A stretch of DNA of 64,000 nt from Bacteroidia bacterium (GCA_965216465.1 CBDCFW010000006.1:512001-576000); one strand, 5' to 3'; shown: positions 1 through 64,000, counted from the first letter of the stretch. Notes: generated from the sequence alone by a model not told the origin. Program-made: numbers and translations.

Positions 1-981
1 AGCAACATCAACGATCATATCCTCTTGACCTCCCACCATGTTTCTTCGGCCCAGTTCATTCAAGATATCTCGTGTATCAAGGCCATATTTCTGAGCAGCT
101 CTTTCACTGTGCAATAGGAAGCTAGAATAAACACCAGCGTAGCCTAAACTTAGTGTTTCTCGATCTACTCGTACCGGTCTTTCTTGCAATGGACGAATTA
201 CGTCATCCGCCAAATCCATCAACTTGAAAAGATCAGAACGATGTTCAGCATTCATTTTATTTAAGGTAGCGATTAGCACTTCTAGAGGACAGTTTCCTGC
301 ACCGGCACCCATACCCGCCAACGATGCATCTAAACGAGTTGCCCCATGCTGCATAGCAACAATGGTATTTGCAACACCAAGTCCTAAGTTATGATGACAA
401 TGGATACCTAGCTCGGTTTTATCATCCAGAACATCCTTAAATGCTTTTATTCTGTCTGCCACATCATCCATTAGTAGAGCTCCGGCACTATCTGTAACAT
501 AAACACAATCAGCACCATAGCTTTCCATTAGTTTGGCTTGTTCAGCAAGCTTAGTTGGTTCATTCATATGAGCCATCATCAAGAAACCTCCTACATCCAT
601 TCCTAGGTTTTTAGCGGCTTCAATATGTTGCTGTGAGATATCGGCTTCGGTACAATGTGTTGCCACTCGAACACTTCTAACCCCAAGTTCGTAAGCTTTT
701 TTGAGGTCTTCAATTGTACCAATACCCGGAATTAAAAGTGTGGTTAGAACGGCATGGTTCAAACGTTCCGCAACACCTTCCAACCAGTCCCAATCTGTAT
801 GAGCTCCAAAACCGTAGTTGAAAGAACCTCCTGAAAGTCCATCGCCGTGTGCGACCTCAATGGCATCAACACCAGCGTCGTCTAAAGCTATTGCAAGATC
901 TTTTAATTGTTGTTTTCCATATTGATGACGGATGGCATGCATTCCGTCTCGAAGCGTTACATCTTGTATATACAATTTCAT
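1..981 (-). CDS. mhpE: 4-hydroxy-2-oxovalerate aldolase (3' end runs off the window)
   Basis: Not in the ORF track. Manual translation from ATG 981 gives [21 protein letters not shown]...EVAHGDGL...[14 protein letters not shown]...[10 protein letters not shown]...[11 protein letters not shown], the DmpG/MhpE motifs; it lies directly downstream of mhpF. Confidence 0.95.
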
Positions 982-990
982 GGCGTTCTT

Positions 991-1905
991 TTAATTTCTC
1001 ATCATTTTTTCTCCAACTGCAAGTGCGGCACTTGTCATAATATCTAAGTTTCCTGCATACTCAGGAAGGTAATGTCCGGCTCCAACCACTTTCAATAAAA
1101 CTGTGGTTTTAAGCCCTGATTTATATCCAATCCCTTCAATAAATACTGGTTCATCTTCTGGAATATCGTCGAATTGAACTTCTTGGTGCAGCTCGTAACC
1201 CGGAACATACTTTTGAACCTCCGCAACCATATCATGAACACTTTTACGAATGGCTTCTCTATCAGCTTGCTCGCTTAGTGTAAAAACCGTGTCGCGCATA
1301 ACCAATGGTGGTTCTGCAGGGTTCAAAATAATTATTGCTTTACCACGTGTAGCTCCACCGACCTTCTCAATTGCTTCAGAAGTGGTTTCGGTAAACTCAT
1401 CGATGTTTGCTCGGGTACCTGGTCCTGCAGACTTGCTTGCAATTGACGCAACAATCTCACCATAATGTACTTTAGCAACCCGGCTAACAGCTGCCACCAT
1501 AGGAATTGTAGCTTGACCACCGCAGGTAACCATATTTACATTTTGCTCATTCAAATTGAACTCCATATTAACGGCAGGAACTACATAAGGCCCAATTGCT
1601 GCAGGAGTTAGGTCAACCATTTTCTTCTCTGGAAATGCTTCTAACTTACCAAAGTTATAGTGATGAGCCTTTGCCGATGTTGCATCAAAAATTACATCAA
1701 TCTCATTCCAGATTGGCATATTTATTAATCCATCGATTCCTTCATGCGTAACTTCAACACCCATGCGTTTTGCACGAGCTAATCCGTCTGAATTAGGGTC
1801 GATACCAACCATGCACCCTATTTCAATAGTATCGGAAGTTCGCATGATTTTAATCATCAAGTCTGTTCCAATATTACCGCTTCCTATTATTGCTGCTTTT
1901 TTCAT
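991..1905 (-). CDS. mhpF: acetaldehyde dehydrogenase (acylating), DmpF/MhpF
   Basis: [11 protein letters not shown] Rossmann motif, [10 protein letters not shown] catalytic Cys, [22 protein letters not shown]. Confidence 0.96.
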
Positions 1906-1907
1906 TT

Positions 1908-2684
1908 CTAGTTTATCGTTACTGATACTTTTCCAAGACCTTCGATATCTGCCTCAAAATGGTCTCCTTTTTCAATAGGCACCATTGGACCGAGTGCTCC
2001 AGATAGTAAAACTTCACCTGCCTTTAGCGGCGTTCCGTTCTTAGCCATTATTTGAGCTAACCATAAGGCTGCATTTAGTGGATTATCCATACAAGCCTTT
2101 CCTGTTCCTTGCGATGCAATTTCTCCATTTTTAGTCATGCTCATGGCACAGTTCACTAAGTCTAAATCGTTGATTTTCAACCTTTTTTCACCTAATACAA
2201 AATGACTTGCACTTGCATTATCAGCAATGGTATCTGTGATACGAATATCCCAGTTCTCCACTCTGCTTCCCACCAATTCGATAGACGCCATTGCGTAATC
2301 AATTGCATCGACTAAAGAATCCATTGTAATGTTTTCAGACAAGTCTTTCTTCATTACAAAAGCAATTTCTGCCTCGGCTTTGGGTTGCATCATATTTTCG
2401 AAAGCCAGGCTTCCTCCGTTAGCCACTTCGGTCGAGTCGAACAGCATTCCATAATCCGGCTGATCTACACCCAATTGCTCTTGAACGGCAAATGAGGTTA
2501 AACCAATTTTCTTGCCTACTATCTTTTCGCCTCGCTGGACGCGCTTCTCTACATTTATCTGTTGCACTTTATACGCAGAATCAATATCCGTTGCACCAAT
2601 AAATGTTCTTACTGGAGCTACGGTCTGTTTAGATTCTGCCGAGTTCCAAAGTGAGTCAGCTGCTTGTTCTATTTGGTTTTGCAT
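1908..2684 (-). CDS. mhpD: 2-keto-4-pentenoate hydratase (FAH superfamily)
   Basis: [35 protein letters not shown] motifs; adjacent to mhpF/mhpE. Confidence 0.9.
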
Positions 2685-2687
2685 AAT

Positions 2688-2736
2688 AAAAAATGGTTGC
2701 GAATTTGAATATCGAGACTCAAACCCACAACCATTT
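2688..2736 (-). terminator. 20-bp hairpin plus U tract between hppD and mhpD
   Basis: Minus strand AAATGGTTGTGGGTTTGAGT-CTCGAT-ATTCAAATTCGCAACCATTT(TTT) pairs fully using 4 G.U wobbles; those positions are mismatches on the plus strand. Confidence 0.65.
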
Positions 2737-2756
2737 GAATTGATTAGTTTATAAGG

Positions 2757-3890
2757 CTATAAGGTGCCTCTTAGTTCTTGTTCTCTTTCTATGGCTTCAA
2801 ATAAAGCTTTAAAGTTACCTTTTCCAAAAGAGGTTGCTCCTTTTCTTTGGATAATTTCAAAGAATAAAGTTGGTCTTGGCTCGATCGGTTTGGTAAAGAT
2901 TTGAAGTAAATATCCCTCATCATCACGGTCAATTAAAATACCCAATTCACGAAGTGGTTCTAAGTCTTCTTCAATTTCACCTACTCTATCTAAAACTACA
3001 TCGTAGTACGTGTCTGGCACTCTTAAGAACTCAACACCTCTGTTGCGTAATTCGGTAACGGTGTGAATGATATTATCAGTTGCAACGGCTACGTGTTGGA
3101 CACCTGGCCCCTCGTAGAAGTCTAAATATTCTTCAATCTGAGATTTCTTCTTTCCGTCGGCAGGTTCGTTGATTGGGAACTTAATTCTACCGTTTCCGTT
3201 GCTCATTACCTTACTCATAAGCGCAGTGTAATCGGTTGAGATATCTTTATCATCAAACGAAATAATTTGAGCAAATCCAAGAACTTCTTTGTAGTAGTTT
3301 ACCCACTCGTTCATTTTGCCTAGCTCAACATTTCCTACCATGTGATCAATGTATTTTAGGCCAATTTCTGTTGGATGATATGCTGATTCCCAAGCCTTAA
3401 ACCCAGGAAGGAAGGTACCATTGTAATCGTTTCTTTCGATGAACATATGAATGGTTTCACCGTAAGTATAAATTCCTGCTTTAACAATTTTACCATCTTT
3501 ATCTTCTTCAACAGTAGGAGCTAAAAAGTGTTTTCCTCCTCGTGCAACAGCTTCATTGTATGCTTTAGTTGCGTCGGGAACCCAAAGTGCAACAACCTTT
3601 ACACCATCTCCATGTTTTTCAATGTGTTGACCCATTTCGGTGCCGCTCTTTAAAGGAGAAGTAAGCACAAGTCTTATTTTATCTTGAACAACAACGTAAC
3701 TTTCGTAGTCTTGAACTCCAGTTTCTAATCCTGCATAGGCTAAATCTTGAAATCCGAAAGCGGTTTTATAAAAATGTGCTGCTTGCTTAGCGTTGCCAAC
3801 ATATAACTCGACATAGTCAGTGCCGAGAATTGGCATAAAGTCTTTTGCTTCGTCGTATAATTTTGGAAGCTCAATTGTATTTGGATTCAT
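2757..3890 (-). CDS. hppD: 4-hydroxyphenylpyruvate dioxygenase
   Basis: IDHMVGNV, KSQIEEYL, GVQHVA, LLQIFTKP, FFEIIQRKG..FGKGNFKALFEAIE motifs. ATG 3890 is preferred because a TACCTTTG -7 promoter at 3916-3909 overlaps the TTG start at 3911. Confidence 0.96.
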   Translation of the reverse strand: MNPNTIELPKLYDEAKDFMPILGTDYVELYVGNAKQAAHFYKTAFGFQDLAYAGLETGVQDYESYVVVQDKIRLVLTSPLKSGTEMGQHIEKHGDGVKVVALWVPDATKAYNEAVARGGKHFLAPTVEEDKDGKIVKAGIYTYGETIHMFIERNDYNGTFLPGFKAWESAYHPTEIGLKYIDHMVGNVELGKMNEWVNYYKEVLGFAQIISFDDKDISTDYTALMSKVMSNGNGRIKFPINEPADGKKKSQIEEYLDFYEGPGVQHVAVATDNIIHTVTELRNRGVEFLRVPDTYYDVVLDRVGEIEEDLEPLRELGILIDRDDEGYLLQIFTKPIEPRPTLFFEIIQRKGATSFGKGNFKALFEAIEREQELRGTL

Positions 3891-3939
3891 GGTTGGTTTC
3901 TTTGCGGACAAAGGTAGTTTTTTTGCCTAAAAATGGCCA

Positions 3940-4386
3940 CTATTCTCGGCTTTTAGAGTCTATGAATATGGTTACTGGCCCATCATTCACAAGATGAATC
4001 TGCATATGTGCACCGAAAACTCCAGTTTGTACATTGCAATGTTGTTGGGCTAGCTTTATAAACTGCTCATACAACGGAATAGCGGTTTCAGGTCTAGCCG
4101 AGCGTATAAACGACGGGCGATTCCCTTTTTTCGTACTGGCATGCAAGGTAAATTGACTAACGGCCATCAGACTTCCGTTTACATCTTTCAAACTGAGATT
4201 CATTTTTCCTTCCTGGTCAGAAAAAATGCGCATTTGCACTATTTTGTTGACCATGTATTGCACATCATCATTTTGATCGTCATGTTCAATACCTAGCAGC
4301 ACTACCAATCCATGCTCAATTGATGAATACTCTTTGCCTTCAATATCTAGGCTTGCTGAAGATACTCGTTGAATAATAGCTCGCAC
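3940..4386 (-). CDS. dtd: D-aminoacyl-tRNA deacylase
   Basis: MRAIIQRV, GKMN, VSQFTL, KGNRPSF, NDGPVT motifs. Confidence 0.96.
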   Translation of the reverse strand: MRAIIQRVSSASLDIEGKEYSSIEHGLVVLLGIEHDDQNDDVQYMVNKIVQMRIFSDQEGKMNLSLKDVNGSLMAVSQFTLHASTKKGNRPSFIRSARPETAIPLYEQFIKLAQQHCNVQTGVFGAHMQIHLVNDGPVTIFIDSKSRE

Positions 4387-4419
4387 CGTGGCAAGGTATT
4401 GTTATCGAAGAATTTATAC

Positions 4420-4446
4420 AAAAAAATCCGCCCCAAATGGGACGGA
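4420..4446 (-). terminator. intrinsic terminator
   Basis: Minus strand TCCGTCCC-ATTT-GGGGCGGA followed by a T7 run; one G.U pair works only on the minus strand. Confidence 0.75.
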
Positions 4447-4447
4447 C

Positions 4448-4516
4448 TTATGAAGTTAACAGAACGTACAGGGGAGTCAACTTATGCTGAGTAGTAGAGT
4501 AGCATGCATCACTCAT
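4448..4516 (-). other. candidate 22-aa small ORF (MSDACYSTTQHKLTPLYVLLTS) or structured sRNA
   Basis: ATG preceded by A-rich ACAACAAAAC and a GAAGTTTG promoter-like element; the stop is immediately followed by the terminator. Confidence 0.3.
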
Positions 4517-4652
4517 GTTTTGTTGTCAGCAAACTTCGATGCAACAAGTTGATGAATTTGTAGTAAAATTTCTACATCATTAAGTTTGGATGTAACACGT
4601 TGATTTTCAACGATTTTAAATCGCCAATTAGAAAAACTTTTTGTGTGAAGAT

Positions 4653-5018
4653 CTACTCTTCTGTCTTCTCTCGATAGTCAAGAAAAATGATAATGCATGC
4701 AAGCTGATTATCAGAAAGGTCTTCTAAACGACCGTGGGTATCAGAGTTGTTCATGTGCCAGCGCAAGTTATAATCACGCAGCTCATTCTTACTAAAGTTA
4801 GGGATTGAAGATTTACCTTTATGTGTAATACCATGACAGGTTCCGCAATACTTTTTGTACTCGCGCAAACCAACTTCAGCCATTTCTGCATACTCTTCAA
4901 TTTGAGCTTCCGACGCTCCTTCAGGCCAATTGTATTGTGGCACGTAAGTCTTTGTTTTGCAATTTTGAGCAAGAATTGCAATTAGAGTAATGGCTGAAAT
5001 GATGATTCCCTTTTTCAT
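4653..5018 (-). CDS. small monoheme c-type cytochrome, probable lipoprotein
   Basis: Signal peptide ending in AQNC; single CGTCH heme motif; its start directly abuts the stop of the upstream peroxidase. Confidence 0.75.
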   Translation of the reverse strand: MKKGIIISAITLIAILAQNCKTKTYVPQYNWPEGASEAQIEEYAEMAEVGLREYKKYCGTCHGITHKGKSSIPNFSKNELRDYNLRWHMNNSDTHGRLEDLSDNQLACIIIFLDYREKTEE

Positions 5019-6908
5019 TTAATATTCGGTTTTGCGTTTTTTAAGTTTCCATCGTCCTCGAGGTAACTTCATATCTTTTGTTTCTAATTCGTAGCCTTCA
5101 TCCAATGCCTTTAAAAAAGTAACGACTTTAGCAATTTCATCTTTCGTAAGGTTCAACTTTTCGCTGTTAAGTGTCTGATTATCTACAACTAACCCCTTGC
5201 CAGCCCCTCCTCCTTCGTTGTAAAAATCAACAACTTCTTCGAGCGTTTCAAAAACCCCATTGTGCATGTAAGGCTGAGTGCAAGATAAGTTTCTTAATGT
5301 AGGTGTACGAAAAGCATTGGTCATTTCTGCTACGTTATGTACATCGCCCCTGCCCAAATCTTCGCTCAAAGCTGAAAATAAAGTATCTTTAGGAGTCCCA
5401 ATAACTTCAAATTCTGACCCTACATAAGGAGGTTTAACACCATTAAATTCGGGTAAGAAATGACAGGTGCCGCATTCTGCTTTGCTCATAAATAAATTGT
5501 AACCCTGCTGAACCTCGTTAGGTAACTCAATTTCATTGTTTATCACTTGATCAAATGGAGCTTTACGTTCATCAAAGCTGCTGTAATAGTAAATTAATGC
5601 TGAATAAATATGGTCTACAGATAGCTCATCATTCAACACCTTGCTGCTTAAGTATTTGAACTCTTTGCGGTAATGCTTAATCTTCATTACCTCTTTAAAA
5701 ACCTCACCTTTTGTACTTCCCATCTCCTTTTGGTTGTGGATTACATCATTCGCCTGACGCAAGGGGTGAATGTGGCGACCATCGAGCATGAGTAAGTGAT
5801 TATTTAGAACACCCAAAAGTGAAGGAGTATTTCGTTCAAGTCGATTTACACCGTCATAACTCATTGATGTTTTAACCTCATTTTCGGTAAAACAGTCAGA
5901 AGGTTTGTGGCAAGAAATGCAGCTTCGTTGATTATTTCCAGACAGCACCGGATCGTAAAATAACAATTCTCCTAAATCCCAAAGTCGTTGTTTATCAGCG
6001 TCTTGGTCTAAGCCTTTAAATAAGCCCATGGTCTCTTGTGCTCGATACACATTCTGACCGAAAATTGATGTCGCTTGAGGATTCAATGAAAAGTCATTTA
6101 CATTGCTTGTCTTTAAACCAAGGTCTTGTATCCGCCTTTGCACCGCTCCATAAAGTGGATTGATATAATGTCTCAAAAAGATGAAATGGTCGAAGAGCTC
6201 AAAGTCTTTCGGTTGACGCTTCACGAATTGAATTGCTGACTCTAATCCCTCCATGTAAACTTCAGAAAAGCTGTAGGATGGATAATTGTCATTGTATAAA
6301 CTCAGTACTTCATGTGTACTCTCCATCATTGCTTGTAATTCAACTATTACACTGTCCGTATTTGGACATTCGAAACCTGTCGTGTAAATGGAGGCAAGGT
6401 TAAGGAGCCAGAGCCTATTCGCATAATGCATTTGCTGCGGATCATGCTTTATGTAGAAATCTGAAGTATCTGCTATCTGCTTCAATGCCAATAAAGATTG
6501 TTTAAGCAGATTAGCTGCTGAGTCTTTATCGTAGTCTTCTTCAAGATACAATTCGAACAAGGTAAGTCCTGCACCTTTTCGTTCATAGGGGCTTTCCCAT
6601 TTTTCTAACACCTCAACTTCCCACTCTACCGGTAAAGGTGCATTGAGCTTCTTGTAGGCAATAGGATGAAAATAACGTAGCCAGATATCAGCTGCTTTTA
6701 ATGATGTGCGAGCATTGTGAAGTTGATCACGTATTTCTTGCTCAGGTCGTTCATTTTCAACGACTTGCTGTAATTTATAAATGTCAGCAACAACCCGCTC
6801 AAGTGAATTGTAGTACTTTTCAGAGTAGCTGTTTTCCGCCTGTCGTTCATACCGAGCAGAGAGAAAAACAAATCCCAAAAGCGTGATAAGAATGATTGAC
6901 TTTTTCAC
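5019..6908 (-). CDS. di-heme cytochrome c peroxidase / MauG-family protein with long N-terminal extension
   Basis: LGELLFYDPVLSGN..SCISCH, RNTPSL, second CGTCH, AFRTPTLRN, PYMHNG..TLEEVVDFY; signal peptide. Confidence 0.88.
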   Translation of the reverse strand: MKKSIILITLLGFVFLSARYERQAENSYSEKYYNSLERVVADIYKLQQVVENERPEQEIRDQLHNARTSLKAADIWLRYFHPIAYKKLNAPLPVEWEVEVLEKWESPYERKGAGLTLFELYLEEDYDKDSAANLLKQSLLALKQIADTSDFYIKHDPQQMHYANRLWLLNLASIYTTGFECPNTDSVIVELQAMMESTHEVLSLYNDNYPSYSFSEVYMEGLESAIQFVKRQPKDFELFDHFIFLRHYINPLYGAVQRRIQDLGLKTSNVNDFSLNPQATSIFGQNVYRAQETMGLFKGLDQDADKQRLWDLGELLFYDPVLSGNNQRSCISCHKPSDCFTENEVKTSMSYDGVNRLERNTPSLLGVLNNHLLMLDGRHIHPLRQANDVIHNQKEMGSTKGEVFKEVMKIKHYRKEFKYLSSKVLNDELSVDHIYSALIYYYSSFDERKAPFDQVINNEIELPNEVQQGYNLFMSKAECGTCHFLPEFNGVKPPYVGSEFEVIGTPKDTLFSALSEDLGRGDVHNVAEMTNAFRTPTLRNLSCTQPYMHNGVFETLEEVVDFYNEGGGAGKGLVVDNQTLNSEKLNLTKDEIAKVVTFLKALDEGYELETKDMKLPRGRWKLKKRKTEY

Positions 6909-6989
6909 GAACTATACAAAGAAATCAGAATTATTGAAGCAAGTACTGCAATTCTCACTTAGGTTTCTAAACAAGATTTGGACAACCAA

Positions 6990-9776
6990 CTATGCGGACA
7001 GCTCCTTAGGCAAGCTAAGATTTATGCTATGCCCCATCTCCTCATACTTTTCAATGTGCAATTCGCCCCCAAGTTTATCCAATAGCTCTTTGATCAAAAT
7101 TGTTCCAAGCCCCCCAGTCATGCGAACCATTCTGCTTTCGTCACTTCTCGATTTAAAATACTGATTTACTTCTTCCATTCCTTCAAAAGGTGAAGCAGCA
7201 TTAATGATTTTCAACTCAATGAAATGATCTTCTTCATCAGCTAGTAAGCTAATATTTGACGCCTGGCTGTGCTTAAGCTCGTTCTCCAATAAATTCTGCA
7301 AGATGGATCGAAGCATGTGTTCATCCGATTCGATTGAAAGCGTGGGATCAACTTCATTGGTGAAGCTTCCATTTTTCATTTTAGAATTAAAACGAAGTAA
7401 GTGTAAGACATCATCAAGCAGTTTTTTAATTCTAATTTTTTGCGGTTGTAGTCTTAAATCATTTCGCTGAGTCTTGGCCCAATCTAACGTGTTTTGTAAC
7501 GAAAGTTCAATATTGTCACTTGCATCGATCATGTGAGCAATGCTGGATTCTTGTTGTTCTGGATTGCCAACTGCGTTCCGTCCCACAATCGAAAGTGAGC
7601 GAATTGAGCCCATAATATCATGCGAAATCAGTCCAATAATCTTTTCACGAAACACCATCTGTTTTACAACTTGTTCTTGACTTGCTTCCAAACGTCCTGC
7701 ATAATCCTGCAGTGAATCGAATTGGTCTTGTAAATCTCCTTTTTGACGATCTACTTCTTCTTGAAGAGAAATTGCGCGTTTTCTGAGTTGAGCAAGACGC
7801 AATCTTACAAATAAGATGACAAGACCGATACCGCTTAGCCACATCCCTAATTTGGCCCAATTCGTCTGATACCAAAGCGGAAGCACATTCAACCCTACAA
7901 TCAATTCATCCGCAACACCCTCATATGTAATCAGCTGTATACTAAGCTTGTAAGAGCCATGATGAAGACTACGAAAAACCAAGTTTTCATTCTCTTCGAG
8001 ATAAACCCAAGGAGATGATTTGCCTAATCGGTATCTTATTTGGGCATTGTTATAATGATTAAAATAGAGGCCTCTATTTTCGAATCGAATAGGTTCTTCA
8101 TCCTGATCAAAATTTAATTGAGATTTATTTGCAACAACATCGTTCTTATGAGTAAAATGCAAGATCTGATTTGTATAGCGATGAACCTTGTTGGGATTAA
8201 AATAGGTTAACCCTTTTATAGTCGGCAAGATGATTAAATCTGAATTGACTAGTGTACCACAATCATTAGCTCCTCCATTAAATTCATTGGTTACTAACCC
8301 ACTTGATCGGTCAAAATAGGCTGCTCCAATATAGTCGGATTTATTTCGAATAAACTCATAAATCTGACTCATTTTAATGTTGAACAATCCATTGTTTGTG
8401 GTTACCCATAGGGTGTTTTGATAATCTTTTAAAAGTCTATGTGCATCGTTTATCTCTTTAAATTGGCTAACTGGAAGCTTAGTTATTTCACCTTTTGCTA
8501 ACACTAAAAGACCATTGTTTGCGGTAGCCAATAACAAGGTGTCTTCTCCCAGAATTAAAAGGTCGCGAATGGCATACTCAAAAGTCTTCAGGTAAGGTTC
8601 AATTTTCTCCCCTTTACAAAAATAAAGACCTCGATTTCCGGCTATCAATATTCCTCCATTCATAGTCCATAACCCTTTTATGTAATTCTTAAATCGCTCT
8701 TCGAGCACATAACTGGAATCTTCAAAAGGATTGGTCATTTTGCCCAGATAACCAATCCATAAATGGTTTTCCTCATCGACGATCATATTGCTTTTTGGGT
8801 GCCAGTTGTAATGAGGACGAATCAGCTTCCAAGACCAACCTTTCTTTTTATAAAGTCCACTGTCATTAACCATGTATAGCTCATCGTTGTATTTGATTTT
8901 TGCATACCCATTTAGATGATAGGTTGAGTCGAGCAGCTTTAATTCTCCATCAACGATTAGATGTGTTCGATGACTAAAAACTGTATCGTTATGAACAATT
9001 ACTGAGTAGTTTGACTGGGCTCTAAATTCTGGAGAATAAGTCGTTCTAAATGGTTGATAGTCTACAATTTGTATCCCTAAATTTTTATCGATTAAAACCA
9101 ATTTCCCAATGTTTTTTGCCAGCTGAATCGATCTAATGTTTTCAAATGGTACATCGGCTACAACCTGAGTTAGCTTCCAGCTGTTGCCGCTTTTTTGAAG
9201 CTGGTAAATGGTTCGATCATGAAACATTAGCGTTGGGGAGCTTGCGTTTATTTTAGGAAGAAAAAACAGCTTAGTTGAATCGTCAGTTTGAAAACTCTTT
9301 ATGTGCTTCTTTTGATTGTTTAGTTTATAGAAAATATTAGCACCTTCAATAAAACAGGTTAAACCGTTGTGGCTTACTGTTTTTGGTGTGCTGACTGGCT
9401 GAGGAGGAAGCGAATCTATTACCCCGTCTTGTAACTTGTAAAATTCGCCACGGTAAATGTTCCCAAATACATGATAGTTACCGTCGGCTTTTTCTATAAT
9501 GTATTCTCTATCATCTCGATCAACTATGTAAAAGTGACCCGTTCGATTAAGACCATTGACTGAATAAACCTTTTTGTTCTTGCCATCGTACCGAATGAGT
9601 TCATTCTGTTGGGTAAAAATCCATAAAAATCCATGTTTTCCGACATAGACATGTAAGGCAGATTGCGTATAAACTTCGAGTTGATCGATAGCCCGCCATT
9701 GGGCAGAAGAAGCGATGGAGGTTACAACTAGCCAGCAACACAACAATCCCTTTTTCAAGAAAGTTGAAATGCACAT
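6990..9776 (-). CDS. sensor histidine kinase with periplasmic beta-propeller/Y_Y_Y-like sensor region
   Basis: Signal peptide, LW(V/I)xT..GL propeller repeats, GLVTNEFNG, PLWYQT plus a TM helix, H-box SHDI, N-box NLLENELKH, GGLG G2 box. Confidence 0.85.
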   Translation of the reverse strand: MCISTFLKKGLLCCWLVVTSIASSAQWRAIDQLEVYTQSALHVYVGKHGFLWIFTQQNELIRYDGKNKKVYSVNGLNRTGHFYIVDRDDREYIIEKADGNYHVFGNIYRGEFYKLQDGVIDSLPPQPVSTPKTVSHNGLTCFIEGANIFYKLNNQKKHIKSFQTDDSTKLFFLPKINASSPTLMFHDRTIYQLQKSGNSWKLTQVVADVPFENIRSIQLAKNIGKLVLIDKNLGIQIVDYQPFRTTYSPEFRAQSNYSVIVHNDTVFSHRTHLIVDGELKLLDSTYHLNGYAKIKYNDELYMVNDSGLYKKKGWSWKLIRPHYNWHPKSNMIVDEENHLWIGYLGKMTNPFEDSSYVLEERFKNYIKGLWTMNGGILIAGNRGLYFCKGEKIEPYLKTFEYAIRDLLILGEDTLLLATANNGLLVLAKGEITKLPVSQFKEINDAHRLLKDYQNTLWVTTNNGLFNIKMSQIYEFIRNKSDYIGAAYFDRSSGLVTNEFNGGANDCGTLVNSDLIILPTIKGLTYFNPNKVHRYTNQILHFTHKNDVVANKSQLNFDQDEEPIRFENRGLYFNHYNNAQIRYRLGKSSPWVYLEENENLVFRSLHHGSYKLSIQLITYEGVADELIVGLNVLPLWYQTNWAKLGMWLSGIGLVILFVRLRLAQLRKRAISLQEEVDRQKGDLQDQFDSLQDYAGRLEASQEQVVKQMVFREKIIGLISHDIMGSIRSLSIVGRNAVGNPEQQESSIAHMIDASDNIELSLQNTLDWAKTQRNDLRLQPQKIRIKKLLDDVLHLLRFNSKMKNGSFTNEVDPTLSIESDEHMLRSILQNLLENELKHSQASNISLLADEEDHFIELKIINAASPFEGMEEVNQYFKSRSDESRMVRMTGGLGTILIKELLDKLGGELHIEKYEEMGHSINLSLPKELSA

Positions 9777-9817
9777 AGTAGTGCCTCAAATTTAAGTTCA
9801 AAATTTGGATTACCAAT

Positions 9818-12130
9818 TTACTTTAAACCCAACTTTAACCCAAGAAAGATTGATCGTGGTTGTGCTGGTCCAAAAACAAAGTTGCTGTCTCTATTCTTGC
9901 CAATATCAAAGCTTGATTGATAAGCATTCAAGATGTTCTTCGCCCCTCCATAAATGTGAATAGCCGTTTTATTTGTGCTGCGATTAAGCCGATAGTTTAG
10001 CTTAAAACTGAGCTCTGAAAAGGAACGTGTAGTGACAATTTCATCGATTTGTTGATTCGGTGCTCCTGCAAAATGAGGAACTTTCATTTTACCTGTAAAT
10101 ACATAGCTTACAGTAGATCGCAGGCGATCATTTTTTAAGCTATTGATCGTTAGGCTGGCATAGCCATACTGATTTGGCGTTCGAATAAAGTCTGTAATTC
10201 CGGGTACATTATCAATATATTGAACTGGATTATCAAAACGGCTTGTTTGCAGCGTAAATCCAGATTCGAGTTGAGCTTTTTTGTTGTAGTTGGCCCGAGC
10301 TTCTAATGTTAAGCCTTGAACAGTTGCTCCTTGGCCATTTCGCTTTTCAAACCGCTCGCCGAACGCATCTTCTCCAATAGGCTGTAAAAAGAAAGCATCG
10401 TTTAGTCGGGTATAAAATCCATCCAAAGTAAAGCCAAATATGTACTTCTCGCTAGGCTTGTCGTAGCTGATCGAAGTGCTCCAACTTGAAGAAGTTTCGG
10501 GTCTTAAATCAGGCGAAAGTTGCACTCGCGATATGCCTCCCCCCGCAAAAGCGATATGCAAATCGGTGTCGAATGCTTGAGGAGCCCTGAACCCTGTGCC
10601 ATAGTTTAATCGAAAACGCAAATCACTTGTTGGTTTAAAAAGGATGGATGCTCGAGGGTTAGCTAATGTTCCATCTACAAAATTGTGTGCGTCGAATCGA
10701 ATACCCGACAACAGGGTTATTTTAGGGAATACCTTCCATTTACTTTGAATAAAACTTCCCGGATTTTTAGTGGTCTGATCTACAAGGTAGAGGTAGGCTG
10801 GAATTTCATCAAAGACATCATCGAGCAAGTATTCTACTCCTATGGTCAATATATTTTCTCCTGTAATAAATTTTTGGATGCGGTAATTAAGCTGCATTCC
10901 AACATTGTACGTTGATACGTTCGAGGTTCCATAGGGCGGATTCGCTAGATGTTGTTGAAGTCCTTCGTTACTATCGGGTAAAATTCCGGTGTAATGATCT
11001 CTTTTGGTATGCTGCCAAGCTAAATAACTGATAAACGAAAGTTTCTGATCTTTCGAATTGATTTGATAATCTGCATTGGCCATCCACACCTGGTGATTTC
11101 TCTCTTCAGATTGTTGAGTGAGATGGGCTGGTTTATCAACCATCTCACCTCCAAAACGGTACTCATTGAGGTTACTGATACTGAACTCCAATTTTTGATT
11201 CTCCTTAGGAAGAACAAACGCTGTTAAGCCTGCAGAGGTATTTTCAATTTTTGGAATTTCGGAGAAGTTATCGCTGTTGTGATCGTAAAAGTCTCGTTGA
11301 CGATGAGTAAGAAATAGCGTTACACCCATTCGGTCGTTTTTGGATACCAAAGAGGCATTTCCGAGCAACTGATTATCATTCGTTACTGCTCCAATTTGCT
11401 GGTAAGAGTAGTCAACATTATAGCCATTCTTAGTCGGGAGTTTAGTAATAACGTTCACCGTTCCTCCAATTGCACTAGACCCATAAAGCGAAGAACCACC
11501 ACCGCGAACCACTTCAATTCTTTCAATCATATTGGTTGGAAGTTGTTCCATTCCATAGAGCCCGGTGAGTGGACTAAATACCGGTCTTCCGTTTACTAGA
11601 ATCTGGGAGTAGCCTCCAGCTAAGCCGTTCATTCTCAACTGCGTATAGTTACAAGTTTGGCAATTATTTTCAACTCTTAATCCAGGTTGAAATTTGAGTC
11701 CCTCAGACAAATTACATGCCTGAACGTTTTCTAGATTTTGTGCTGTTACTGTGCTTACTAATATTGGAGAGTTATTACGGTGCTCCATCATTTTGGTTCC
11801 AGTAACAACAATTTGGTCGAGGTCTAGAATCTCCTGATCAATTGAAAAATCGAGTTGAGTATTCTGATTTTGATGAACCAGAACTTTGAGCGTTAGAGGT
11901 TTAAAACCAACATAAGATGCTGTGATATGATAAGCTCCAGCTTCGAGCTTATTGAGCTCATAGTTTCCTTGTTCATTTGAAAATGTGCCTATCGTTGTTG
12001 AATCAATGGTGATTGTAACATAGGCAGTTGCCTCTCCTTTAACCTTCACGTTACCGGAAATGGAACCTGACTGAGCCCAAGCTGTTGAGGCTAAGACCAA
12101 TGCGAGGAATATGGTAAGCGTTCTGAACAT
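9818..12130 (-). CDS. TonB-dependent outer-membrane receptor (metal-uptake type, CxxC in plug)
   Basis: N-terminal CarboxypepD_reg-like domain, VVTGT TonB box, IERIEVVRGGGSSLYGSSAIGGTVNVIT plug motif, NCQTC, GFRAPQ; ATG 12130 preferred. Confidence 0.92.
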   Translation of the reverse strand: MFRTLTIFLALVLASTAWAQSGSISGNVKVKGEATAYVTITIDSTTIGTFSNEQGNYELNKLEAGAYHITASYVGFKPLTLKVLVHQNQNTQLDFSIDQEILDLDQIVVTGTKMMEHRNNSPILVSTVTAQNLENVQACNLSEGLKFQPGLRVENNCQTCNYTQLRMNGLAGGYSQILVNGRPVFSPLTGLYGMEQLPTNMIERIEVVRGGGSSLYGSSAIGGTVNVITKLPTKNGYNVDYSYQQIGAVTNDNQLLGNASLVSKNDRMGVTLFLTHRQRDFYDHNSDNFSEIPKIENTSAGLTAFVLPKENQKLEFSISNLNEYRFGGEMVDKPAHLTQQSEERNHQVWMANADYQINSKDQKLSFISYLAWQHTKRDHYTGILPDSNEGLQQHLANPPYGTSNVSTYNVGMQLNYRIQKFITGENILTIGVEYLLDDVFDEIPAYLYLVDQTTKNPGSFIQSKWKVFPKITLLSGIRFDAHNFVDGTLANPRASILFKPTSDLRFRLNYGTGFRAPQAFDTDLHIAFAGGGISRVQLSPDLRPETSSSWSTSISYDKPSEKYIFGFTLDGFYTRLNDAFFLQPIGEDAFGERFEKRNGQGATVQGLTLEARANYNKKAQLESGFTLQTSRFDNPVQYIDNVPGITDFIRTPNQYGYASLTINSLKNDRLRSTVSYVFTGKMKVPHFAGAPNQQIDEIVTTRSFSELSFKLNYRLNRSTNKTAIHIYGGAKNILNAYQSSFDIGKNRDSNFVFGPAQPRSIFLGLKLGLK

Positions 12131-12152
12131 ACAATCAATCACTTTAGTATTG

Positions 12153-12183
12153 CAAAATTAAATTGTTAGGCTAATCTAACAAA
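12153..12183 (-). promoter_or_regulatory. TonB-receptor promoter with DtxR/MntR-type operator
   Basis: -7 TAATTTTG (12160-12153) and -33 TTTG (12183-12180), 19 bp apart. Palindrome TTGTTAG-GCTAAT-CTAACAA at 12163-12182 overlaps the spacer and the -33 element. Confidence 0.75.
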
Positions 12184-12226
12184 TATTTTTTGTTGTCTTG
12201 TAATTTCATTGCAATTTTGCTCGACC

Positions 12227-12880
12227 ATGCCATCGGTAACTAAGGAGAATTATCTGAAAGCGTTATACAATTTGCATCAGCGAAATGCAGAGATCTCGGT
12301 ATCTGATTTAGGCCAAGAGTTGGAAGTTAGTAAGCCGACAGTACACGACATGGTTAAACGCTTAGAATCTCAGGGATGGGTTGATTATCAACGATATAAG
12401 CCCTTAAAGTTGACCAAAGAAGGAGAAAAGATGGCGGCTTTGGTGATACGCAAGCATCGTCTGGCTGAAATGTTTTTGGTTCAAGTAATGGGATTTGGCT
12501 GGGAGGAAGTGCACAACATGGCCGAAGAAATTGAGCATTTAAAATCTGAAAAATTATTTGACCGCATGGATGAGATCATGGGATTTCCGTCGATTGATCC
12601 ACATGGTTCGCCCATTCCAGATAAGGATGGAAATTTGACTTCACCAGACTACGTTTTGTTAAACAGCATTAAGCCTGGGGAACGCGTAGTTTTTCGAGCT
12701 TTGAAGGACAGCTCGGTTGATTTCTTAGTGTACTTGAACAAAAAGGAATTACAATTGGGCACCACGATTCATGTACAAAGTATTGAGCCTTTTGATGGTA
12801 GCATGGTAGTGGACTATGGAGAGTACGAAGGTCAGGTATTGACCGAGCGTGTAACGAAGAAGTTGCTCGTTGAGGGTTAA
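12227..12880 (+). CDS. DtxR/MntR-family metal-dependent transcriptional repressor with FeoA-like domain
   Basis: ENYLKALY, wHTH, RKHRLAEMFL, EEIEH, DPHGSPIP motifs; ATG 12227. Confidence 0.93.
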   Translation: MPSVTKENYLKALYNLHQRNAEISVSDLGQELEVSKPTVHDMVKRLESQGWVDYQRYKPLKLTKEGEKMAALVIRKHRLAEMFLVQVMGFGWEEVHNMAEEIEHLKSEKLFDRMDEIMGFPSIDPHGSPIPDKDGNLTSPDYVLLNSIKPGERVVFRALKDSSVDFLVYLNKKELQLGTTIHVQSIEPFDGSMVVDYGEYEGQVLTERVTKKLLVEG

Positions 12881-12918
12881 TCTCTAAGATTAACATACAT
12901 AAAAGCCAAAGTCAGGAC

Positions 12919-12952
12919 AAAAAAAATCCATGAGTCATTCAACTCATGGATT
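12919..12952 (-). terminator. intrinsic terminator between convergent genes
   Basis: AATCCATGAGT-CATTCA-ACTCATGGATT 11-bp stem with an A8 run on the left. Confidence 0.75.
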
Positions 12953-12975
12953 CAGATTAAACACTAAAGCCAATC

Positions 12976-13338
12976 TTACTCTTTAAGACCATCGGTCACC
13001 CACGCTTCGAGTGTCGCGATGTCAGCGTCTGAAAGCTTGTTGCCATTTTTAGGCATAGGAGAAACTCCTGCTTCATGTTTTACTGCTTTAATCATCTTAC
13101 CCCATTCAGCAAATGCTTTTGCATCGGCGTAGCCTTCAAGGCTTCCCACTTGCGAGCCTGCATTGTGGCATCCGCTAAAAGCACAGCTTCCGTTTAGGAT
13201 TGCTGCTGCATCATCAGTGTAAGTAGTAAAAGTTTCAACTGGATCCGGTTCTGGTTCTGGATCATCATCTTTACATGCGTTAAATAATAATAGTCCTGAA
13301 GCCAATAGGAGTACGGAGTAAAGTTTGATATTTTTCAT
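12976..13338 (-). CDS. c-type cytochrome-like lipoprotein with CX4CH motif
   Basis: Lipobox FNAC, acidic Pro linker, CAFSGCH, MP distal-ligand motif, LS..DI..LEAW C-terminal helix. Confidence 0.8.
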   Translation of the reverse strand: MKNIKLYSVLLLASGLLLFNACKDDDPEPEPDPVETFTTYTDDAAAILNGSCAFSGCHNAGSQVGSLEGYADAKAFAEWGKMIKAVKHEAGVSPMPKNGNKLSDADIATLEAWVTDGLKE

Positions 13339-13355
13339 ATTAGATTGAATTTAGA

Positions 13356-13394
13356 CGAATATATGTATATACACTTAAAAATGTATGTATATAC
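13356..13394 (-). promoter_or_regulatory. promoter with tandem TATGTATATAC operator boxes
   Basis: TATGTATATAC at 13362-13372 and 13384-13394 (22-bp period), overlapping a TATATTCG -7-like element at 13363-13356. Confidence 0.55.
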
Positions 13395-13555
13395 CTGTAT
13401 TTTTTGAATAGGTGGAGGAAAAATGACATAACATGCCACTCCTTAAAGTATCGACCCCTAAGCAAGAACCAGTGTTTCTGCCGATTCTAAGTAAAAATGA
13501 AGATTAGGGCAAGGATAATTTAGCATATATGAATCTTTTAATACCTTAGCAGAAT

Positions 13556-13913
13556 ATGAAGAGCTTATTTTTACTTGCAGTACTATTATTTACGCTACCA
13601 AATTTTTTCGAAAGCACAAACGGTAAATGATATTCCTATCTCAGAAATTGATGTTGAATATGTTCAAATCGTAGGAACCGCTAAACTTCTCAGTAATAAG
13701 GTTACCATTCAAATAGATTTTGGACAAGAAAACAAAGTGTTTAAAACTAAAGACACACAAGTTAGGGACAAAGATGGCCGATTAATGGTCTTTTATTCTA
13801 TGATCGATGCCTTAAACTTCATGAGTAAGAATGGCTATGATTTTGTTGAAGCTTATGCCGTGACGATTGGAAATCAAAACGTCTATCACTATTTGCTGAA
13901 AAAGAGAGAATGA
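13556..13913 (+). pseudogene. secreted hypothetical protein interrupted by a +1 frameshift in a T6 run
   Basis: ATG 13556 reads MKSLFLLAVLLFTLPNF and stops at 13630. Removing one T at 13603-13608 joins it to SKAQTVNDIP...HYLLKKRE. Confidence 0.7.
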
Positions 13914-13920
13914 TCTTCTA

Positions 13921-14080
13921 GTCCAACATCTGGAGCGGGGAGGTTAAAGGTTTCGTAACATGCTAAGCCGACAGCACTGCGTACTGGGTCTTTTTTTGTG
14001 CCTTTTGCCTTTCAAGGCTGCACCTTCTAGTGTAATCCAAGAAGGATTGGCTCCCTTCGGTCGCCCATCCCTGGGGGCCA
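13921..14080 (+). repeat. isolated degenerate copy of the ~125-bp tRNA-associated repeat unit
   Basis: AAGCCG-ACAGCACTGCGTACTGGGTC-TTTTTTTGTGCC...GGATTGGCTCCCTTCGGTCGCCCATCC-CTGGGGG, same orientation as the array at 17488-18060. Confidence 0.85.
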
Positions 14081-14101
14081 CTAAATTTTGATGATTTACA
14101 G

Positions 14102-17100
14102 TTAGTATGCAACTACTTTACAGAACAGGAATGTTCCCTCAGCAAGTTCAATTCTGAGAATGTATAACTCACTTGCAGCATTTATTTGAAATGAATACCT
14201 GACAACCCCATCCAAACGATGATCCAAGATTTGTTTACCATCAGTTGAAAATAAAGAAATACCCACCATTTCGTGGCCATCTCCGAGATTGATATTGACC
14301 AAGCCGTCTGTTGGATTGGGATAGACAAATTCACATACATTGGTCTGGTCCACTTTAATAAAATTAATGGGAACACATGCAGAGGTGTCAACACAGCCCT
14401 CCGACTTTAATTCGACCGCATAGGTGCCATTAGTTTTTGGTGAAAATGTACTGTTGATCTGGTCAAAAATACCTGCAGAGTCACAATAGATCCACTGGAA
14501 ACTATCAGCCTTCGCAAGTGAGGTAATTACCCCAGCATCTATGGAGACAGCTGTGTCAATATGAATTATTTGCAAATCAATCACTACAATACTGTCGCAG
14601 CCAGTATGGCCTGTCAAGGTATCTTGGTAGACCCCTGATTCTGTATATATTTTTCCAGTGGGACTAAAATACTCAGCACAATGTTTCTCTTGTACGTTTG
14701 AAACAGTACTATGATACAAGGTTAAATCCAGTGTAACTAGACTGTCACACCCTTTCGTATTAGATAAGGTGTAAATAGCAGTTTGGTTGGAAGAATAGTA
14801 GGTGGCCTGATCAATCCAAACAAATGAGTCACAAGCTGTTTGTATGTCTATCCCAGTTGTGGAGCTGTTTAATACCAGATCAAGAGTATGTACAGAATCA
14901 CACCCATTTGAGTTAACAAAAGTTTTATTATAAGTTCCGCTGGAGGTGTATGTTGTACCGTCCCATATAAATTGGTCACATGCGGTTAGATTGGTTGTGT
15001 CTACAGTGGGGGAATTGAGGGTCAAGTTTAACGTGTGAACACTGTCACAACCCAATACATTGACCAGTGTTTTGGAATAGGGTCCAGAGGCGTAATAGGT
15101 GGTTCCTAGCCAGGTGAAACTGTCACATGACTCCACAGAACTTGAACCAAAGCTGGATGGATTGATAGTTAGGTTCAGTGTATGCAAGCTATCACAACCA
15201 GCCATATTCTTATATACTTTTGAATATGAACCGTTCACCTTATAGGTGCTCCCATCCCAAGAAAAACTGTCACACGATGTCACATTGTGGGTTCCAAAAT
15301 TGGAATGGTCAATGGTAAGGTCAAGGGTATGAACACTGTCACAACCCACAGCATTAATATATGTATTCTGATAAAACCCACTGGACGAATAAACGGTGCT
15401 ATCCCAAATGAAACTGTCACATGCCCATGCCTGGCTCGTATCTGTTGAGCTGTATAGAATGGTTAATTCCAAGGTGTGTACACTGTCACAGCCACTGGAA
15501 CTGGTAAAGGTCCTGTCAAATGACCCGCTGGTTGAATATGTATGATTATCCCATACAAAGCTGTCACAAGCAACAATGCTATCTGAACCTGAGATCCCTA
15601 TAGTCAAATCCAACCTTATCACACTGTCACAGCCATGGACGTCTGGGAGTGTGAAGGTAGCGGAATCAATGCTGGAGTAATACATCACTCCATCAATCCA
15701 CAGAAATGAATCGCAAGTCTGTATCTCATCCGTCCAATAGCTCGGTTCACACAAATACATGGACTGAATATAAACCCCGCTGCTCGCCCATTGCAATGAT
15801 GCACTCCCTAAGCCTGGATCAAAATCTGGATTCTTTCCATAACCTCCAGTGGTATATAATCTGTGGTCTTCCCTATACCTGATGTTAAATCCATGGGATT
15901 CATTTATTCCAAAACCCATTCCATTAAGTAAATTTCCGGCTGTATCAAACCTAGCAACGAAGGTAGCCCCTCCAGCACCTGAAATGGTCAGGGTCTTAGA
16001 AGTGTCTGGATTAATATCAAAAGCGTTTTGATAATAACCTATGACAATGGGTTGCCCTAAAGAATCCAATGCCAAATCTTCTCCTCGCAAGGTGCCACAG
16101 TTACCACAAGTTTTTTGCAGCAGGTGTGCCCAGCCAAACTCCCCATTCCCATTTAGTTTCATCAATAAAGCTCCACCATGGCAAGGTGAATCACAGGATA
16201 GAAAAAATGAATCTTGACCAGGATCATAGTCAAATCCACCTAAACCGGTGCCTGATAAGTAAATATCGCCATAGCTATTGGAGGCCACCGCATGAAGTTT
16301 GCCTCCTCCTTCAATACTGGTGACCCAGATGATATTGCCGGCTGAATCAAGTTTGAAGACAAGGTGATTGGTGGCTTGGAAAAGATCGGTCCCAGAAGAA
16401 GGATCAAAGTCCCAAGTTCCGTAGAATGATGCTATTCCTATAATTTGCCCAGAATCATTTAACCACGCATCGTTGATTGCTACTTCATATGAATGAGAAC
16501 TCGATGAAACATTAGAACCAATGACTTTGGCAAAATTAAAATCTCCATTTCGACTAAGCTTAACTAGCACGAATCCCCCAGTTGTTCCAAAAGACATATT
16601 TGAGGTGGATGCATTGGGATTGAGATTTGTGTTATCGGTAACTTTTATTGGAAGGTATAGGTTTGCAGAATCATCGAGGATAATATTGTTAATACGTTGT
16701 TTTCGACCTGCACTGGATGTGAACTGTTTTACCCAAACGAATCCCCCCGCAGAATCAAGCTTTAGAACAAAAATTTTGTCATTTGGAACCCCAGGGGTAA
16801 GGTAGTGACTGTTCGGACCGGGATCAAAATCCACAGAATCCCATGAATAAAAAGTTCCAACAACATAGACATACCCTGAGTCGTCAATCGTGATATCAGT
16901 CCCAATATCCTCCTGTCCATCACCAAATGAATATCCCCAAAGTAGATTTTCATTTGAATCATATTTCGCAACGAATATGTCTGAATAAACACTTGGATAT
17001 GCACCGGAGGCCGTAACAATATGCGTTCCGGGACCTGGGTCGAGGTCTAAATCGCCTACAAAATACCCCGTGACATATATATTTCTATTTGAATCTGTTA

Positions 17101-17227
17101 CCAGGCTAGTTCCAGCGGTTCCTTTTACATTACCTTTTAGGCCAAAGGCTTGTTCAAATATTTGGCCATTGCTGGTCCATGACATGCAAATTATTGCAAT
17201 ACAAAATATGAATCTGAATAGTGTCAC
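14102..17227 (-). CDS. T9SS type-A cargo surface protein: SBBP/DFDPG beta-propeller plus 8 Cys-paired GCDS repeats
   Basis: Signal peptide, D(L/F)DPG repeats, eight CDSFxW...GCDSxxxLxL-type units, C-terminal VYPNPT sorting domain. Confidence 0.88.
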   Translation of the reverse strand: MTLFRFIFCIAIICMSWTSNGQIFEQAFGLKGNVKGTAGTSLVTDSNRNIYVTGYFVGDLDLDPGPGTHIVTASGAYPSVYSDIFVAKYDSNENLLWGYSFGDGQEDIGTDITIDDSGYVYVVGTFYSWDSVDFDPGPNSHYLTPGVPNDKIFVLKLDSAGGFVWVKQFTSSAGRKQRINNIILDDSANLYLPIKVTDNTNLNPNASTSNMSFGTTGGFVLVKLSRNGDFNFAKVIGSNVSSSSHSYEVAINDAWLNDSGQIIGIASFYGTWDFDPSSGTDLFQATNHLVFKLDSAGNIIWVTSIEGGGKLHAVASNSYGDIYLSGTGLGGFDYDPGQDSFFLSCDSPCHGGALLMKLNGNGEFGWAHLLQKTCGNCGTLRGEDLALDSLGQPIVIGYYQNAFDINPDTSKTLTISGAGGATFVARFDTAGNLLNGMGFGINESHGFNIRYREDHRLYTTGGYGKNPDFDPGLGSASLQWASSGVYIQSMYLCEPSYWTDEIQTCDSFLWIDGVMYYSSIDSATFTLPDVHGCDSVIRLDLTIGISGSDSIVACDSFVWDNHTYSTSGSFDRTFTSSSGCDSVHTLELTILYSSTDTSQAWACDSFIWDSTVYSSSGFYQNTYINAVGCDSVHTLDLTIDHSNFGTHNVTSCDSFSWDGSTYKVNGSYSKVYKNMAGCDSLHTLNLTINPSSFGSSSVESCDSFTWLGTTYYASGPYSKTLVNVLGCDSVHTLNLTLNSPTVDTTNLTACDQFIWDGTTYTSSGTYNKTFVNSNGCDSVHTLDLVLNSSTTGIDIQTACDSFVWIDQATYYSSNQTAIYTLSNTKGCDSLVTLDLTLYHSTVSNVQEKHCAEYFSPTGKIYTESGVYQDTLTGHTGCDSIVVIDLQIIHIDTAVSIDAGVITSLAKADSFQWIYCDSAGIFDQINSTFSPKTNGTYAVELKSEGCVDTSACVPINFIKVDQTNVCEFVYPNPTDGLVNINLGDGHEMVGISLFSTDGKQILDHRLDGVVRYSFQINAASELYILRIELAEGTFLFCKVVAY

Positions 17228-17472
17228 ATGGAGAGGTTAGGGCCTTAAATATAACAATATTCTATCAAATTGTGCTTCATTATGTATATCGACAAAACAA
17301 AGTGAGCGACCTACAGTAAATTTAATAGAGAAATTTCATTAATCTACAATGAAAAATGCCAATCATTGTCGAGAGAACAACTTGATGCTGAAACACTGAT
17401 AGTGGTGGAATGACAATTCGGGACGTTGGCGAAGCCAGGGCTTGAATTATGCCAACTCAAGGTCTCCTGCTA

Positions 17473-18060
17473 GGGGTCCCAACATATAAAGCTGAAAGCA
17501 CTGCGTGCTATGTCTTTTTTTGTGCCCTTGGCCTTTCAAGGCTACGCTTTGGGTGTCAGATCAGGAAGGATTGGCTCCCTACGGTCGCCCATCCGGGGGT
17601 TAATGGGGGTCCTAACATCTAAAGCCGCACTGCGTGCTGGGTCTTTTTTTGTACCCATGGCCCTTCAAAGCGAAGCTTTGGGGGTTGTTCAGGATGGATT
17701 GGCTCCCTACGGTCGCCCATCCGGGGGGGGGTGCTTCATATTCAAAGCCGAGCACGTTGTGCTTTGCCTTTTTTTGTGCCCTTGGCCCTTCAAAGCGAAG
17801 CTTTGGGGGTTGTTCAGGATGGATTGGCTCCCTACGGTCGCCCATCCGGGGGGGGGGGGTGCTTCATATTCAAAGCCGAGCACGTTGTGCTTTGCCTTTT
17901 TTTGTGCCCTTGGCCCTTCAAAGCGAAGCTTTGGGGGTTGTTCAGGATGGATTGGCTCCCTACGGTCGCCCATCCGGGGGGGGGTGCTTCATATTCAAAG
18001 CCGAGCACGTTGTGCTTTGCCTTTTTTTGTGCCCTTGGCCCTTCAAAGCGAAGCTTTGGG
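17473..18060 (+). repeat. tandem array of ~125-bp hairpin-rich units (4 full plus 1 partial)
   Basis: Units start at about 17488, 17621, 17744, 17872 and 17997. The last three are identical except for poly-G length; the first two are diverged. Confidence 0.95.
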
Positions 18061-18078
18061 GCCGGGGCACAAAAAAAG
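18021..18078. repeat. 58-bp imperfect palindrome centred on GCGAAGC
   Basis: CTTTTTTTGTGCCC-TT-GGCCC-TT-CAAAGC-GAA-GCTTTG-GGGCC-GG-GGCACAAAAAAAG. Confidence 0.85.
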
Positions 18079-18100
18079 CCGGTCATTCCTGACCGGCTTT
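18071..18100 (-). terminator. tRNA-Val terminator
   Basis: Minus strand AAAGCCGGTCA-GGAA-TGACCGGC-TTTTTTT. Confidence 0.85.
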
Positions 18101-18104
18101 GATG

Positions 18105-18179
18105 TGGGCGATACTGGATTCGAACCAGTGACCCCCTGCTTGTAAGGCAGGTGCTCTAAACCAACTGAGCTAATCGCCC
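18105..18179 (-). tRNA. tRNA-Val (anticodon TAC), CCA not encoded
   Basis: GGGCGATTAGCTCAGTTGGTTTAGAGCACCTGCCTTACAAGCAGGGGGTCACTGGTTCGAATCCAGTATCGCCCA folds into a canonical cloverleaf. Confidence 0.97.
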
Positions 18180-18221
18180 TCTTTTGCTCATTTTTAAGAA
18201 CGTATCTCGTTTTGAGGGCTG

Positions 18222-18251
18222 CAAATATAATAAGCCATTTTATTCTGCAAA
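18222..18251 (-). promoter_or_regulatory. Bacteroidota housekeeping promoter of tRNA-Val
   Basis: -7 TATATTTG (18229-18222) and -33 TTTG (18251-18248). Confidence 0.7.
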
Positions 18252-18343
18252 ATAAAAAATACACAATTAGACACCTTAATGTGTATTGTTAATTCGTTTA
18301 CCTATTAAGCCGCACTTAAAATCGCTTTTTTTGTCTGCCTAAC

Positions 18344-20809
18344 TTGAAAAAATTCATAAAAATATCGCTGGTTATCCTAACCATCGTTGCCCTCGCAATA
18401 GGAGGAATAGGTTTCTATTTCTATAAAAATATTAAACCCATCCTCGTTCAAGAAATAAATAAAACACTAGCCGTTGAAGTTAATGTTGCCGATATCTCCA
18501 TTTCCGGCATTAAAGACTTTCCTAAACTTGGTGTTAAATTCTCTGACGTAAAAATCAACGAGAGCACCGCTTTTTACAACACCAACTTGCTCGAAGCTAA
18601 AGAACTTAACCTTTTTGTTGACGTGCTCAAACTGTACAAAGGAGTTTATGTTATCGACGCCGTTACACTTCGTGATGGATATATCAGCTTGTCCGATATG
18701 AAAAACTCGAGCAACTATGACATCTTTAAACCTTCTGAAAGCACAGACTCTTCGGCAGTTAGTTTCGAAATTAAAGATCTTTCACTCGTAAACTGCAAAC
18801 TGACTTACTCACATACCCCGTCAAATTTCGATTGTAAAGCTTATGCCCCTAAAGCCAGTATTAAACTCAAATACCTTGACAACGCTACCGATCTAAAAAT
18901 AAAAACAGGCTTAGATAACATGCATCTCAACCTCGATGGGGAAGCCTTCATCAATAATCAAAATCTTAAGATCAACACAGGCATTGTTGTTAAGACCGAT
19001 AAAGAACAAGTGCTCATAGCACAAAGTGATCTGATAATAGAAGATGTTCCCCTCCGCACCAAAGGAAGTGTAAGCTATGGCGAGGCATCACTTATTGATT
19101 TCACATTCGAGGGTGTTAAAACCAATGTGCAATCACTGATCAGTGTACTTCCAGAAAGTATTGCTTCTTCTTTCGAACACATTAACCTCGATGGGGAAAC
19201 GGCAATTAACGGCTTTTTCAAAGGAAGAATGACCGATAATTATAATCCCTCTTTCGGATTTGATTACGCCCTTAGCAATACCAACTTGTCCATTCCAAGC
19301 CAGAACATTTCATTAAAAGGAATACAAGCAAAAGGACTACTCGAAATTCCAGATATCAGCAACCTCAACAGTGCTAAAGCAACCTGTAATCTGAGTAGAG
19401 CTCATAGCGACAATAACTCCATTCGAGGGAGCTTAGACGTTAAGAACTTTAATCGTCCAACCATATCGTGGGAAGGAAGCTCAAGCCTTGATGCAAAGTT
19501 CATCTTCGCATTAGCTGATAGCTCAAACTTTAACGCGAAAAGTGGACGCATCGAAACTGAAGGAATGCTTCGTTTTACCTATGATGTAGAAGCAGAAACC
19601 ATGGTTCCCAATTCCCTTCAATTTAAAGGTCGGGTGATGGGACAGAATATTTCAGGACAATTAGTTGAGCCAAGCCTTGATGTAAAAGCAGTCAATTTTG
19701 ATATCAGTGCAAGCAATGAAAGAATGGTTATTAACTCAGCTACTGTTGATTACAACAATACCAAAGCGAAGTTAATTGGCTATATAGAAAACTACCCTTC
19801 TTTATTTGAATCAAAGCCGAACGCAAAACTTATAGGCGACCTCGATATTAACAATCTCGTTGTAAATGAACTATTTACAACTTCGGAGTCAACAGAATCA
19901 GCATCATCTTCATCGCAATATATTTCGCCAATTGCTCTCGAATTAAAAGCCAATCTTACGGAGTTTAAATACAACGAATTTGTTGCACAATCGATGACCG
20001 GAATGCTGCTCTCGAACCGAACGAGTATCAGAATGCCTAACTGTGAAATTGAAGCACTTGATGGGCACACAACCGCATCAATAACACTAAAAAACTGGGG
20101 TGAGAACTACTTATTAGATATCAATTCTGACCTGGACCAAATCGACATCACTCAGTTGTTTAAACAGTTTAACAATTTTGAACAAAACGAGATTACCCAC
20201 GAGCATATCAGCGGTAGACTTACGGGTAAGATTTTAACCAAGGTGATTCTTGATCCACAATACGAGCCAATCCTTCCGAAACTATACGCCAAAGCAAATA
20301 TCACTATAGAAAATGGCCAACTTAAAGGTTACGACCCGCTTAAAGAATTATCTTCTTTTGTAAATATCGCAGACCTAGAAGACGTTCGTTTTAAGACACT
20401 CAGCAACACCATCGAAATTTTCGACGAGACTATTTTCATTCCTAAAATGCGGATAGAAAATAATGCCCTCAACCTCGGAATAGAAGGCACCCACACCTTC
20501 GAAAATTACATGACTTACAGTATGGAACTGAGTGTAGCTGAACTCCTAGCATCTAAAGCCAACTGGATTGCCAAGAAAAAAGAACGCCGAATTGAAAAGA
20601 ATATTGATGGAGGTTTAACCGCATATATCCTCATGGAAGGAACTCCTGACGATCTGAAAATTAAATACGACCGAGCCACGGTGAAAGAAAAAGTGCAAGA
20701 CGAAATCAAAAAGGAGAAGACCAATTTCATAAAAGCTCTTAAAGGTGAAGCAACCTTAGACGATGATGAGGTTGAATCGAAAGACTACGATAACGTCTGG
20801 GACGAATAG
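18344..20809 (+). CDS. AsmA-family protein
   Basis: N-terminal TM anchor, FP.L...F, long beta-rich body, C-terminal F.TL.N.I.I...I.IP.M.I.NNA...G.HTF.N typical of Bacteroidota AsmA-like proteins. Confidence 0.75.
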   Translation: MKKFIKISLVILTIVALAIGGIGFYFYKNIKPILVQEINKTLAVEVNVADISISGIKDFPKLGVKFSDVKINESTAFYNTNLLEAKELNLFVDVLKLYKGVYVIDAVTLRDGYISLSDMKNSSNYDIFKPSESTDSSAVSFEIKDLSLVNCKLTYSHTPSNFDCKAYAPKASIKLKYLDNATDLKIKTGLDNMHLNLDGEAFINNQNLKINTGIVVKTDKEQVLIAQSDLIIEDVPLRTKGSVSYGEASLIDFTFEGVKTNVQSLISVLPESIASSFEHINLDGETAINGFFKGRMTDNYNPSFGFDYALSNTNLSIPSQNISLKGIQAKGLLEIPDISNLNSAKATCNLSRAHSDNNSIRGSLDVKNFNRPTISWEGSSSLDAKFIFALADSSNFNAKSGRIETEGMLRFTYDVEAETMVPNSLQFKGRVMGQNISGQLVEPSLDVKAVNFDISASNERMVINSATVDYNNTKAKLIGYIENYPSLFESKPNAKLIGDLDINNLVVNELFTTSESTESASSSSQYISPIALELKANLTEFKYNEFVAQSMTGMLLSNRTSIRMPNCEIEALDGHTTASITLKNWGENYLLDINSDLDQIDITQLFKQFNNFEQNEITHEHISGRLTGKILTKVILDPQYEPILPKLYAKANITIENGQLKGYDPLKELSSFVNIADLEDVRFKTLSNTIEIFDETIFIPKMRIENNALNLGIEGTHTFENYMTYSMELSVAELLASKANWIAKKKERRIEKNIDGGLTAYILMEGTPDDLKIKYDRATVKEKVQDEIKKEKTNFIKALKGEATLDDDEVESKDYDNVWDE

Positions 20810-21934
20810 CTAGTCGACAAACAGTTCGCTGCTGATATAATCAGCAAACAAAAAGCCTTCTTCCGTTAAGCCTATATGGTCAGCATTTCGCTTCATCCAC
20901 CCTTTCTCAACCCATTGCTTAATGTAGCCAGCAACATTATGTAAGTTGTTGATTTTGTACAGCTTATCTACCTTGTTCAGATCAACTCCCCACTTGGTTC
21001 TTAAACCAGTTAGTATAGCCTCATTGTACTTATCCTTCGCTGACAACACCTCTTCTTCGACAGTAGAAATGCCCTTATCGATACGCGATATATATTCTTT
21101 GTTATTGGCAATGTTCCAAAACCTGGAGTTTCCATTGAAACTATGAGCGCCAGGACCAACACCTAAGTAAGGTATTCCTTGCCAATAGGCCATATTGTGT
21201 TTGGAGTAGTTTTCTGTTTTACAAAAATTAGATACTTCGTAATGCTCCCATCCTCGAGCTTGTATCTCCTCTATCAAAATGGCATAGTGCTCAGAAGCCA
21301 AATCCTCATCTGGCATTTTGTACTTCTTCTGATTTACAAGGCGTTGATAGGGAGTATTCGGCTCAAGCGTTAAGCTATACGCTGACAGGTGGTTGACAGG
21401 CAACTGCAAAGCATGATTAATCGTTGATTTCCAGTTGCTTGCACTTAATTGGGGCACACCATAAATTAAATCGATGGTGATATCTTTAAACCCAATTTTT
21501 GACGCATGTTCAATAGCTGAGTGTGTTTGCTCATTGCTGTGACTGCGGTTCATCCACTTTAATATTTCATCATCAAAACTCTGAACGCCAATGCTCAATC
21601 GATTTACACCCAAAGTCCATAGCCCTTTTAAATATTCAGCTGTAAGATCATCCGGGTTACATTCAAACGTCACTTCAGGGTTGTCAATGATGTCGAACTG
21701 ATCATAAATTGTAGTCATAATCTGCTCAACCTCACCTAGAGTTAACACACTTGGTGTTCCTCCACCGAAGTAAATGGTACGCACATAATCTGATATAAAT
21801 TGTTGACGTTCAACGATTTCCTTACAAATAGCTTCCACCATTTCGCTACGATTCTTCTGGTTTACTGAGAAATGAAAATCACAATAGAAACAGGCCTTTT
21901 TACAAAATGGGATATGAAGGTAAATTCCAGACAA
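20810..21934 (-). CDS. hemW: radical SAM heme chaperone HemW
   Basis: YLHIPFCKKACFYCDF, YFGGGTPS, HYEVSNF, HNMAYW. Confidence 0.92.
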   Translation of the reverse strand: MSGIYLHIPFCKKACFYCDFHFSVNQKNRSEMVEAICKEIVERQQFISDYVRTIYFGGGTPSVLTLGEVEQIMTTIYDQFDIIDNPEVTFECNPDDLTAEYLKGLWTLGVNRLSIGVQSFDDEILKWMNRSHSNEQTHSAIEHASKIGFKDITIDLIYGVPQLSASNWKSTINHALQLPVNHLSAYSLTLEPNTPYQRLVNQKKYKMPDEDLASEHYAILIEEIQARGWEHYEVSNFCKTENYSKHNMAYWQGIPYLGVGPGAHSFNGNSRFWNIANNKEYISRIDKGISTVEEEVLSAKDKYNEAILTGLRTKWGVDLNKVDKLYKINNLHNVAGYIKQWVEKGWMKRNADHIGLTEEGFLFADYISSELFVD

Positions 21935-21974
21935 TATGCTATTCTAGCTTGGTAATTCGTTTAATTTTGAAATC

Positions 21975-23747
21975 GTGCACAAAGTTAGAGCAATTTGGGG
22001 GTTAAATGGTCGGGGCTTACTGGGCTTAATAGCAATCCTCTTGATATCAATCAATTCTCAGGCACAAATCAACACACTTTGCATCAAGACTGGAGACCAA
22101 GTGGCCTGCCAATCTGTTAGAGATAGTGCTGCTTCAGTTATTGTGCTTAAGAATTTGCTTACAGAAAATCGAATTGAAAATTATTTGGCCGCTTCCATAG
22201 ATTCATTAGCTACTAAAAATGACACCCTCTTTGCCTACCATTATCTCGGTGAAACATACACAACTATTGTTCTCAGAAAGCACAATTTTGGAAAAGGATA
22301 CTTAAGCGATAGCACCAATGTTTCATTAAGCACATCACAATTTGTAAGTCTACAAGATCAGATAATTACCGCGTACGAGAACAATGGATATCCATTTGCC
22401 AACATTCAACTTGACCATATTGAAGTTGTTGAAAATCAACTGGTTTGCAACGCTCAGTTATTTACATACACGCCAATAGCTTACGACAGTTTGCAGATTA
22501 TCGGGGAAAGTGAAATGTCGAAGCAATACTTACAACGCTATCTTGATATCATCGAAGGAGAAGCATATAAAGAGCTAGATGTACGTGCCATTGACAAAAA
22601 ATTGAGAAACCTCCCACTTATTAAATTGAATAGTGCTACGCGTGTGGTTTTCTATCAGGGCTTAGCTAGAGTAATTTTAGATATTGATGATATAATCACT
22701 GATCGGGTAGATGGTGTAGTAGGATTTGCTCCAAACAGTTCAAATTCTGAAGAGAACACCTTGCTACTCACCGGTGAAGTGCATATTGAATTGAACAATC
22801 TTTTTAAGAGTGCTAAACAGCTGAACCTCCATTGGAGAAACTATCTGCAACGCTCACAATTACTTGATGTTGGTTTTACCTACCCCTATCTCTTTAATAC
22901 CAAGCTTGGAATTAATGGAGAGCTAAACATCAACAAGTACGACACCTTGTTTGTAAACCTCAAAAGCAAACTGTCTTTTCGTTACCAGCAACGCGGAAAT
23001 AACTACATAGAATTCTACTACCAGAATATTAATAGCAATCTAATAACAGCGGATACTGTAGCTGTACGAAACACAAAAAGCATACCTACCAACAACCCCT
23101 ATAACATTGACAACTACGGAGTTGCATTGTACCAAAGAGACTTTGACTACCTGCCAAATCCCCGGAAAGGATATATGGTATTAATAGACGCTGCTTTAGG
23201 ACAAAAGACTATTTTAAGAAACACCCAAATTGACCTGGTTGAATTTCTGAACACAGAAACGGGCCAAATGATATCGGTATATGACACTATAGACAAAAAA
23301 AGTTTGAGGGGAAACATCAGCCTTCAAACCGAATTGTTTATACCTATTCGAAAGAGTAGCACCATACGACAAAGTCTTCAAGTTATGGGATTGTTCAGCG
23401 ACCAAGTTTTTTTCAATGAGCTTTACAATTTTGGCGGATTTTCTTCGCTTCGAGGATTTGATGAAAACGAGCTCTTTGCCAGCAAAGCTGCCATCTATAC
23501 TATAGAATACCGCTATCTATTGGATGAAAACAGCAATATCGGATTGTTTTTTAACACAGCTCTAATCGAAAACAAGCTCGAAAGCGATGACTTGATTTAC
23601 AATAACCCTATTGGATTTGGAGCTATTGCCAACATCAAAGTTGGTGGTGGAATTTTAAATATAGCTTATGCTCTGGGTCAGCAGCTAGACAACCCAATTC
23701 AGTTGAATACCGCAAAATTTCACTTTGGTATCGTAAATTATTTCTAA
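21975..23747 (+). CDS. BamA/TamA (Omp85)-family outer-membrane protein
   Basis: YENNGYPFA POTRA-like segment, FGGFSSLRGFDEN loop motif, C-terminal aromatic beta-signal. Confidence 0.8.
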   Translation: MHKVRAIWGLNGRGLLGLIAILLISINSQAQINTLCIKTGDQVACQSVRDSAASVIVLKNLLTENRIENYLAASIDSLATKNDTLFAYHYLGETYTTIVLRKHNFGKGYLSDSTNVSLSTSQFVSLQDQIITAYENNGYPFANIQLDHIEVVENQLVCNAQLFTYTPIAYDSLQIIGESEMSKQYLQRYLDIIEGEAYKELDVRAIDKKLRNLPLIKLNSATRVVFYQGLARVILDIDDIITDRVDGVVGFAPNSSNSEENTLLLTGEVHIELNNLFKSAKQLNLHWRNYLQRSQLLDVGFTYPYLFNTKLGINGELNINKYDTLFVNLKSKLSFRYQQRGNNYIEFYYQNINSNLITADTVAVRNTKSIPTNNPYNIDNYGVALYQRDFDYLPNPRKGYMVLIDAALGQKTILRNTQIDLVEFLNTETGQMISVYDTIDKKSLRGNISLQTELFIPIRKSSTIRQSLQVMGLFSDQVFFNELYNFGGFSSLRGFDENELFASKAAIYTIEYRYLLDENSNIGLFFNTALIENKLESDDLIYNNPIGFGAIANIKVGGGILNIAYALGQQLDNPIQLNTAKFHFGIVNYF

Positions 23748-23767
23748 ATGCTCACCTTTGTAGGCCA

Positions 23768-24442
23768 TTGATGATACTATCAGATCTTGTACTTCGAAAT
23801 GAACTTCCAGCAGCATTAAAATTTGCACTGCTTGGGCTTATTTTCTTGGTTGGAGTGCTCTATGTTTTGGTTCCAAATTGGTTGGTATCGATTCGTTTAT
23901 TGGCTTATTTGCCCATTCAGAGGTTTTCATGGCAAAGTGAAAAATATACCATTAACAACCTGTTTCGTATAAGCTCCATGCTTAGTATCAGCATGGTTTA
24001 CGCCATTTTTGTTTACGCTTATATTTCTTCAGAAAAACTTTTTTTGGTGGAAGACGGCACTTTAAACTTCTTAATTATCTGGTTGGGAGTGGTTATTCTT
24101 ACCGTGACTAAATACTTCCTAAATGCTTATTATTTTGGTCTGCATCAGCACAGCGAACTTGGTAATCTAGTTGTTGATTATCAATACAGTATAAACCAAT
24201 TCTTTGCTCTAATTTTAGGGGTACTGCTTTTGGTAGATGTCTTCTATTTCAAGCTAGATAGTAACTTATTCATTGCAGAGGTAATCTTAGTAATCACGCT
24301 GTTTCTCGTTAAATTGTTCGGAGTGATTTTAATGCTTCAAAACAATTTTAACTATCCAATTCTTAGTCTTTTTGTTTATCTTTGCACCTTCGAAATCGTA
24401 CCTATACTAATTTTAGCAAAGGTGCTTTTCGTAAACAGCTAA
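23768..24442 (+). CDS. DUF4271-family membrane protein
   Basis: Multi-TM protein with C-terminal YLCTFEIVP; lies upstream of hemD as is usual in Bacteroidota. Confidence 0.75.
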   Translation: MMILSDLVLRNELPAALKFALLGLIFLVGVLYVLVPNWLVSIRLLAYLPIQRFSWQSEKYTINNLFRISSMLSISMVYAIFVYAYISSEKLFLVEDGTLNFLIIWLGVVILTVTKYFLNAYYFGLHQHSELGNLVVDYQYSINQFFALILGVLLLVDVFYFKLDSNLFIAEVILVITLFLVKLFGVILMLQNNFNYPILSLFVYLCTFEIVPILILAKVLFVNS

Positions 24443-24451
24443 GGAGTTACA

Positions 24452-25192
24452 TTGAGCGTAAAAAACATTCTCATCTCGCAACCCGATCCGGGTGACAAAA
24501 AATCTGTTTATCATAGATTGACAGATAAGTATGGTATAAAAGTAGATTTCAGACCTTTTATTGAGGTTAAAGGTGTACCTGCAAAAGATATGCGAAAGCA
24601 ACAGCTTCGTATTTTGGATCACACTGCCGTAATTCTTACTTCTAGAAATGCAATTGATCATTTCTTCAGAATTGTTGAAGAAATGAAGGTAGAACTTCCA
24701 ACTACCATGAAATATTTCTGTGTTAACGAAGGGGTTTCTCTTTACATTCAGAAATATACTCAACTCCGTAAACGTAAAATGTTTGTTGGAAAAGGTACAG
24801 AAGCTTCATTCCTTGAGTTGCTTAAAAAGCATAAAACTTTGAATTACTTGTTCCCTTGTTCAAATATCAGAAAGGATTCTATTCCTAACTTTATGGACGA
24901 GAACAACATCCAATATACTGAAGCCATTATGTACAACACTGTAAATGCAGATCTTTCAGACCTTGCAAGTGTGTATTATGACATCTTGGTATTTTTTAGT
25001 CCACAGGATATTTCATCGTTGTTTGCCAACTTCCCTGATTTTACACAAGATGATCGTGCCATTGCTGGGTGGGGTAAAACAACCAATGTTGCTTTGTCAG
25101 AAGCTGGATTAAATAATACCATTCCTGCTCCATCACCAGAATCTCCGAGCATGGTTGCAGCAATCGAAAAGTTCGTGTTAGCTAAGAAGTAA
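24452..25192 (+). CDS. hemD: uroporphyrinogen-III synthase (Bacteroidota type)
   Basis: ILISQP, DFRPFIEV, TSRNAIDHFF, YDILVFFSP. Confidence 0.88.
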   Translation: MSVKNILISQPDPGDKKSVYHRLTDKYGIKVDFRPFIEVKGVPAKDMRKQQLRILDHTAVILTSRNAIDHFFRIVEEMKVELPTTMKYFCVNEGVSLYIQKYTQLRKRKMFVGKGTEASFLELLKKHKTLNYLFPCSNIRKDSIPNFMDENNIQYTEAIMYNTVNADLSDLASVYYDILVFFSPQDISSLFANFPDFTQDDRAIAGWGKTTNVALSEAGLNNTIPAPSPESPSMVAAIEKFVLAKK

Positions 25193-26366
25193 TACGCTTA
25201 CACAAGTAACTTTCTTTTTCTTTCCCTTTTAACAAATACAAGAAATAATCGCCACCGTCTTTGGTGTTTAGTTTTTTATGCCACTGTTCTGGTTTATCCG
25301 AAAGGCCTTTTATCGCAATATTCAGGTTTGTGACTCTTAGATTTTTTAAGCTTTTCTTTATCTCTTTTGGAGAAATGCCTCCTCGATTCAAAACTTCAAG
25401 ACATCGTCCTCCTTCAATTACTTCTTGATCTGAGAAATACAATTCAAAATCAGGATGCTTTGCCATTTGACTATCCTTCAAATAATATTTTGCCAAACCA
25501 GCCTTAAGCAACAAAGCATTGGGATGGATTAAGAAGTTGTATTGCTGCACCTTTTCTACGCTTACATAGTCAACATTTTTCCATTCCGATTCAAAATGAA
25601 AACCGCTAGAAACGTCATGCATTACAACCATTTGAGTTGAAGAACCCGTCTTATAATCGAGCACAACTCCCAACTCTTTAACTTCATTCTTTTGTGCTAT
25701 GATATGAACTTCAGTTGCCGCATCGAACTTTCTCCAGACTTCATGAATGTCGAACATAGGTGACAATTTGATGTACACTTTGGCAGTGCATTCTTCTAAT
25801 TGAGCTTGCAATCTTGTAACATCTGGGGACAGGTCTTCTAGTTTAATTCCACGTTTGTCCGTTACTCGGCGGTCTGGGTCAATATAAACCCAGTCGTAAT
25901 TGCCCTGTAAAGAAGCTACACCGTCGCCCAAAACTCTTTCAACGTTTACAATACCCAATTCTTTTAGGTTATAAGAAGCCAATTCATGCAAATGTTTATT
26001 GTGATCAACTGCGATAACTTTATCAAAGTTTTTGGCCAGAAATATCGAATCAATTCCCAAACCCGCAGTGATATCCAACAAGGACTTTCCATTTATAAAA
26101 GTTTGTTTGTATTCGGCAACGTTTTGAGACGTCGCCTGCTCATATGATCGTTTATCGACAGCAAGTAATTGGTTGTAAACTAGAGGTATTTTGTGCTGAG
26201 CCTTCTTATAAATGCCCATCAATTGTAAGCAGACTGCAATATTAAAGGATGTTTTACCTGAGTATTTTAGCGACAGTTCAGCATATTGGTCATTTAAATG
26301 TCTAAGTATAAAGCTTTTGGCTTCATCATTTTTCAATACGTCTATAATGTCTTTACTTTGCAACAA
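25182..26366 (-). CDS. class I SAM-dependent methyltransferase with THUMP-like C-terminus
   Basis: EQATS, LDITAGLGID, YIDPDRR, IKLSPMFD, KDGGD. Confidence 0.82.
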   Translation of the reverse strand: MLQSKDIIDVLKNDEAKSFILRHLNDQYAELSLKYSGKTSFNIAVCLQLMGIYKKAQHKIPLVYNQLLAVDKRSYEQATSQNVAEYKQTFINGKSLLDITAGLGIDSIFLAKNFDKVIAVDHNKHLHELASYNLKELGIVNVERVLGDGVASLQGNYDWVYIDPDRRVTDKRGIKLEDLSPDVTRLQAQLEECTAKVYIKLSPMFDIHEVWRKFDAATEVHIIAQKNEVKELGVVLDYKTGSSTQMVVMHDVSSGFHFESEWKNVDYVSVEKVQQYNFLIHPNALLLKAGLAKYYLKDSQMAKHPDFELYFSDQEVIEGGRCLEVLNRGGISPKEIKKSLKNLRVTNLNIAIKGLSDKPEQWHKKLNTKDGGDYFLYLLKGKEKESYLCKRITS

Positions 26367-26414
26367 TTTACCGATTACACTCGTTTTAAGAGGGTAACAA
26401 ATTTAGAAGCAAAC

Positions 26415-26549
26415 ATGAACGTAAAAAAAATATTATCTCTACTTACTATCGCTCTGTTCATCTCTGTATTAGCAACTTCGTGTGCTTCACGCGACCAATG
26501 TCCTGGTGTTGGATCAGTTGATCAAGACACCGTTGAACACATCGGTTAA
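26415..26549 (+). CDS. small 44-aa lipoprotein
   Basis: ATG 26415: MNVKKILSLLTIALFISVLATSC-ASRDQCPGVG...; lipobox plus a CP motif. Confidence 0.65.
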   Translation: MNVKKILSLLTIALFISVLATSCASRDQCPGVGSVDQDTVEHIG

Positions 26550-26554
26550 CCCTT

Positions 26555-26884
26555 ATGTGGAAATACTCAAAAGAGATTGACATTCCATTAGTCCTTAATC
26601 AAGAAAGGCCTAGTATTATCTTCAAACACAGCAACCGCTGCTCGTTGAGTGACATTGCCTTACAACGTATGTTATCGGCTGAGCATGAAATCAACAAACA
26701 TTTTGATTTTCACTTGATCGATGTGATTGTAGATCGATCGTTGTCGCAGCATATTGCGAATGAATTAGAGGTTCATCACGAGTCTCCACAAGCCATCGTC
26801 ATTCATAATGGAGAAGTGGTGCTTGCAGAATCTCATTTGGCTATTCGGCCAGATGAAGTTATTGAGTCGCTTAACTATAAATAA
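26555..26884 (+). CDS. ytxJ: bacillithiol-system redox protein YtxJ (DUF2847)
   Basis: IFKHSNRCSLS and VHHESPQ motifs. Confidence 0.88.
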   Translation: MWKYSKEIDIPLVLNQERPSIIFKHSNRCSLSDIALQRMLSAEHEINKHFDFHLIDVIVDRSLSQHIANELEVHHESPQAIVIHNGEVVLAESHLAIRPDEVIESLNYK

Positions 26885-27278
26885 AGCGAATATCCTGTAT
26901 TACATCTGGGCCTAAACTTCGAGCAACGGGACAAGTATGTGCCGTTTTTTCTAGAATCTTCTTTTCACGATCAGACCATTCATCCTTTATATTAAAAATC
27001 ACGCTTATTTGAGCAATTCTTCTGGGATTTGAAGCCATAATTTTCTCAACATCGGCCTCAATGTTTTGAAAAGGGATATTGGAAGCGTTTGCTTTTATTC
27101 CCATTACCGTAATCATGCAAGCTGCAAGTGAAGTCGCCACCAAATCAGTTGGTGAAAACAGTGCTCCTTTTCCCATGTTGTCGGTTGGAGCGTCGGTTGA
27201 AATATGCGTTCCTGATTTAATGTGAACGCATTCGGTTCTTAAGTCACCGAGGTATAATACTTTGGATGTAGTGCCCAT
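26871..27278 (-). CDS. OsmC-family protein
   Basis: TDAP.DN.GKG..FSPTDL..SLAAC and CPVA motifs. Confidence 0.9.
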   Translation of the reverse strand: MGTTSKVLYLGDLRTECVHIKSGTHISTDAPTDNMGKGALFSPTDLVATSLAACMITVMGIKANASNIPFQNIEADVEKIMASNPRRIAQISVIFNIKDEWSDREKKILEKTAHTCPVARSLGPDVIQDIRFIYS

Positions 27279-27318
27279 ATTTTGAACAAAAATTGAGAAT
27301 ATTCGTTATTTTTACAAA

Positions 27319-28071
27319 ATGCAAATTAAGGTAGGGTTTGATAATAATTGCGAAATGGGTTCACACCATTTTCGTTTCCCTGTTTTAATACTTCTTACTT
27401 TTTGCACACTTTTTTCTTTCGCTCAGGTACCAAAAGAGGCCTGGACTATCGGTCCAGAAATTTCATCAAATGGTATAGGCCTCAGCTTTGTTTCGAACTT
27501 AGAGCCTGTAAATCAAAGAACGGATTATTGGTCGATCAGCATGAGTACACTCAAACATGACAAGGAGCTTAAGGTGCAAAATCCCAATTTTATCAATCCA
27601 AAACCGTACATCTATGGCAAGCAGAATGCCGCAGCAGTGGTACGTGCTAACTTAGGAAGTTCTATTTCTTTAGCAGGACGAGGTGAGCAAAATGTTTCTC
27701 ACTTAATTGGTTTTGAAGTGGGACCAAGCATTGCCATCATAAAACCGTACTATGTTTACACGCAAGAGTTAGATAATCAGCGTTTCAACCCTACTCTTGA
27801 CATCCAAGATCCATCAAACAAAGCCACACAAGAAAATGTGTTAAGTGCAGCGGGGTGGACCGAAGGATTGTCTGAGCTAACTGCTAATTTGGGCATCCAC
27901 CTCGATGTAAATTTAAAATCTGAATGGAATCAAACCTACAGAAAACAGCGTACAAAAACAGGCATTCGTTTGGACTATTTCTTTAACGACATTGGCATCC
28001 TTTACGGACAGGAAAATCAACTCTTTTTATCCTACTATTTGAGCTATCAAATTGGCGGGAATGGGCTTTAA
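27319..28071 (+). CDS. hypothetical secreted/outer-membrane beta-barrel-like protein
   Basis: Signal peptide ending FAQ, YIYGKQN, GPSIAIIKPYY; true start may be further downstream. Confidence 0.55.
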   Translation: MQIKVGFDNNCEMGSHHFRFPVLILLTFCTLFSFAQVPKEAWTIGPEISSNGIGLSFVSNLEPVNQRTDYWSISMSTLKHDKELKVQNPNFINPKPYIYGKQNAAAVVRANLGSSISLAGRGEQNVSHLIGFEVGPSIAIIKPYYVYTQELDNQRFNPTLDIQDPSNKATQENVLSAAGWTEGLSELTANLGIHLDVNLKSEWNQTYRKQRTKTGIRLDYFFNDIGILYGQENQLFLSYYLSYQIGGNGL

Positions 28072-28175
28072 TTTCAACGCTTATTAACCAAATAAGTATC
28101 TTGATTAAGTAAAACTTGGTTATGATAAATCTAAAACTAAATTTGTATGCTTTATTTTTATAAAACAGTTTACAC

Positions 28176-30932
28176 ATGAATAGAAAGATTACCTTATCAA
28201 TTATCGCATCTGCATTTGTTGTTGGAGCGGTCCTTATAAACTTGAATACGGAGTCTAAAAAATACTCTCCTCGAGTAGCCACTGAAGAATCTGTTGACGG
28301 TTATTTAGAATACCTAAATTCAATTCGAGCTAATCAACATACTGGTGTTGTTAGTCAGGAAGACGTCAATGCCGTTAGAGCAGAGATCGTAAGAGAAAAC
28401 AGAAAATTAAACAAGGTAGATTGGCCAATGAAATGGGAATTTGCCGGTCCAGATAATATTGGTGGACGTACAAAGAGTTTGGTTATCGATAATACTAATC
28501 CAAACATCTTATATACCGGCGGTGTTTCTGGAGGCATCTTCAAATCTACCAACAGAGGTGGTTCATGGGTTCCCGTAGGATTAGACAGTGATTTCTTTGG
28601 TATTTCATGCATGGCTCAAACATCAGGGGGAACTGTGTTTGCAGGTACTGGTGAAAGAGGTATTCAAATAAACAACCCAAGTGGGCAAGAAACCTTTACT
28701 CCAACATTTAATGGTAGTGGAATTTATGCTTCTACGGATGGAGAGACTTTTAATTTACTTAATAACACAACTGGATTTGGGAACATAAATGTATTGGTTT
28801 CTCACCCAACACAGAACGTTATTCTTGCAGGTACTACTGGAGCGTTGAGATATTCTGATGACGATGGTCAATCTTGGACTACCATTCGTGGAGGTTCTTG
28901 CAAAGACATCGCAATCAATGAAAATGGTGTAGCCTTAGTTTATATCGGAAGCGTTGTATACCGTGTTGATGATGTATTTGATCAGGACCAATATGTATCC
29001 GCAAACATTATTACTCAGATTGGAGCCAATCAAAGATGTGCTTCAGCTTGGGCACACGATGATCCTAACTACTGTTATATAGTTTCTGTTGGAACAATCT
29101 CGACATCTTTAGCACCTGCTGGGGCAAATCTCAGAGGCTTAACAGGATTGTTTAGATCGACTGATGCGGGTAAGACTTGGACTGAAGAAGTAAATGAAGC
29201 TAGTCAATACTTCGCACCTTTCACCAATATTGGAACCAACACACAAGGAGTATGGGATATGTGTATTGCAGTTGACCCTAACGATAAAGACCGTGTGTTT
29301 ATTGGAGGTGTAGATTTTGCTGAATGGACGCTTGAAGAAGGTCCACAGATTGTAGGATCTAAATTTGGAGGAAGAAACAATCCTTTTGTAATTCACTCAG
29401 ATAAGCACTTAATCACATTTGACAAGACTGGAGACTTCCCAATTATGTACATCTGTACGGATGGAGGAATTTATAAAACAACCAATGAAGAGTTGAACAA
29501 CTACGCCGAGATTAATACCGGATTTACTACAACTCAATTCTATGGAATTGCTGCTTCTAGAGAAGGTAGAGTTTTAGGTGGAACTCAAGATCAAAACACT
29601 ATTTTAATTACCAATGAGTCATTCCCTCGTAAGAAAGGAATTGATGTACTCGCTGGTGACGGTTTCCAAGCTGAAATATCAGAATATGACCCTAACATCA
29701 TGTTTGGAGAGTCGTACAATGGTACTGTAAGACGCTCGATTGTTGGAGGAACTGAAATGGCTACCTTCTGGGATAACAGAATTAGAAACGCTTTTGATGG
29801 AGCTTCATCTCCAAATAGTATCTTTAACACTCCTTTAGAATTATGGGAAGAGCAGCTGTACGTTGACAGTGCAAAAATCTACGGTCCAAACGACGATTGG
29901 AATAACATCATGAAGTCTCGATTCTTCATGCCGTTTAGATCTGGAATCTTTATGTGTAACAACGTTTTAAGAGATGCTCACAATCCTGAAGATCCTTCAG
30001 ATGAAAGAATTCGTTGGTTTAAGGTTTCAGACATTCCAACTCCTAGTCAACAAAGTGAGGTGTCACAAATTGAATCTTCAGCCGATGGAAACCACCTATT
30101 CGTAGCTAAAAACAATGGTGAGATTTTCAGAGTTGACAATTTAAATGCTGTATCTTTTGATACAACTTCTTTACCAAAATGGAATGATATCGCTGACACT
30201 TTAGTAACGACTAAGATTAATGGAAATATGAATATTAGCGGTCGAGACTTTACAAGTATTGCAGTTGACAAGAATAATGCAAATCACGTTGTGGTTACAC
30301 TTGGGAACTATGGAAACAGTACCTATGTGTTTGCAACGGAAAATGCGCTAGATCCATCTCCAACATGGACGTCTATTCAAAATAACCTTCCAAGATTCCC
30401 AGTGTATCACGCTGTTATTAGCAACGATGATCCTGATGTAATCGTTCTTGGAACTGAATTCGGCATGTGGGGTACCACCAACGGAACGAGCTCTTCACCA
30501 AATTGGGTTCAAGTAATGGACGGACAAGATGCTGATGTTCCTTTCCCAACTGTACCTGTTCTTTCAGTTGTTCAAGTACAAGACAAGCCTTGGTCTGGAC
30601 CAGTAATCTACGCCGGAACACACGGAATGGGTATCTGGAAAAGTGGTTCGCTTCTTACGAACGTAGAAGAGGACGAAGAAGAAACTGTTGTTAAACCAAA
30701 AATTTCTGCATTCCCTAACCCGGCAAACAATGTTGTTCACCTTAGCACATCAGTTAAGGGATCATATGTACTTAAAGTATACAACATGAGCGGTCAAGAA
30801 GTAATTATTACTGAAGGCACAAGCAACGGAAGAATCACGGTTAAAACCGATAGACTTGTATCTGGTAACTACTTTGTAGAAATCGTAGGAAGAAACGATA
30901 AAGCTGTTTCAAAAATTATTGTACAGCATTAA
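28176..30932 (+). CDS. T9SS type-A cargo with BNR/Asp-box (sialidase/VPS10-like) propellers
   Basis: GPDNIGGRT, repeated S.D.G.SW Asp boxes, GGTQDQ, GTHGMGIW, C-terminal FPNPA...G.Y...KII sorting domain. Confidence 0.85.
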   Translation: MNRKITLSIIASAFVVGAVLINLNTESKKYSPRVATEESVDGYLEYLNSIRANQHTGVVSQEDVNAVRAEIVRENRKLNKVDWPMKWEFAGPDNIGGRTKSLVIDNTNPNILYTGGVSGGIFKSTNRGGSWVPVGLDSDFFGISCMAQTSGGTVFAGTGERGIQINNPSGQETFTPTFNGSGIYASTDGETFNLLNNTTGFGNINVLVSHPTQNVILAGTTGALRYSDDDGQSWTTIRGGSCKDIAINENGVALVYIGSVVYRVDDVFDQDQYVSANIITQIGANQRCASAWAHDDPNYCYIVSVGTISTSLAPAGANLRGLTGLFRSTDAGKTWTEEVNEASQYFAPFTNIGTNTQGVWDMCIAVDPNDKDRVFIGGVDFAEWTLEEGPQIVGSKFGGRNNPFVIHSDKHLITFDKTGDFPIMYICTDGGIYKTTNEELNNYAEINTGFTTTQFYGIAASREGRVLGGTQDQNTILITNESFPRKKGIDVLAGDGFQAEISEYDPNIMFGESYNGTVRRSIVGGTEMATFWDNRIRNAFDGASSPNSIFNTPLELWEEQLYVDSAKIYGPNDDWNNIMKSRFFMPFRSGIFMCNNVLRDAHNPEDPSDERIRWFKVSDIPTPSQQSEVSQIESSADGNHLFVAKNNGEIFRVDNLNAVSFDTTSLPKWNDIADTLVTTKINGNMNISGRDFTSIAVDKNNANHVVVTLGNYGNSTYVFATENALDPSPTWTSIQNNLPRFPVYHAVISNDDPDVIVLGTEFGMWGTTNGTSSSPNWVQVMDGQDADVPFPTVPVLSVVQVQDKPWSGPVIYAGTHGMGIWKSGSLLTNVEEDEEETVVKPKISAFPNPANNVVHLSTSVKGSYVLKVYNMSGQEVIITEGTSNGRITVKTDRLVSGNYFVEIVGRNDKAVSKIIVQH

Positions 30933-30950
30933 GATTTAAAACTTACTTTT

Positions 30951-30980
30951 AAACCCAAGGCTCACACCTTGGGTTTTTTT
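30951..30980 (+). terminator. intrinsic terminator
   Basis: AAACCCAAGG-CTCACA-CCTTGGG-TTTTTTT. Confidence 0.85.
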
Positions 30981-31637
30981 ATGCCACTATACTTAATCAA
31001 GATACTCTCTTATATCTGGGATATTCCTATTGTTCGAACTGGATCCCCTTTAAATCCTTATTTAGAAGTAGTTTGGAGCCAAGGTAAGAAAATGCTTAAC
31101 ACCAAAGAGGCAAACTTTTCTTTTGGCAATGGTTATACAGTCTTTGACAAAGCAACAAAGGAAATTACCGAAGAGATTAAGCGAGCACAAGACATTTTGA
31201 TACTAGGCTTTGGTTGTGGAAGTATTCTTCACCTGCTTGAAAAGAATTTCGAATACAAGAATGCCCTTGTTGGAGTGGAATATGATAGCAAAATCATAGA
31301 ACTATTTAAAGCCCATTTCGCAGAAGACTACTCCTTGAACCCAAGCTTAATTGTAGCCGATGCCCAGAAATATGTTAACGCATGTCAAACTAATTTTGAC
31401 ATAGTTTTCATCGACCTGTTTCAAGAGCTGAACAATGTAGAATTCGTATTCGAAGAAGGTTTTATTAACCAGCTCGTCAAATGTGCGTCATCCGGATCAT
31501 TAGTTTTTAATATCACTTCTCGCAACGAGCAAGATGAAAAGCGCATTTCTGCTTTGATTTTGCAGTTAAGCAAACACTACAAAAACGTTTACACTGTCAA
31601 ATTTCAAGAATTTAATTGCATCCTAATCGCGAAATAA
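30981..31637 (+). CDS. spermidine-synthase-like class I methyltransferase
   Basis: ILILGFGCGS, GVEYD, ADAQ, FDIVFIDLF; ATG 30981 lies right after the terminator. Confidence 0.75.
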   Translation: MPLYLIKILSYIWDIPIVRTGSPLNPYLEVVWSQGKKMLNTKEANFSFGNGYTVFDKATKEITEEIKRAQDILILGFGCGSILHLLEKNFEYKNALVGVEYDSKIIELFKAHFAEDYSLNPSLIVADAQKYVNACQTNFDIVFIDLFQELNNVEFVFEEGFINQLVKCASSGSLVFNITSRNEQDEKRISALILQLSKHYKNVYTVKFQEFNCILIAK

Positions 31638-31717
31638 GACATTTTGTCTTGTTAATTCTTTGATTTTCACCGTATTGTGTCATTTTGTCTTATTTTTCCT
31701 GTTGGTACACAGATTGA
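31636..31717 (+). promoter_or_regulatory. sigma54-like -24/-12 element with upstream GACA-N3-TGTC boxes
   Basis: TGGTAC-N5-TTGA at 31703-31717; AAGACA-TTT-TGTCTT palindrome at 31636-31650 and a near copy at 31679-31691. Confidence 0.5.
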
Positions 31718-31732
31718 ACTAACAAGAGCAAA

Positions 31733-32170
31733 ATGAAAGTTATGAATATCAAAACCAGACCATCTCTAATTTCCGATATGTTAGTAGGAAATTTCGGAGA
31801 ACTAGTAAACGAGTTTTTACATGAAGATACAGTTAAAAGAGACATTTCTTTTAGACCAGCAATTGAATTGCGTGAGGAAGGAGATGTATTTGCTCTAGAC
31901 ATTGCATTACCGGGTGTAAAAAAAGAAGACATTAACATCGAAGTAGAAAATGACTACTTAACGATTTCTGGGGAGCGTAATTCCTTTAGTTCATCTGATC
32001 AAAACAAGACTCATGTAAGTGAGTTCAGATATGGTAAGTTTGAACGTAAGATAATGCTTCCAAAAAACGCCGAATCAAACAAGATTGAAGCGAAATTTGA
32101 GAATGGCTTATTACGCGTAGCTGTTCCAAAAAGAGAAGAAGCGAAAGCAAAATCAATTGAAATAAAGTAA
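31733..32170 (+). CDS. Hsp20/alpha-crystallin small heat-shock protein
   Basis: LPGVKKEDI, LTISGER, EFRYGKFER, AKFENGLLRVAVPK, IEIK tail. Confidence 0.93.
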   Translation: MKVMNIKTRPSLISDMLVGNFGELVNEFLHEDTVKRDISFRPAIELREEGDVFALDIALPGVKKEDINIEVENDYLTISGERNSFSSSDQNKTHVSEFRYGKFERKIMLPKNAESNKIEAKFENGLLRVAVPKREEAKAKSIEIK

Positions 32171-32200
32171 GGTTTTTTCATATTAGTTAGTTGGTTTAAG

Positions 32201-32231
32201 AAAAGAGGTTTGCTGGTCAAACCTCTTTTTT
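32201..32231. terminator. bidirectional intrinsic terminator
   Basis: AAAAGAGGTTTG-CTGGT-CAAACCTCTTTT between convergent genes. Confidence 0.85.
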
Positions 32232-32964
32232 ATTGAACCAAAACTAAGGTTCCTGTTCCGCGTTGAACGTTAATTTCTTTATAGTCTGTAGGCTCAGCAT
32301 AGTGCAGAATATTGCCTGAATTGAAAATTTTAACGAACAGTCCTTTGGTTGGATTGACTTTACAATCTAAAGGGGTATGCGTATCTAACAAAACTTCTTC
32401 TACAACCAATTCGCTTGCATCAAGATCTGAAATTTCTTCAATACTCCCCTTAAGCACTCTTGAACTTCCTTTGAGTTGCATATGTGCAGAATTAAGCGAC
32501 TTAACTTGAACTATGTTTGAACAATTCAGCGTTAAAGTCATATCCGATAAGGCCGAATGATAGATTGCAATGCTATCCACATGTAATGTGTCTGTATTGA
32601 ATACCGTAGCTATGGATTCAAGCTTTATTTCATTTAGCTGATGTACGTATGCCGTAATAATCAATTCATAATTGAAACTTCTTACAAAATTGCATGTATT
32701 GGTATTGACAATTCGCAATTGACCATCGACCACATCCGTTTTGATTTGCCCTAAGAGATTCTCCGGACCATATACTTCCAATTCTCCATTCTTTGCACTG
32801 TCTTGCACTAGGATAACTTGCATTCGATCTTCTACATAAAGTCTTGTGAATGGTTCAACAGACCGAACCTCGGTATTGTCATCTCCTAGCGAGGTAATGC
32901 AATCATCACGCTGCTCTTTCGAGCATGCAGCTATGAAAAATACTATGACAATCCAATACTTCAT
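32230..32964 (-). CDS. GIN/DUF2807 head-domain lipoprotein
   Basis: Lipobox IAAC, ENLL..I...V.DG.L.I, NTCNFVR, beta-solenoid repeats. Confidence 0.75.
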   Translation of the reverse strand: MKYWIVIVFFIAACSKEQRDDCITSLGDDNTEVRSVEPFTRLYVEDRMQVILVQDSAKNGELEVYGPENLLGQIKTDVVDGQLRIVNTNTCNFVRSFNYELIITAYVHQLNEIKLESIATVFNTDTLHVDSIAIYHSALSDMTLTLNCSNIVQVKSLNSAHMQLKGSSRVLKGSIEEISDLDASELVVEEVLLDTHTPLDCKVNPTKGLFVKIFNSGNILHYAEPTDYKEINVQRGTGTLVLVQ

Positions 32965-34037
32965 TTTTTTACTAAATAGGTTAAACCCATCTCAAAGTAG
33001 TCAGCCACACCTCTATGAAACTTCAATGCGCCTTGCAGTTTAAATCGTTCTGACATGTTATAAATAACGCCCATGCGCTGATAAAAAGGGTCTTTTAATG
33101 TGCTTGGTTTATACACGTATGCTCCAAGTTCGCCATAGGCTCCTACCTTACCGAAATTCCACTCGTAGCCTGCTGCTAAGCCAAGCTCAAGTTGGTCACC
33201 AAAACTTACTGAATCAAGTGGAAATATTGGATTCTCTGTGTACTTATAGGTTTTATCTAATGTTGCATCTAAACCACCTCGAATAGCACTAACAGCTGAA
33301 ACAGCCCTCAGTGCCTTTACTTGAACTCCTTTGTGATAAAAATCAACTGGATTTGCAAAGTTTCGCTGCTTCTTACCGTAAATAGCTGTTGCTGCTATTC
33401 TCCATTGTTGAAGAGCCATTTCAGAGGATTCAGACTTAAACTGCTCACCATTTCCTTCTAAACCATAACGTAAAAAAAGTGCAGGCATGTTGTAGCCAAG
33501 ATTAGGCATTTTATACGCCGCGTTAGAATAGTGCGATATCCCAATTCCATATTCAATATAACTGTTCCATTTTTCGATTGGCCTATTAAGAAGAAGTGAG
33601 AATTGCATACTTCCGTTAAGACCACTTCCTATTGCCTGATTTCGTCTGTTCTCATATGGATCAAAATATTCGGTTAAATACCCTAACCCGGCACCCATTC
33701 TGAAATAACCAGAAGTCTTTGCAACGTTAAATACATTGAACTTGGCATGCATAAATGCCCCATATCCACTGCCTGTGATTTCATTTCCAATGTTGTAGTA
33801 CAAAAAGCTATAGCCAATAATCGGTTTGCGGTAATGTTGACCCCATGAGGTGCTTGACGCATCGCGTTCATAGGCTAACTCTAAACCAAAATTATGAGCA
33901 GCTAAATGTTTGATATCGGCACGATGTGCCAGCAGAAATCCAGGGGTATATCCAACAGCAAAATAGTTAGCCCTGTTTTGGGCAAATGACCAGCAAAAGC
34001 ACATGGTCAAGCATAATAATGCTGTTAGTCGATTCAT
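32961..34037 (-). CDS. acyloxyacyl hydrolase (PagL-like) family outer-membrane protein
   Basis: N.AIGS, HYSNA..PNLGYN catalytic-type motif, H...ADY C-terminal barrel. Confidence 0.75.
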   Translation of the reverse strand: MNRLTALLCLTMCFCWSFAQNRANYFAVGYTPGFLLAHRADIKHLAAHNFGLELAYERDASSTSWGQHYRKPIIGYSFLYYNIGNEITGSGYGAFMHAKFNVFNVAKTSGYFRMGAGLGYLTEYFDPYENRRNQAIGSGLNGSMQFSLLLNRPIEKWNSYIEYGIGISHYSNAAYKMPNLGYNMPALFLRYGLEGNGEQFKSESSEMALQQWRIAATAIYGKKQRNFANPVDFYHKGVQVKALRAVSAVSAIRGGLDATLDKTYKYTENPIFPLDSVSFGDQLELGLAAGYEWNFGKVGAYGELGAYVYKPSTLKDPFYQRMGVIYNMSERFKLQGALKFHRGVADYFEMGLTYLVKK

Positions 34038-34046
34038 TTTTTGTAA

Positions 34047-35831
34047 TTATTGCCATCGTCTCCTTCTGTACAATGCGTTCAGAAGTCCAAATAGAATTAC
34101 AGCTAATATAGGAAGAACCATATTAATCGTTTGCCACTTAATTCTTTCCCGTTTGATTCGGTTTTTGTCGAGCAGTCGTAAAATAACTTCTCTATTTCTT
34201 ACTTCGATTAAGTTGCTTTCATCACATAGAAAATCTACGCAGTTTAAAAAGAATTTCTTGTTTGCAAACTCAACTGGGGCACCAAAATTTTGAGTGGCAT
34301 AGCGATCATAACCTAAAGGATAGATTCTGCTTCCATCACTTGAAATCTGGTTACGAATCAAATCACCATCACCAATAACAATCATGCTGTTATTGTCAAT
34401 TTGGCTTTTATAATCGAGGTCAAAAGCTCGCTTTACCCCTTCTCGATGTCTAAAAGGACTTGCGAAACTTCCTTCAACCAAAACGGCTGAAATCTGTCCT
34501 CCTTTATTAAAGTTTCGCGGATCAGGTCGAACCTTGAGTAAATCAAGTGAGATCATAACAGGATTATGAGCAACTCTTGAGTTTGCAGATGATTTAAGCA
34601 AAACAGTCTTTTTAAGTGTCTGTCTGGCCGTAGTGTCCATCGTGCTACAATACTGGCCCCAAACATTTTCAAGGTTTCTTGTTATTGGATTATCATCAGC
34701 TGGGTTATATAGTGGATAGAAAACCCATGGCCAAAACCCAGTTCTATTGGTTTGTTGGTTTATTGCTGGGATACCATGGCATTGTAAGTCTTGAACTAGG
34801 GTAGGTTGAACTTTTACTCCATAGTGAAAAAGCAAGTCGTCCAAGTTATGTTCGTGATTGGCCGTCATAACCCGACCGTATTTGGCCACGGAATCCATCT
34901 CCGCTACCAGGCTCTCAACCAAGAAAATAACCTTTCCACCATTCATTACATATTGGTCGATTACAAACTTCTCAGGTTCAGTAAACTTGGTAATCGGTTT
35001 GGCAATGATTAGCCCAGAATAGTCTTTCAGTCTTCTGATAAGCGATTCAACAAATACGCTTACCACAGGTCTATCTGGATTGGCAGCTACCTCTTTAGTG
35101 AACATCTTGTAACAGTTAGAATCGGTTAGATTAATGTTAATCCGTTCAACTTCGTAAAACTCACTTAAGGCATTGGCAATATCTGCAGTTTCCTCTATGC
35201 CCAACTCGCCATGACCATCGGTAAAGGCCAATTTTAAACTTCTTCCGGCAACTCCTTTTCTTAACACATTACCAATTTCGTATTCGAGCAGTTCGATAGA
35301 CCCATTGATTTCTTGTTCCAATGGGCTTCCAAATTCCCTTTTAAGCAAGTTTAGAGGATATTCTACGCCTTTGTAAAACACAACCCCAGCAGGGATAATA
35401 TACTTGCCTGTTGGAGCTTCATCAGGCTTTAAATCTGGCTGCTCAATTTTAAGTCCTTTTTGATAGAGCTCTTGAAGGATTTTTTCTTTCTCTTTCGTCT
35501 CCTTGTCGCCTAATAGGTCTTCAAACTCAAAGTTGATTAGCCCATCTGACTCCAGACTGAACTCATTAAGCATATCACGCGTTGATGACTTCAAGCGTTT
35601 ATAGTCGAGAGGCAGGTCTCCATCAAGGTAAATTGTAAAGTATACTTCTTCATCGATTTTACCAATCAGATTCTTAGTGGATTCAGAGAGCGTATATCTC
35701 CCCTCTTTCGTAAGGTCGAATCGCTTATAGAACGAGTCTGAAATAATATTAACCAAAACAATGGCTGCAAAAGCAATAATTGCTTTTCCTATAATCTGAG
35801 ATCGTTTTTTGTTATTCTTGGTCTTGCTCAT
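34047..35831 (-). CDS. gldG: gliding-motility ABC transporter substrate-binding protein GldG
   Basis: RFDLTKEGRYTLS, GHGEL, IDQYVMNGG, GDGDLI.N, NKKFFLN, WQ.IN; follows gldF. Confidence 0.92.
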   Translation of the reverse strand: MSKTKNNKKRSQIIGKAIIAFAAIVLVNIISDSFYKRFDLTKEGRYTLSESTKNLIGKIDEEVYFTIYLDGDLPLDYKRLKSSTRDMLNEFSLESDGLINFEFEDLLGDKETKEKEKILQELYQKGLKIEQPDLKPDEAPTGKYIIPAGVVFYKGVEYPLNLLKREFGSPLEQEINGSIELLEYEIGNVLRKGVAGRSLKLAFTDGHGELGIEETADIANALSEFYEVERININLTDSNCYKMFTKEVAANPDRPVVSVFVESLIRRLKDYSGLIIAKPITKFTEPEKFVIDQYVMNGGKVIFLVESLVAEMDSVAKYGRVMTANHEHNLDDLLFHYGVKVQPTLVQDLQCHGIPAINQQTNRTGFWPWVFYPLYNPADDNPITRNLENVWGQYCSTMDTTARQTLKKTVLLKSSANSRVAHNPVMISLDLLKVRPDPRNFNKGGQISAVLVEGSFASPFRHREGVKRAFDLDYKSQIDNNSMIVIGDGDLIRNQISSDGSRIYPLGYDRYATQNFGAPVEFANKKFFLNCVDFLCDESNLIEVRNREVILRLLDKNRIKRERIKWQTINMVLPILAVILFGLLNALYRRRRWQ

Positions 35832-36553
35832 TTTCTTCCTTCAAGCTTTAAATGAGTTAAACCTAAAAAAACTGTATTCACCGATACGAAGTAGATAATG
35901 TCTCGTGTATCAAGCACTCCTCTACTGATAGAATCGTAGTGGTATTGAATTCCTATCCATTGCACTAAATGGTCGAAGCTTCCAAAGAGTGACAAATTGC
36001 TAAGTTGTTGAAAACCAACATAAAAGAAGAAGCAGAGGAACATTCCTAAGATAAAAGCTACAATCTGATTTGGTGTTGCAGCTGAAGCAAACAATCCAAT
36101 GGAAGCGTAACAGCTTCCCAATAAAATCAAACCGATATAGCTTCCCCAGGTGGCACCGATATCGATGTTACCTTTAGGCAGACCTAGCTGATAAATTGAA
36201 TAGAAATAAATCAACGTTGGGACCACAGCAAATAAGACCAAACAAACAGCGGCTAAGTACTTTCCAAGAATTATCTGAAATGGACTTATGGGTTTGGTTG
36301 AAAGTATTTCGAACGTACCTTGCTTAATTTCTTCTGAAAAAGAACGCATAGTAATCGCGGATATTAAGAATATAAATATCCAGGGAGCCATTCCAAACAG
36401 TGTATCGAGGTTAGCATAGCCCAGAGTCAATACATTTCCGTCGGCAAACACCCATGTAAATAATCCAATAAAAAGCAGGAACACCATGATTACAACATAG
36501 GCAATCAATGAACTCAAAAAGCTCCGTATTTCCTTTAAAAATATGCTATACAT
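35828..36553 (-). CDS. gldF: gliding-motility ABC transporter permease GldF
   Basis: KEIRSF, TMRSFSEE..QGT.E, NQIVAF, HY.SISRGVLDTRD. Confidence 0.93.
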   Translation of the reverse strand: MYSIFLKEIRSFLSSLIAYVVIMVFLLFIGLFTWVFADGNVLTLGYANLDTLFGMAPWIFIFLISAITMRSFSEEIKQGTFEILSTKPISPFQIILGKYLAAVCLVLFAVVPTLIYFYSIYQLGLPKGNIDIGATWGSYIGLILLGSCYASIGLFASAATPNQIVAFILGMFLCFFFYVGFQQLSNLSLFGSFDHLVQWIGIQYHYDSISRGVLDTRDIIYFVSVNTVFLGLTHLKLEGRK

Positions 36554-37460
36554 TCTTTGTTAACTGCTGGAAAATTGATTCTAAACTTTCCAATTGTTCT
36601 TTTTGTTCTACAATGATTGTTTTGTTTTCAATCGCAAATTGAAATAATGCGGCTGGAAGATCGATTTCTGCATTTGCGGTTACTCTGAAATGAATATCGC
36701 TAAGCTCATTAACGGAGCTAACTCCACTAATAGCTTTCAATTTATTTGCATCGATATTGTCGCGGAATTTAACTTCAACTGTTTTGCCTTCCTTGTGCAT
36801 TTTCTGCTTAATCGTTTCAACTTGATCATCGGCAACAATTTTTCCGTGGTTAATGATGATAACCCGATTGCACATCGCCTCAACTTCCTGCATAATATGC
36901 GAAGACAATAAGATGGTCTTATCCTTCCCGAGATCAATAATCAGCTGCCTGATCTCTTGCATTTGATTTGGGTCTAAACCGGATGTAGGTTCATCTAAAA
37001 TCAATACCTCTGGATTATTCAGCAACGCTTGAGCTAGCCCAACACGTTGCTTATATCCTTTAGACAACTGGCCTATTTTCTTTTTGCGTTCAAGTGTTAA
37101 GCCTGTAGTTTCAATTACCCGATTAACAGCAGCCTTACGGTCTTTTATGTTGTAAATCCTGGCATTAAAATCGAGATATTCCGTAACATACATATCGGTA
37201 TATAACGGGTTAAGTTCTGGAAGATATCCAATTCTTTTTTTGATTGACAAGCCTTCAGCCTCAACATCCATATTAAGCACTTTGGCCTTACCGGAAGAAG
37301 CTTGAATGTAGCCACTCAATATTTTCATAGTAGTACTCTTACCCGCTCCATTTGGGCCTAAAAATCCAACAATCTCTCCGGGCTCAATACTAAAAGAAAT
37401 AGCATCGATAGCCTTTTGTTCGCCGTATATTTTGGTAAGATTATCTACTAAGATCGACAT
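36546..37460 (-). CDS. gldA: gliding-motility ABC transporter ATP-binding protein GldA
   Basis: GPNGAGKSTTMK, LSKGYKQRVG, LDEPT, SSHIMQEVEA; overlaps gldF. Confidence 0.92.
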   Translation of the reverse strand: MSILVDNLTKIYGEQKAIDAISFSIEPGEIVGFLGPNGAGKSTTMKILSGYIQASSGKAKVLNMDVEAEGLSIKKRIGYLPELNPLYTDMYVTEYLDFNARIYNIKDRKAAVNRVIETTGLTLERKKKIGQLSKGYKQRVGLAQALLNNPEVLILDEPTSGLDPNQMQEIRQLIIDLGKDKTILLSSHIMQEVEAMCNRVIIINHGKIVADDQVETIKQKMHKEGKTVEVKFRDNIDANKLKAISGVSSVNELSDIHFRVTANAEIDLPAALFQFAIENKTIIVEQKEQLESLESIFQQLTKNV

Positions 37461-40340
37461 CTAGTCTATCATAACTTTGAAGTTCAACGAATTATTGTCG
37501 GCAGTTAAGGTTAAATAATATAGCCCTTCTGGCAATTCTGAAACGTTGATTTCTATATGGTTGCTTTTGGCGATGGTTGAGTACACCATTTTACCTTCTA
37601 CATTGAACAATTCAACACGGCTATTAACAATGTTACCTTCGGTTGAAATGTTTAAGAAATCTGTAGCTGGATTTGGATATAGTGTATAGCTCACGCCATT
37701 CAAATAAACAATGCTATTTGGTTTCAATCTTACCATAACGGTATCAGAATCTGTACAACCATTATCGTCAGTAACCGTTACATGGTATGAACCTGAATCG
37801 GTAACTGTGATGCTAGATGTAGTTGCACCTGTACTCCAGTCATAATCGGCATAGCCAGTTCCTGGGGTAAGTTCAATACTTTTACCATCGATCACTGCAG
37901 TATCAGGACCTAAGGTTATTGATGGAGAAGTAAACTCGTCAATGTGAATTGTATCGGTGTATGAACAGTCATCACTGTTAGTAACCGTTAAATAGTAAGT
38001 ACCTGGACCTGTTGCATTAAACGTTTCGTTTGAAGAGCCATTGTGCCATAAATAATCATCCATATTGGCTGGACCTTGCAATTGAACATTAACTTCATCG
38101 CAGTAACCCGTATCGTTTCCTAAACTGAACTCTGGCGCAGCAATTTGGGTAACGGTTATGGTATCAAAAGCTGGACAATCGAAACTGTTGTAAGCCTCTA
38201 ACCAATAAGTACCTCCTTCGCTAACTGTTAAGCTAGCACTTGAAGATGCTGTATCGTTCCATTTGTAGTCGCTTAATGAGGTAGGACCAAAAATAGTAAT
38301 GTCTGTTCCTTCGCAGAATGAGGTATCGTTTCCAAGATCTATAGTAGATGCTGGATTCGTCAAAATCTGAATTTGATCTGAGTATTTACAACCGAATGCG
38401 TCTGTAACCTCTAGTGTATGAATTCTAGATTCGCTCGTAATCAAGAATCGGTCACCGCTATCTACCCCATTCCATTTGTAGTTAACTCCACCAAATGGGC
38501 CAAAGAGTGTGATGCTCAAGTTTTCACAAATGGTAGTGTCTTCTCCTAAATCAAACGTCGGAAGCTCTCTTATTTCAACACCAATAGTATCCGTATACAG
38601 ACATGAATTAGCATCAATCATGCTTAGAACTAACGTATCTGCAATTCTCAACTTAATGGACTGCGTGTTGTACAATGTTTTTCCCTGCCATGTATATGAG
38701 TTCATTCCACTTACGGCTGTAAGAATAACACTGTCTTTTTCACAAAAGAATGTATCTGCAAGAGGTGCAATAGTTTGTCGAGCATTTACTTTAACATACA
38801 CCTCAGCTGAATCTGTAGTACAAGCACCGTCAGAAGAACTTACAAATAATTTGTAAGTCGTCGAAGAAGTTGGAGAAACCGTTGGGTTTGCGCTTGAAGA
38901 TGTCCAAGATGATCCTTCTGCGGACCATGTATACGTATATCCGCTAATGGCAGATCTACCAATTCTTAATTCGTCGTTAGTACAAATCACAAATGAATCA
39001 CCTGCAACACGTGCTTCTAGTTTACAACAGAAAGTTGTGTCGTCGTTTGTATTTGAACTTCTGGTGAAAATTGCATTCCCTGTGCCTCCAACACTTCCTG
39101 AATTCATGTAAGCGTTACTAGACAAGTTTAATACTCCATTTAAAATATTGTCTTGAAGTCCAATACAAGTATTACTTAGATTATCATCCACCTTAGTCAA
39201 GAATAAGTCTTCGTTGTTGTTGCTCATCGGTGACTCACCTGAACCGAAGACAGATAATCCAATCGAGTTCACATAGCTAACTGCAGCTTGGCTTCGTCCA
39301 TCGGCTCCAAAACCACCATAGGTATTAGATGCAGTGATTCCTCCACCAGAAAATGTCTGAACCAAAATTACATCCCGAACTGAGATTGCAGCTTGTCCAG
39401 TAAAAATCAGCGACATTGTTCCATCGCTTTGGTAGTCAACATCATAAACGCTATCTGCACCAAAAGTTCCGAACCATTCTGCGTTGTCAATAGCTAACGT
39501 TGTGTCGAGAACTGCAAGAAATGCATCGTAGCCTGTACCGGTTCCACCTTCTGTATTACCTGCGATAAGGTAATCGCCATCATTTGTGAAATCGATCGCC
39601 CTGGCTAAATCATTGCTTGTAGTTCCAAAGTTTTTATGCTTAAGTACTGCACCTCCTGTGTTGGTTACAATAACTTGTGCATCCATATCGCCAGTAGAGC
39701 CAATATTTACAGAATCGTAATCGGTGCTACCAACAATTACGATATTTCCTTTTTTATCTTCGCCAAGTGCGTATCCTTGTTCGTTACCTGCACCTCCATA
39801 GGTCTTAACCCATGAAAAACTTCCTGTCGAGCTTAATCGAGCTAAGAAAATATTGTTGTTGAAACTATCAAGGTCAATAGTTCCTACCATATAAATATCT
39901 CCATTACGTGCTTCAATTGCGTCATAAGCGCATTCTGTACTATCGGAGCGAATTGATTTCGTCCATTGCACGGTTCCAGAACCGTTAATTTTCATTAGAA
40001 AAGCATCAACGCCTGTGTTTCCAAAGCCTGCTGACTTTCCCGCTACAAGTGCTCCTCCATCGAATGTTGGATTGATCTTGTAGGCAATATCGTCAACACC
40101 GGTACCATAGGTGTATGACCAAGTCACATCTCCAAGACCATTGGTTCTTGTAATTTGAACATCCAATCCACCTTGGCCAAAACTATTGGTGGTAGAAAGT
40201 AAAAAATAGTCTCCGTTTGAGGCTTGAAACATTGACCTAGCTTGGTCGGTTGAATCATCCTTCATTACTCGTGTGAACTCAGTTTGAGCAAATGACGAAA
40301 TAGCAAAAAGCAAAAGAAAAGAAAGCGATAGTTTTTTCAT
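37461..40340 (-). CDS. T9SS type-A cargo: beta-propeller plus LGxDT..C Ig-like repeats
   Basis: Signal peptide FAQ, W.KTYGG propeller repeats, LG.DT..C repeats, C-terminal LYPNPA...GLYY domain. Confidence 0.85.
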   Translation of the reverse strand: MKKLSLSFLLLFAISSFAQTEFTRVMKDDSTDQARSMFQASNGDYFLLSTTNSFGQGGLDVQITRTNGLGDVTWSYTYGTGVDDIAYKINPTFDGGALVAGKSAGFGNTGVDAFLMKINGSGTVQWTKSIRSDSTECAYDAIEARNGDIYMVGTIDLDSFNNNIFLARLSSTGSFSWVKTYGGAGNEQGYALGEDKKGNIVIVGSTDYDSVNIGSTGDMDAQVIVTNTGGAVLKHKNFGTTSNDLARAIDFTNDGDYLIAGNTEGGTGTGYDAFLAVLDTTLAIDNAEWFGTFGADSVYDVDYQSDGTMSLIFTGQAAISVRDVILVQTFSGGGITASNTYGGFGADGRSQAAVSYVNSIGLSVFGSGESPMSNNNEDLFLTKVDDNLSNTCIGLQDNILNGVLNLSSNAYMNSGSVGGTGNAIFTRSSNTNDDTTFCCKLEARVAGDSFVICTNDELRIGRSAISGYTYTWSAEGSSWTSSSANPTVSPTSSTTYKLFVSSSDGACTTDSAEVYVKVNARQTIAPLADTFFCEKDSVILTAVSGMNSYTWQGKTLYNTQSIKLRIADTLVLSMIDANSCLYTDTIGVEIRELPTFDLGEDTTICENLSITLFGPFGGVNYKWNGVDSGDRFLITSESRIHTLEVTDAFGCKYSDQIQILTNPASTIDLGNDTSFCEGTDITIFGPTSLSDYKWNDTASSSASLTVSEGGTYWLEAYNSFDCPAFDTITVTQIAAPEFSLGNDTGYCDEVNVQLQGPANMDDYLWHNGSSNETFNATGPGTYYLTVTNSDDCSYTDTIHIDEFTSPSITLGPDTAVIDGKSIELTPGTGYADYDWSTGATTSSITVTDSGSYHVTVTDDNGCTDSDTVMVRLKPNSIVYLNGVSYTLYPNPATDFLNISTEGNIVNSRVELFNVEGKMVYSTIAKSNHIEINVSELPEGLYYLTLTADNNSLNFKVMID

Positions 40341-40378
40341 GTAGTAACTGATTTAAAATCGTCGCAAAATAGCCCTTT

Positions 40379-40948
40379 TTACGAACTTTGATGCCATCTT
40401 TTGGCAACTTTAACCGAATAGGCTAAAAAATCTTTGAAGCCTGAATTAAATGCTTCGTTTGATAATAGGTTTCCATCGTGGTCGATGCACTGTGAAATCT
40501 CTTGTACTTCAAAGGTCTTTGGGCTCGTAATACTATCGAGATTGAAGTAGTTAAATATCTTATTAAAAACATAGCCAAGCTGTACCGCTGGCATTCTTCC
40601 ACCTCTTCCAGAACTCACCCCAATATTTGCAACAACTAAGTTGTTAAAAATGGATGAATATCTGTCGTTGGCCAATTGATGAACCATGTTTATAACCTCT
40701 GAAGTTGGAAACCAATTGTATTCTGGAGTAAGCACAAAAAGCAAGTCGCAATTATCAATTGCATCAACCAATTGTTTCTGAAATGAGGTTTCTTCGCCTC
40801 TAACCAATGACCCTTCTGCAAATGAAGGAAGATCGTAGTTTTGAAAATCGACTAGCACCGAATTCTCAACCAACTTATTGATGGCCTTTGCCGCTTTCAC
40901 GGTATTGTTATTCTTTCGTGCTGAACCCGATATTATCGCTACTTTCAT
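40379..40948 (-). CDS. NADPH-dependent FMN reductase
   Basis: IISGSAR, TPEYN, GVSSGRGG. Confidence 0.88.
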   Translation of the reverse strand: MKVAIISGSARKNNNTVKAAKAINKLVENSVLVDFQNYDLPSFAEGSLVRGEETSFQKQLVDAIDNCDLLFVLTPEYNWFPTSEVINMVHQLANDRYSSIFNNLVVANIGVSSGRGGRMPAVQLGYVFNKIFNYFNLDSITSPKTFEVQEISQCIDHDGNLLSNEAFNSGFKDFLAYSVKVAKRWHQSS

Positions 40949-41475
40949 TGTTGCTTAATCATTTTTGCAATTTCTGTTACGGTCCTAAAATTTCTTCCAA
41001 AATCAATAAACCATAATGTTGTAAATGGTTGACTTTCTACAACATACACATCTCCATCATGGCTTATTGTGATGTCGTCAGGCTTCATTAAATGAACCAA
41101 TTTTTTGGCTCCAATAGAGCGACTACCAACCACAATTTCTTTATATCTTTTGTTTTGTTGGAGTTTCGCTCCCAGATCTTCTAAGGAAATATCTCCTTTT
41201 ATAAATACCTTTTGCTTCGACTTCATGTAATTTTCGTTCGGTGCTTTTCCTGCAAGTTCAAAACTTACAGCGTGATACATCGAAACCAAAAAACCAATCG
41301 CAAACGAGACAAATAGGGCTACGTCAATATTGTTTTGTATAAATGTAAAACCATACTTCCATCCATCTTCTTTAGAAATCACAATTACAAGTGCTACAGG
41401 AAGCACCAAAAGCGACACCCTTAAGATGTATGTTAAAATCACTAGAAGCTTGAATAAAAATTGCTGAATATTCAT
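40945..41475 (-). CDS. hypothetical membrane protein
   Basis: Two N-terminal hydrophobic helices, C-terminal DFGRN; tight operon spacing. Confidence 0.65.
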   Translation of the reverse strand: MNIQQFLFKLLVILTYILRVSLLVLPVALVIVISKEDGWKYGFTFIQNNIDVALFVSFAIGFLVSMYHAVSFELAGKAPNENYMKSKQKVFIKGDISLEDLGAKLQQNKRYKEIVVGSRSIGAKKLVHLMKPDDITISHDGDVYVVESQPFTTLWFIDFGRNFRTVTEIAKMIKQQ

Positions 41476-41478
41476 AAT

Positions 41479-42333
41479 TTATTTCATGATCTTAGCTAAA
41501 ACCGCATAGGCTGCTTCGAGGTTGTAATCCGCAAGCAGCGTTTTAGCTTTATCTAAAGTTAATTCTACATTTCCTAACTTATCTATCTCTTTATCTACCA
41601 TTTCCGAAGATGGTAATTCGAGCATGTTTCCTAATTTACCGAGATCATTGCCCGTAAGTTGGTCACTTAATCGTATAAACTCAGGAAGACGGTCAACACC
41701 AATTCCTTGCGTGGTTATTGGCTTATCGATTTCGAACATAGATGCACCATTTGCACGGCTGTACCAGTTTCCTCCCATACGAGCAACCAGGTCAATTTTG
41801 GTTTGATCTATTCGGCCGTTCTCATCCAGAAGGGCTTCTCTCACATGAATGCGTTGTACTTCACAGATAACTAAATTTCCTGCGGCTCCGCCATCTCCAA
41901 GTGATTTTACCTCAAGCACCTTGCATTCAAACTGCACTGGAGATTCTTTAACTCTTAATGGCTTTATGGTTTCGGAGGCAATGCCGGTAAATCCAGCCTT
42001 TTCAAACTCATTTACTCCCTTAGGATATGGTGAACTGGCTAAGCTCATTTGGTGTACCATATCGTAGGTAACTACATTAATCACCACCTCTGGTACTTCG
42101 AGCACATTGTCTAAGGTATTTTTGGTTTCGAGTGTTCTTCCACTTCTAGCCGGTGAAAATATCATTACCGGAGGGTTTGAGCTAAACACATTAAAGAAGC
42201 TAAAAGGAGCCAAGTTGGGATTCCCATCTTTATCTATCGTACTAGCAAAAGCAATTGGACGCGGACCGACTCCACCAAGCATATAATGATGGCGAACCGG
42301 AATGGTCAATTCTTTTGGATCAATGGATAACAT
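41479..42333 (-). CDS. flavin reductase-like family protein
   Basis: PRPIAFAST, NLAPFSFFN, ESPVQFEC, RMGGNWY. Confidence 0.88.
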   Translation of the reverse strand: MLSIDPKELTIPVRHHYMLGGVGPRPIAFASTIDKDGNPNLAPFSFFNVFSSNPPVMIFSPARSGRTLETKNTLDNVLEVPEVVINVVTYDMVHQMSLASSPYPKGVNEFEKAGFTGIASETIKPLRVKESPVQFECKVLEVKSLGDGGAAGNLVICEVQRIHVREALLDENGRIDQTKIDLVARMGGNWYSRANGASMFEIDKPITTQGIGVDRLPEFIRLSDQLTGNDLGKLGNMLELPSSEMVDKEIDKLGNVELTLDKAKTLLADYNLEAAYAVLAKIMK

Positions 42334-43613
42334 TATTTCTTTACAACTATAAATTTATTCTTCTTCCCTTTTTGAAGTAAGATGTATTTGTCATTAATAA
42401 GATCATCAGACGATATAGTATATTCTTCTGTAACCTTTTCACTATTAACAGCAATCGCATTGCCTTTTAGTTCACGCTTAGCCTCACTTTTACTGCTTAA
42501 AAATCCTGAGTCAGCCAAGAGGTCCACAATATTTTGGCCTTCAACAGCCTCTACCTCAGCTTGATTTACCCCATTAAACACTGATAAGAAATCTTTCTCC
42601 GATAGTTTTCTCAACGATTCTGATGTTCCCTTTCCGAACAAAATCTGAGTTGCTTCGAATGCTGTGTTAAAACCTTCTTCACCATGCACCCAAGTTGTAA
42701 TATACTTCGCTAGTTCTTTCTGAAGTGACTTTCTATACTCTTGTCCTTTGTGCTCTGCAATTAACTCATTGATTTTAGCTTCATCGTATAACGTGAAAAT
42801 CTTAATCAGTCTTTCTGCGTCTTCATCAGAAGTATTAATCCAATACTGATAAAATTCGTATGGACTTGTTTTTTCAGCATCAAGCCACACATTTCCACCC
42901 TCACTTTTACCAAACTTACTTCCGTCTGCTTTGGTCAATAATGGAGCCGTCATGGCGTAACCTTTTCCTTCGCCTTTTCTTCTAATCAGCTCAGTTCCTG
43001 TAACGATATTTCCCCATTGGTCGCTACCTCCCATTTGGAGTTTTACGTTTCGCTTATCCCACAGGTGAAAGAAATCATAGCCCTGTACTAATTGGTAGCT
43101 AAACTCTGTGAAGCTCATGCCGTCTTCCAATCGATTTTTCACAGAATCTTTGGCCATCATGTAGTTCACAGATATGTGCTTTCCAACATCACGAATGAAT
43201 TCAAGAAAATTAAAATCTTTAAACCAGTCGTGATTATTTACTACTTCAGCACTATTGTCTCCGCAATCAAAATCAAGGAACTTTTCGAGTTGTTTCTTTT
43301 GACAAGCCAAATTGTGATTGATAACATCGATGTCAAGCAAGCTTCGTTCAGCTTTCTTGCCAGAAGGGTCTCCAACCATTCCTGTTGCTCCACCAACAAG
43401 TGCAAATGGCTTGTGGCCAGAGCGTTGCAAATGAACGAGCAGAATTATAGGAACCATATTCCCGATGTGTAATGAATCGGCAGTGGGGTCGAACCCGATA
43501 TATCCGCTTACCATTTCTTCCATCAATAATTCTTCGGTTCCGGGCATGTCTTGGTGAAACAATCCCCTCCACTTTAACTCTTCAACTAAATTGTATTTAG
43601 GTTTAAAAGACAT
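42333..43613 (-). CDS. tyrS: tyrosine--tRNA ligase
   Basis: GFDPTADSLHIGN, GGSDQWGNI, KFGKS, C-terminal S4 domain. Confidence 0.98.
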   Translation of the reverse strand: MSFKPKYNLVEELKWRGLFHQDMPGTEELLMEEMVSGYIGFDPTADSLHIGNMVPIILLVHLQRSGHKPFALVGGATGMVGDPSGKKAERSLLDIDVINHNLACQKKQLEKFLDFDCGDNSAEVVNNHDWFKDFNFLEFIRDVGKHISVNYMMAKDSVKNRLEDGMSFTEFSYQLVQGYDFFHLWDKRNVKLQMGGSDQWGNIVTGTELIRRKGEGKGYAMTAPLLTKADGSKFGKSEGGNVWLDAEKTSPYEFYQYWINTSDEDAERLIKIFTLYDEAKINELIAEHKGQEYRKSLQKELAKYITTWVHGEEGFNTAFEATQILFGKGTSESLRKLSEKDFLSVFNGVNQAEVEAVEGQNIVDLLADSGFLSSKSEAKRELKGNAIAVNSEKVTEEYTISSDDLINDKYILLQKGKKNKFIVVKK

Positions 43614-43706
43614 TTCTGTTTGATAATAAGCGGCAAATGTAGCAAATGGGTGATGGAAAGTTCTAATTAGTTATTTGAAATTCGATTACATTTGACCTCA
43701 CACAAT

Positions 43707-46502
43707 ATGTCATCTGAAAAAAAGCTTTTTCTACTCGATGCCTATGCACTAATTTTTAGAGCATACTACGCATTCATTAAAAATCCGAGAATTACTTCTT
43801 ACGGTTTAAATACCAATGCAATTTTTGGGTTTACTACCACGTTGCTTGAGGTCTTGGAGAAATACAAACCCACGCACATTGCAGTTTGCTTCGACCACAA
43901 ATCTGAGAATATTCGAAAACAAGAATTCGAGTTTTATAAAGCCAATCGAGATGAAACCCCAGAAGACATAAAGCGCTCTGAACCTTTTATACGAAAGATT
44001 ATCGATGCATTCAATATTCCTATAATTGAGAAAGAAGGCTATGAGGCTGACGACGTAATTGTAACGCTAGCAAAACACGCAGAAAATGCGGGATTTACCA
44101 CGTATATGATGACGCCGGATAAGGATTTTGGACAGGCTGTAACGGAGAAAACACTCATGTTTAGACCTGCCAGAGGAGGTAATGCTCCTGAAGTTTGGGG
44201 GCCTGCAGAAATTTGTGCAAAGTTTGGAATAAACCGAACCGAGCAGGTTATTGATGTTCTTGGACTCATGGGTGACGCCGTCGATAACATCCCTGGAGTT
44301 CCGGGAGTAGGAGCGAAAACAGCAGCCAAGCTTTTACAAGAATTTGATTCTATTGAAAACCTGTACGAGAACACTGATAAGCTCAAAGGAAAGCTCAAAG
44401 AGAAAATAGAAGAGAACAAAGAGTCTGCCTTTATATCTAAAAAACTAGCAACAATAATTACCGATGTTCCCGTTGAATTTAATGAACAAGATCTTATTGT
44501 AGAAGAAGCAAATAAAGAAACGCTTAATCAACTTTTCACCGAACTAGAATTTAGGACCCTAGGCAAACGAATCTTTGGTGATCAAATGGCTGCAGGAATG
44601 GCCGTTCAAGGAGATCTTTTTGCATCTGGGCCATCAGCAGCAGCACCTTCTGCTACACCTGAAACCACAGCCTCTGGCTTGGTTCGTTTACAAACTATTG
44701 ACTCTGTTGATCACAATTATAAACTCGTTGATAATCAACAACTAAGAACGGAGTTGATTGGCAATATCATGAGTCAAAAATCGGTATGTTTCGATACAGA
44801 AACCACTTCATTAAATGAAATGGATGCCGAAATTTTAGGGCTCGCAATTGCTTATGAATCTGGTGAGGCATTTTATGTGAACATGCCTGCTGATTTTGAA
44901 GAAACCAAATCGATTTTAAGCGAATTCAAACCCTTTTTTGAGAGCCTAAAAATTGAAAAAATAGCACAAAATCTGAAGTACGACTTGAAGGTTCTCGTCA
45001 AATATGGAATCGAAATTAAAGGACCTCAATTCGACACCATGCTGGCCCATTACTTGAACAATCCAGACGGTAGACACGGTATGGATATTTTATCTGAGAA
45101 GTATTTGAACTACAAGCCGGTTTCTATCACCGAATTGATTGGAAAAAAAGGCAAGAACCAACTGTCATTTTCTGAAGTTCCGCTAGATAAAGCTACAGAA
45201 TATGCTGCTGAAGATGCAGATATTACCTTCCAACTAAAAGCTCCATTGCAAAAGGAGATGATCGACAAGCAAGTAGCACATTTGATGCAACGCATGGAAG
45301 TGCCTTTGGTATCTGTACTTGCCAAAATGGAATTGGAAGGGGTTAATGTAGATGCCGACTTCTTAAACAACTATTCGGAGGAACTTAAAATTGAATCCGA
45401 TAAACTAGAACAGTCTATCTATGATTTATCAGGTTGTGATTTCAACATTGCAAGTCCAAAACAACTTGGAGAAGTGCTCTTTGACGTGATGAAACTCGAT
45501 AGCAAAGCCAAAAAAACGCGAACCGGTCAGTACAAGACCGATGAAGAAACACTACGTAAACTGGCTGAAGATCATGAGATTGTAGGTAACATATTGGAGT
45601 TTCGTCAAATTAATAAGCTAAAATCGACTTATGTAGATGCTTTACCCAAATTGATACATCCGAGCACTGGACGCGTACACACCAGCTTCGCTCAGGCCGT
45701 TGCTGCAACAGGAAGATTGAGCAGCAACAACCCCAACCTGCAAAACATTCCGATTAGAACGGATAAAGGGAAAGAGATTCGAAAAGCATTTGTTCCTAGA
45801 GATGAAAATCACATACTTTTAGCTGCGGACTATTCTCAGATTGAATTGAGAATTGTTGCTTCTGTTGCTGAAGATCCTGGACTGATGGAAGCTTTTCATG
45901 CCGGATTAGATATTCATACCGCAACTGCAGCCAAAGTGTTTGGAATTCCAACCGAAGAAGTTACCAAAGAGCAACGCTATCGAGCTAAGAGTGTAAACTT
46001 TGGCTTAATTTATGGACAAGGAGCATTTGGACTTTCTAAAAATATTGGGGTGTCGAGAAGTGAAGCACAAGATCTTATTGAAGCTTATTTTGAACAATTT
46101 GCTGGAGTTAAGAAATACATGGATGACTCCATTGCATTTTGTCGAGACAATGGATATGTAAAAACCATGATGGGTAGGAGAAGATATATTCCAGACATCA
46201 ACTCAGCGAACAAAACGGTGGTTGGATTTGCTGAGCGAAATGCTATTAATGCACCGATTCAAGGATCTGCTGCTGACATGATTAAGATGGCCATGATAAA
46301 CATTGATGCCCGCTTGAGTAAAATGAATATTGGCACCAAAATGATTCTACAGGTGCATGATGAATTACTTTTTGACGTTCCTAAATCTGAACTTGACGAA
46401 ATTACACCCATTATTAAACAAGAAATGGAAAGAGCAATGCCGCTCAAAGTACCTGTTTTGGTTGAAGCTGGCACCGGGAATAATTGGCTTGAAGCTCACT
46501 AA
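43707..46502 (+). CDS. polA: DNA polymerase I
   Basis: 5'-3' exonuclease (YKANR, EADD, DNIPGVPGVG), DTETT 3'-5' exonuclease, RLSSNNPNLQNIP, ADYSQIELR, QVHDEL. Confidence 0.98.
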   Translation: MSSEKKLFLLDAYALIFRAYYAFIKNPRITSYGLNTNAIFGFTTTLLEVLEKYKPTHIAVCFDHKSENIRKQEFEFYKANRDETPEDIKRSEPFIRKIIDAFNIPIIEKEGYEADDVIVTLAKHAENAGFTTYMMTPDKDFGQAVTEKTLMFRPARGGNAPEVWGPAEICAKFGINRTEQVIDVLGLMGDAVDNIPGVPGVGAKTAAKLLQEFDSIENLYENTDKLKGKLKEKIEENKESAFISKKLATIITDVPVEFNEQDLIVEEANKETLNQLFTELEFRTLGKRIFGDQMAAGMAVQGDLFASGPSAAAPSATPETTASGLVRLQTIDSVDHNYKLVDNQQLRTELIGNIMSQKSVCFDTETTSLNEMDAEILGLAIAYESGEAFYVNMPADFEETKSILSEFKPFFESLKIEKIAQNLKYDLKVLVKYGIEIKGPQFDTMLAHYLNNPDGRHGMDILSEKYLNYKPVSITELIGKKGKNQLSFSEVPLDKATEYAAEDADITFQLKAPLQKEMIDKQVAHLMQRMEVPLVSVLAKMELEGVNVDADFLNNYSEELKIESDKLEQSIYDLSGCDFNIASPKQLGEVLFDVMKLDSKAKKTRTGQYKTDEETLRKLAEDHEIVGNILEFRQINKLKSTYVDALPKLIHPSTGRVHTSFAQAVAATGRLSSNNPNLQNIPIRTDKGKEIRKAFVPRDENHILLAADYSQIELRIVASVAEDPGLMEAFHAGLDIHTATAAKVFGIPTEEVTKEQRYRAKSVNFGLIYGQGAFGLSKNIGVSRSEAQDLIEAYFEQFAGVKKYMDDSIAFCRDNGYVKTMMGRRRYIPDINSANKTVVGFAERNAINAPIQGSAADMIKMAMINIDARLSKMNIGTKMILQVHDELLFDVPKSELDEITPIIKQEMERAMPLKVPVLVEAGTGNNWLEAH

Positions 46503-46523
46503 TTAATAATATTGCCCCAAAAT

Positions 46524-47267
46524 ATGTCTAAAACCTATTTTGCTTCAGATTTTCATTTAGGAATACCTAATTATGAGGAGTCGCTCAAGCGAGAGAAAAA
46601 AGTTGTTGCTTGGCTCGATGAAATCAGTGAGGATTGTGAAAAATTGTTTTTGCTTGGAGACATATTTGATTTCTGGTACGAGTACCGTAAAGCTGTGCCT
46701 CGCTACTATACGCGATTGTTAGGGAAGCTTGCTCAAATGTCTGACAGCGGAATAGAAATCTACTTTTTTAAAGGAAACCACGATATGTGGACGTTCGATT
46801 ACCTTGAGAAAGAAATTGGTGTTACCGTGGTTAATGAAGAATGGATGGGAGAAATTAACGACAAGAATTTTTACTTGCATCATGGAGACGCCTTGTGGAA
46901 AGGTGAACGTTCTTACAAGATGATTCGCAAGTTGTTTAGAAGCCGTTGGGCGATCTGGTTATTCCATCGTTTACACCCCAATTTTGGTATTGGACTCGCT
47001 AATTTCTTATCGCGGAAAAGCAGAAGTAAAAATGTAGCAAAAGACACGAAGGAGATTCCTTTAGAAAGCGAATATCAATACCAGTTTGCCAAACATCATG
47101 TAAAAGATCATTCCTTCGATTTCTATATCTTTGGTCATCGACATAAGCCCATGGATGTACTTCTAAACGAAAAATCTCGTTTAATTAACCTAGGTGATTG
47201 GGTGAATTTTTACACCTACGCAGAGTTTGACGGTAATGATTTGCAACTTAAGACATATAGCAATTAG
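46524..47267 (+). CDS. lpxH: UDP-2,3-diacylglucosamine diphosphatase
   Basis: SDFHLG, LGDIFDFW, GNHD, HGD, FGHRH, NLGDW. Confidence 0.85.
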   Translation: MSKTYFASDFHLGIPNYEESLKREKKVVAWLDEISEDCEKLFLLGDIFDFWYEYRKAVPRYYTRLLGKLAQMSDSGIEIYFFKGNHDMWTFDYLEKEIGVTVVNEEWMGEINDKNFYLHHGDALWKGERSYKMIRKLFRSRWAIWLFHRLHPNFGIGLANFLSRKSRSKNVAKDTKEIPLESEYQYQFAKHHVKDHSFDFYIFGHRHKPMDVLLNEKSRLINLGDWVNFYTYAEFDGNDLQLKTYSN

Positions 47268-48036
47268 CATCTTTGCACTTCTAATTTGTGGAGTGGGATT
47301 TGCACAAGATTCACTTGTTGTAAAGTCTGTCGATCAAATCGAAGCATTGGCTTTAGATGCTAATGGGTTTTTTTACGCCGCGGATAATAATAATACGCTT
47401 CATAAACTGGACGAAAATGGCAAAGAAATCACCAATGTAAATGTGAAAATCTACGGTAAGATTTCAAAAATTGATTGCTCTAATCCATTTGAAATTTACA
47501 CTTATCATCAAGATCAAAACGTTGTGGTTTACTATGATAACATGTTGAATATTAGAGGAGTAACTCGTTTTAACGACTTGTACCTTAGCGGTGTTTCGGC
47601 CATTGCTCGAACCTACGACAATGGGGTTTGGGCGTTTGACAATTCGAATAATACCATTAAAAAAATATCGAAAGCAGGTGATATTGAGTTTGAAACCAAT
47701 AACGTGAATATAATGCTTGGAAAAGAGCTTCATGTATTCAACATTTTGGAGTTTAATAACAATGTTTATTTGTGTGATAGTCTGATTGGATTGATTCAGT
47801 TTGATATGTACGGGACTTACGTTTCTACCCACTTTATTTCAGACGTAATTGATGCTCTTATTGATGATCAAAATTGTCTGATCAACAAAGACAATCAGAT
47901 CATGACATACCATTTTTTAAGTCGTGATTTGAGACCGATAGAACCCAAAATTACATTGACCAATTTTATGGCAGGAAGCAATACCAAACTGGTATCATTC
48001 GAGAATAATGTGATTTTGGTCTTTACTGCCAATTAA
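47227..48036 (+). CDS. hypothetical secreted protein (propeller-like)
   Basis: Signal peptide FAQ, IDCSNPF, FDMYGTY; long ORF in operon context. Confidence 0.65.
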   Translation: MTVMICNLRHIAISIFALLICGVGFAQDSLVVKSVDQIEALALDANGFFYAADNNNTLHKLDENGKEITNVNVKIYGKISKIDCSNPFEIYTYHQDQNVVVYYDNMLNIRGVTRFNDLYLSGVSAIARTYDNGVWAFDNSNNTIKKISKAGDIEFETNNVNIMLGKELHVFNILEFNNNVYLCDSLIGLIQFDMYGTYVSTHFISDVIDALIDDQNCLINKDNQIMTYHFLSRDLRPIEPKITLTNFMAGSNTKLVSFENNVILVFTAN

Positions 48037-48065
48037 AACAATATTTTTGCAGCTAATTTTTACCG

Positions 48066-49136
48066 ATGTTAGACAAGCTCGAGGCCATACATGCCCGGTA
48101 TAAAGAGGTTGAATTGCTGCTAAGCAGTCCTGAAATTGCTTCGGATATGAAGAAGTTCACTAAACTTAACAAGGAGTATAGTGATTTGAAGCAAATTGAT
48201 GAGAAGTATTTTGAATACAAAAACCTGCTCTCTAATTTGGCTGAAGCCAAGGAGATGCTTGAAATGAGCGATGATCCTGAAATGAAGGAGCTTGCAAAGG
48301 AAGAATTCGAGAGCTTATCAGAAAAACAAGCACCCCTAGAAGAGGAAATCAAAATTCTATTGATTCCCAAAGATCCTGAAGATGATAAAAACGCTATTCT
48401 AGAAATTCGTGCCGGTACTGGTGGAGACGAAGCAAGTTTGTTTGCTGGAGATCTTTACCGAATGTATGCCAAATACTTCGACCAGAAAGGGTGGAGATAT
48501 GAGGTAATGGACACTACCGAAGGGACTGTCGGAGGATACAAGGAAATAATCTTGAAAATCGAAGGAACCGAAATCTTCGGTAACTTAAAGTATGAAGCCG
48601 GCGTTCATCGTGTTCAGCGTGTACCAGACACTGAAACTCAAGGAAGAGTTCATACATCAGCGGCAACAGTTGCTGTGCTTCCTGAAGTTGAAGAGGTAGA
48701 TGTTCAAATCAATCCTGCTGATATTGAAATGCAAACTTCAAGATCAGGAGGTGCTGGAGGTCAAAATGTAAACAAGGTTGAAACCAAGGTTCAGCTTACG
48801 CACAAACCGACCGGTATTGTTGTAGTATGTCAAATTGAGCGTTCTCAACTTGGCAATAGAGAAAGAGCTATGGAGATGTTGCGGGCTAAGCTTTACGACA
48901 TTGAATTGGTGAAACGAAATGGAGACATTGCTGCTAAAAGAAAGACTATGGTTTCTACCGGAGACCGGTCGGCAAAAATCAGAACTTACAACTACCCTCA
49001 AGGAAGGGTAACAGATCACCGTATCAATCTGACACTCTACAATTTACCTGGAGTAATGAACGGCGATATCGACGAAATAATCAGCCAATTAAAAATGGCA
49101 GAAAATGCAGAAAAACTTAAGGTCGGAGGCTTATAA
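48066..49136 (+). CDS. prfA: peptide chain release factor 1
   Basis: [17 protein letters not shown] (PxT), [18 protein letters not shown]. Confidence 0.97.
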
Positions 49137-49232
49137 ACAACTACTGTTGGTATTTTGTTGGCACTAGAATTTACGTCCAGACCTTTTATGCATTATGTTA
49201 ATTTACTTTTGACCATACTATATCATTAAACA

Positions 49233-51392
49233 ATGAGATTTGACGCTATAAAATCAGCCCAAAACAGAAAAGTCTTCAAAAACAAAACTGCAAAAACACC
49301 AATTCCTGAATTGTACGGAAGCAATGTTTTTGGCGACGAGGCAATGAAAAATGTCTTGAGTAAGGAAGCTTACAAATCTGTAAATTCTTCTATCAAAGAA
49401 GGAAAGGCAATTAATCGTGAAATGGCTGCACATGTTGCAGCTGGTTTAAAGAGATGGGCTCTTTCAAAAGGAGCGACACATTACACTCACTGGTTTCAAC
49501 CCTTAACAGGAGCAACAGCTGAGAAGCACGACTCTTTTTACGACCCAGACAACGGAGCTGCCATTGAAAAGTTCTCCGCTGAGAATTTAGTGCAGCAAGA
49601 GCCTGACGCATCAAGCTTACCGAATGGTGGATTGAGAAACACTTTTGAGGCTAGAGGTTATACGGCCTGGGATCCATCGTCTCCAGCCTTCATTTATGAA
49701 AACTCTACAGGGAAAACATTGTGTATCCCAACTGTTTTTGTTTCATACAATGGCGAAGCTCTAGATTACAAAGCACCACTTTTGAAATCATTGAATTTGG
49801 TAGACAAAGCAGCAACCGCGGTTTGTAAATACTTCGATACTAAAGTAACTAATTGTAAAGCGTCACTTGGTATTGAGCAAGAATATTTCTTAGTAGACGA
49901 AGCATTGTTTAATGCTCGACCTGACCTTGTACTATGCGAACGCACGTTGGTAGGTCATGCCCCTGCTAAAGGCCAGCAAATGGATGACCATTACTTTGGT
50001 TCTATTCCTGATCGTGTATTCAATTACATGTACGATTTTGAACTAGAAGCATTGAAGCTTGGAATTCCTTTGAAAACTCGTCACAATGAGGTTGCCCCAG
50101 GGCAGTTTGAATGTGCACCGATGTTCGAAGATGTAAATCTAGCCATCGACCACAATCAATTGTTAATGGACTTGATGGATGAGGTAGCGAGAAGACATGG
50201 GTTTAGAGTGTTATTCCACGAAAAGCCGTTTGCAGGAGTTAATGGCTCAGGAAAACACAACAATTGGTCTTTGATCACAAACACTGGAGTAAATCTTCTT
50301 TCTCCTGGAGACAATCCTGATTCAAATCTTCTGTTCTTAACTGCTTTCATTAATACAATCAAAGCGGTACATGACAACTCAGATATTATCAGAGCTAGTA
50401 TCGCGTCATCGTCAAATGACCATAGATTGGGTGCAAACGAAGCACCTCCGGCTATCATTTCGGTATTTATCGGGTCTACCCTAACCAAAGTACTTGAAGC
50501 TTTTGAAAAAGATACCAAATCAAGCAATGAATCAGGCAGAACAATTTTAATTGATAAGATTCCAGAAATTATTGCTGATAATACGGACAGAAATAGAACT
50601 TCACCTTTCGCCTTTACTGGAAATAAATTTGAGTTAAGAGCAGTTGGGTCAAACACCAACTCTGCTCAACCAATGACAGTTCTAAATTCTGCCGTAGGTA
50701 ACCAACTTATTGATTTTAAGAAGAAGGTTGATGCTCGAATCGAAAAAGGAACAAGCAAGAAGCAAGCTATCATTGCTGAGTTAAAAGCAACGCTAAAAGC
50801 TTCTAAGAAAATTCTTTTTGAAGGAAACAACTACAGCGATGAGTGGGCTGCTGAAGCCAAGAAAAGAGGTTTAAGCAACATCAAGAACACTCCAGAATCG
50901 TTGAAAGCGTATGTTAGTAAGCAAGCAATCAAAACCTTTGTAGACAATAACATTTTTACCAAAGAAGAACTTCATGCTCGTCTTGAAATCATGTACGAAG
51001 AGTATACGAAGAAAATTCAAATCGAGGGAAGAGTGCTGGGTGAAATGGTTTACACTTACATACTTCCTCCTTCAATTGAGTATCTAACTACGTTGGCAAA
51101 TAATGTTAAAGCTTTAAAAGATGCAGGATTAAAATCAGGCAAATCTCAAACTGACTTGATTAAAGCGATTGCAGATCATATCGATCAGGCTAAAGCAAAG
51201 ACTGATAAAATGACCGAAGAGCGTAAAAAAGCCAACAGAATGAAAGACATCGAGAAAATGGCTATTGCCTACAACAAAAAGGTGAAAGAATCATTTGATG
51301 ACATTCGTAAGCATATCGACAAATTAGAGCTTCTTGTAGACGATCAACTTTGGCAATTGCCAAAATACAGAGAGTTGCTATTTATCAAGTAA
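49233..51392 (+). CDS. glutamine synthetase type III
   Basis: HWFQPLTG..AEKHD, EPDASS, HNEVAP, GSGKHNNWS, NRTSPFAFTGNKFE; 719 aa. Confidence 0.96.
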   Translation: MRFDAIKSAQNRKVFKNKTAKTPIPELYGSNVFGDEAMKNVLSKEAYKSVNSSIKEGKAINREMAAHVAAGLKRWALSKGATHYTHWFQPLTGATAEKHDSFYDPDNGAAIEKFSAENLVQQEPDASSLPNGGLRNTFEARGYTAWDPSSPAFIYENSTGKTLCIPTVFVSYNGEALDYKAPLLKSLNLVDKAATAVCKYFDTKVTNCKASLGIEQEYFLVDEALFNARPDLVLCERTLVGHAPAKGQQMDDHYFGSIPDRVFNYMYDFELEALKLGIPLKTRHNEVAPGQFECAPMFEDVNLAIDHNQLLMDLMDEVARRHGFRVLFHEKPFAGVNGSGKHNNWSLITNTGVNLLSPGDNPDSNLLFLTAFINTIKAVHDNSDIIRASIASSSNDHRLGANEAPPAIISVFIGSTLTKVLEAFEKDTKSSNESGRTILIDKIPEIIADNTDRNRTSPFAFTGNKFELRAVGSNTNSAQPMTVLNSAVGNQLIDFKKKVDARIEKGTSKKQAIIAELKATLKASKKILFEGNNYSDEWAAEAKKRGLSNIKNTPESLKAYVSKQAIKTFVDNNIFTKEELHARLEIMYEEYTKKIQIEGRVLGEMVYTYILPPSIEYLTTLANNVKALKDAGLKSGKSQTDLIKAIADHIDQAKAKTDKMTEERKKANRMKDIEKMAIAYNKKVKESFDDIRKHIDKLELLVDDQLWQLPKYRELLFIK

Positions 51393-51416
51393 TTACGATT
51401 ATTTAATATACAGATT

Positions 51417-51450
51417 ACCCCTTCAGTACATAATTATTGGAGGGGTTTTT
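51417..51450 (+). terminator. intrinsic terminator
   Basis: ACCCCTTCAGTA / TATTGGAGGGGT stem followed by a T run. Confidence 0.7.
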
Positions 51451-51518
51451 CGTTTAATACTAACTTTTATTTGTTTTTAGGTACAGAATTTTTGATTTTT
51501 GACGTTTCTAAATTCGTA

Positions 51519-54110
51519 ATGCATTTGAAACTAAGATACTATACAAAAGCTCTTTCTCTCTTTCTTTTAGTCGGCTTGATCTCTGCGTGTGGAGGCCCAA
51601 CCATGAAAAAGGCCAATGAGGCAATGGAGAAGAAGGAATATGCCAAAGCTGCTGACATGTATGATAAGCTTGCTGGTAATCCTGATACTGAGAAGGAAGA
51701 TAAGCAAACAGCATCGTTCAGGGGTGCAGAATGCTACCGCTTGGTACACAAGCCTAAATCAGCATTAAAATTATACAATAAAGCACTTAAGTATGGTGTT
51801 CAGGATCCTGTTGTATTATATCGTATTGGAGACATGCACAAGCAACATGGCGAATACGAATTGGCGATAGAAGCCTTCAAAAAGTATCAAAAAGAAGTTC
51901 CAGAAGACGAGCGCGTAGAAGCAATGATTCAAGGATGTGAAGATGCATTAACTTGGAAAGAAGAGCCAACACGTTATACGGTTAACGAATTTAAACCCGC
52001 AAATCATAAAAGTGCCGACGACTTTTCACCCATGTGGGCAGATCGTAAGCAAAAATCAATCATGTTTACTTCTGACCGCCCAGAAGGGGTAAGTAAGGAA
52101 GATTATACAATGACCATGAGAATGCATACCGATGTTTGGGTTGTGAAAAAAGAAGGAAGCAGAGGGAAAGTTAAGTGGGGAAATGCAGAAGTTGTTGAAG
52201 GATTAAACACCAAATACAACGACGGTGTTATTGCCTTTAACAAAAGAATGTCGAAAATGTACGTTACCCAATGTAACGGTGAAGACGGAAAAGAGCTTAA
52301 CTGTAAAATATATGAAGCTCGTAAAGTTGGTAAAGGATGGGAAATGAATCCTGAACCACTTGATTTTTGTAAAGGACCAGGAAATGAAAAATGGAACTAC
52401 GGTCATCCTGTTTTAGCAAATGGTGACAAAACCATGTATTTCGCTTCGGATAGACCGGGTGGATATGGAGATACATTAGGTTTAGAGAAAACTAAGGATA
52501 TCTGGATGGTAACCTATGTGAGAAGAGGTAGAACGTGGAGTGAACCAGTTAACTTGGGTCCAATGATTAATACGGAAGGAAATGAAATGTTCCCTTATGT
52601 ACATACCGATGGAACACTTTACTTCTCATCTGACGGTCATCCTGGTTTAGGTGCACTTGACATTTTTGAAACGAGAAAATCTGGTGATGGTCCTACCGAT
52701 TGGGACGTTCCGAAAAATATGAAGAACCCAATTAACTCTAAAGGTGACGACTTTGGTATTATCATGGACGCAACCAAAGAGCATGGATTCTTTACCTCGA
52801 ATAGAAAGAAAAATCAAGACGACATTTATGAGTTCTTTATGGAGCCTATCGAGTGTACACTTAAAGGACAAGTAACCGATTGCGACAGTGGAACTGCTAT
52901 TGCAGATGCCTTAGTTTTAATCAGCAATAATGTTGATTCTTCTAAAATCAGACTGAGAACAGATAGCAAAGGTTATTACGAAACTTCATTAGGTATTAAT
53001 AAAGAATATACCATCGAAGTTTCTAAGCGTTCTGATTACTATTATGATGCTAAACCGCAATACGTTTCGACCATGGGAGTTCAAACCTCTCTTGATTGCC
53101 AGCACGTTAAAGACTTCTGCTTGAAAAACACTTGTAACGATGTTTTCGTTCTTCCAATCTATTACGATTTGGATAAGGCATTCATCCGTGAAGATGCTAA
53201 ACCGATTCTTGACGACTTAATTAAAACCTTGAAAAAGTACCCAAGAATGGCTGTTGAGCTTGGATCTCATACAGACTGTAGAGCGGATTATGAATACAAC
53301 AGAGCACTTTCACAAAGAAGAGCTGATTCAGCAATCGCATACTTAATCGATAATGGAGGTTTGAATCCGTTCAGACTAGAAGCTCACGGTTACGGCGAAT
53401 CTCAATTGGTAAACCATTGTGAGTGTGAAGGAACAAATGTTACTCCATGTTCTGATGAAGAACACCAAGAAAACAGACGTACGACTGTGAAAGTTGTGAA
53501 CTGTAACTTTGATGTGCTATCAATTGGCGTTGACTACAAAGAAAGAAATGATGAAGCTCTAGCAGGCAAAGGATCTATCTACAGCCCTTACTTGCTTGAA
53601 AAACAAAGAGAATACCTAACTAAAACAAAGGGTAATATCGATAGTTTCTTGAATGCACGTGCAGTTGAAGATAGCTTGAAACTTGTTAAGCAAGAAGAAG
53701 AAGAGTTAATGGCTAAATATGATTTCATTAACTTAACGAAGTCTCGTGATAAACTCACTTTATATGGATACATAGGAAGAAAGAAAGTGAAGTTTGTTTT
53801 CAACGGTGAAGAGAGAAGAACGTTAATTCCTCAAACTATGGTTGAGCAGTTGTTAGACAACAAAACCATTACTGTTGATGATTTCAGAAACTCAAACGAC
53901 AAGATCAAATTGTCCAATGGAATGAAGGTGTTTGGTACATCATTTACCATCCCTGAATTGAAAATTGGAGATAAGGTATATACCAAAGTAAAATGTAAAA
54001 TGGTTACTACCATCAAACAACCGGTTCTTGGTTTCAATGTATTTGACAAAGAATATGTTGACTTCGAAATCAAAGACAACAAGATCTGGCTGCTTAAAGA
54101 TTTAGAATAA
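51519..54110 (+). CDS. PorE-like lipoprotein (TPR-PD40-CarboxypepD-OmpA) with extra C-terminal retropepsin-like domain
   Basis: Lipobox ISAC, TPR, FASDRPGG and FSSDGHPGLG PD40 repeats, SHTDCR..YN..LSQRRA and GYGE..NRRT OmpA motifs, then about 200 extra residues. Confidence 0.85.
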   Translation: MHLKLRYYTKALSLFLLVGLISACGGPTMKKANEAMEKKEYAKAADMYDKLAGNPDTEKEDKQTASFRGAECYRLVHKPKSALKLYNKALKYGVQDPVVLYRIGDMHKQHGEYELAIEAFKKYQKEVPEDERVEAMIQGCEDALTWKEEPTRYTVNEFKPANHKSADDFSPMWADRKQKSIMFTSDRPEGVSKEDYTMTMRMHTDVWVVKKEGSRGKVKWGNAEVVEGLNTKYNDGVIAFNKRMSKMYVTQCNGEDGKELNCKIYEARKVGKGWEMNPEPLDFCKGPGNEKWNYGHPVLANGDKTMYFASDRPGGYGDTLGLEKTKDIWMVTYVRRGRTWSEPVNLGPMINTEGNEMFPYVHTDGTLYFSSDGHPGLGALDIFETRKSGDGPTDWDVPKNMKNPINSKGDDFGIIMDATKEHGFFTSNRKKNQDDIYEFFMEPIECTLKGQVTDCDSGTAIADALVLISNNVDSSKIRLRTDSKGYYETSLGINKEYTIEVSKRSDYYYDAKPQYVSTMGVQTSLDCQHVKDFCLKNTCNDVFVLPIYYDLDKAFIREDAKPILDDLIKTLKKYPRMAVELGSHTDCRADYEYNRALSQRRADSAIAYLIDNGGLNPFRLEAHGYGESQLVNHCECEGTNVTPCSDEEHQENRRTTVKVVNCNFDVLSIGVDYKERNDEALAGKGSIYSPYLLEKQREYLTKTKGNIDSFLNARAVEDSLKLVKQEEEELMAKYDFINLTKSRDKLTLYGYIGRKKVKFVFNGEERRTLIPQTMVEQLLDNKTITVDDFRNSNDKIKLSNGMKVFGTSFTIPELKIGDKVYTKVKCKMVTTIKQPVLGFNVFDKEYVDFEIKDNKIWLLKDLE

Positions 54111-54124
54111 AGTTATCGTCAAAA

Positions 54125-55279
54125 TTGAGTAGATACGAAAAAAGAGGAGTTTCCTCTCAAAAAGAAGATGTCCATAAGGCTATCTCAAATGTAGATAAGG
54201 GACTGTTTCCAAATGCTTTTTGTAAGATAGTTGAAGATGTTATTGGAGGTGATGACGCATTCTGTAACATTGTTCACGCTGATGGGGCCGGAACTAAATC
54301 GTCTCTTGCCTATCTCTATTGGAAGGAAACCGGAGATCTTTCAGTTTGGAAAGGTATAGCACAAGATGCGTTGGTAATGAATACCGACGACATCATTTGC
54401 ACAGGAGCAACCGGACCATTTTTACTTTCGAATACGATAGGAAGAAACAAACACTTGGTGCCAGGGGAGGTAATCAAAGCTATTATTGACGGATTTGAAG
54501 AATGCATCGACAATCTCAATGATTTTGGTGTTAGCATTAAGTTTACTGGGGGTGAAACTGCAGACGTTGGGGACTTGGTTAAAACGTTAATCGTAGATAG
54601 CACAGTAGCATGTCGACCAAAACGCTCCGAAATAATGGAAGTTGATATTCAAGATGGTGATGTTATTGTTGGATTCTCGTCTTCGGGTCAAGCATCGTAT
54701 GAGCATCAATACAATTCAGGAATTGGTTCGAATGGACTCACTTCTGGTCGACACGATTTGATTGACCACTCCTATTATGCTAAATATCCGGAAACTTTTG
54801 ATATCAATACTGACGAAGAGTATATCTACTCTGGCCAGTTTAAGCTAACCGACAAGTTAGAAGGTACACCGTTGGATATTGGCAAAGCATTATTGTCTCC
54901 TACTCGTACCTACGCACCTATTATAAAAAAGATGCTTTCTAGTGCTGAAATGAAGAATGAAATTCACGGAATGATTCATTGTACAGGAGGTGCACAAACC
55001 AAGGTTATGAAGTTTCTTGACAAGCCTTTGCACATTAATAAGTCATCTTTACTTGAAATTCCACCATTATTCAAGACCATACACGAAACCACAGGTACTC
55101 CTCTGAAAGAAATGTATGAAGTATTCAATATGGGGCATCGATTAGAAGTATATTGTTCTAAATCTATTGCTAATGAACTAGTTAGCCTTGCGTCTGACTT
55201 CAATATAGACGCGAAAGTAATTGGAGAATGCAGCCAAAGCGATAAGCCACAATTGACAATTAATGGTATAGATTACTAG
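54125..55279 (+). CDS. purM: phosphoribosylformylglycinamidine cyclo-ligase (Bacteroidota-type PurM)
   Basis: RGVS..KEDVH, HADGAGTKS, GGETADVGD, GSNGLT, VFNMGHR. Confidence 0.9.
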   Translation: MSRYEKRGVSSQKEDVHKAISNVDKGLFPNAFCKIVEDVIGGDDAFCNIVHADGAGTKSSLAYLYWKETGDLSVWKGIAQDALVMNTDDIICTGATGPFLLSNTIGRNKHLVPGEVIKAIIDGFEECIDNLNDFGVSIKFTGGETADVGDLVKTLIVDSTVACRPKRSEIMEVDIQDGDVIVGFSSSGQASYEHQYNSGIGSNGLTSGRHDLIDHSYYAKYPETFDINTDEEYIYSGQFKLTDKLEGTPLDIGKALLSPTRTYAPIIKKMLSSAEMKNEIHGMIHCTGGAQTKVMKFLDKPLHINKSSLLEIPPLFKTIHETTGTPLKEMYEVFNMGHRLEVYCSKSIANELVSLASDFNIDAKVIGECSQSDKPQLTINGIDY

Positions 55280-55373
55280 GAATTATAAGCCCTATGTCAT
55301 TTTTTAAATACTGGATTTTTAATCCATGATATTGACTATATTTGACGACCTTAAATTATATTAAATAATAGAA

Positions 55374-56288
55374 ATGAAAAAATTACTTTTACTAGCATTT
55401 ATCTCTGCATTCGTATTTGTAGGATGTGGTGACAAGACTGATGATCCTTCAGGAGGTGGTGATAAAGCACCAACAACTTATACTTCTAAGGCATTATTAG
55501 AGTATTTCAGTGGAACTTGGTGTCCATACTGCCCAGACGGGAAAAAATTATCACTAGAAGTTAAAGATAGAGTTCCTGCGGGATCTTATACTTCAGTTGT
55601 ATACCACAACAACGACCAAATGGATAACATCTACGACGATGCTATTGACAGTAAGTTTGCTGCTGGTTACCCAACTGGTATGATTAACAGAATTGGTGGT
55701 GAAGCAGGTAGCAGATACACTCCTGAAATCAACCAAATTCAATCTTGGGCTCAATACGATCCAGATTTACATAACAAATGGTTAAAGCAAGCTAAAGCGG
55801 TTCAAGCTGAAGCAGCTAAATGTGGTCTTGCTATTGACGCTTCTGATAAAGTTGGAAGTACTGTAAACATCGAAGTAAAATTAGGTGTTGGTGCTGAAGC
55901 TCTTCCAGAAGGAAACTACTTCCTAACTGTTCTTGTTGTTGAAGATGCAATGACTGGATCAGGTCAAGGATGGGATCAAAGAAACGGATATAACAACGCT
56001 CAAGGTCACGCTTACCAAGGTAAAGGTGATCCATGGACTGGATATGTACACGACAATGTTGTAAGAAACGTATTAACTGCTCCTTTAGGAGATGAAATTC
56101 CTACTGAAAATGTAGCAGCTGGTGCAATTTCTACTTACAACTTCACTACTGACATCCAAGGATTAGGTGATGACCTAACAATAGTAGCATTCATCAGTGA
56201 GTACACTGAAACTCTTACTGCTGGAACTACTTCTTTTGTTTACAACATGCAAACTGCTGCTGTTGGAAGCAACCAAGCTTGGGACTAA
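55374..56288 (+). CDS. Omp28-related outer-membrane lipoprotein with CxxC
   Basis: Lipobox FVGC, LLEYFSGTWCPYCP, GYPTGMINR, H.NVVR...T.PLGD. Confidence 0.85.
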   Translation: MKKLLLLAFISAFVFVGCGDKTDDPSGGGDKAPTTYTSKALLEYFSGTWCPYCPDGKKLSLEVKDRVPAGSYTSVVYHNNDQMDNIYDDAIDSKFAAGYPTGMINRIGGEAGSRYTPEINQIQSWAQYDPDLHNKWLKQAKAVQAEAAKCGLAIDASDKVGSTVNIEVKLGVGAEALPEGNYFLTVLVVEDAMTGSGQGWDQRNGYNNAQGHAYQGKGDPWTGYVHDNVVRNVLTAPLGDEIPTENVAAGAISTYNFTTDIQGLGDDLTIVAFISEYTETLTAGTTSFVYNMQTAAVGSNQAWD

Positions 56289-56308
56289 TTTATATACTAT
56301 ATTAAAAT

Positions 56309-56336
56309 GCCTCGCCTTCGGGCGGGGCTTTTTTTT
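56309..56336 (+). terminator. intrinsic terminator with UUCG tetraloop
   Basis: GCCTCGCC-TTCG-GGCGGGGC-T8. Confidence 0.85.
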
Positions 56337-56342
56337 GACCTC

Positions 56343-57374
56343 ATGCAAGATATTCGACAATTATCAAAAGAAGAACTTCAAGAAGTTTGCATAGCTCTAG
56401 GAGAAAAAAAGTTTAGAGCAAAACAACTCTGGGAGTGGCTATGGCAAAAGGGTGTAACTTCTTTTGACGACATGAGTAATCTTTCGAAATCTTTTCGTGA
56501 GAGTCTTAAGGCTGAGTATACCATTAATGGCGTTCAAATTGCCAATTCTCAGCAAAGCAACGATGGTACCATCAAGTATGCATTCAAGCTCAATGACGGC
56601 TTCTTAGTTGAAGGAGTACTAATACCATCAAAAGATAGAGTTACAGCCTGCATATCTTCTCAGGTAGGATGCAGTTTAAGCTGCACATTCTGTGCAACTG
56701 GCTTCCTAAAGCGTGAACGCAACTTACGATCAGATGAAATATTTGATCAAGTTGTTTTACTTAAAAGAGAAGCTGAAAAAGCTTATAATCTTAACCTAAG
56801 CAACATTGTACTTATGGGCATGGGTGAACCTTTACTCAACTACGCAAACGTAAATTCGGGTATTGAAAAAATCACTTCACCAGATGGCTTAGGAATGTCA
56901 CCTCAACGAATTACCCTATCAACCGCAGGCATCGCTAAGATGATTAAAAAGCTCGGGGACGACGGAGTTCGATACAACCTGGCTCTCTCATTGCATGCCG
57001 CAAATAATGAAAAGAGAAGTTCTATTATGCCAATCAATGACAGCAATTCACTTGAAGATTTAATTGAAGCTTTGAACTACTTCTACGATAAAACTGGTAC
57101 TCGGGTGACCTTAGAGTACTGTGTAATTAATGACATTAATGACGACAACCAAGAAGCTCAAGAACTTGTAGATTTTGCTCGTCAAATAAGATGTAAGATT
57201 AATTTAATCGAGTATAACCCAATAGATTTGGCTGAATTCGAGGCCAGTTCAATTGAAAAGGTAGAACGATTCGCTGCCTACCTCGAAAAAAATAAATTGA
57301 TTGTAAACGTGCGCAGAAGCCGTGGTAAAGATATTGATGCAGCATGCGGACAACTGGCTAATAAACTAGCTTAA
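56343..57374 (+). CDS. rlmN: 23S rRNA (adenine2503-C2)-methyltransferase RlmN
   Basis: CISSQVGC...C.FCATG, MGMGEP, SLHA, DIDAACGQL; ATG 56343 lies after the terminator. Confidence 0.95.
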   Translation: MQDIRQLSKEELQEVCIALGEKKFRAKQLWEWLWQKGVTSFDDMSNLSKSFRESLKAEYTINGVQIANSQQSNDGTIKYAFKLNDGFLVEGVLIPSKDRVTACISSQVGCSLSCTFCATGFLKRERNLRSDEIFDQVVLLKREAEKAYNLNLSNIVLMGMGEPLLNYANVNSGIEKITSPDGLGMSPQRITLSTAGIAKMIKKLGDDGVRYNLALSLHAANNEKRSSIMPINDSNSLEDLIEALNYFYDKTGTRVTLEYCVINDINDDNQEAQELVDFARQIRCKINLIEYNPIDLAEFEASSIEKVERFAAYLEKNKLIVNVRRSRGKDIDAACGQLANKLA

Positions 57375-57761
57375 AAAACGCGAACGTTCTTCTTCTGAAG
57401 GCAATCTACATACCGCTCTCTTTCCAAACCACTTGTATCGATTTCGAGCAACCCAACGATAAAACCAATTGCGAATGGGTCTAGGAAAAATCCAGAATAT
57501 TCTTAAAAATTGAAATGGCCACTTTAAGAATGCCACCAGTTTTAAAGCTGCATCTGATTCAACCCATGCATTTCTCCCATCGAAGTAAACTATACTGTCT
57601 TTCTCGGCCAGAAAAGGGAACTCTGATATCAACTTTGCTCCATGATCCGATTGAAGTGATGAAAATTTAAGCCTGCTTCCATTCTCGTACTTCATCAAAA
57701 AATTCACCGAGGAGTTACATAAATTGCAAACACCATCAAAATATACCACACGATCGCTCAT
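57366..57761 (-). CDS. DCC1-like thiol-disulfide oxidoreductase (DUF393)
   Basis: FDGVCNLC, SLQS, RNRYKWFG...C. Confidence 0.9.
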   Translation of the reverse strand: MSDRVVYFDGVCNLCNSSVNFLMKYENGSRLKFSSLQSDHGAKLISEFPFLAEKDSIVYFDGRNAWVESDAALKLVAFLKWPFQFLRIFWIFPRPIRNWFYRWVARNRYKWFGKRAVCRLPSEEERSRFLS

Positions 57762-57830
57762 TACACTGATTACCAAACAAATTTAAGTTTCAATCCTTAA
57801 TTGAACACATAGAATAAATACCTTTGCGCA

Positions 57831-59690
57831 ATGGCTAAAATTTCGATTGATCTCAGCACCGGAACTGTAGAATCATCCAAAGCAGTAATTGGAATAGACC
57901 TAGGTACCACAAATAGTCTAATCGCTTCAATTAATTCAAATGATGGCCATCCCTATTGTCTTTCAAAAGATGAGCACAATATTGTACCCAGCGCGATTTA
58001 TTTTGGGTCTGATGGCGAGGGGGTGAAAGTAGGACGCTCAGCTATTGATATGCTGGTTAAAGAACCCGAAAACACCATTTACTCTGTAAAACGACTCATG
58101 GGGAAAAGTTATGCCGATATTGTAGCGAACGAACACGGTTATAATTTTGAAATCATTGATGAGGAAGATCGACTCGTTAAGGTAAAAATTAATGATAAAC
58201 TCTACACCCCTATTGAGTTATCATCATACATTTTAAAAGAACTTAAGCAAGTTGCTGAATTACAACTAAATCAGAAAATAAACAAGGTTGTAATTACCGT
58301 TCCGGCCTATTTTAATGATGCACAAAGACAGGCCACTCGTGATGCTGGAAAACTTGCAGGCTTGGATGTTCTCCGAATTATTAATGAGCCCACTGCAGCA
58401 AGTCTTGCCTATGGAATAGGAACTAATCAAGAAGAGCCTAAAACAGTTGCAGTTTATGATTTAGGAGGAGGTACTTTTGATATTTCAATCCTTAACATCC
58501 ACAATGGAATTTTTGAGGTACTTTCAACTAATGGAGACACCTATTTAGGCGGAGATGATATTGACAATGGAATTGTACAATTTTGGTCTAAATCGTTGAA
58601 TTTGAACGATTTGTCTAAAACCGATAGGCAATCAATTCGATTGCTTGCAGAGCGAGCTAAAAAAGCTCTAAGTACTTCAGAAAACTTTAGTGAATCTTGT
58701 TCAATTGGAGGGAACACGCATCAATTCATTCTTGACCGAAAGCAACTTTTAGATATAATTCAGCCTCTTATTAATAAGACCATGGAGTGCTGTTCAAACG
58801 CATTACAAGACGCAGAGTTGAGCCAATCAGATATTGATGAAGTTGTGCTGGTTGGAGGCAGTACTAGAACTTTAGCAATTAAGGAAGCTGTATCAACATA
58901 CTTTAGCTCATCGAAGATAAATGACCAACTTAACCCTGATGAAGTGGTTGCTCTCGGAGCTGCAATTGAAGCAGACATTCTTGCTGGAAACAGAAAAGAC
59001 ATGTTACTTTTAGATGTAACACCTCTGTCTTTAGGAATAGAAACTTTGGGTGGTTTAATGGATGTGTTAATTCCAAGAAATAACAAAATTCCTGCTAAAC
59101 TTAAAAAGCAATACACAACTTCTGTAGATGGTCAAGTTAATCTCTTGATTAATGTTTTTCAAGGTGAACGAGAGATGGTCGCCGACAACCGTAAGCTCGG
59201 TGAGTTTATTCTAGAAGGCATTCCTGCCATGCCTGCAGGACTGCCAAAAGTTGAAGTTAGTTTTATGTTGAATGCCGACGGAATTCTTCAAGTCAGCGCA
59301 GAAGAATTAAGATCTGGAGTTAAGCAAAATGTTCAGATGAAACCTCAATATGGCATTACCGATGCCGAGATTCAGACTATGCTAACAGATAGCATTAAAT
59401 TCGCTCAAGAAGATATGGATCGTAGATCATGGGCAGAAACTGAAACAGAGGCTAACCAGCTTATTTATGCGACCAATAAGTTTCTAACCGAAAATAAATC
59501 GCTGATTGAAAAAGATGATGAAGCCCGAATCTTAGACCACATATCAAGTTTAAAATCTGCAATTGATGCTAAAAACCAAGATTTGGTCGTTAAAGAGACG
59601 GATGCCTTAAACAACACCACTAGGAAATATGCCGAAATGGTGATGGATGCTTCGATTGCTAAGGCATTGCAAGGCAAGAAAATAGAATGA
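57831..59690 (+). CDS. hscA: Fe-S protein assembly chaperone HscA (Hsp70 family)
   Basis: GIDLGTTNSL, RQATRDAG, DEVVALGAA, IPAMPAG and the Bacteroidota MAKISI N-terminus; lacks a DnaK-type C-terminal tail. Confidence 0.85.
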   Translation: MAKISIDLSTGTVESSKAVIGIDLGTTNSLIASINSNDGHPYCLSKDEHNIVPSAIYFGSDGEGVKVGRSAIDMLVKEPENTIYSVKRLMGKSYADIVANEHGYNFEIIDEEDRLVKVKINDKLYTPIELSSYILKELKQVAELQLNQKINKVVITVPAYFNDAQRQATRDAGKLAGLDVLRIINEPTAASLAYGIGTNQEEPKTVAVYDLGGGTFDISILNIHNGIFEVLSTNGDTYLGGDDIDNGIVQFWSKSLNLNDLSKTDRQSIRLLAERAKKALSTSENFSESCSIGGNTHQFILDRKQLLDIIQPLINKTMECCSNALQDAELSQSDIDEVVLVGGSTRTLAIKEAVSTYFSSSKINDQLNPDEVVALGAAIEADILAGNRKDMLLLDVTPLSLGIETLGGLMDVLIPRNNKIPAKLKKQYTTSVDGQVNLLINVFQGEREMVADNRKLGEFILEGIPAMPAGLPKVEVSFMLNADGILQVSAEELRSGVKQNVQMKPQYGITDAEIQTMLTDSIKFAQEDMDRRSWAETETEANQLIYATNKFLTENKSLIEKDDEARILDHISSLKSAIDAKNQDLVVKETDALNNTTRKYAEMVMDASIAKALQGKKIE

Positions 59691-60301
59691 AGAAAACTGC
59701 ATTATTCATATTACTCGTACTAAGTGGATTGGTTCAAGCGCAAAATGAATCGGATGTACATAAAATTGGCATAAAGACAAGCATCAATCTATCGCAGCTT
59801 AGAGGTAGTGAATTGCAGAACCCTTCGATTAAATTTGGTTATACCGCAGGAGCATATTACCAATTTACGATTAACGAGAACTTGTTTCTTCATTCTGAAT
59901 TCCTGGGTAATTTTCAAGGCTCGAATTTTGATAATGCAGACGACGAATATTCTCGAATTTCATTATTCTATCTAGATTTTCCGGTTTTATTGGGTTTTAA
60001 TCTCGATGAAGATAAGAAGCATCAAGTCTATCTTGGACCTTACGGCTCGTACCTAGGTCTATCTTCTATGTTTATTGGCGGAAAGCGCAAGGCAGAGCAG
60101 AACGACCTTGATCTCTTGCCATTTGATTACGGAGGGGCACTGTACTATCAATTGAACGGAAAGTTCATGGCTTTTCAAATTGGTGTAAAAGCTGGCATGC
60201 TTGACATCAATAACGGGATTAACTTTGCAAATATTAATCCTCCAACAGGCAATAACGGCTCGATTCAAAATATTAGTCTAGAGCTCGGGATGCTTTTCTA
60301 A
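59687..60301 (+). CDS. outer-membrane beta-barrel (PorT/porin-like) protein
   Basis: Signal peptide AQ, alternating beta strands, YLDFPVL, C-terminal F. Confidence 0.72.
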   Translation: MKKTALFILLVLSGLVQAQNESDVHKIGIKTSINLSQLRGSELQNPSIKFGYTAGAYYQFTINENLFLHSEFLGNFQGSNFDNADDEYSRISLFYLDFPVLLGFNLDEDKKHQVYLGPYGSYLGLSSMFIGGKRKAEQNDLDLLPFDYGGALYYQLNGKFMAFQIGVKAGMLDINNGINFANINPPTGNNGSIQNISLELGMLF

Positions 60302-60302
60302 T

Positions 60303-61193
60303 TTGAAAAAAGTTTTTCTATATCTCGTGGCAGCAATACCTCTGATTATTGTTGCAGGTAGCTACACTGAGTTTAGCCAACAAGAAGAAAAGCTTAACAA
60401 GTCTTATCAGGTTCATCCAGTACCCATTCCAGAACAACTGGCATTCGCTGGAGAAGAAGTTCCCATAGAAAAATTTGAGGTTAAAGAACGCTTAGATCGT
60501 GAGTTATTAGTAAACACCTATTGGCAAAGCAATACCATGCTCATTTTAAAGCGTACCCGAAAATACTTCACCATAATTGAGCCCATACTAAAAGAAAACA
60601 ACATTCCAGACGACTTTAAGTACTTAGCCGTAGTTGAAAGTGGATTGCAGCATCTAACCTCACCAGCTGGGGCAAAAGGAATTTGGCAATTCATGCCGGC
60701 AACGGGAAAATCATATGGTTTAGAGATAAACCAAGATGTAGACGAACGTTATCATCTTGAAAAAAGCACAGAAGCGGCGTGTAAATACTTCAAAAAGGCA
60801 TACAATCAATTTGGGAATTGGACCCTTGTTGCAGCTTCTTTCAATAGAGGAATGAATGGCATTAATTATGATTTATCAAAGCAATCAGTTAACAACTACT
60901 ACGACCTTCATTTAAACTCAGAGACTTCTCGATACATGCTTCGAATTCTGGCGTTTAAAACGATCGTTGAGCACCCTGAGTCATACGGCTTCCATTTAGA
61001 GGAGAAAGACTATTACAGAAGCCCGAAAACGGTTTTAACAACAATTGAGAAGGATGTGCCCAACATCTCAAACTATGCCAAGTCAATTGGCTCAAATTAC
61101 CATGTGATTAAAAGTTTGAATCCATGGATTAAAGGCAACCGTTTGCTGGTTCGTTCAAAAACGTATCAAATAAAAACCCCGCTAAGAAATTAG
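60303..61193 (+). CDS. lytic transglycosylase (MltD-like SLT domain)
   Basis: YLAVVESGL, GIWQFMPAT, DERYH, ETSRY, LNPW. Confidence 0.9.
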   Translation: MKKVFLYLVAAIPLIIVAGSYTEFSQQEEKLNKSYQVHPVPIPEQLAFAGEEVPIEKFEVKERLDRELLVNTYWQSNTMLILKRTRKYFTIIEPILKENNIPDDFKYLAVVESGLQHLTSPAGAKGIWQFMPATGKSYGLEINQDVDERYHLEKSTEAACKYFKKAYNQFGNWTLVAASFNRGMNGINYDLSKQSVNNYYDLHLNSETSRYMLRILAFKTIVEHPESYGFHLEEKDYYRSPKTVLTTIEKDVPNISNYAKSIGSNYHVIKSLNPWIKGNRLLVRSKTYQIKTPLRN

Positions 61194-61200
61194 CAGGGCT
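61172..61200 (-). terminator. intrinsic terminator of the DUF2795 gene
   Basis: Minus strand GCCCTGCTAA-TTTC-TTAGCGGGGT-TTTT. Confidence 0.6.
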
Positions 61201-61223
61201 CTATAAAAGTATCTTGATAAAGA

Positions 61224-61445
61224 TTACAGTTCGTCTTGATTGAAAAAGTAATCGTCTGTTGATGGGTATTCAGACCATATCTCTTCGATAGTCTCGAATG
61301 GCTCTCCATCATCTTCTAACTCCTGAAGGTTTTCAACAACTTCAAGTGGTGCTCCAGTTCTAATGGCGAAATCTATTAATTCGTCTTTTGTAGCTGGCCA
61401 AGGTGCGTCATCTAAGTAAGATGCTAATTCTAATGTCCAATACAT
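61224..61445 (-). CDS. DUF2795-family protein
   Basis: MYWTLELAS.L.DAPWPATKDELID, highly conserved in Bacteroidota. Confidence 0.92.
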   Translation of the reverse strand: MYWTLELASYLDDAPWPATKDELIDFAIRTGAPLEVVENLQELEDDGEPFETIEEIWSEYPSTDDYFFNQDEL

Positions 61446-61586
61446 ATTATCGCTGTTTAATTTTGTTTTATCCGGTTAGTAACTTCCCAACAATTCAAAC
61501 CCCGCTTAGTTAGCGCGAAAATAGAATTTTAAATCATTTATGCAACTTCCTTGACTAAATAAATTTACATGGCTCTAAAAAGCTGA

Positions 61587-62321
61587 TTACCTGCTAGATA
61601 GGGCATATAGTAGCACTCCAGCTGCCACCGAAACGTTCAGCGAATCGATGTTTGAGCTCATTGGTATCCTCACAGTTTGATCCATAAGAGCCAATCTCTC
61701 TCTCGATAAGCCTTTATCTTCATTGCCCATCCACAGTACCCAAGAGTCCTGGTCGGCAAATGAAGCTTTATTCAAATCGAGCTCTGATTTTTCGGTTGCT
61801 GCTATTTGAGTAAGTCCCCAACTCTTCAAATAATTGAGGGTATTAGCTAAGCTACTAACACGTGCAACGGGCAGTTTTAGCAGAGCTCCTGCTGATGACT
61901 TTACAGCACCCTCTCCTATTTCCGCATTGGCTTTCACACCAACTATAAGCAAGTCGACATCGAATGCTAAACAGCTCCTAGAAATCGCACCAATATTGCG
62001 AACATCTTGAATTCCATCAGCAACCACAATTTTAGGAGGTTTGCCTTCTTCATAAAAACGAGTTATGGTCTCTTCAAGAGGAACAAACTCAATGGGAGAC
62101 TTTATTGCAATTACTCCTTGATGATTAGCTCGCGTGATACGGTTGAGCTTTTCAACCGGAACCATTTGAAATGGAGTTTCCTTCTTTTTAGCTAGCTGTC
62201 TAAGTATTCCAACTTTCTGCTTGTCTGCAGACTTGTTGATATAAACTTTGGCCACGGTTATATCACTTTCAAGCAGTTCTTCAACTGCATGAAATCCTAT
62301 AACCAATCCTGACTTTCCCAC
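61587..62321 (-). CDS. rlmB: 23S rRNA (guanosine2251-2'-O)-methyltransferase RlmB
   Basis: NHQGVIA, DVRNIGAI.RS, MGNEDKGL, SLNVSVAAG SPOUT motifs. Confidence 0.85.
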   Translation of the reverse strand: MGKSGLVIGFHAVEELLESDITVAKVYINKSADKQKVGILRQLAKKKETPFQMVPVEKLNRITRANHQGVIAIKSPIEFVPLEETITRFYEEGKPPKIVVADGIQDVRNIGAISRSCLAFDVDLLIVGVKANAEIGEGAVKSSAGALLKLPVARVSSLANTLNYLKSWGLTQIAATEKSELDLNKASFADQDSWVLWMGNEDKGLSRERLALMDQTVRIPMSSNIDSLNVSVAAGVLLYALSSR

Positions 62322-62327
62322 TTAGAT

Positions 62328-64000
62328 TTAAATTCCGGTACTCAGTTGATTGAAGAGTGCTTCGTACTCTTTCGCAATATCTTCACGTTTGTACTGTCTT
62401 GCGAGCGGTGCAACGTTTCTAAGAATCTCTAAGTTTTCTCTCAGTTCCGCATCAACAACAGAACCAGGAATACCACTTCTCTTGAAACGCTTGAAGTAAC
62501 GAATCAAATCCGCTGCTTCATCCGCAACTTCAGTAATCATCTGATCACCTTTTTCAGTTTGTTCCGCTTTATAGTAAACATCCGCACTTGCTGCTTTTAG
62601 TCTCAAGTTCATTGGAAGAATTGATTCAGGCATCGCTCTGAAACATTCGTCAACTAAAGCAACTGCTGTATCAGACTCTCCATTTCTTGAGTAGAAGTCA
62701 GCAATCTGAACAAACAATGATCTTAGATTTTGAGGAACCAATTTGGCTTTGTCATCTAAGAACAACTCCCCTTTCTCCATTCCTCCCCACTCATAATCTT
62801 CCATTAAACGCTTGTAAAGCAATTCCATATCATCCATTCCACGGAATCTTCTGTTTGCTTCTATTGGAAGTAATTGGTAGGTTAATCCGTTATTTCTTAA
62901 GTACTTGTCAAGATTTAGGTACACTGACGAACCGGTTGTGGTAGTCCAATAAATAGGTCTTTTCCAACCTTGCTTAGCATTGGTAGCAATAATATCTAAA
63001 ACAACAATGTCTCCTTTGCTTAGTCCATTCTTTCCGATGTTCCATTCTAATCTATCAACAATTTTACCGGTATCTTTTGCAGGAACAAATCCAGAGGCAA
63101 TTACCGCTTCTTTGTCTACATTTACTCTGAAGTTTTTAACTGGGAAGTAGTTGCTAGGGCCATTTCTTCCAGCTACCATTTTAGACGGCTCATCTGAAGT
63201 CATGTAATCTAAAACTTCATCTAAATTATAGTGTCTCGACAAATCGAACTTCTTGGTATCGTAATACCTGATGTAGTCACGCTTACCTGCAACCAGCTTT
63301 TCAGCAGGAATGCTCATTGGAAGTGGTTCTGATTCGAACACCTGCTTACGCAACGCACTTGAATACCACTCGGTAGGCAATAGACTTAAGTTAATAATTC
63401 TAACATCTGACCTATAGCCTTCTACGTTTTGAGCATACCACAACGGATAAGTATCATTATCACCATTGGTAAAGAGAATGGCATTTTCTTCACAGCTATT
63501 TAAATAGTTCTTGGCAAATGAAATTGCCAATTGTCTATCTGAACGATCGTGATCGTCCCAGTTTTGAGAACCCATCAACACAGGTGCTGCAAGTAGGGCC
63601 AAGATGGTGGCACCAACTGCTGCGGTTGATTTGTTAATATACCTTTTCACCATGTCAACGATGGCAAGTACACTCAATCCAATCCAAATACAGAATGTCT
63701 GGAAAGATCCCGCAAACGTGTAATCACGTTCTCTTGGTTCCATAGGAGGCTGATTTAAATAAACAATAACCAACAGACCAGTAAAGATGAACATTACCAA
63801 TACGCTGTAGAAATCCATTTTTCCTTTTTTATACTGGATAAATATTCCTAAGAGGCCTAAAATAAATGGCAAGAAATAATATGTGTTTCTAGCTTTATTG
63901 TGCATCAATGATGCAGGTATATTATCTTGAGGTCCAAGTCGGGATTGATCTATAAATGAAATTCCACTTAACCAGTTGCCCTCAAGTGGGTTTCCGTTAA
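62328..64000 (-). CDS. DUF2723 (TMEM260-like) membrane glycosyltransferase, 5' part outside window
   Basis: PRERDY, WDDHDRS, FTNGDNDTYPLWY; the frame stays open to the window edge (GNWLSGI..ID..RLGPQ). Confidence 0.9.
   Translation of the reverse strand, partial: NGNPLEGNWLSGISFIDQSRLGPQDNIPASLMHNKARNTYYFLPFILGLLGIFIQYKKGKMDFYSVLVMFIFTGLLVIVYLNQPPMEPRERDYTFAGSFQTFCIWIGLSVLAIVDMVKRYINKSTAAVGATILALLAAPVLMGSQNWDDHDRSDRQLAISFAKNYLNSCEENAILFTNGDNDTYPLWYAQNVEGYRSDVRIINLSLLPTEWYSSALRKQVFESEPLPMSIPAEKLVAGKRDYIRYYDTKKFDLSRHYNLDEVLDYMTSDEPSKMVAGRNGPSNYFPVKNFRVNVDKEAVIASGFVPAKDTGKIVDRLEWNIGKNGLSKGDIVVLDIIATNAKQGWKRPIYWTTTTGSSVYLNLDKYLRNNGLTYQLLPIEANRRFRGMDDMELLYKRLMEDYEWGGMEKGELFLDDKAKLVPQNLRSLFVQIADFYSRNGESDTAVALVDECFRAMPESILPMNLRLKAASADVYYKAEQTEKGDQMITEVADEAADLIRYFKRFKRSGIPGSVVDAELRENLEILRNVAPLARQYKREDIAKEYEALFNQLSTGI

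Follow-up and report, generated by a model that had tools for sequence, protein, structure and literature searches.

The array of tandem non-coding units, each of about 125 bases, that lies behind a tRNA-Val gene in the 64-kb stretch of Bacteroidia DNA analysed here (the window) is best explained as an rtT-like tRNA-distal mosaic repeat, part of a Bacteroidia family and turning over at its tRNA end, a reading to which we give about half of our confidence. Its units share a common anatomy and are linked to tRNA genes with constant strand and spacing; relatives in Alistipes carry copies of tRNA 3' ends, identity between units declines along the array, and the unit begins at the same T-loop junction as the repeats behind an E. 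coli tRNA gene. In the literature searched, we found no description of such a putative Bacteroidia repeat family behind tRNA genes.

The tRNA-Val gene (anticodon TAC, CCA not encoded) occupies positions 18104-18179 on the minus strand (ARAGORN; 75.5 bits with the Rfam tRNA model) and is followed by a terminator-like hairpin of 11 pairs and a T run, found at 18075-18100 on the same strand by a hairpin scan. The array starts 43 nt past the end of the tRNA gene and the first conserved hairpin core lies at 131 nt. The original prediction of five units of about 125 bp after the terminator was correct as to the array, but the nearest unit is partial, so that the array, at 17472-18061, consists of four complete units plus a partial one of 77 nt; Tandem Repeats Finder reports a single array (17505-18061, period 125, 4.4 copies, 90% matches). 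The partial unit, U5 (17985-18061), contains only the first two hairpins, is fused to the tRNA terminator and is identical to U3 and U4 over 77 of 77 bases, and because it lacks the conserved hairpin there are five cores rather than six. U4 (17857-17984) matches U3 (17732-17856) at 125/125 positions and differs from it only in having a poly-G of 9 instead of 12, so the expectation that the three proximal units are identical except in poly-G length holds, with U5 only partial. Beyond these lie U2 (17605-17731; 110/121, 91%, versus U3) and U1 (17472-17604; 101/119, 85%, versus U3), which forms the distal end of the contiguous array. The predicted sixth copy in the same orientation is present as an isolated full unit, U0 (13948-14080; 92/125, 74%, versus U3 and 84% versus U1), beyond a T9SS surface-protein gene. 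All six are annotated on the plus strand, with three hairpins per full unit and poly-G runs of 5(+5), 9, 12 and 9 after the hairpin. As predicted, identity falls with distance from the tRNA, in steps of 100, 91, 85-86 and 73-74%, and adjacent units are the closest pairs (U0-U1 84%, U1-U2 87%, U2-U3 91%). This window gradient, and the degeneracy of the distal units in two Alistipes arrays (L004 and L002), agree with a polarised array whose youngest copies adjoin the tRNA.

Each full unit conserves a 21-nt hairpin core (TGGGCGACCGNAGGGAGCCAA when read along the tRNA's strand), which lies within a pseudo T-arm and has AATCC after it, a junction found in 5/5 core-bearing window units. The pseudo T-arm retains the T-stem but has, in place of the middle of the T-loop, an 18-nt hairpin that contains tandem G-A mismatches and closes in a GNA triloop. 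Pattern matching and a covariance model place its five copies on the minus strand at 17949-17975, 17821-17847, 17696-17722, 17568-17594 and 14044-14070. The 27-nt hairpin core has five exact or near-exact matches in 64 kb against none expected from 100 shuffles; the covariance model, R1, recovers those same five window copies and no more, at 54-56 bits, and its only further hits, weak ones (E about 5), coincide with the T-arm regions of real tRNAs. The core itself forms an imperfect inverted repeat, predicted to be more stable on the tRNA-sense strand in 5/5 folded variants, and it is so nearly invariant that covariation cannot test the hairpin itself. Similarity of the window units to the 3' end of tRNA-Val is at background level in the acceptor part (6-7 of 14), nothing is shared past AATCCA, and whole-unit alignment of a window unit to the tRNA is not significant. 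The terminal 16 nt of tRNA-Val likewise have no copy at the window unit positions, two 3-mismatch matches lying within genes. For the window, the pseudo-tRNA reading thus depends on the relatives in Alistipes. Nor are the inner units simple copies of the present tRNA flank, since in both the window and Alistipes they lack the terminator module of the tRNA-proximal segment. In the window that segment includes a 21-nt inverted repeat (18021-18041 and 18058-18078, 86% complementary), centred on the second U5 hairpin and involving the terminator hairpin.

Where else does the module occur? An exact 19-base core scan of the contigs of 185,579 species genomes, with the family gathered through exact-core matches only, gave nine loci, of which seven are in MAGs of Alistipes, a distant gut member of the Bacteroidia that belongs to a different order. 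At all seven the first core lies on the tRNA's strand, 153-171 nt 3' of the end of a tRNA-Ser or tRNA-Val gene, bearing out the predicted tie between array and tRNA 3' flank. The Alistipes arrays contain one to four units each, 16 in total and all on the tRNA-sense strand, and a search of 198,863 bases with R1 found no further copy; across the Bacteroidia, all 21 copies seen belong to eight tRNA loci, with the isolated U0 about 4 kb from its tRNA. In 14/16 Alistipes units the core is followed by a copy of the local tRNA's own 3' end, starting in the T-loop, like att-type direct repeats. The T-stem and acceptor 3' strand of the adjacent tRNA match better than those of other-isotype tRNAs in 14/16 units, with two ties and none worse, the mean match being 10.1 of 14 for the adjacent tRNA versus 8.1 for other isotypes. 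Pairing in the upstream hairpin of the Alistipes units is kept through two-sided changes at 2/4 pairs, and in 5/7 loci a 19-27-nt inverted repeat, in five different sequences, begins at the first base past the tRNA. Two related species, L002 and L006, differ by a one-unit register shift beside the tRNA, the first unit of L006 matching the second of L002 best (90%, against 84% collinear); assigning the gain or loss to one end of the array is a matter of interpretation. Within one genome, different tRNA loci share homologous unit bodies and a rare variant of the hairpin, and a hairpin variant with an insert of about 72 nt adjoins two different tRNA-Ser 3' ends, which favours movement between loci over local duplication alone.

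The nearest known architecture is in E. coli. Repeats behind tyrT have been known since the late 1970s, and to our knowledge have no accepted origin or function. In E. coli K-12 a 178-bp unit is repeated 3.1 times directly after tyrV, where rttR and tpr are annotated, and each unit starts with AATCCTTCCCCCACCACCA, which is the stretch of tRNA-Tyr between the T-loop and the 3' end. A passage in PMC3318445, citing Bosl and Kersten 1991, states that a single repeat unit in the tyrT operon encodes rttR, whose role is described as unknown in a passage of bioRxiv 10.1101/2024.07.17.603846. As in E. coli, the units in the window and at 7/7 Alistipes loci are in tandem directly 3' of a tRNA gene and in its orientation, they contain GNA-loop hairpins, and by their AATCC junction they would likewise begin at the last three T-loop bases, with the tRNA 3' end recognisable in the Alistipes units. 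The likeness is architectural rather than one of sequence; the Rfam rtT model has no match, with E up to 1, in 12000-20000. In E. coli the units reproduce the real tRNA flank exactly and no terminator precedes them, whereas in the window a terminator intervenes and the copied tRNA 3' end can no longer be recognised. Unlike those of E. coli, the Bacteroidia units have in common a conserved pseudo T-arm hairpin, found at many tRNA loci and in two orders.

How might such a family be maintained? On the tRNA's strand, a unit comprises AATCC with what would be a degenerate tRNA 3' end, from the position of the last three T-loop bases; one or two hairpins of terminator type, akin to the trailer of the tRNA itself; and the conserved pseudo T-arm. 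Unequal crossing-over or slipped replication would add new units beside the tRNA and keep them alike, acting between neighbouring units and also between true and pseudo T-arms, which are palindromic and have AATCC in common. Older units would then drift outwards and decay. Selection may preserve the invariant hairpin for its stability and its action on the tRNA-sense strand, where it could mark the points at which read-through tRNA transcripts are terminated or processed, or serve as the binding site of a conserved protein. Co-transcription of the array with tRNA-Val and processing to a stable RNA are conjectural, given the strong terminator-like hairpin between them. U0 is probably an old member of the array, split off when the 3.4-kb T9SS segment arrived, and may now serve as a terminator between convergent genes.

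The gene between U0 and U1 (14102-17227, minus strand) encodes an SBBP-repeat surface protein (Pfam SBBP) with a weak T9SS sorting tail, Por_Secre_tail scoring below the cut-off. A promoter-like region upstream of it was read by eye against the consensus TAnnTTTG, of which a strict scan found no box there. On the other side of U0 is a small secreted-protein gene (13556-13913, plus strand), whose signal peptide (from 13556) and body (to 13913) are in different frames, the shift lying in an A3T6 run; the predicted frameshifted gene before the most degenerate copy is thus present and ends 35 nt before U0. U0 therefore sits between the convergent ends of these two genes, and its first hairpin and T7 run are read as the terminator of the small gene, a site that the hairpin scan did not list.

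The original prediction suggested that these repeats may form an integron-like, tRNA-anchored platform, with the T9SS gene as a cassette captured between two sites. The segment does fit exactly between the U1 tail and the U0 head, the stepwise similarity of U0, U1, U2 and U3 is compatible with U0 having once adjoined the array, and close orthologues of the T9SS protein are missing (its best non-self homologue is 35% identical), whereas relatives of a housekeeping protein reach 83-87%. Like an integron attC array, this one is polar, anchored at one end, and has one gene between two repeat copies. We nevertheless regard capture as very unlikely. The attC consensus is RYYYAAC ... GTTRRRY, and no such pair of inverse cores occurs on either strand in 13900-14110 or 17440-18110; there is no intI, and 5/6 units abut without a gene between them, whereas integron cassettes bring one gene, mostly promoterless, to each site. 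As the prediction itself had stated, no recombinase is encoded in the window: recombinase, transposase, integrase and RAYT domains are absent from its 44 ORFs, and the proposed co-occurrence with such genes found no support around the Alistipes arrays either, where no recombinase or transposase domain was found in 37 scanned of 103 listed long ORFs. The T9SS segment has no target duplication or boundary repeats at its edges, its gene has a G+C of 0.40-0.44 like that of its flanks, a cassette would have no need of the promoter-like region (consensus read by eye), and SBBP surface proteins vary fast anyway. The suggested survey for copies that lie at tRNA 3' ends and flank genes succeeded in its first half (7/7) and failed in its second, none of the seven Alistipes arrays enclosing a gene. 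With these hallmarks missing, the picture of sites empty near the tRNA and filled farther away rests on a single gene.

The broader view of the units as recombination sites or insertion scars has partial support: it is favoured by the tRNA tie, the polarity, the register shift and the att-like 3' copies in Alistipes, and is opposed by the lack of recombinase, attC site, target duplication and cargo. In its most specific form the units would be bare att-type sites, a conserved recombinase-binding hairpin and a tRNA 3' end from the T-loop on, inserted serially as miniature integrative elements by a T-loop-specific integrase encoded elsewhere. The att sites of tRNA genes fall into sublocation classes, and as in CIME-type remnants of tRNA-targeting elements with tandem accretion, the Alistipes copies are direct repeats that run from the T-loop to the tRNA end, and the newest units of the window array lie next to the tRNA. 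The imperfect inverted repeat of the core and the recurrence of homologous bodies and of a rare hairpin variant at different loci of one genome would also fit. We consider this unlikely, since the units are gene-less, only 81-191 bp long and carry a hairpin in the T-loop's place, no integrase was found in the window or in the 37 scanned ORFs around the seven arrays, and the units have no match in 50,697 phage and 72,556 plasmid records. Moreover, the window units have no tRNA-Val 3' end, so that insertion at the T-loop would destroy the tRNA, and the identical U3 to U5 are more simply local duplicates. Mobilisation as a REP/BIME- or MITE-like element by a transposase, whether HUH (RAYT or IS200-type) or of another kind, that favours terminator hairpins behind tRNA genes is distinctly unlikely. 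The REP/BIME elements of enterobacteria and pseudomonads consist of short hairpins arranged as extragenic mosaics close to the 3' ends of genes, vary in copy number and have proposed terminator-like roles; the array is likewise an extragenic mosaic of short palindromic units, long inverted repeats border its tRNA-adjoining segment, U0 lies between convergent genes as REPs do, and tandem REP-like elements in a Clostridia MAG, away from any tRNA, contain a near-identical 18-nt hairpin core. REPs, however, have hundreds of dispersed copies linked to RAYT genes, whereas every Bacteroidia copy seen belongs to a tRNA locus. Within the 64 kb of this genome that was covered, copies stand at two places and neither a RAYT or transposase domain nor a target duplication, as expected of MITEs, was seen; the local tRNA 3' copies would be left unexplained.

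Could the units instead be small-RNA genes, arranged in tandem on the plus strand so as to run antisense to the tRNA and terminated in each case by the first hairpin with its T7 run? A terminator-like hairpin with a T run is present on that strand in U1, U3, U4 and U5, and a box resembling the promoter consensus lies just upstream of the unit start in Alistipes. We find this very improbable, as the TAnnTTTG scan of both strands gave no box within any window unit, the conserved hairpin is predicted to fold better on the opposite strand in all five variants, and Rfam matched only tRNA in the window region and over the seven Alistipes loci. An assembly artefact, with the proximal units being collapsed or expanded repeats, is extremely unlikely: U3, U4 and U5 are the same except for homopolymer length, a homopolymer frame shift lies nearby and the L006 contig breaks inside its array, but the diverged U0, U1 and U2 and the independent arrays in three other assemblies show that the structure is real, leaving only copy number in doubt. 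A more speculative and rather improbable idea is that a trans-acting recombinase which recognises tRNA T-arms takes the pseudo T-arm and tRNA-3'-end modules as decoys or secondary attachment sites, in which case many Bacteroidia tRNA flanks would be polar landing pads where gene-less mini-elements and occasional cargo such as the T9SS gene pile up, and E. coli rtT would be a fossil of the same process.

The rtT-like mosaic repeat, as we prefer to read it, would be a second tRNA-distal repeat family, unrelated in sequence to that of E. coli but with the T-loop junction in common. Several tRNA genes per genome carry it, its invariant hairpin, common to two Bacteroidia orders, makes a testable element, and the shared junction and the recurrence suggest a general process at the palindromic T-arm of tRNA genes. 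Such arrays are a source of assembly breaks and of strain variation beside tRNA genes in gut and environmental Bacteroidia, and should recombination turn out to take place at the units, these would constitute a new kind of gene-accretion platform.

What kind of element is the repeat array behind the window's tRNA-Val gene? It is best filed among tRNA-distal repeats of the rtT kind (rtT being the Rfam family for the E. coli tyrT repeat RNA), and not as an integron-like system. The tRNA-Val(TAC) gene (18104-18179, minus strand), found by ARAGORN and Rfam, is trailed by a terminator-like hairpin of 11 pairs (18100-18075, minus strand), and Tandem Repeats Finder reports a single array at 17505-18061 with a period of 125 and 4.4 copies. 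With the unit borders set in this analysis, it divides into U1 (17472-17604), U2 (17605-17731), U3 (17732-17856), U4 (17857-17984) and U5 (17985-18061); a further unit, U0 (13948-14080), has the same orientation. U3, U4 and U5 are the same in sequence, poly-G length apart (12, 9), identity to U3 falls stepwise through U2 (91%) and U1 (85-86%) to U0 (73-74%), and across pairwise comparisons of the window units the highest similarity is always between neighbors. The tRNA-anchored, polarised array of the original prediction is thus real; the sixth, same-orientation copy also exists, although the unit nearest the tRNA is a partial one of 77 nt. Since the array, U0, the enclosed gene and a frame-shifted gene were all found, the initial observation stands with small corrections.

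Read on the plus strand, every full unit holds three hairpins: a small one with T7 behind it, a second one, and a third with poly-G behind it. The third hairpin's 27-nt core does not vary among the five full units, giving five matches against 0 expected, and neither pattern search nor the covariance model found further core copies in the 64 kb; a regex match at 23870-23946 was spurious, without covariance-model support. Whole-unit MFE z-scores do not rise above shuffles on either strand, and the window units contain no TAnnTTTG boxes. The poly-G runs at unit ends (17714-17722, 9; 17839-17850, 12; 17967-17975, 9) are likely hypervariable and an assembly risk.

The proposed check of whether copies cluster at tRNA 3' ends came out positive in three Alistipes genomes. 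An exact scan with the hairpin core (19 specified bases), in a collection searched without the window's own genome, returned nine loci, seven of them from three Alistipes metagenome-assembled genomes (MAGs). ARAGORN places a tRNA gene beside all seven (five tRNA-Ser, two tRNA-Val(TAC)), and in each the core follows the tRNA, an arrangement that the window shares, and reads TGGGCGACCGNAGGGAGCCAA on the tRNA-sense strand; the first core starts 153-171 nt past the tRNA end in Alistipes and 131 nt past it in the window. By a relaxed pattern used alongside a covariance model trained on 17 units, the Alistipes loci hold 16 units, 1 to 4 per array and with array periods of 81-191 nt, and no other copies occur in 198,863 bases. 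The remaining two loci were set aside as not tRNA-linked: L005 matches in part, lies in G+C-rich DNA and is 3.7 kb away from rRNA-operon tRNAs, and L007, in a Clostridia MAG, is a pair of tandem REP-like hairpins (8698-8778) with an 18-nt GNA-loop hairpin nearly identical to that of the Bacteroidia core, other flanks and no tRNA, lying between what we take, from names read off the sequence, to be aminotransferase-like and carA-like genes. Judged by TyrRS similarity, the window belongs to an uncultured Bacteroidia bacterium of a different order from Alistipes, with Salibacteraceae and Flavobacteriales as its closest named relatives at about 70%. Rfam reports only tRNA, both at a permissive E-value across 12000-20000 and at gathering score in the seven Alistipes loci, and full-text literature searches turned up no account of repeats like these in Bacteroidetes.

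The core is flanked on the tRNA's strand by GG(G)A at its 5' side and TCC(C) at its 3' side, and is therefore placed exactly as a T-arm whose loop center has been swapped for an 18-nt hairpin, which has tandem G-A mismatches and a GNA triloop; in all five variants folded, the core hairpin is stabler on the tRNA-sense than on the opposite strand. Whole-unit local alignment to the tRNA against shuffles was significant for the Alistipes locus L004 alone (z 6.3) and not for the window (z -0.8), and was superseded by a position-locked comparison. Past the Alistipes core, the sequence repeats the neighboring tRNA's T-stem and acceptor 3' strand, at times with its first trailer bases, and in 14 of 16 units the unit's own tRNA matches better than tRNAs of the other isotype, with two ties. 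The window units retain only AATCCA of the tRNA 3' end, the remainder scoring at background; their second hairpin is placed as the tRNA's terminator is, and the module of their first hairpin is related, in inverted form, to the tRNA-Val terminator. Five of the seven Alistipes loci carry a 19-27-nt inverted repeat that starts at the first post-tRNA base, encloses the tRNA's terminator hairpins and closes about 90-100 nt on, right before the first pseudo T-arm (L008 9726-9871, L009 5469-5612, L002 9839-9980, L006 340-479, L001 9847-9972); the arms are 89-100% complementary, with a different sequence at each locus. A short hairpin upstream of the Alistipes core keeps its pairing despite both-side changes at two of four pairs, which are probably a single event.

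The sole gene of the U0-U1 interval (14102-17227, minus strand), whose SBBP-repeat product bears a weak T9SS tail, was proposed as the cargo of an integron-like, tRNA-anchored cassette platform. It fits exactly between the U1 tail and the U0 head, and it lacks a close orthologue, no homologue of its product exceeding 35% identity against 83-87% for TyrRS, so capture of this gene alone may have occurred. As a system, however, cassette capture is highly improbable. The lack of a recombinase in the window was confirmed by a domain search (no recombinase or transposase domain in 44 ORFs), and the 37 ORFs scanned among the 103 listed around the Alistipes arrays have no such domain either. Pattern search gave no attC-type cores, the T9SS segment has no boundary repeats, no second tRNA-Val 3' end occurs at the unit positions, and the gene's G+C is ordinary. 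Two window units and one Alistipes array had no blastn match in phage and plasmid collections, and none of the seven Alistipes arrays encloses a gene.

Ahead of U0, the most degenerate copy, lies the frame-shifted gene that had been noted, a small secreted-protein gene (13556-13913, plus strand) ending 35 nt before it. Its signal peptide is in one frame and its body in another, the shift falling within an A3T6 run, which may mark either a real pseudogene or a homopolymer error in sequencing. The T9SS gene itself has six internal repeats spaced by about 147 nt (14718-15635). Two more large genes (28176-30932 and 37461-40340), each with a clear T9SS sorting tail, have no repeat at their flanks, and short, terminator-like palindromes of about 25-30 nt, unrelated to the tRNA units, are dispersed at 2160, 4590, 9044, 21792, 41018 and 58586 (families D4, D6 and D17).

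How these repeats spread and what the hairpin does are both inferred. Units would be gained and homogenised at the tRNA-adjacent end, which fits the window's gradient of identity, the greater degeneracy of distal units in L004 and L002, and a one-unit register shift at a locus that is orthologous between two Alistipes species. Straightforward copying of the sequence next to the tRNA is disfavored, because the terminator module trailing the tRNA is absent from inner units, and because a rare hairpin variant adjoins two different tRNA-Ser 3' ends in one Alistipes MAG, with an insert of about 72 nt at the same split point in the pseudo T-arm module (L003 9982-10029, L004 9712-9759).

This organization is reminiscent of the 178-bp repeats of the E. 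coli tyrT locus, which were checked on the K-12 sequence. There, 3.1 copies of a 178-bp unit directly follow tyrV, every unit starts with AATCCTTCCCCCACCACCA, which is the tRNA-Tyr 3' end beginning at the final three bases of the T-loop, and rttR and tpr are annotated within the repeats. A passage of one paper has a single tyrT operon repeat unit encode rttR (PMC3318445), and a passage of a 2024 preprint calls the mode of action of rttR unknown (bioRxiv 10.1101/2024.07.17.603846). The junction falls at the identical T-loop position in the E. coli tyrT/tyrV repeats and the Bacteroidia units, but the two share no sequence homology and the Rfam rtT model has no match. The array is best filed as new within the rtT-kind repeats, set apart by a pseudo T-arm hairpin that is conserved and shared across Bacteroidia.
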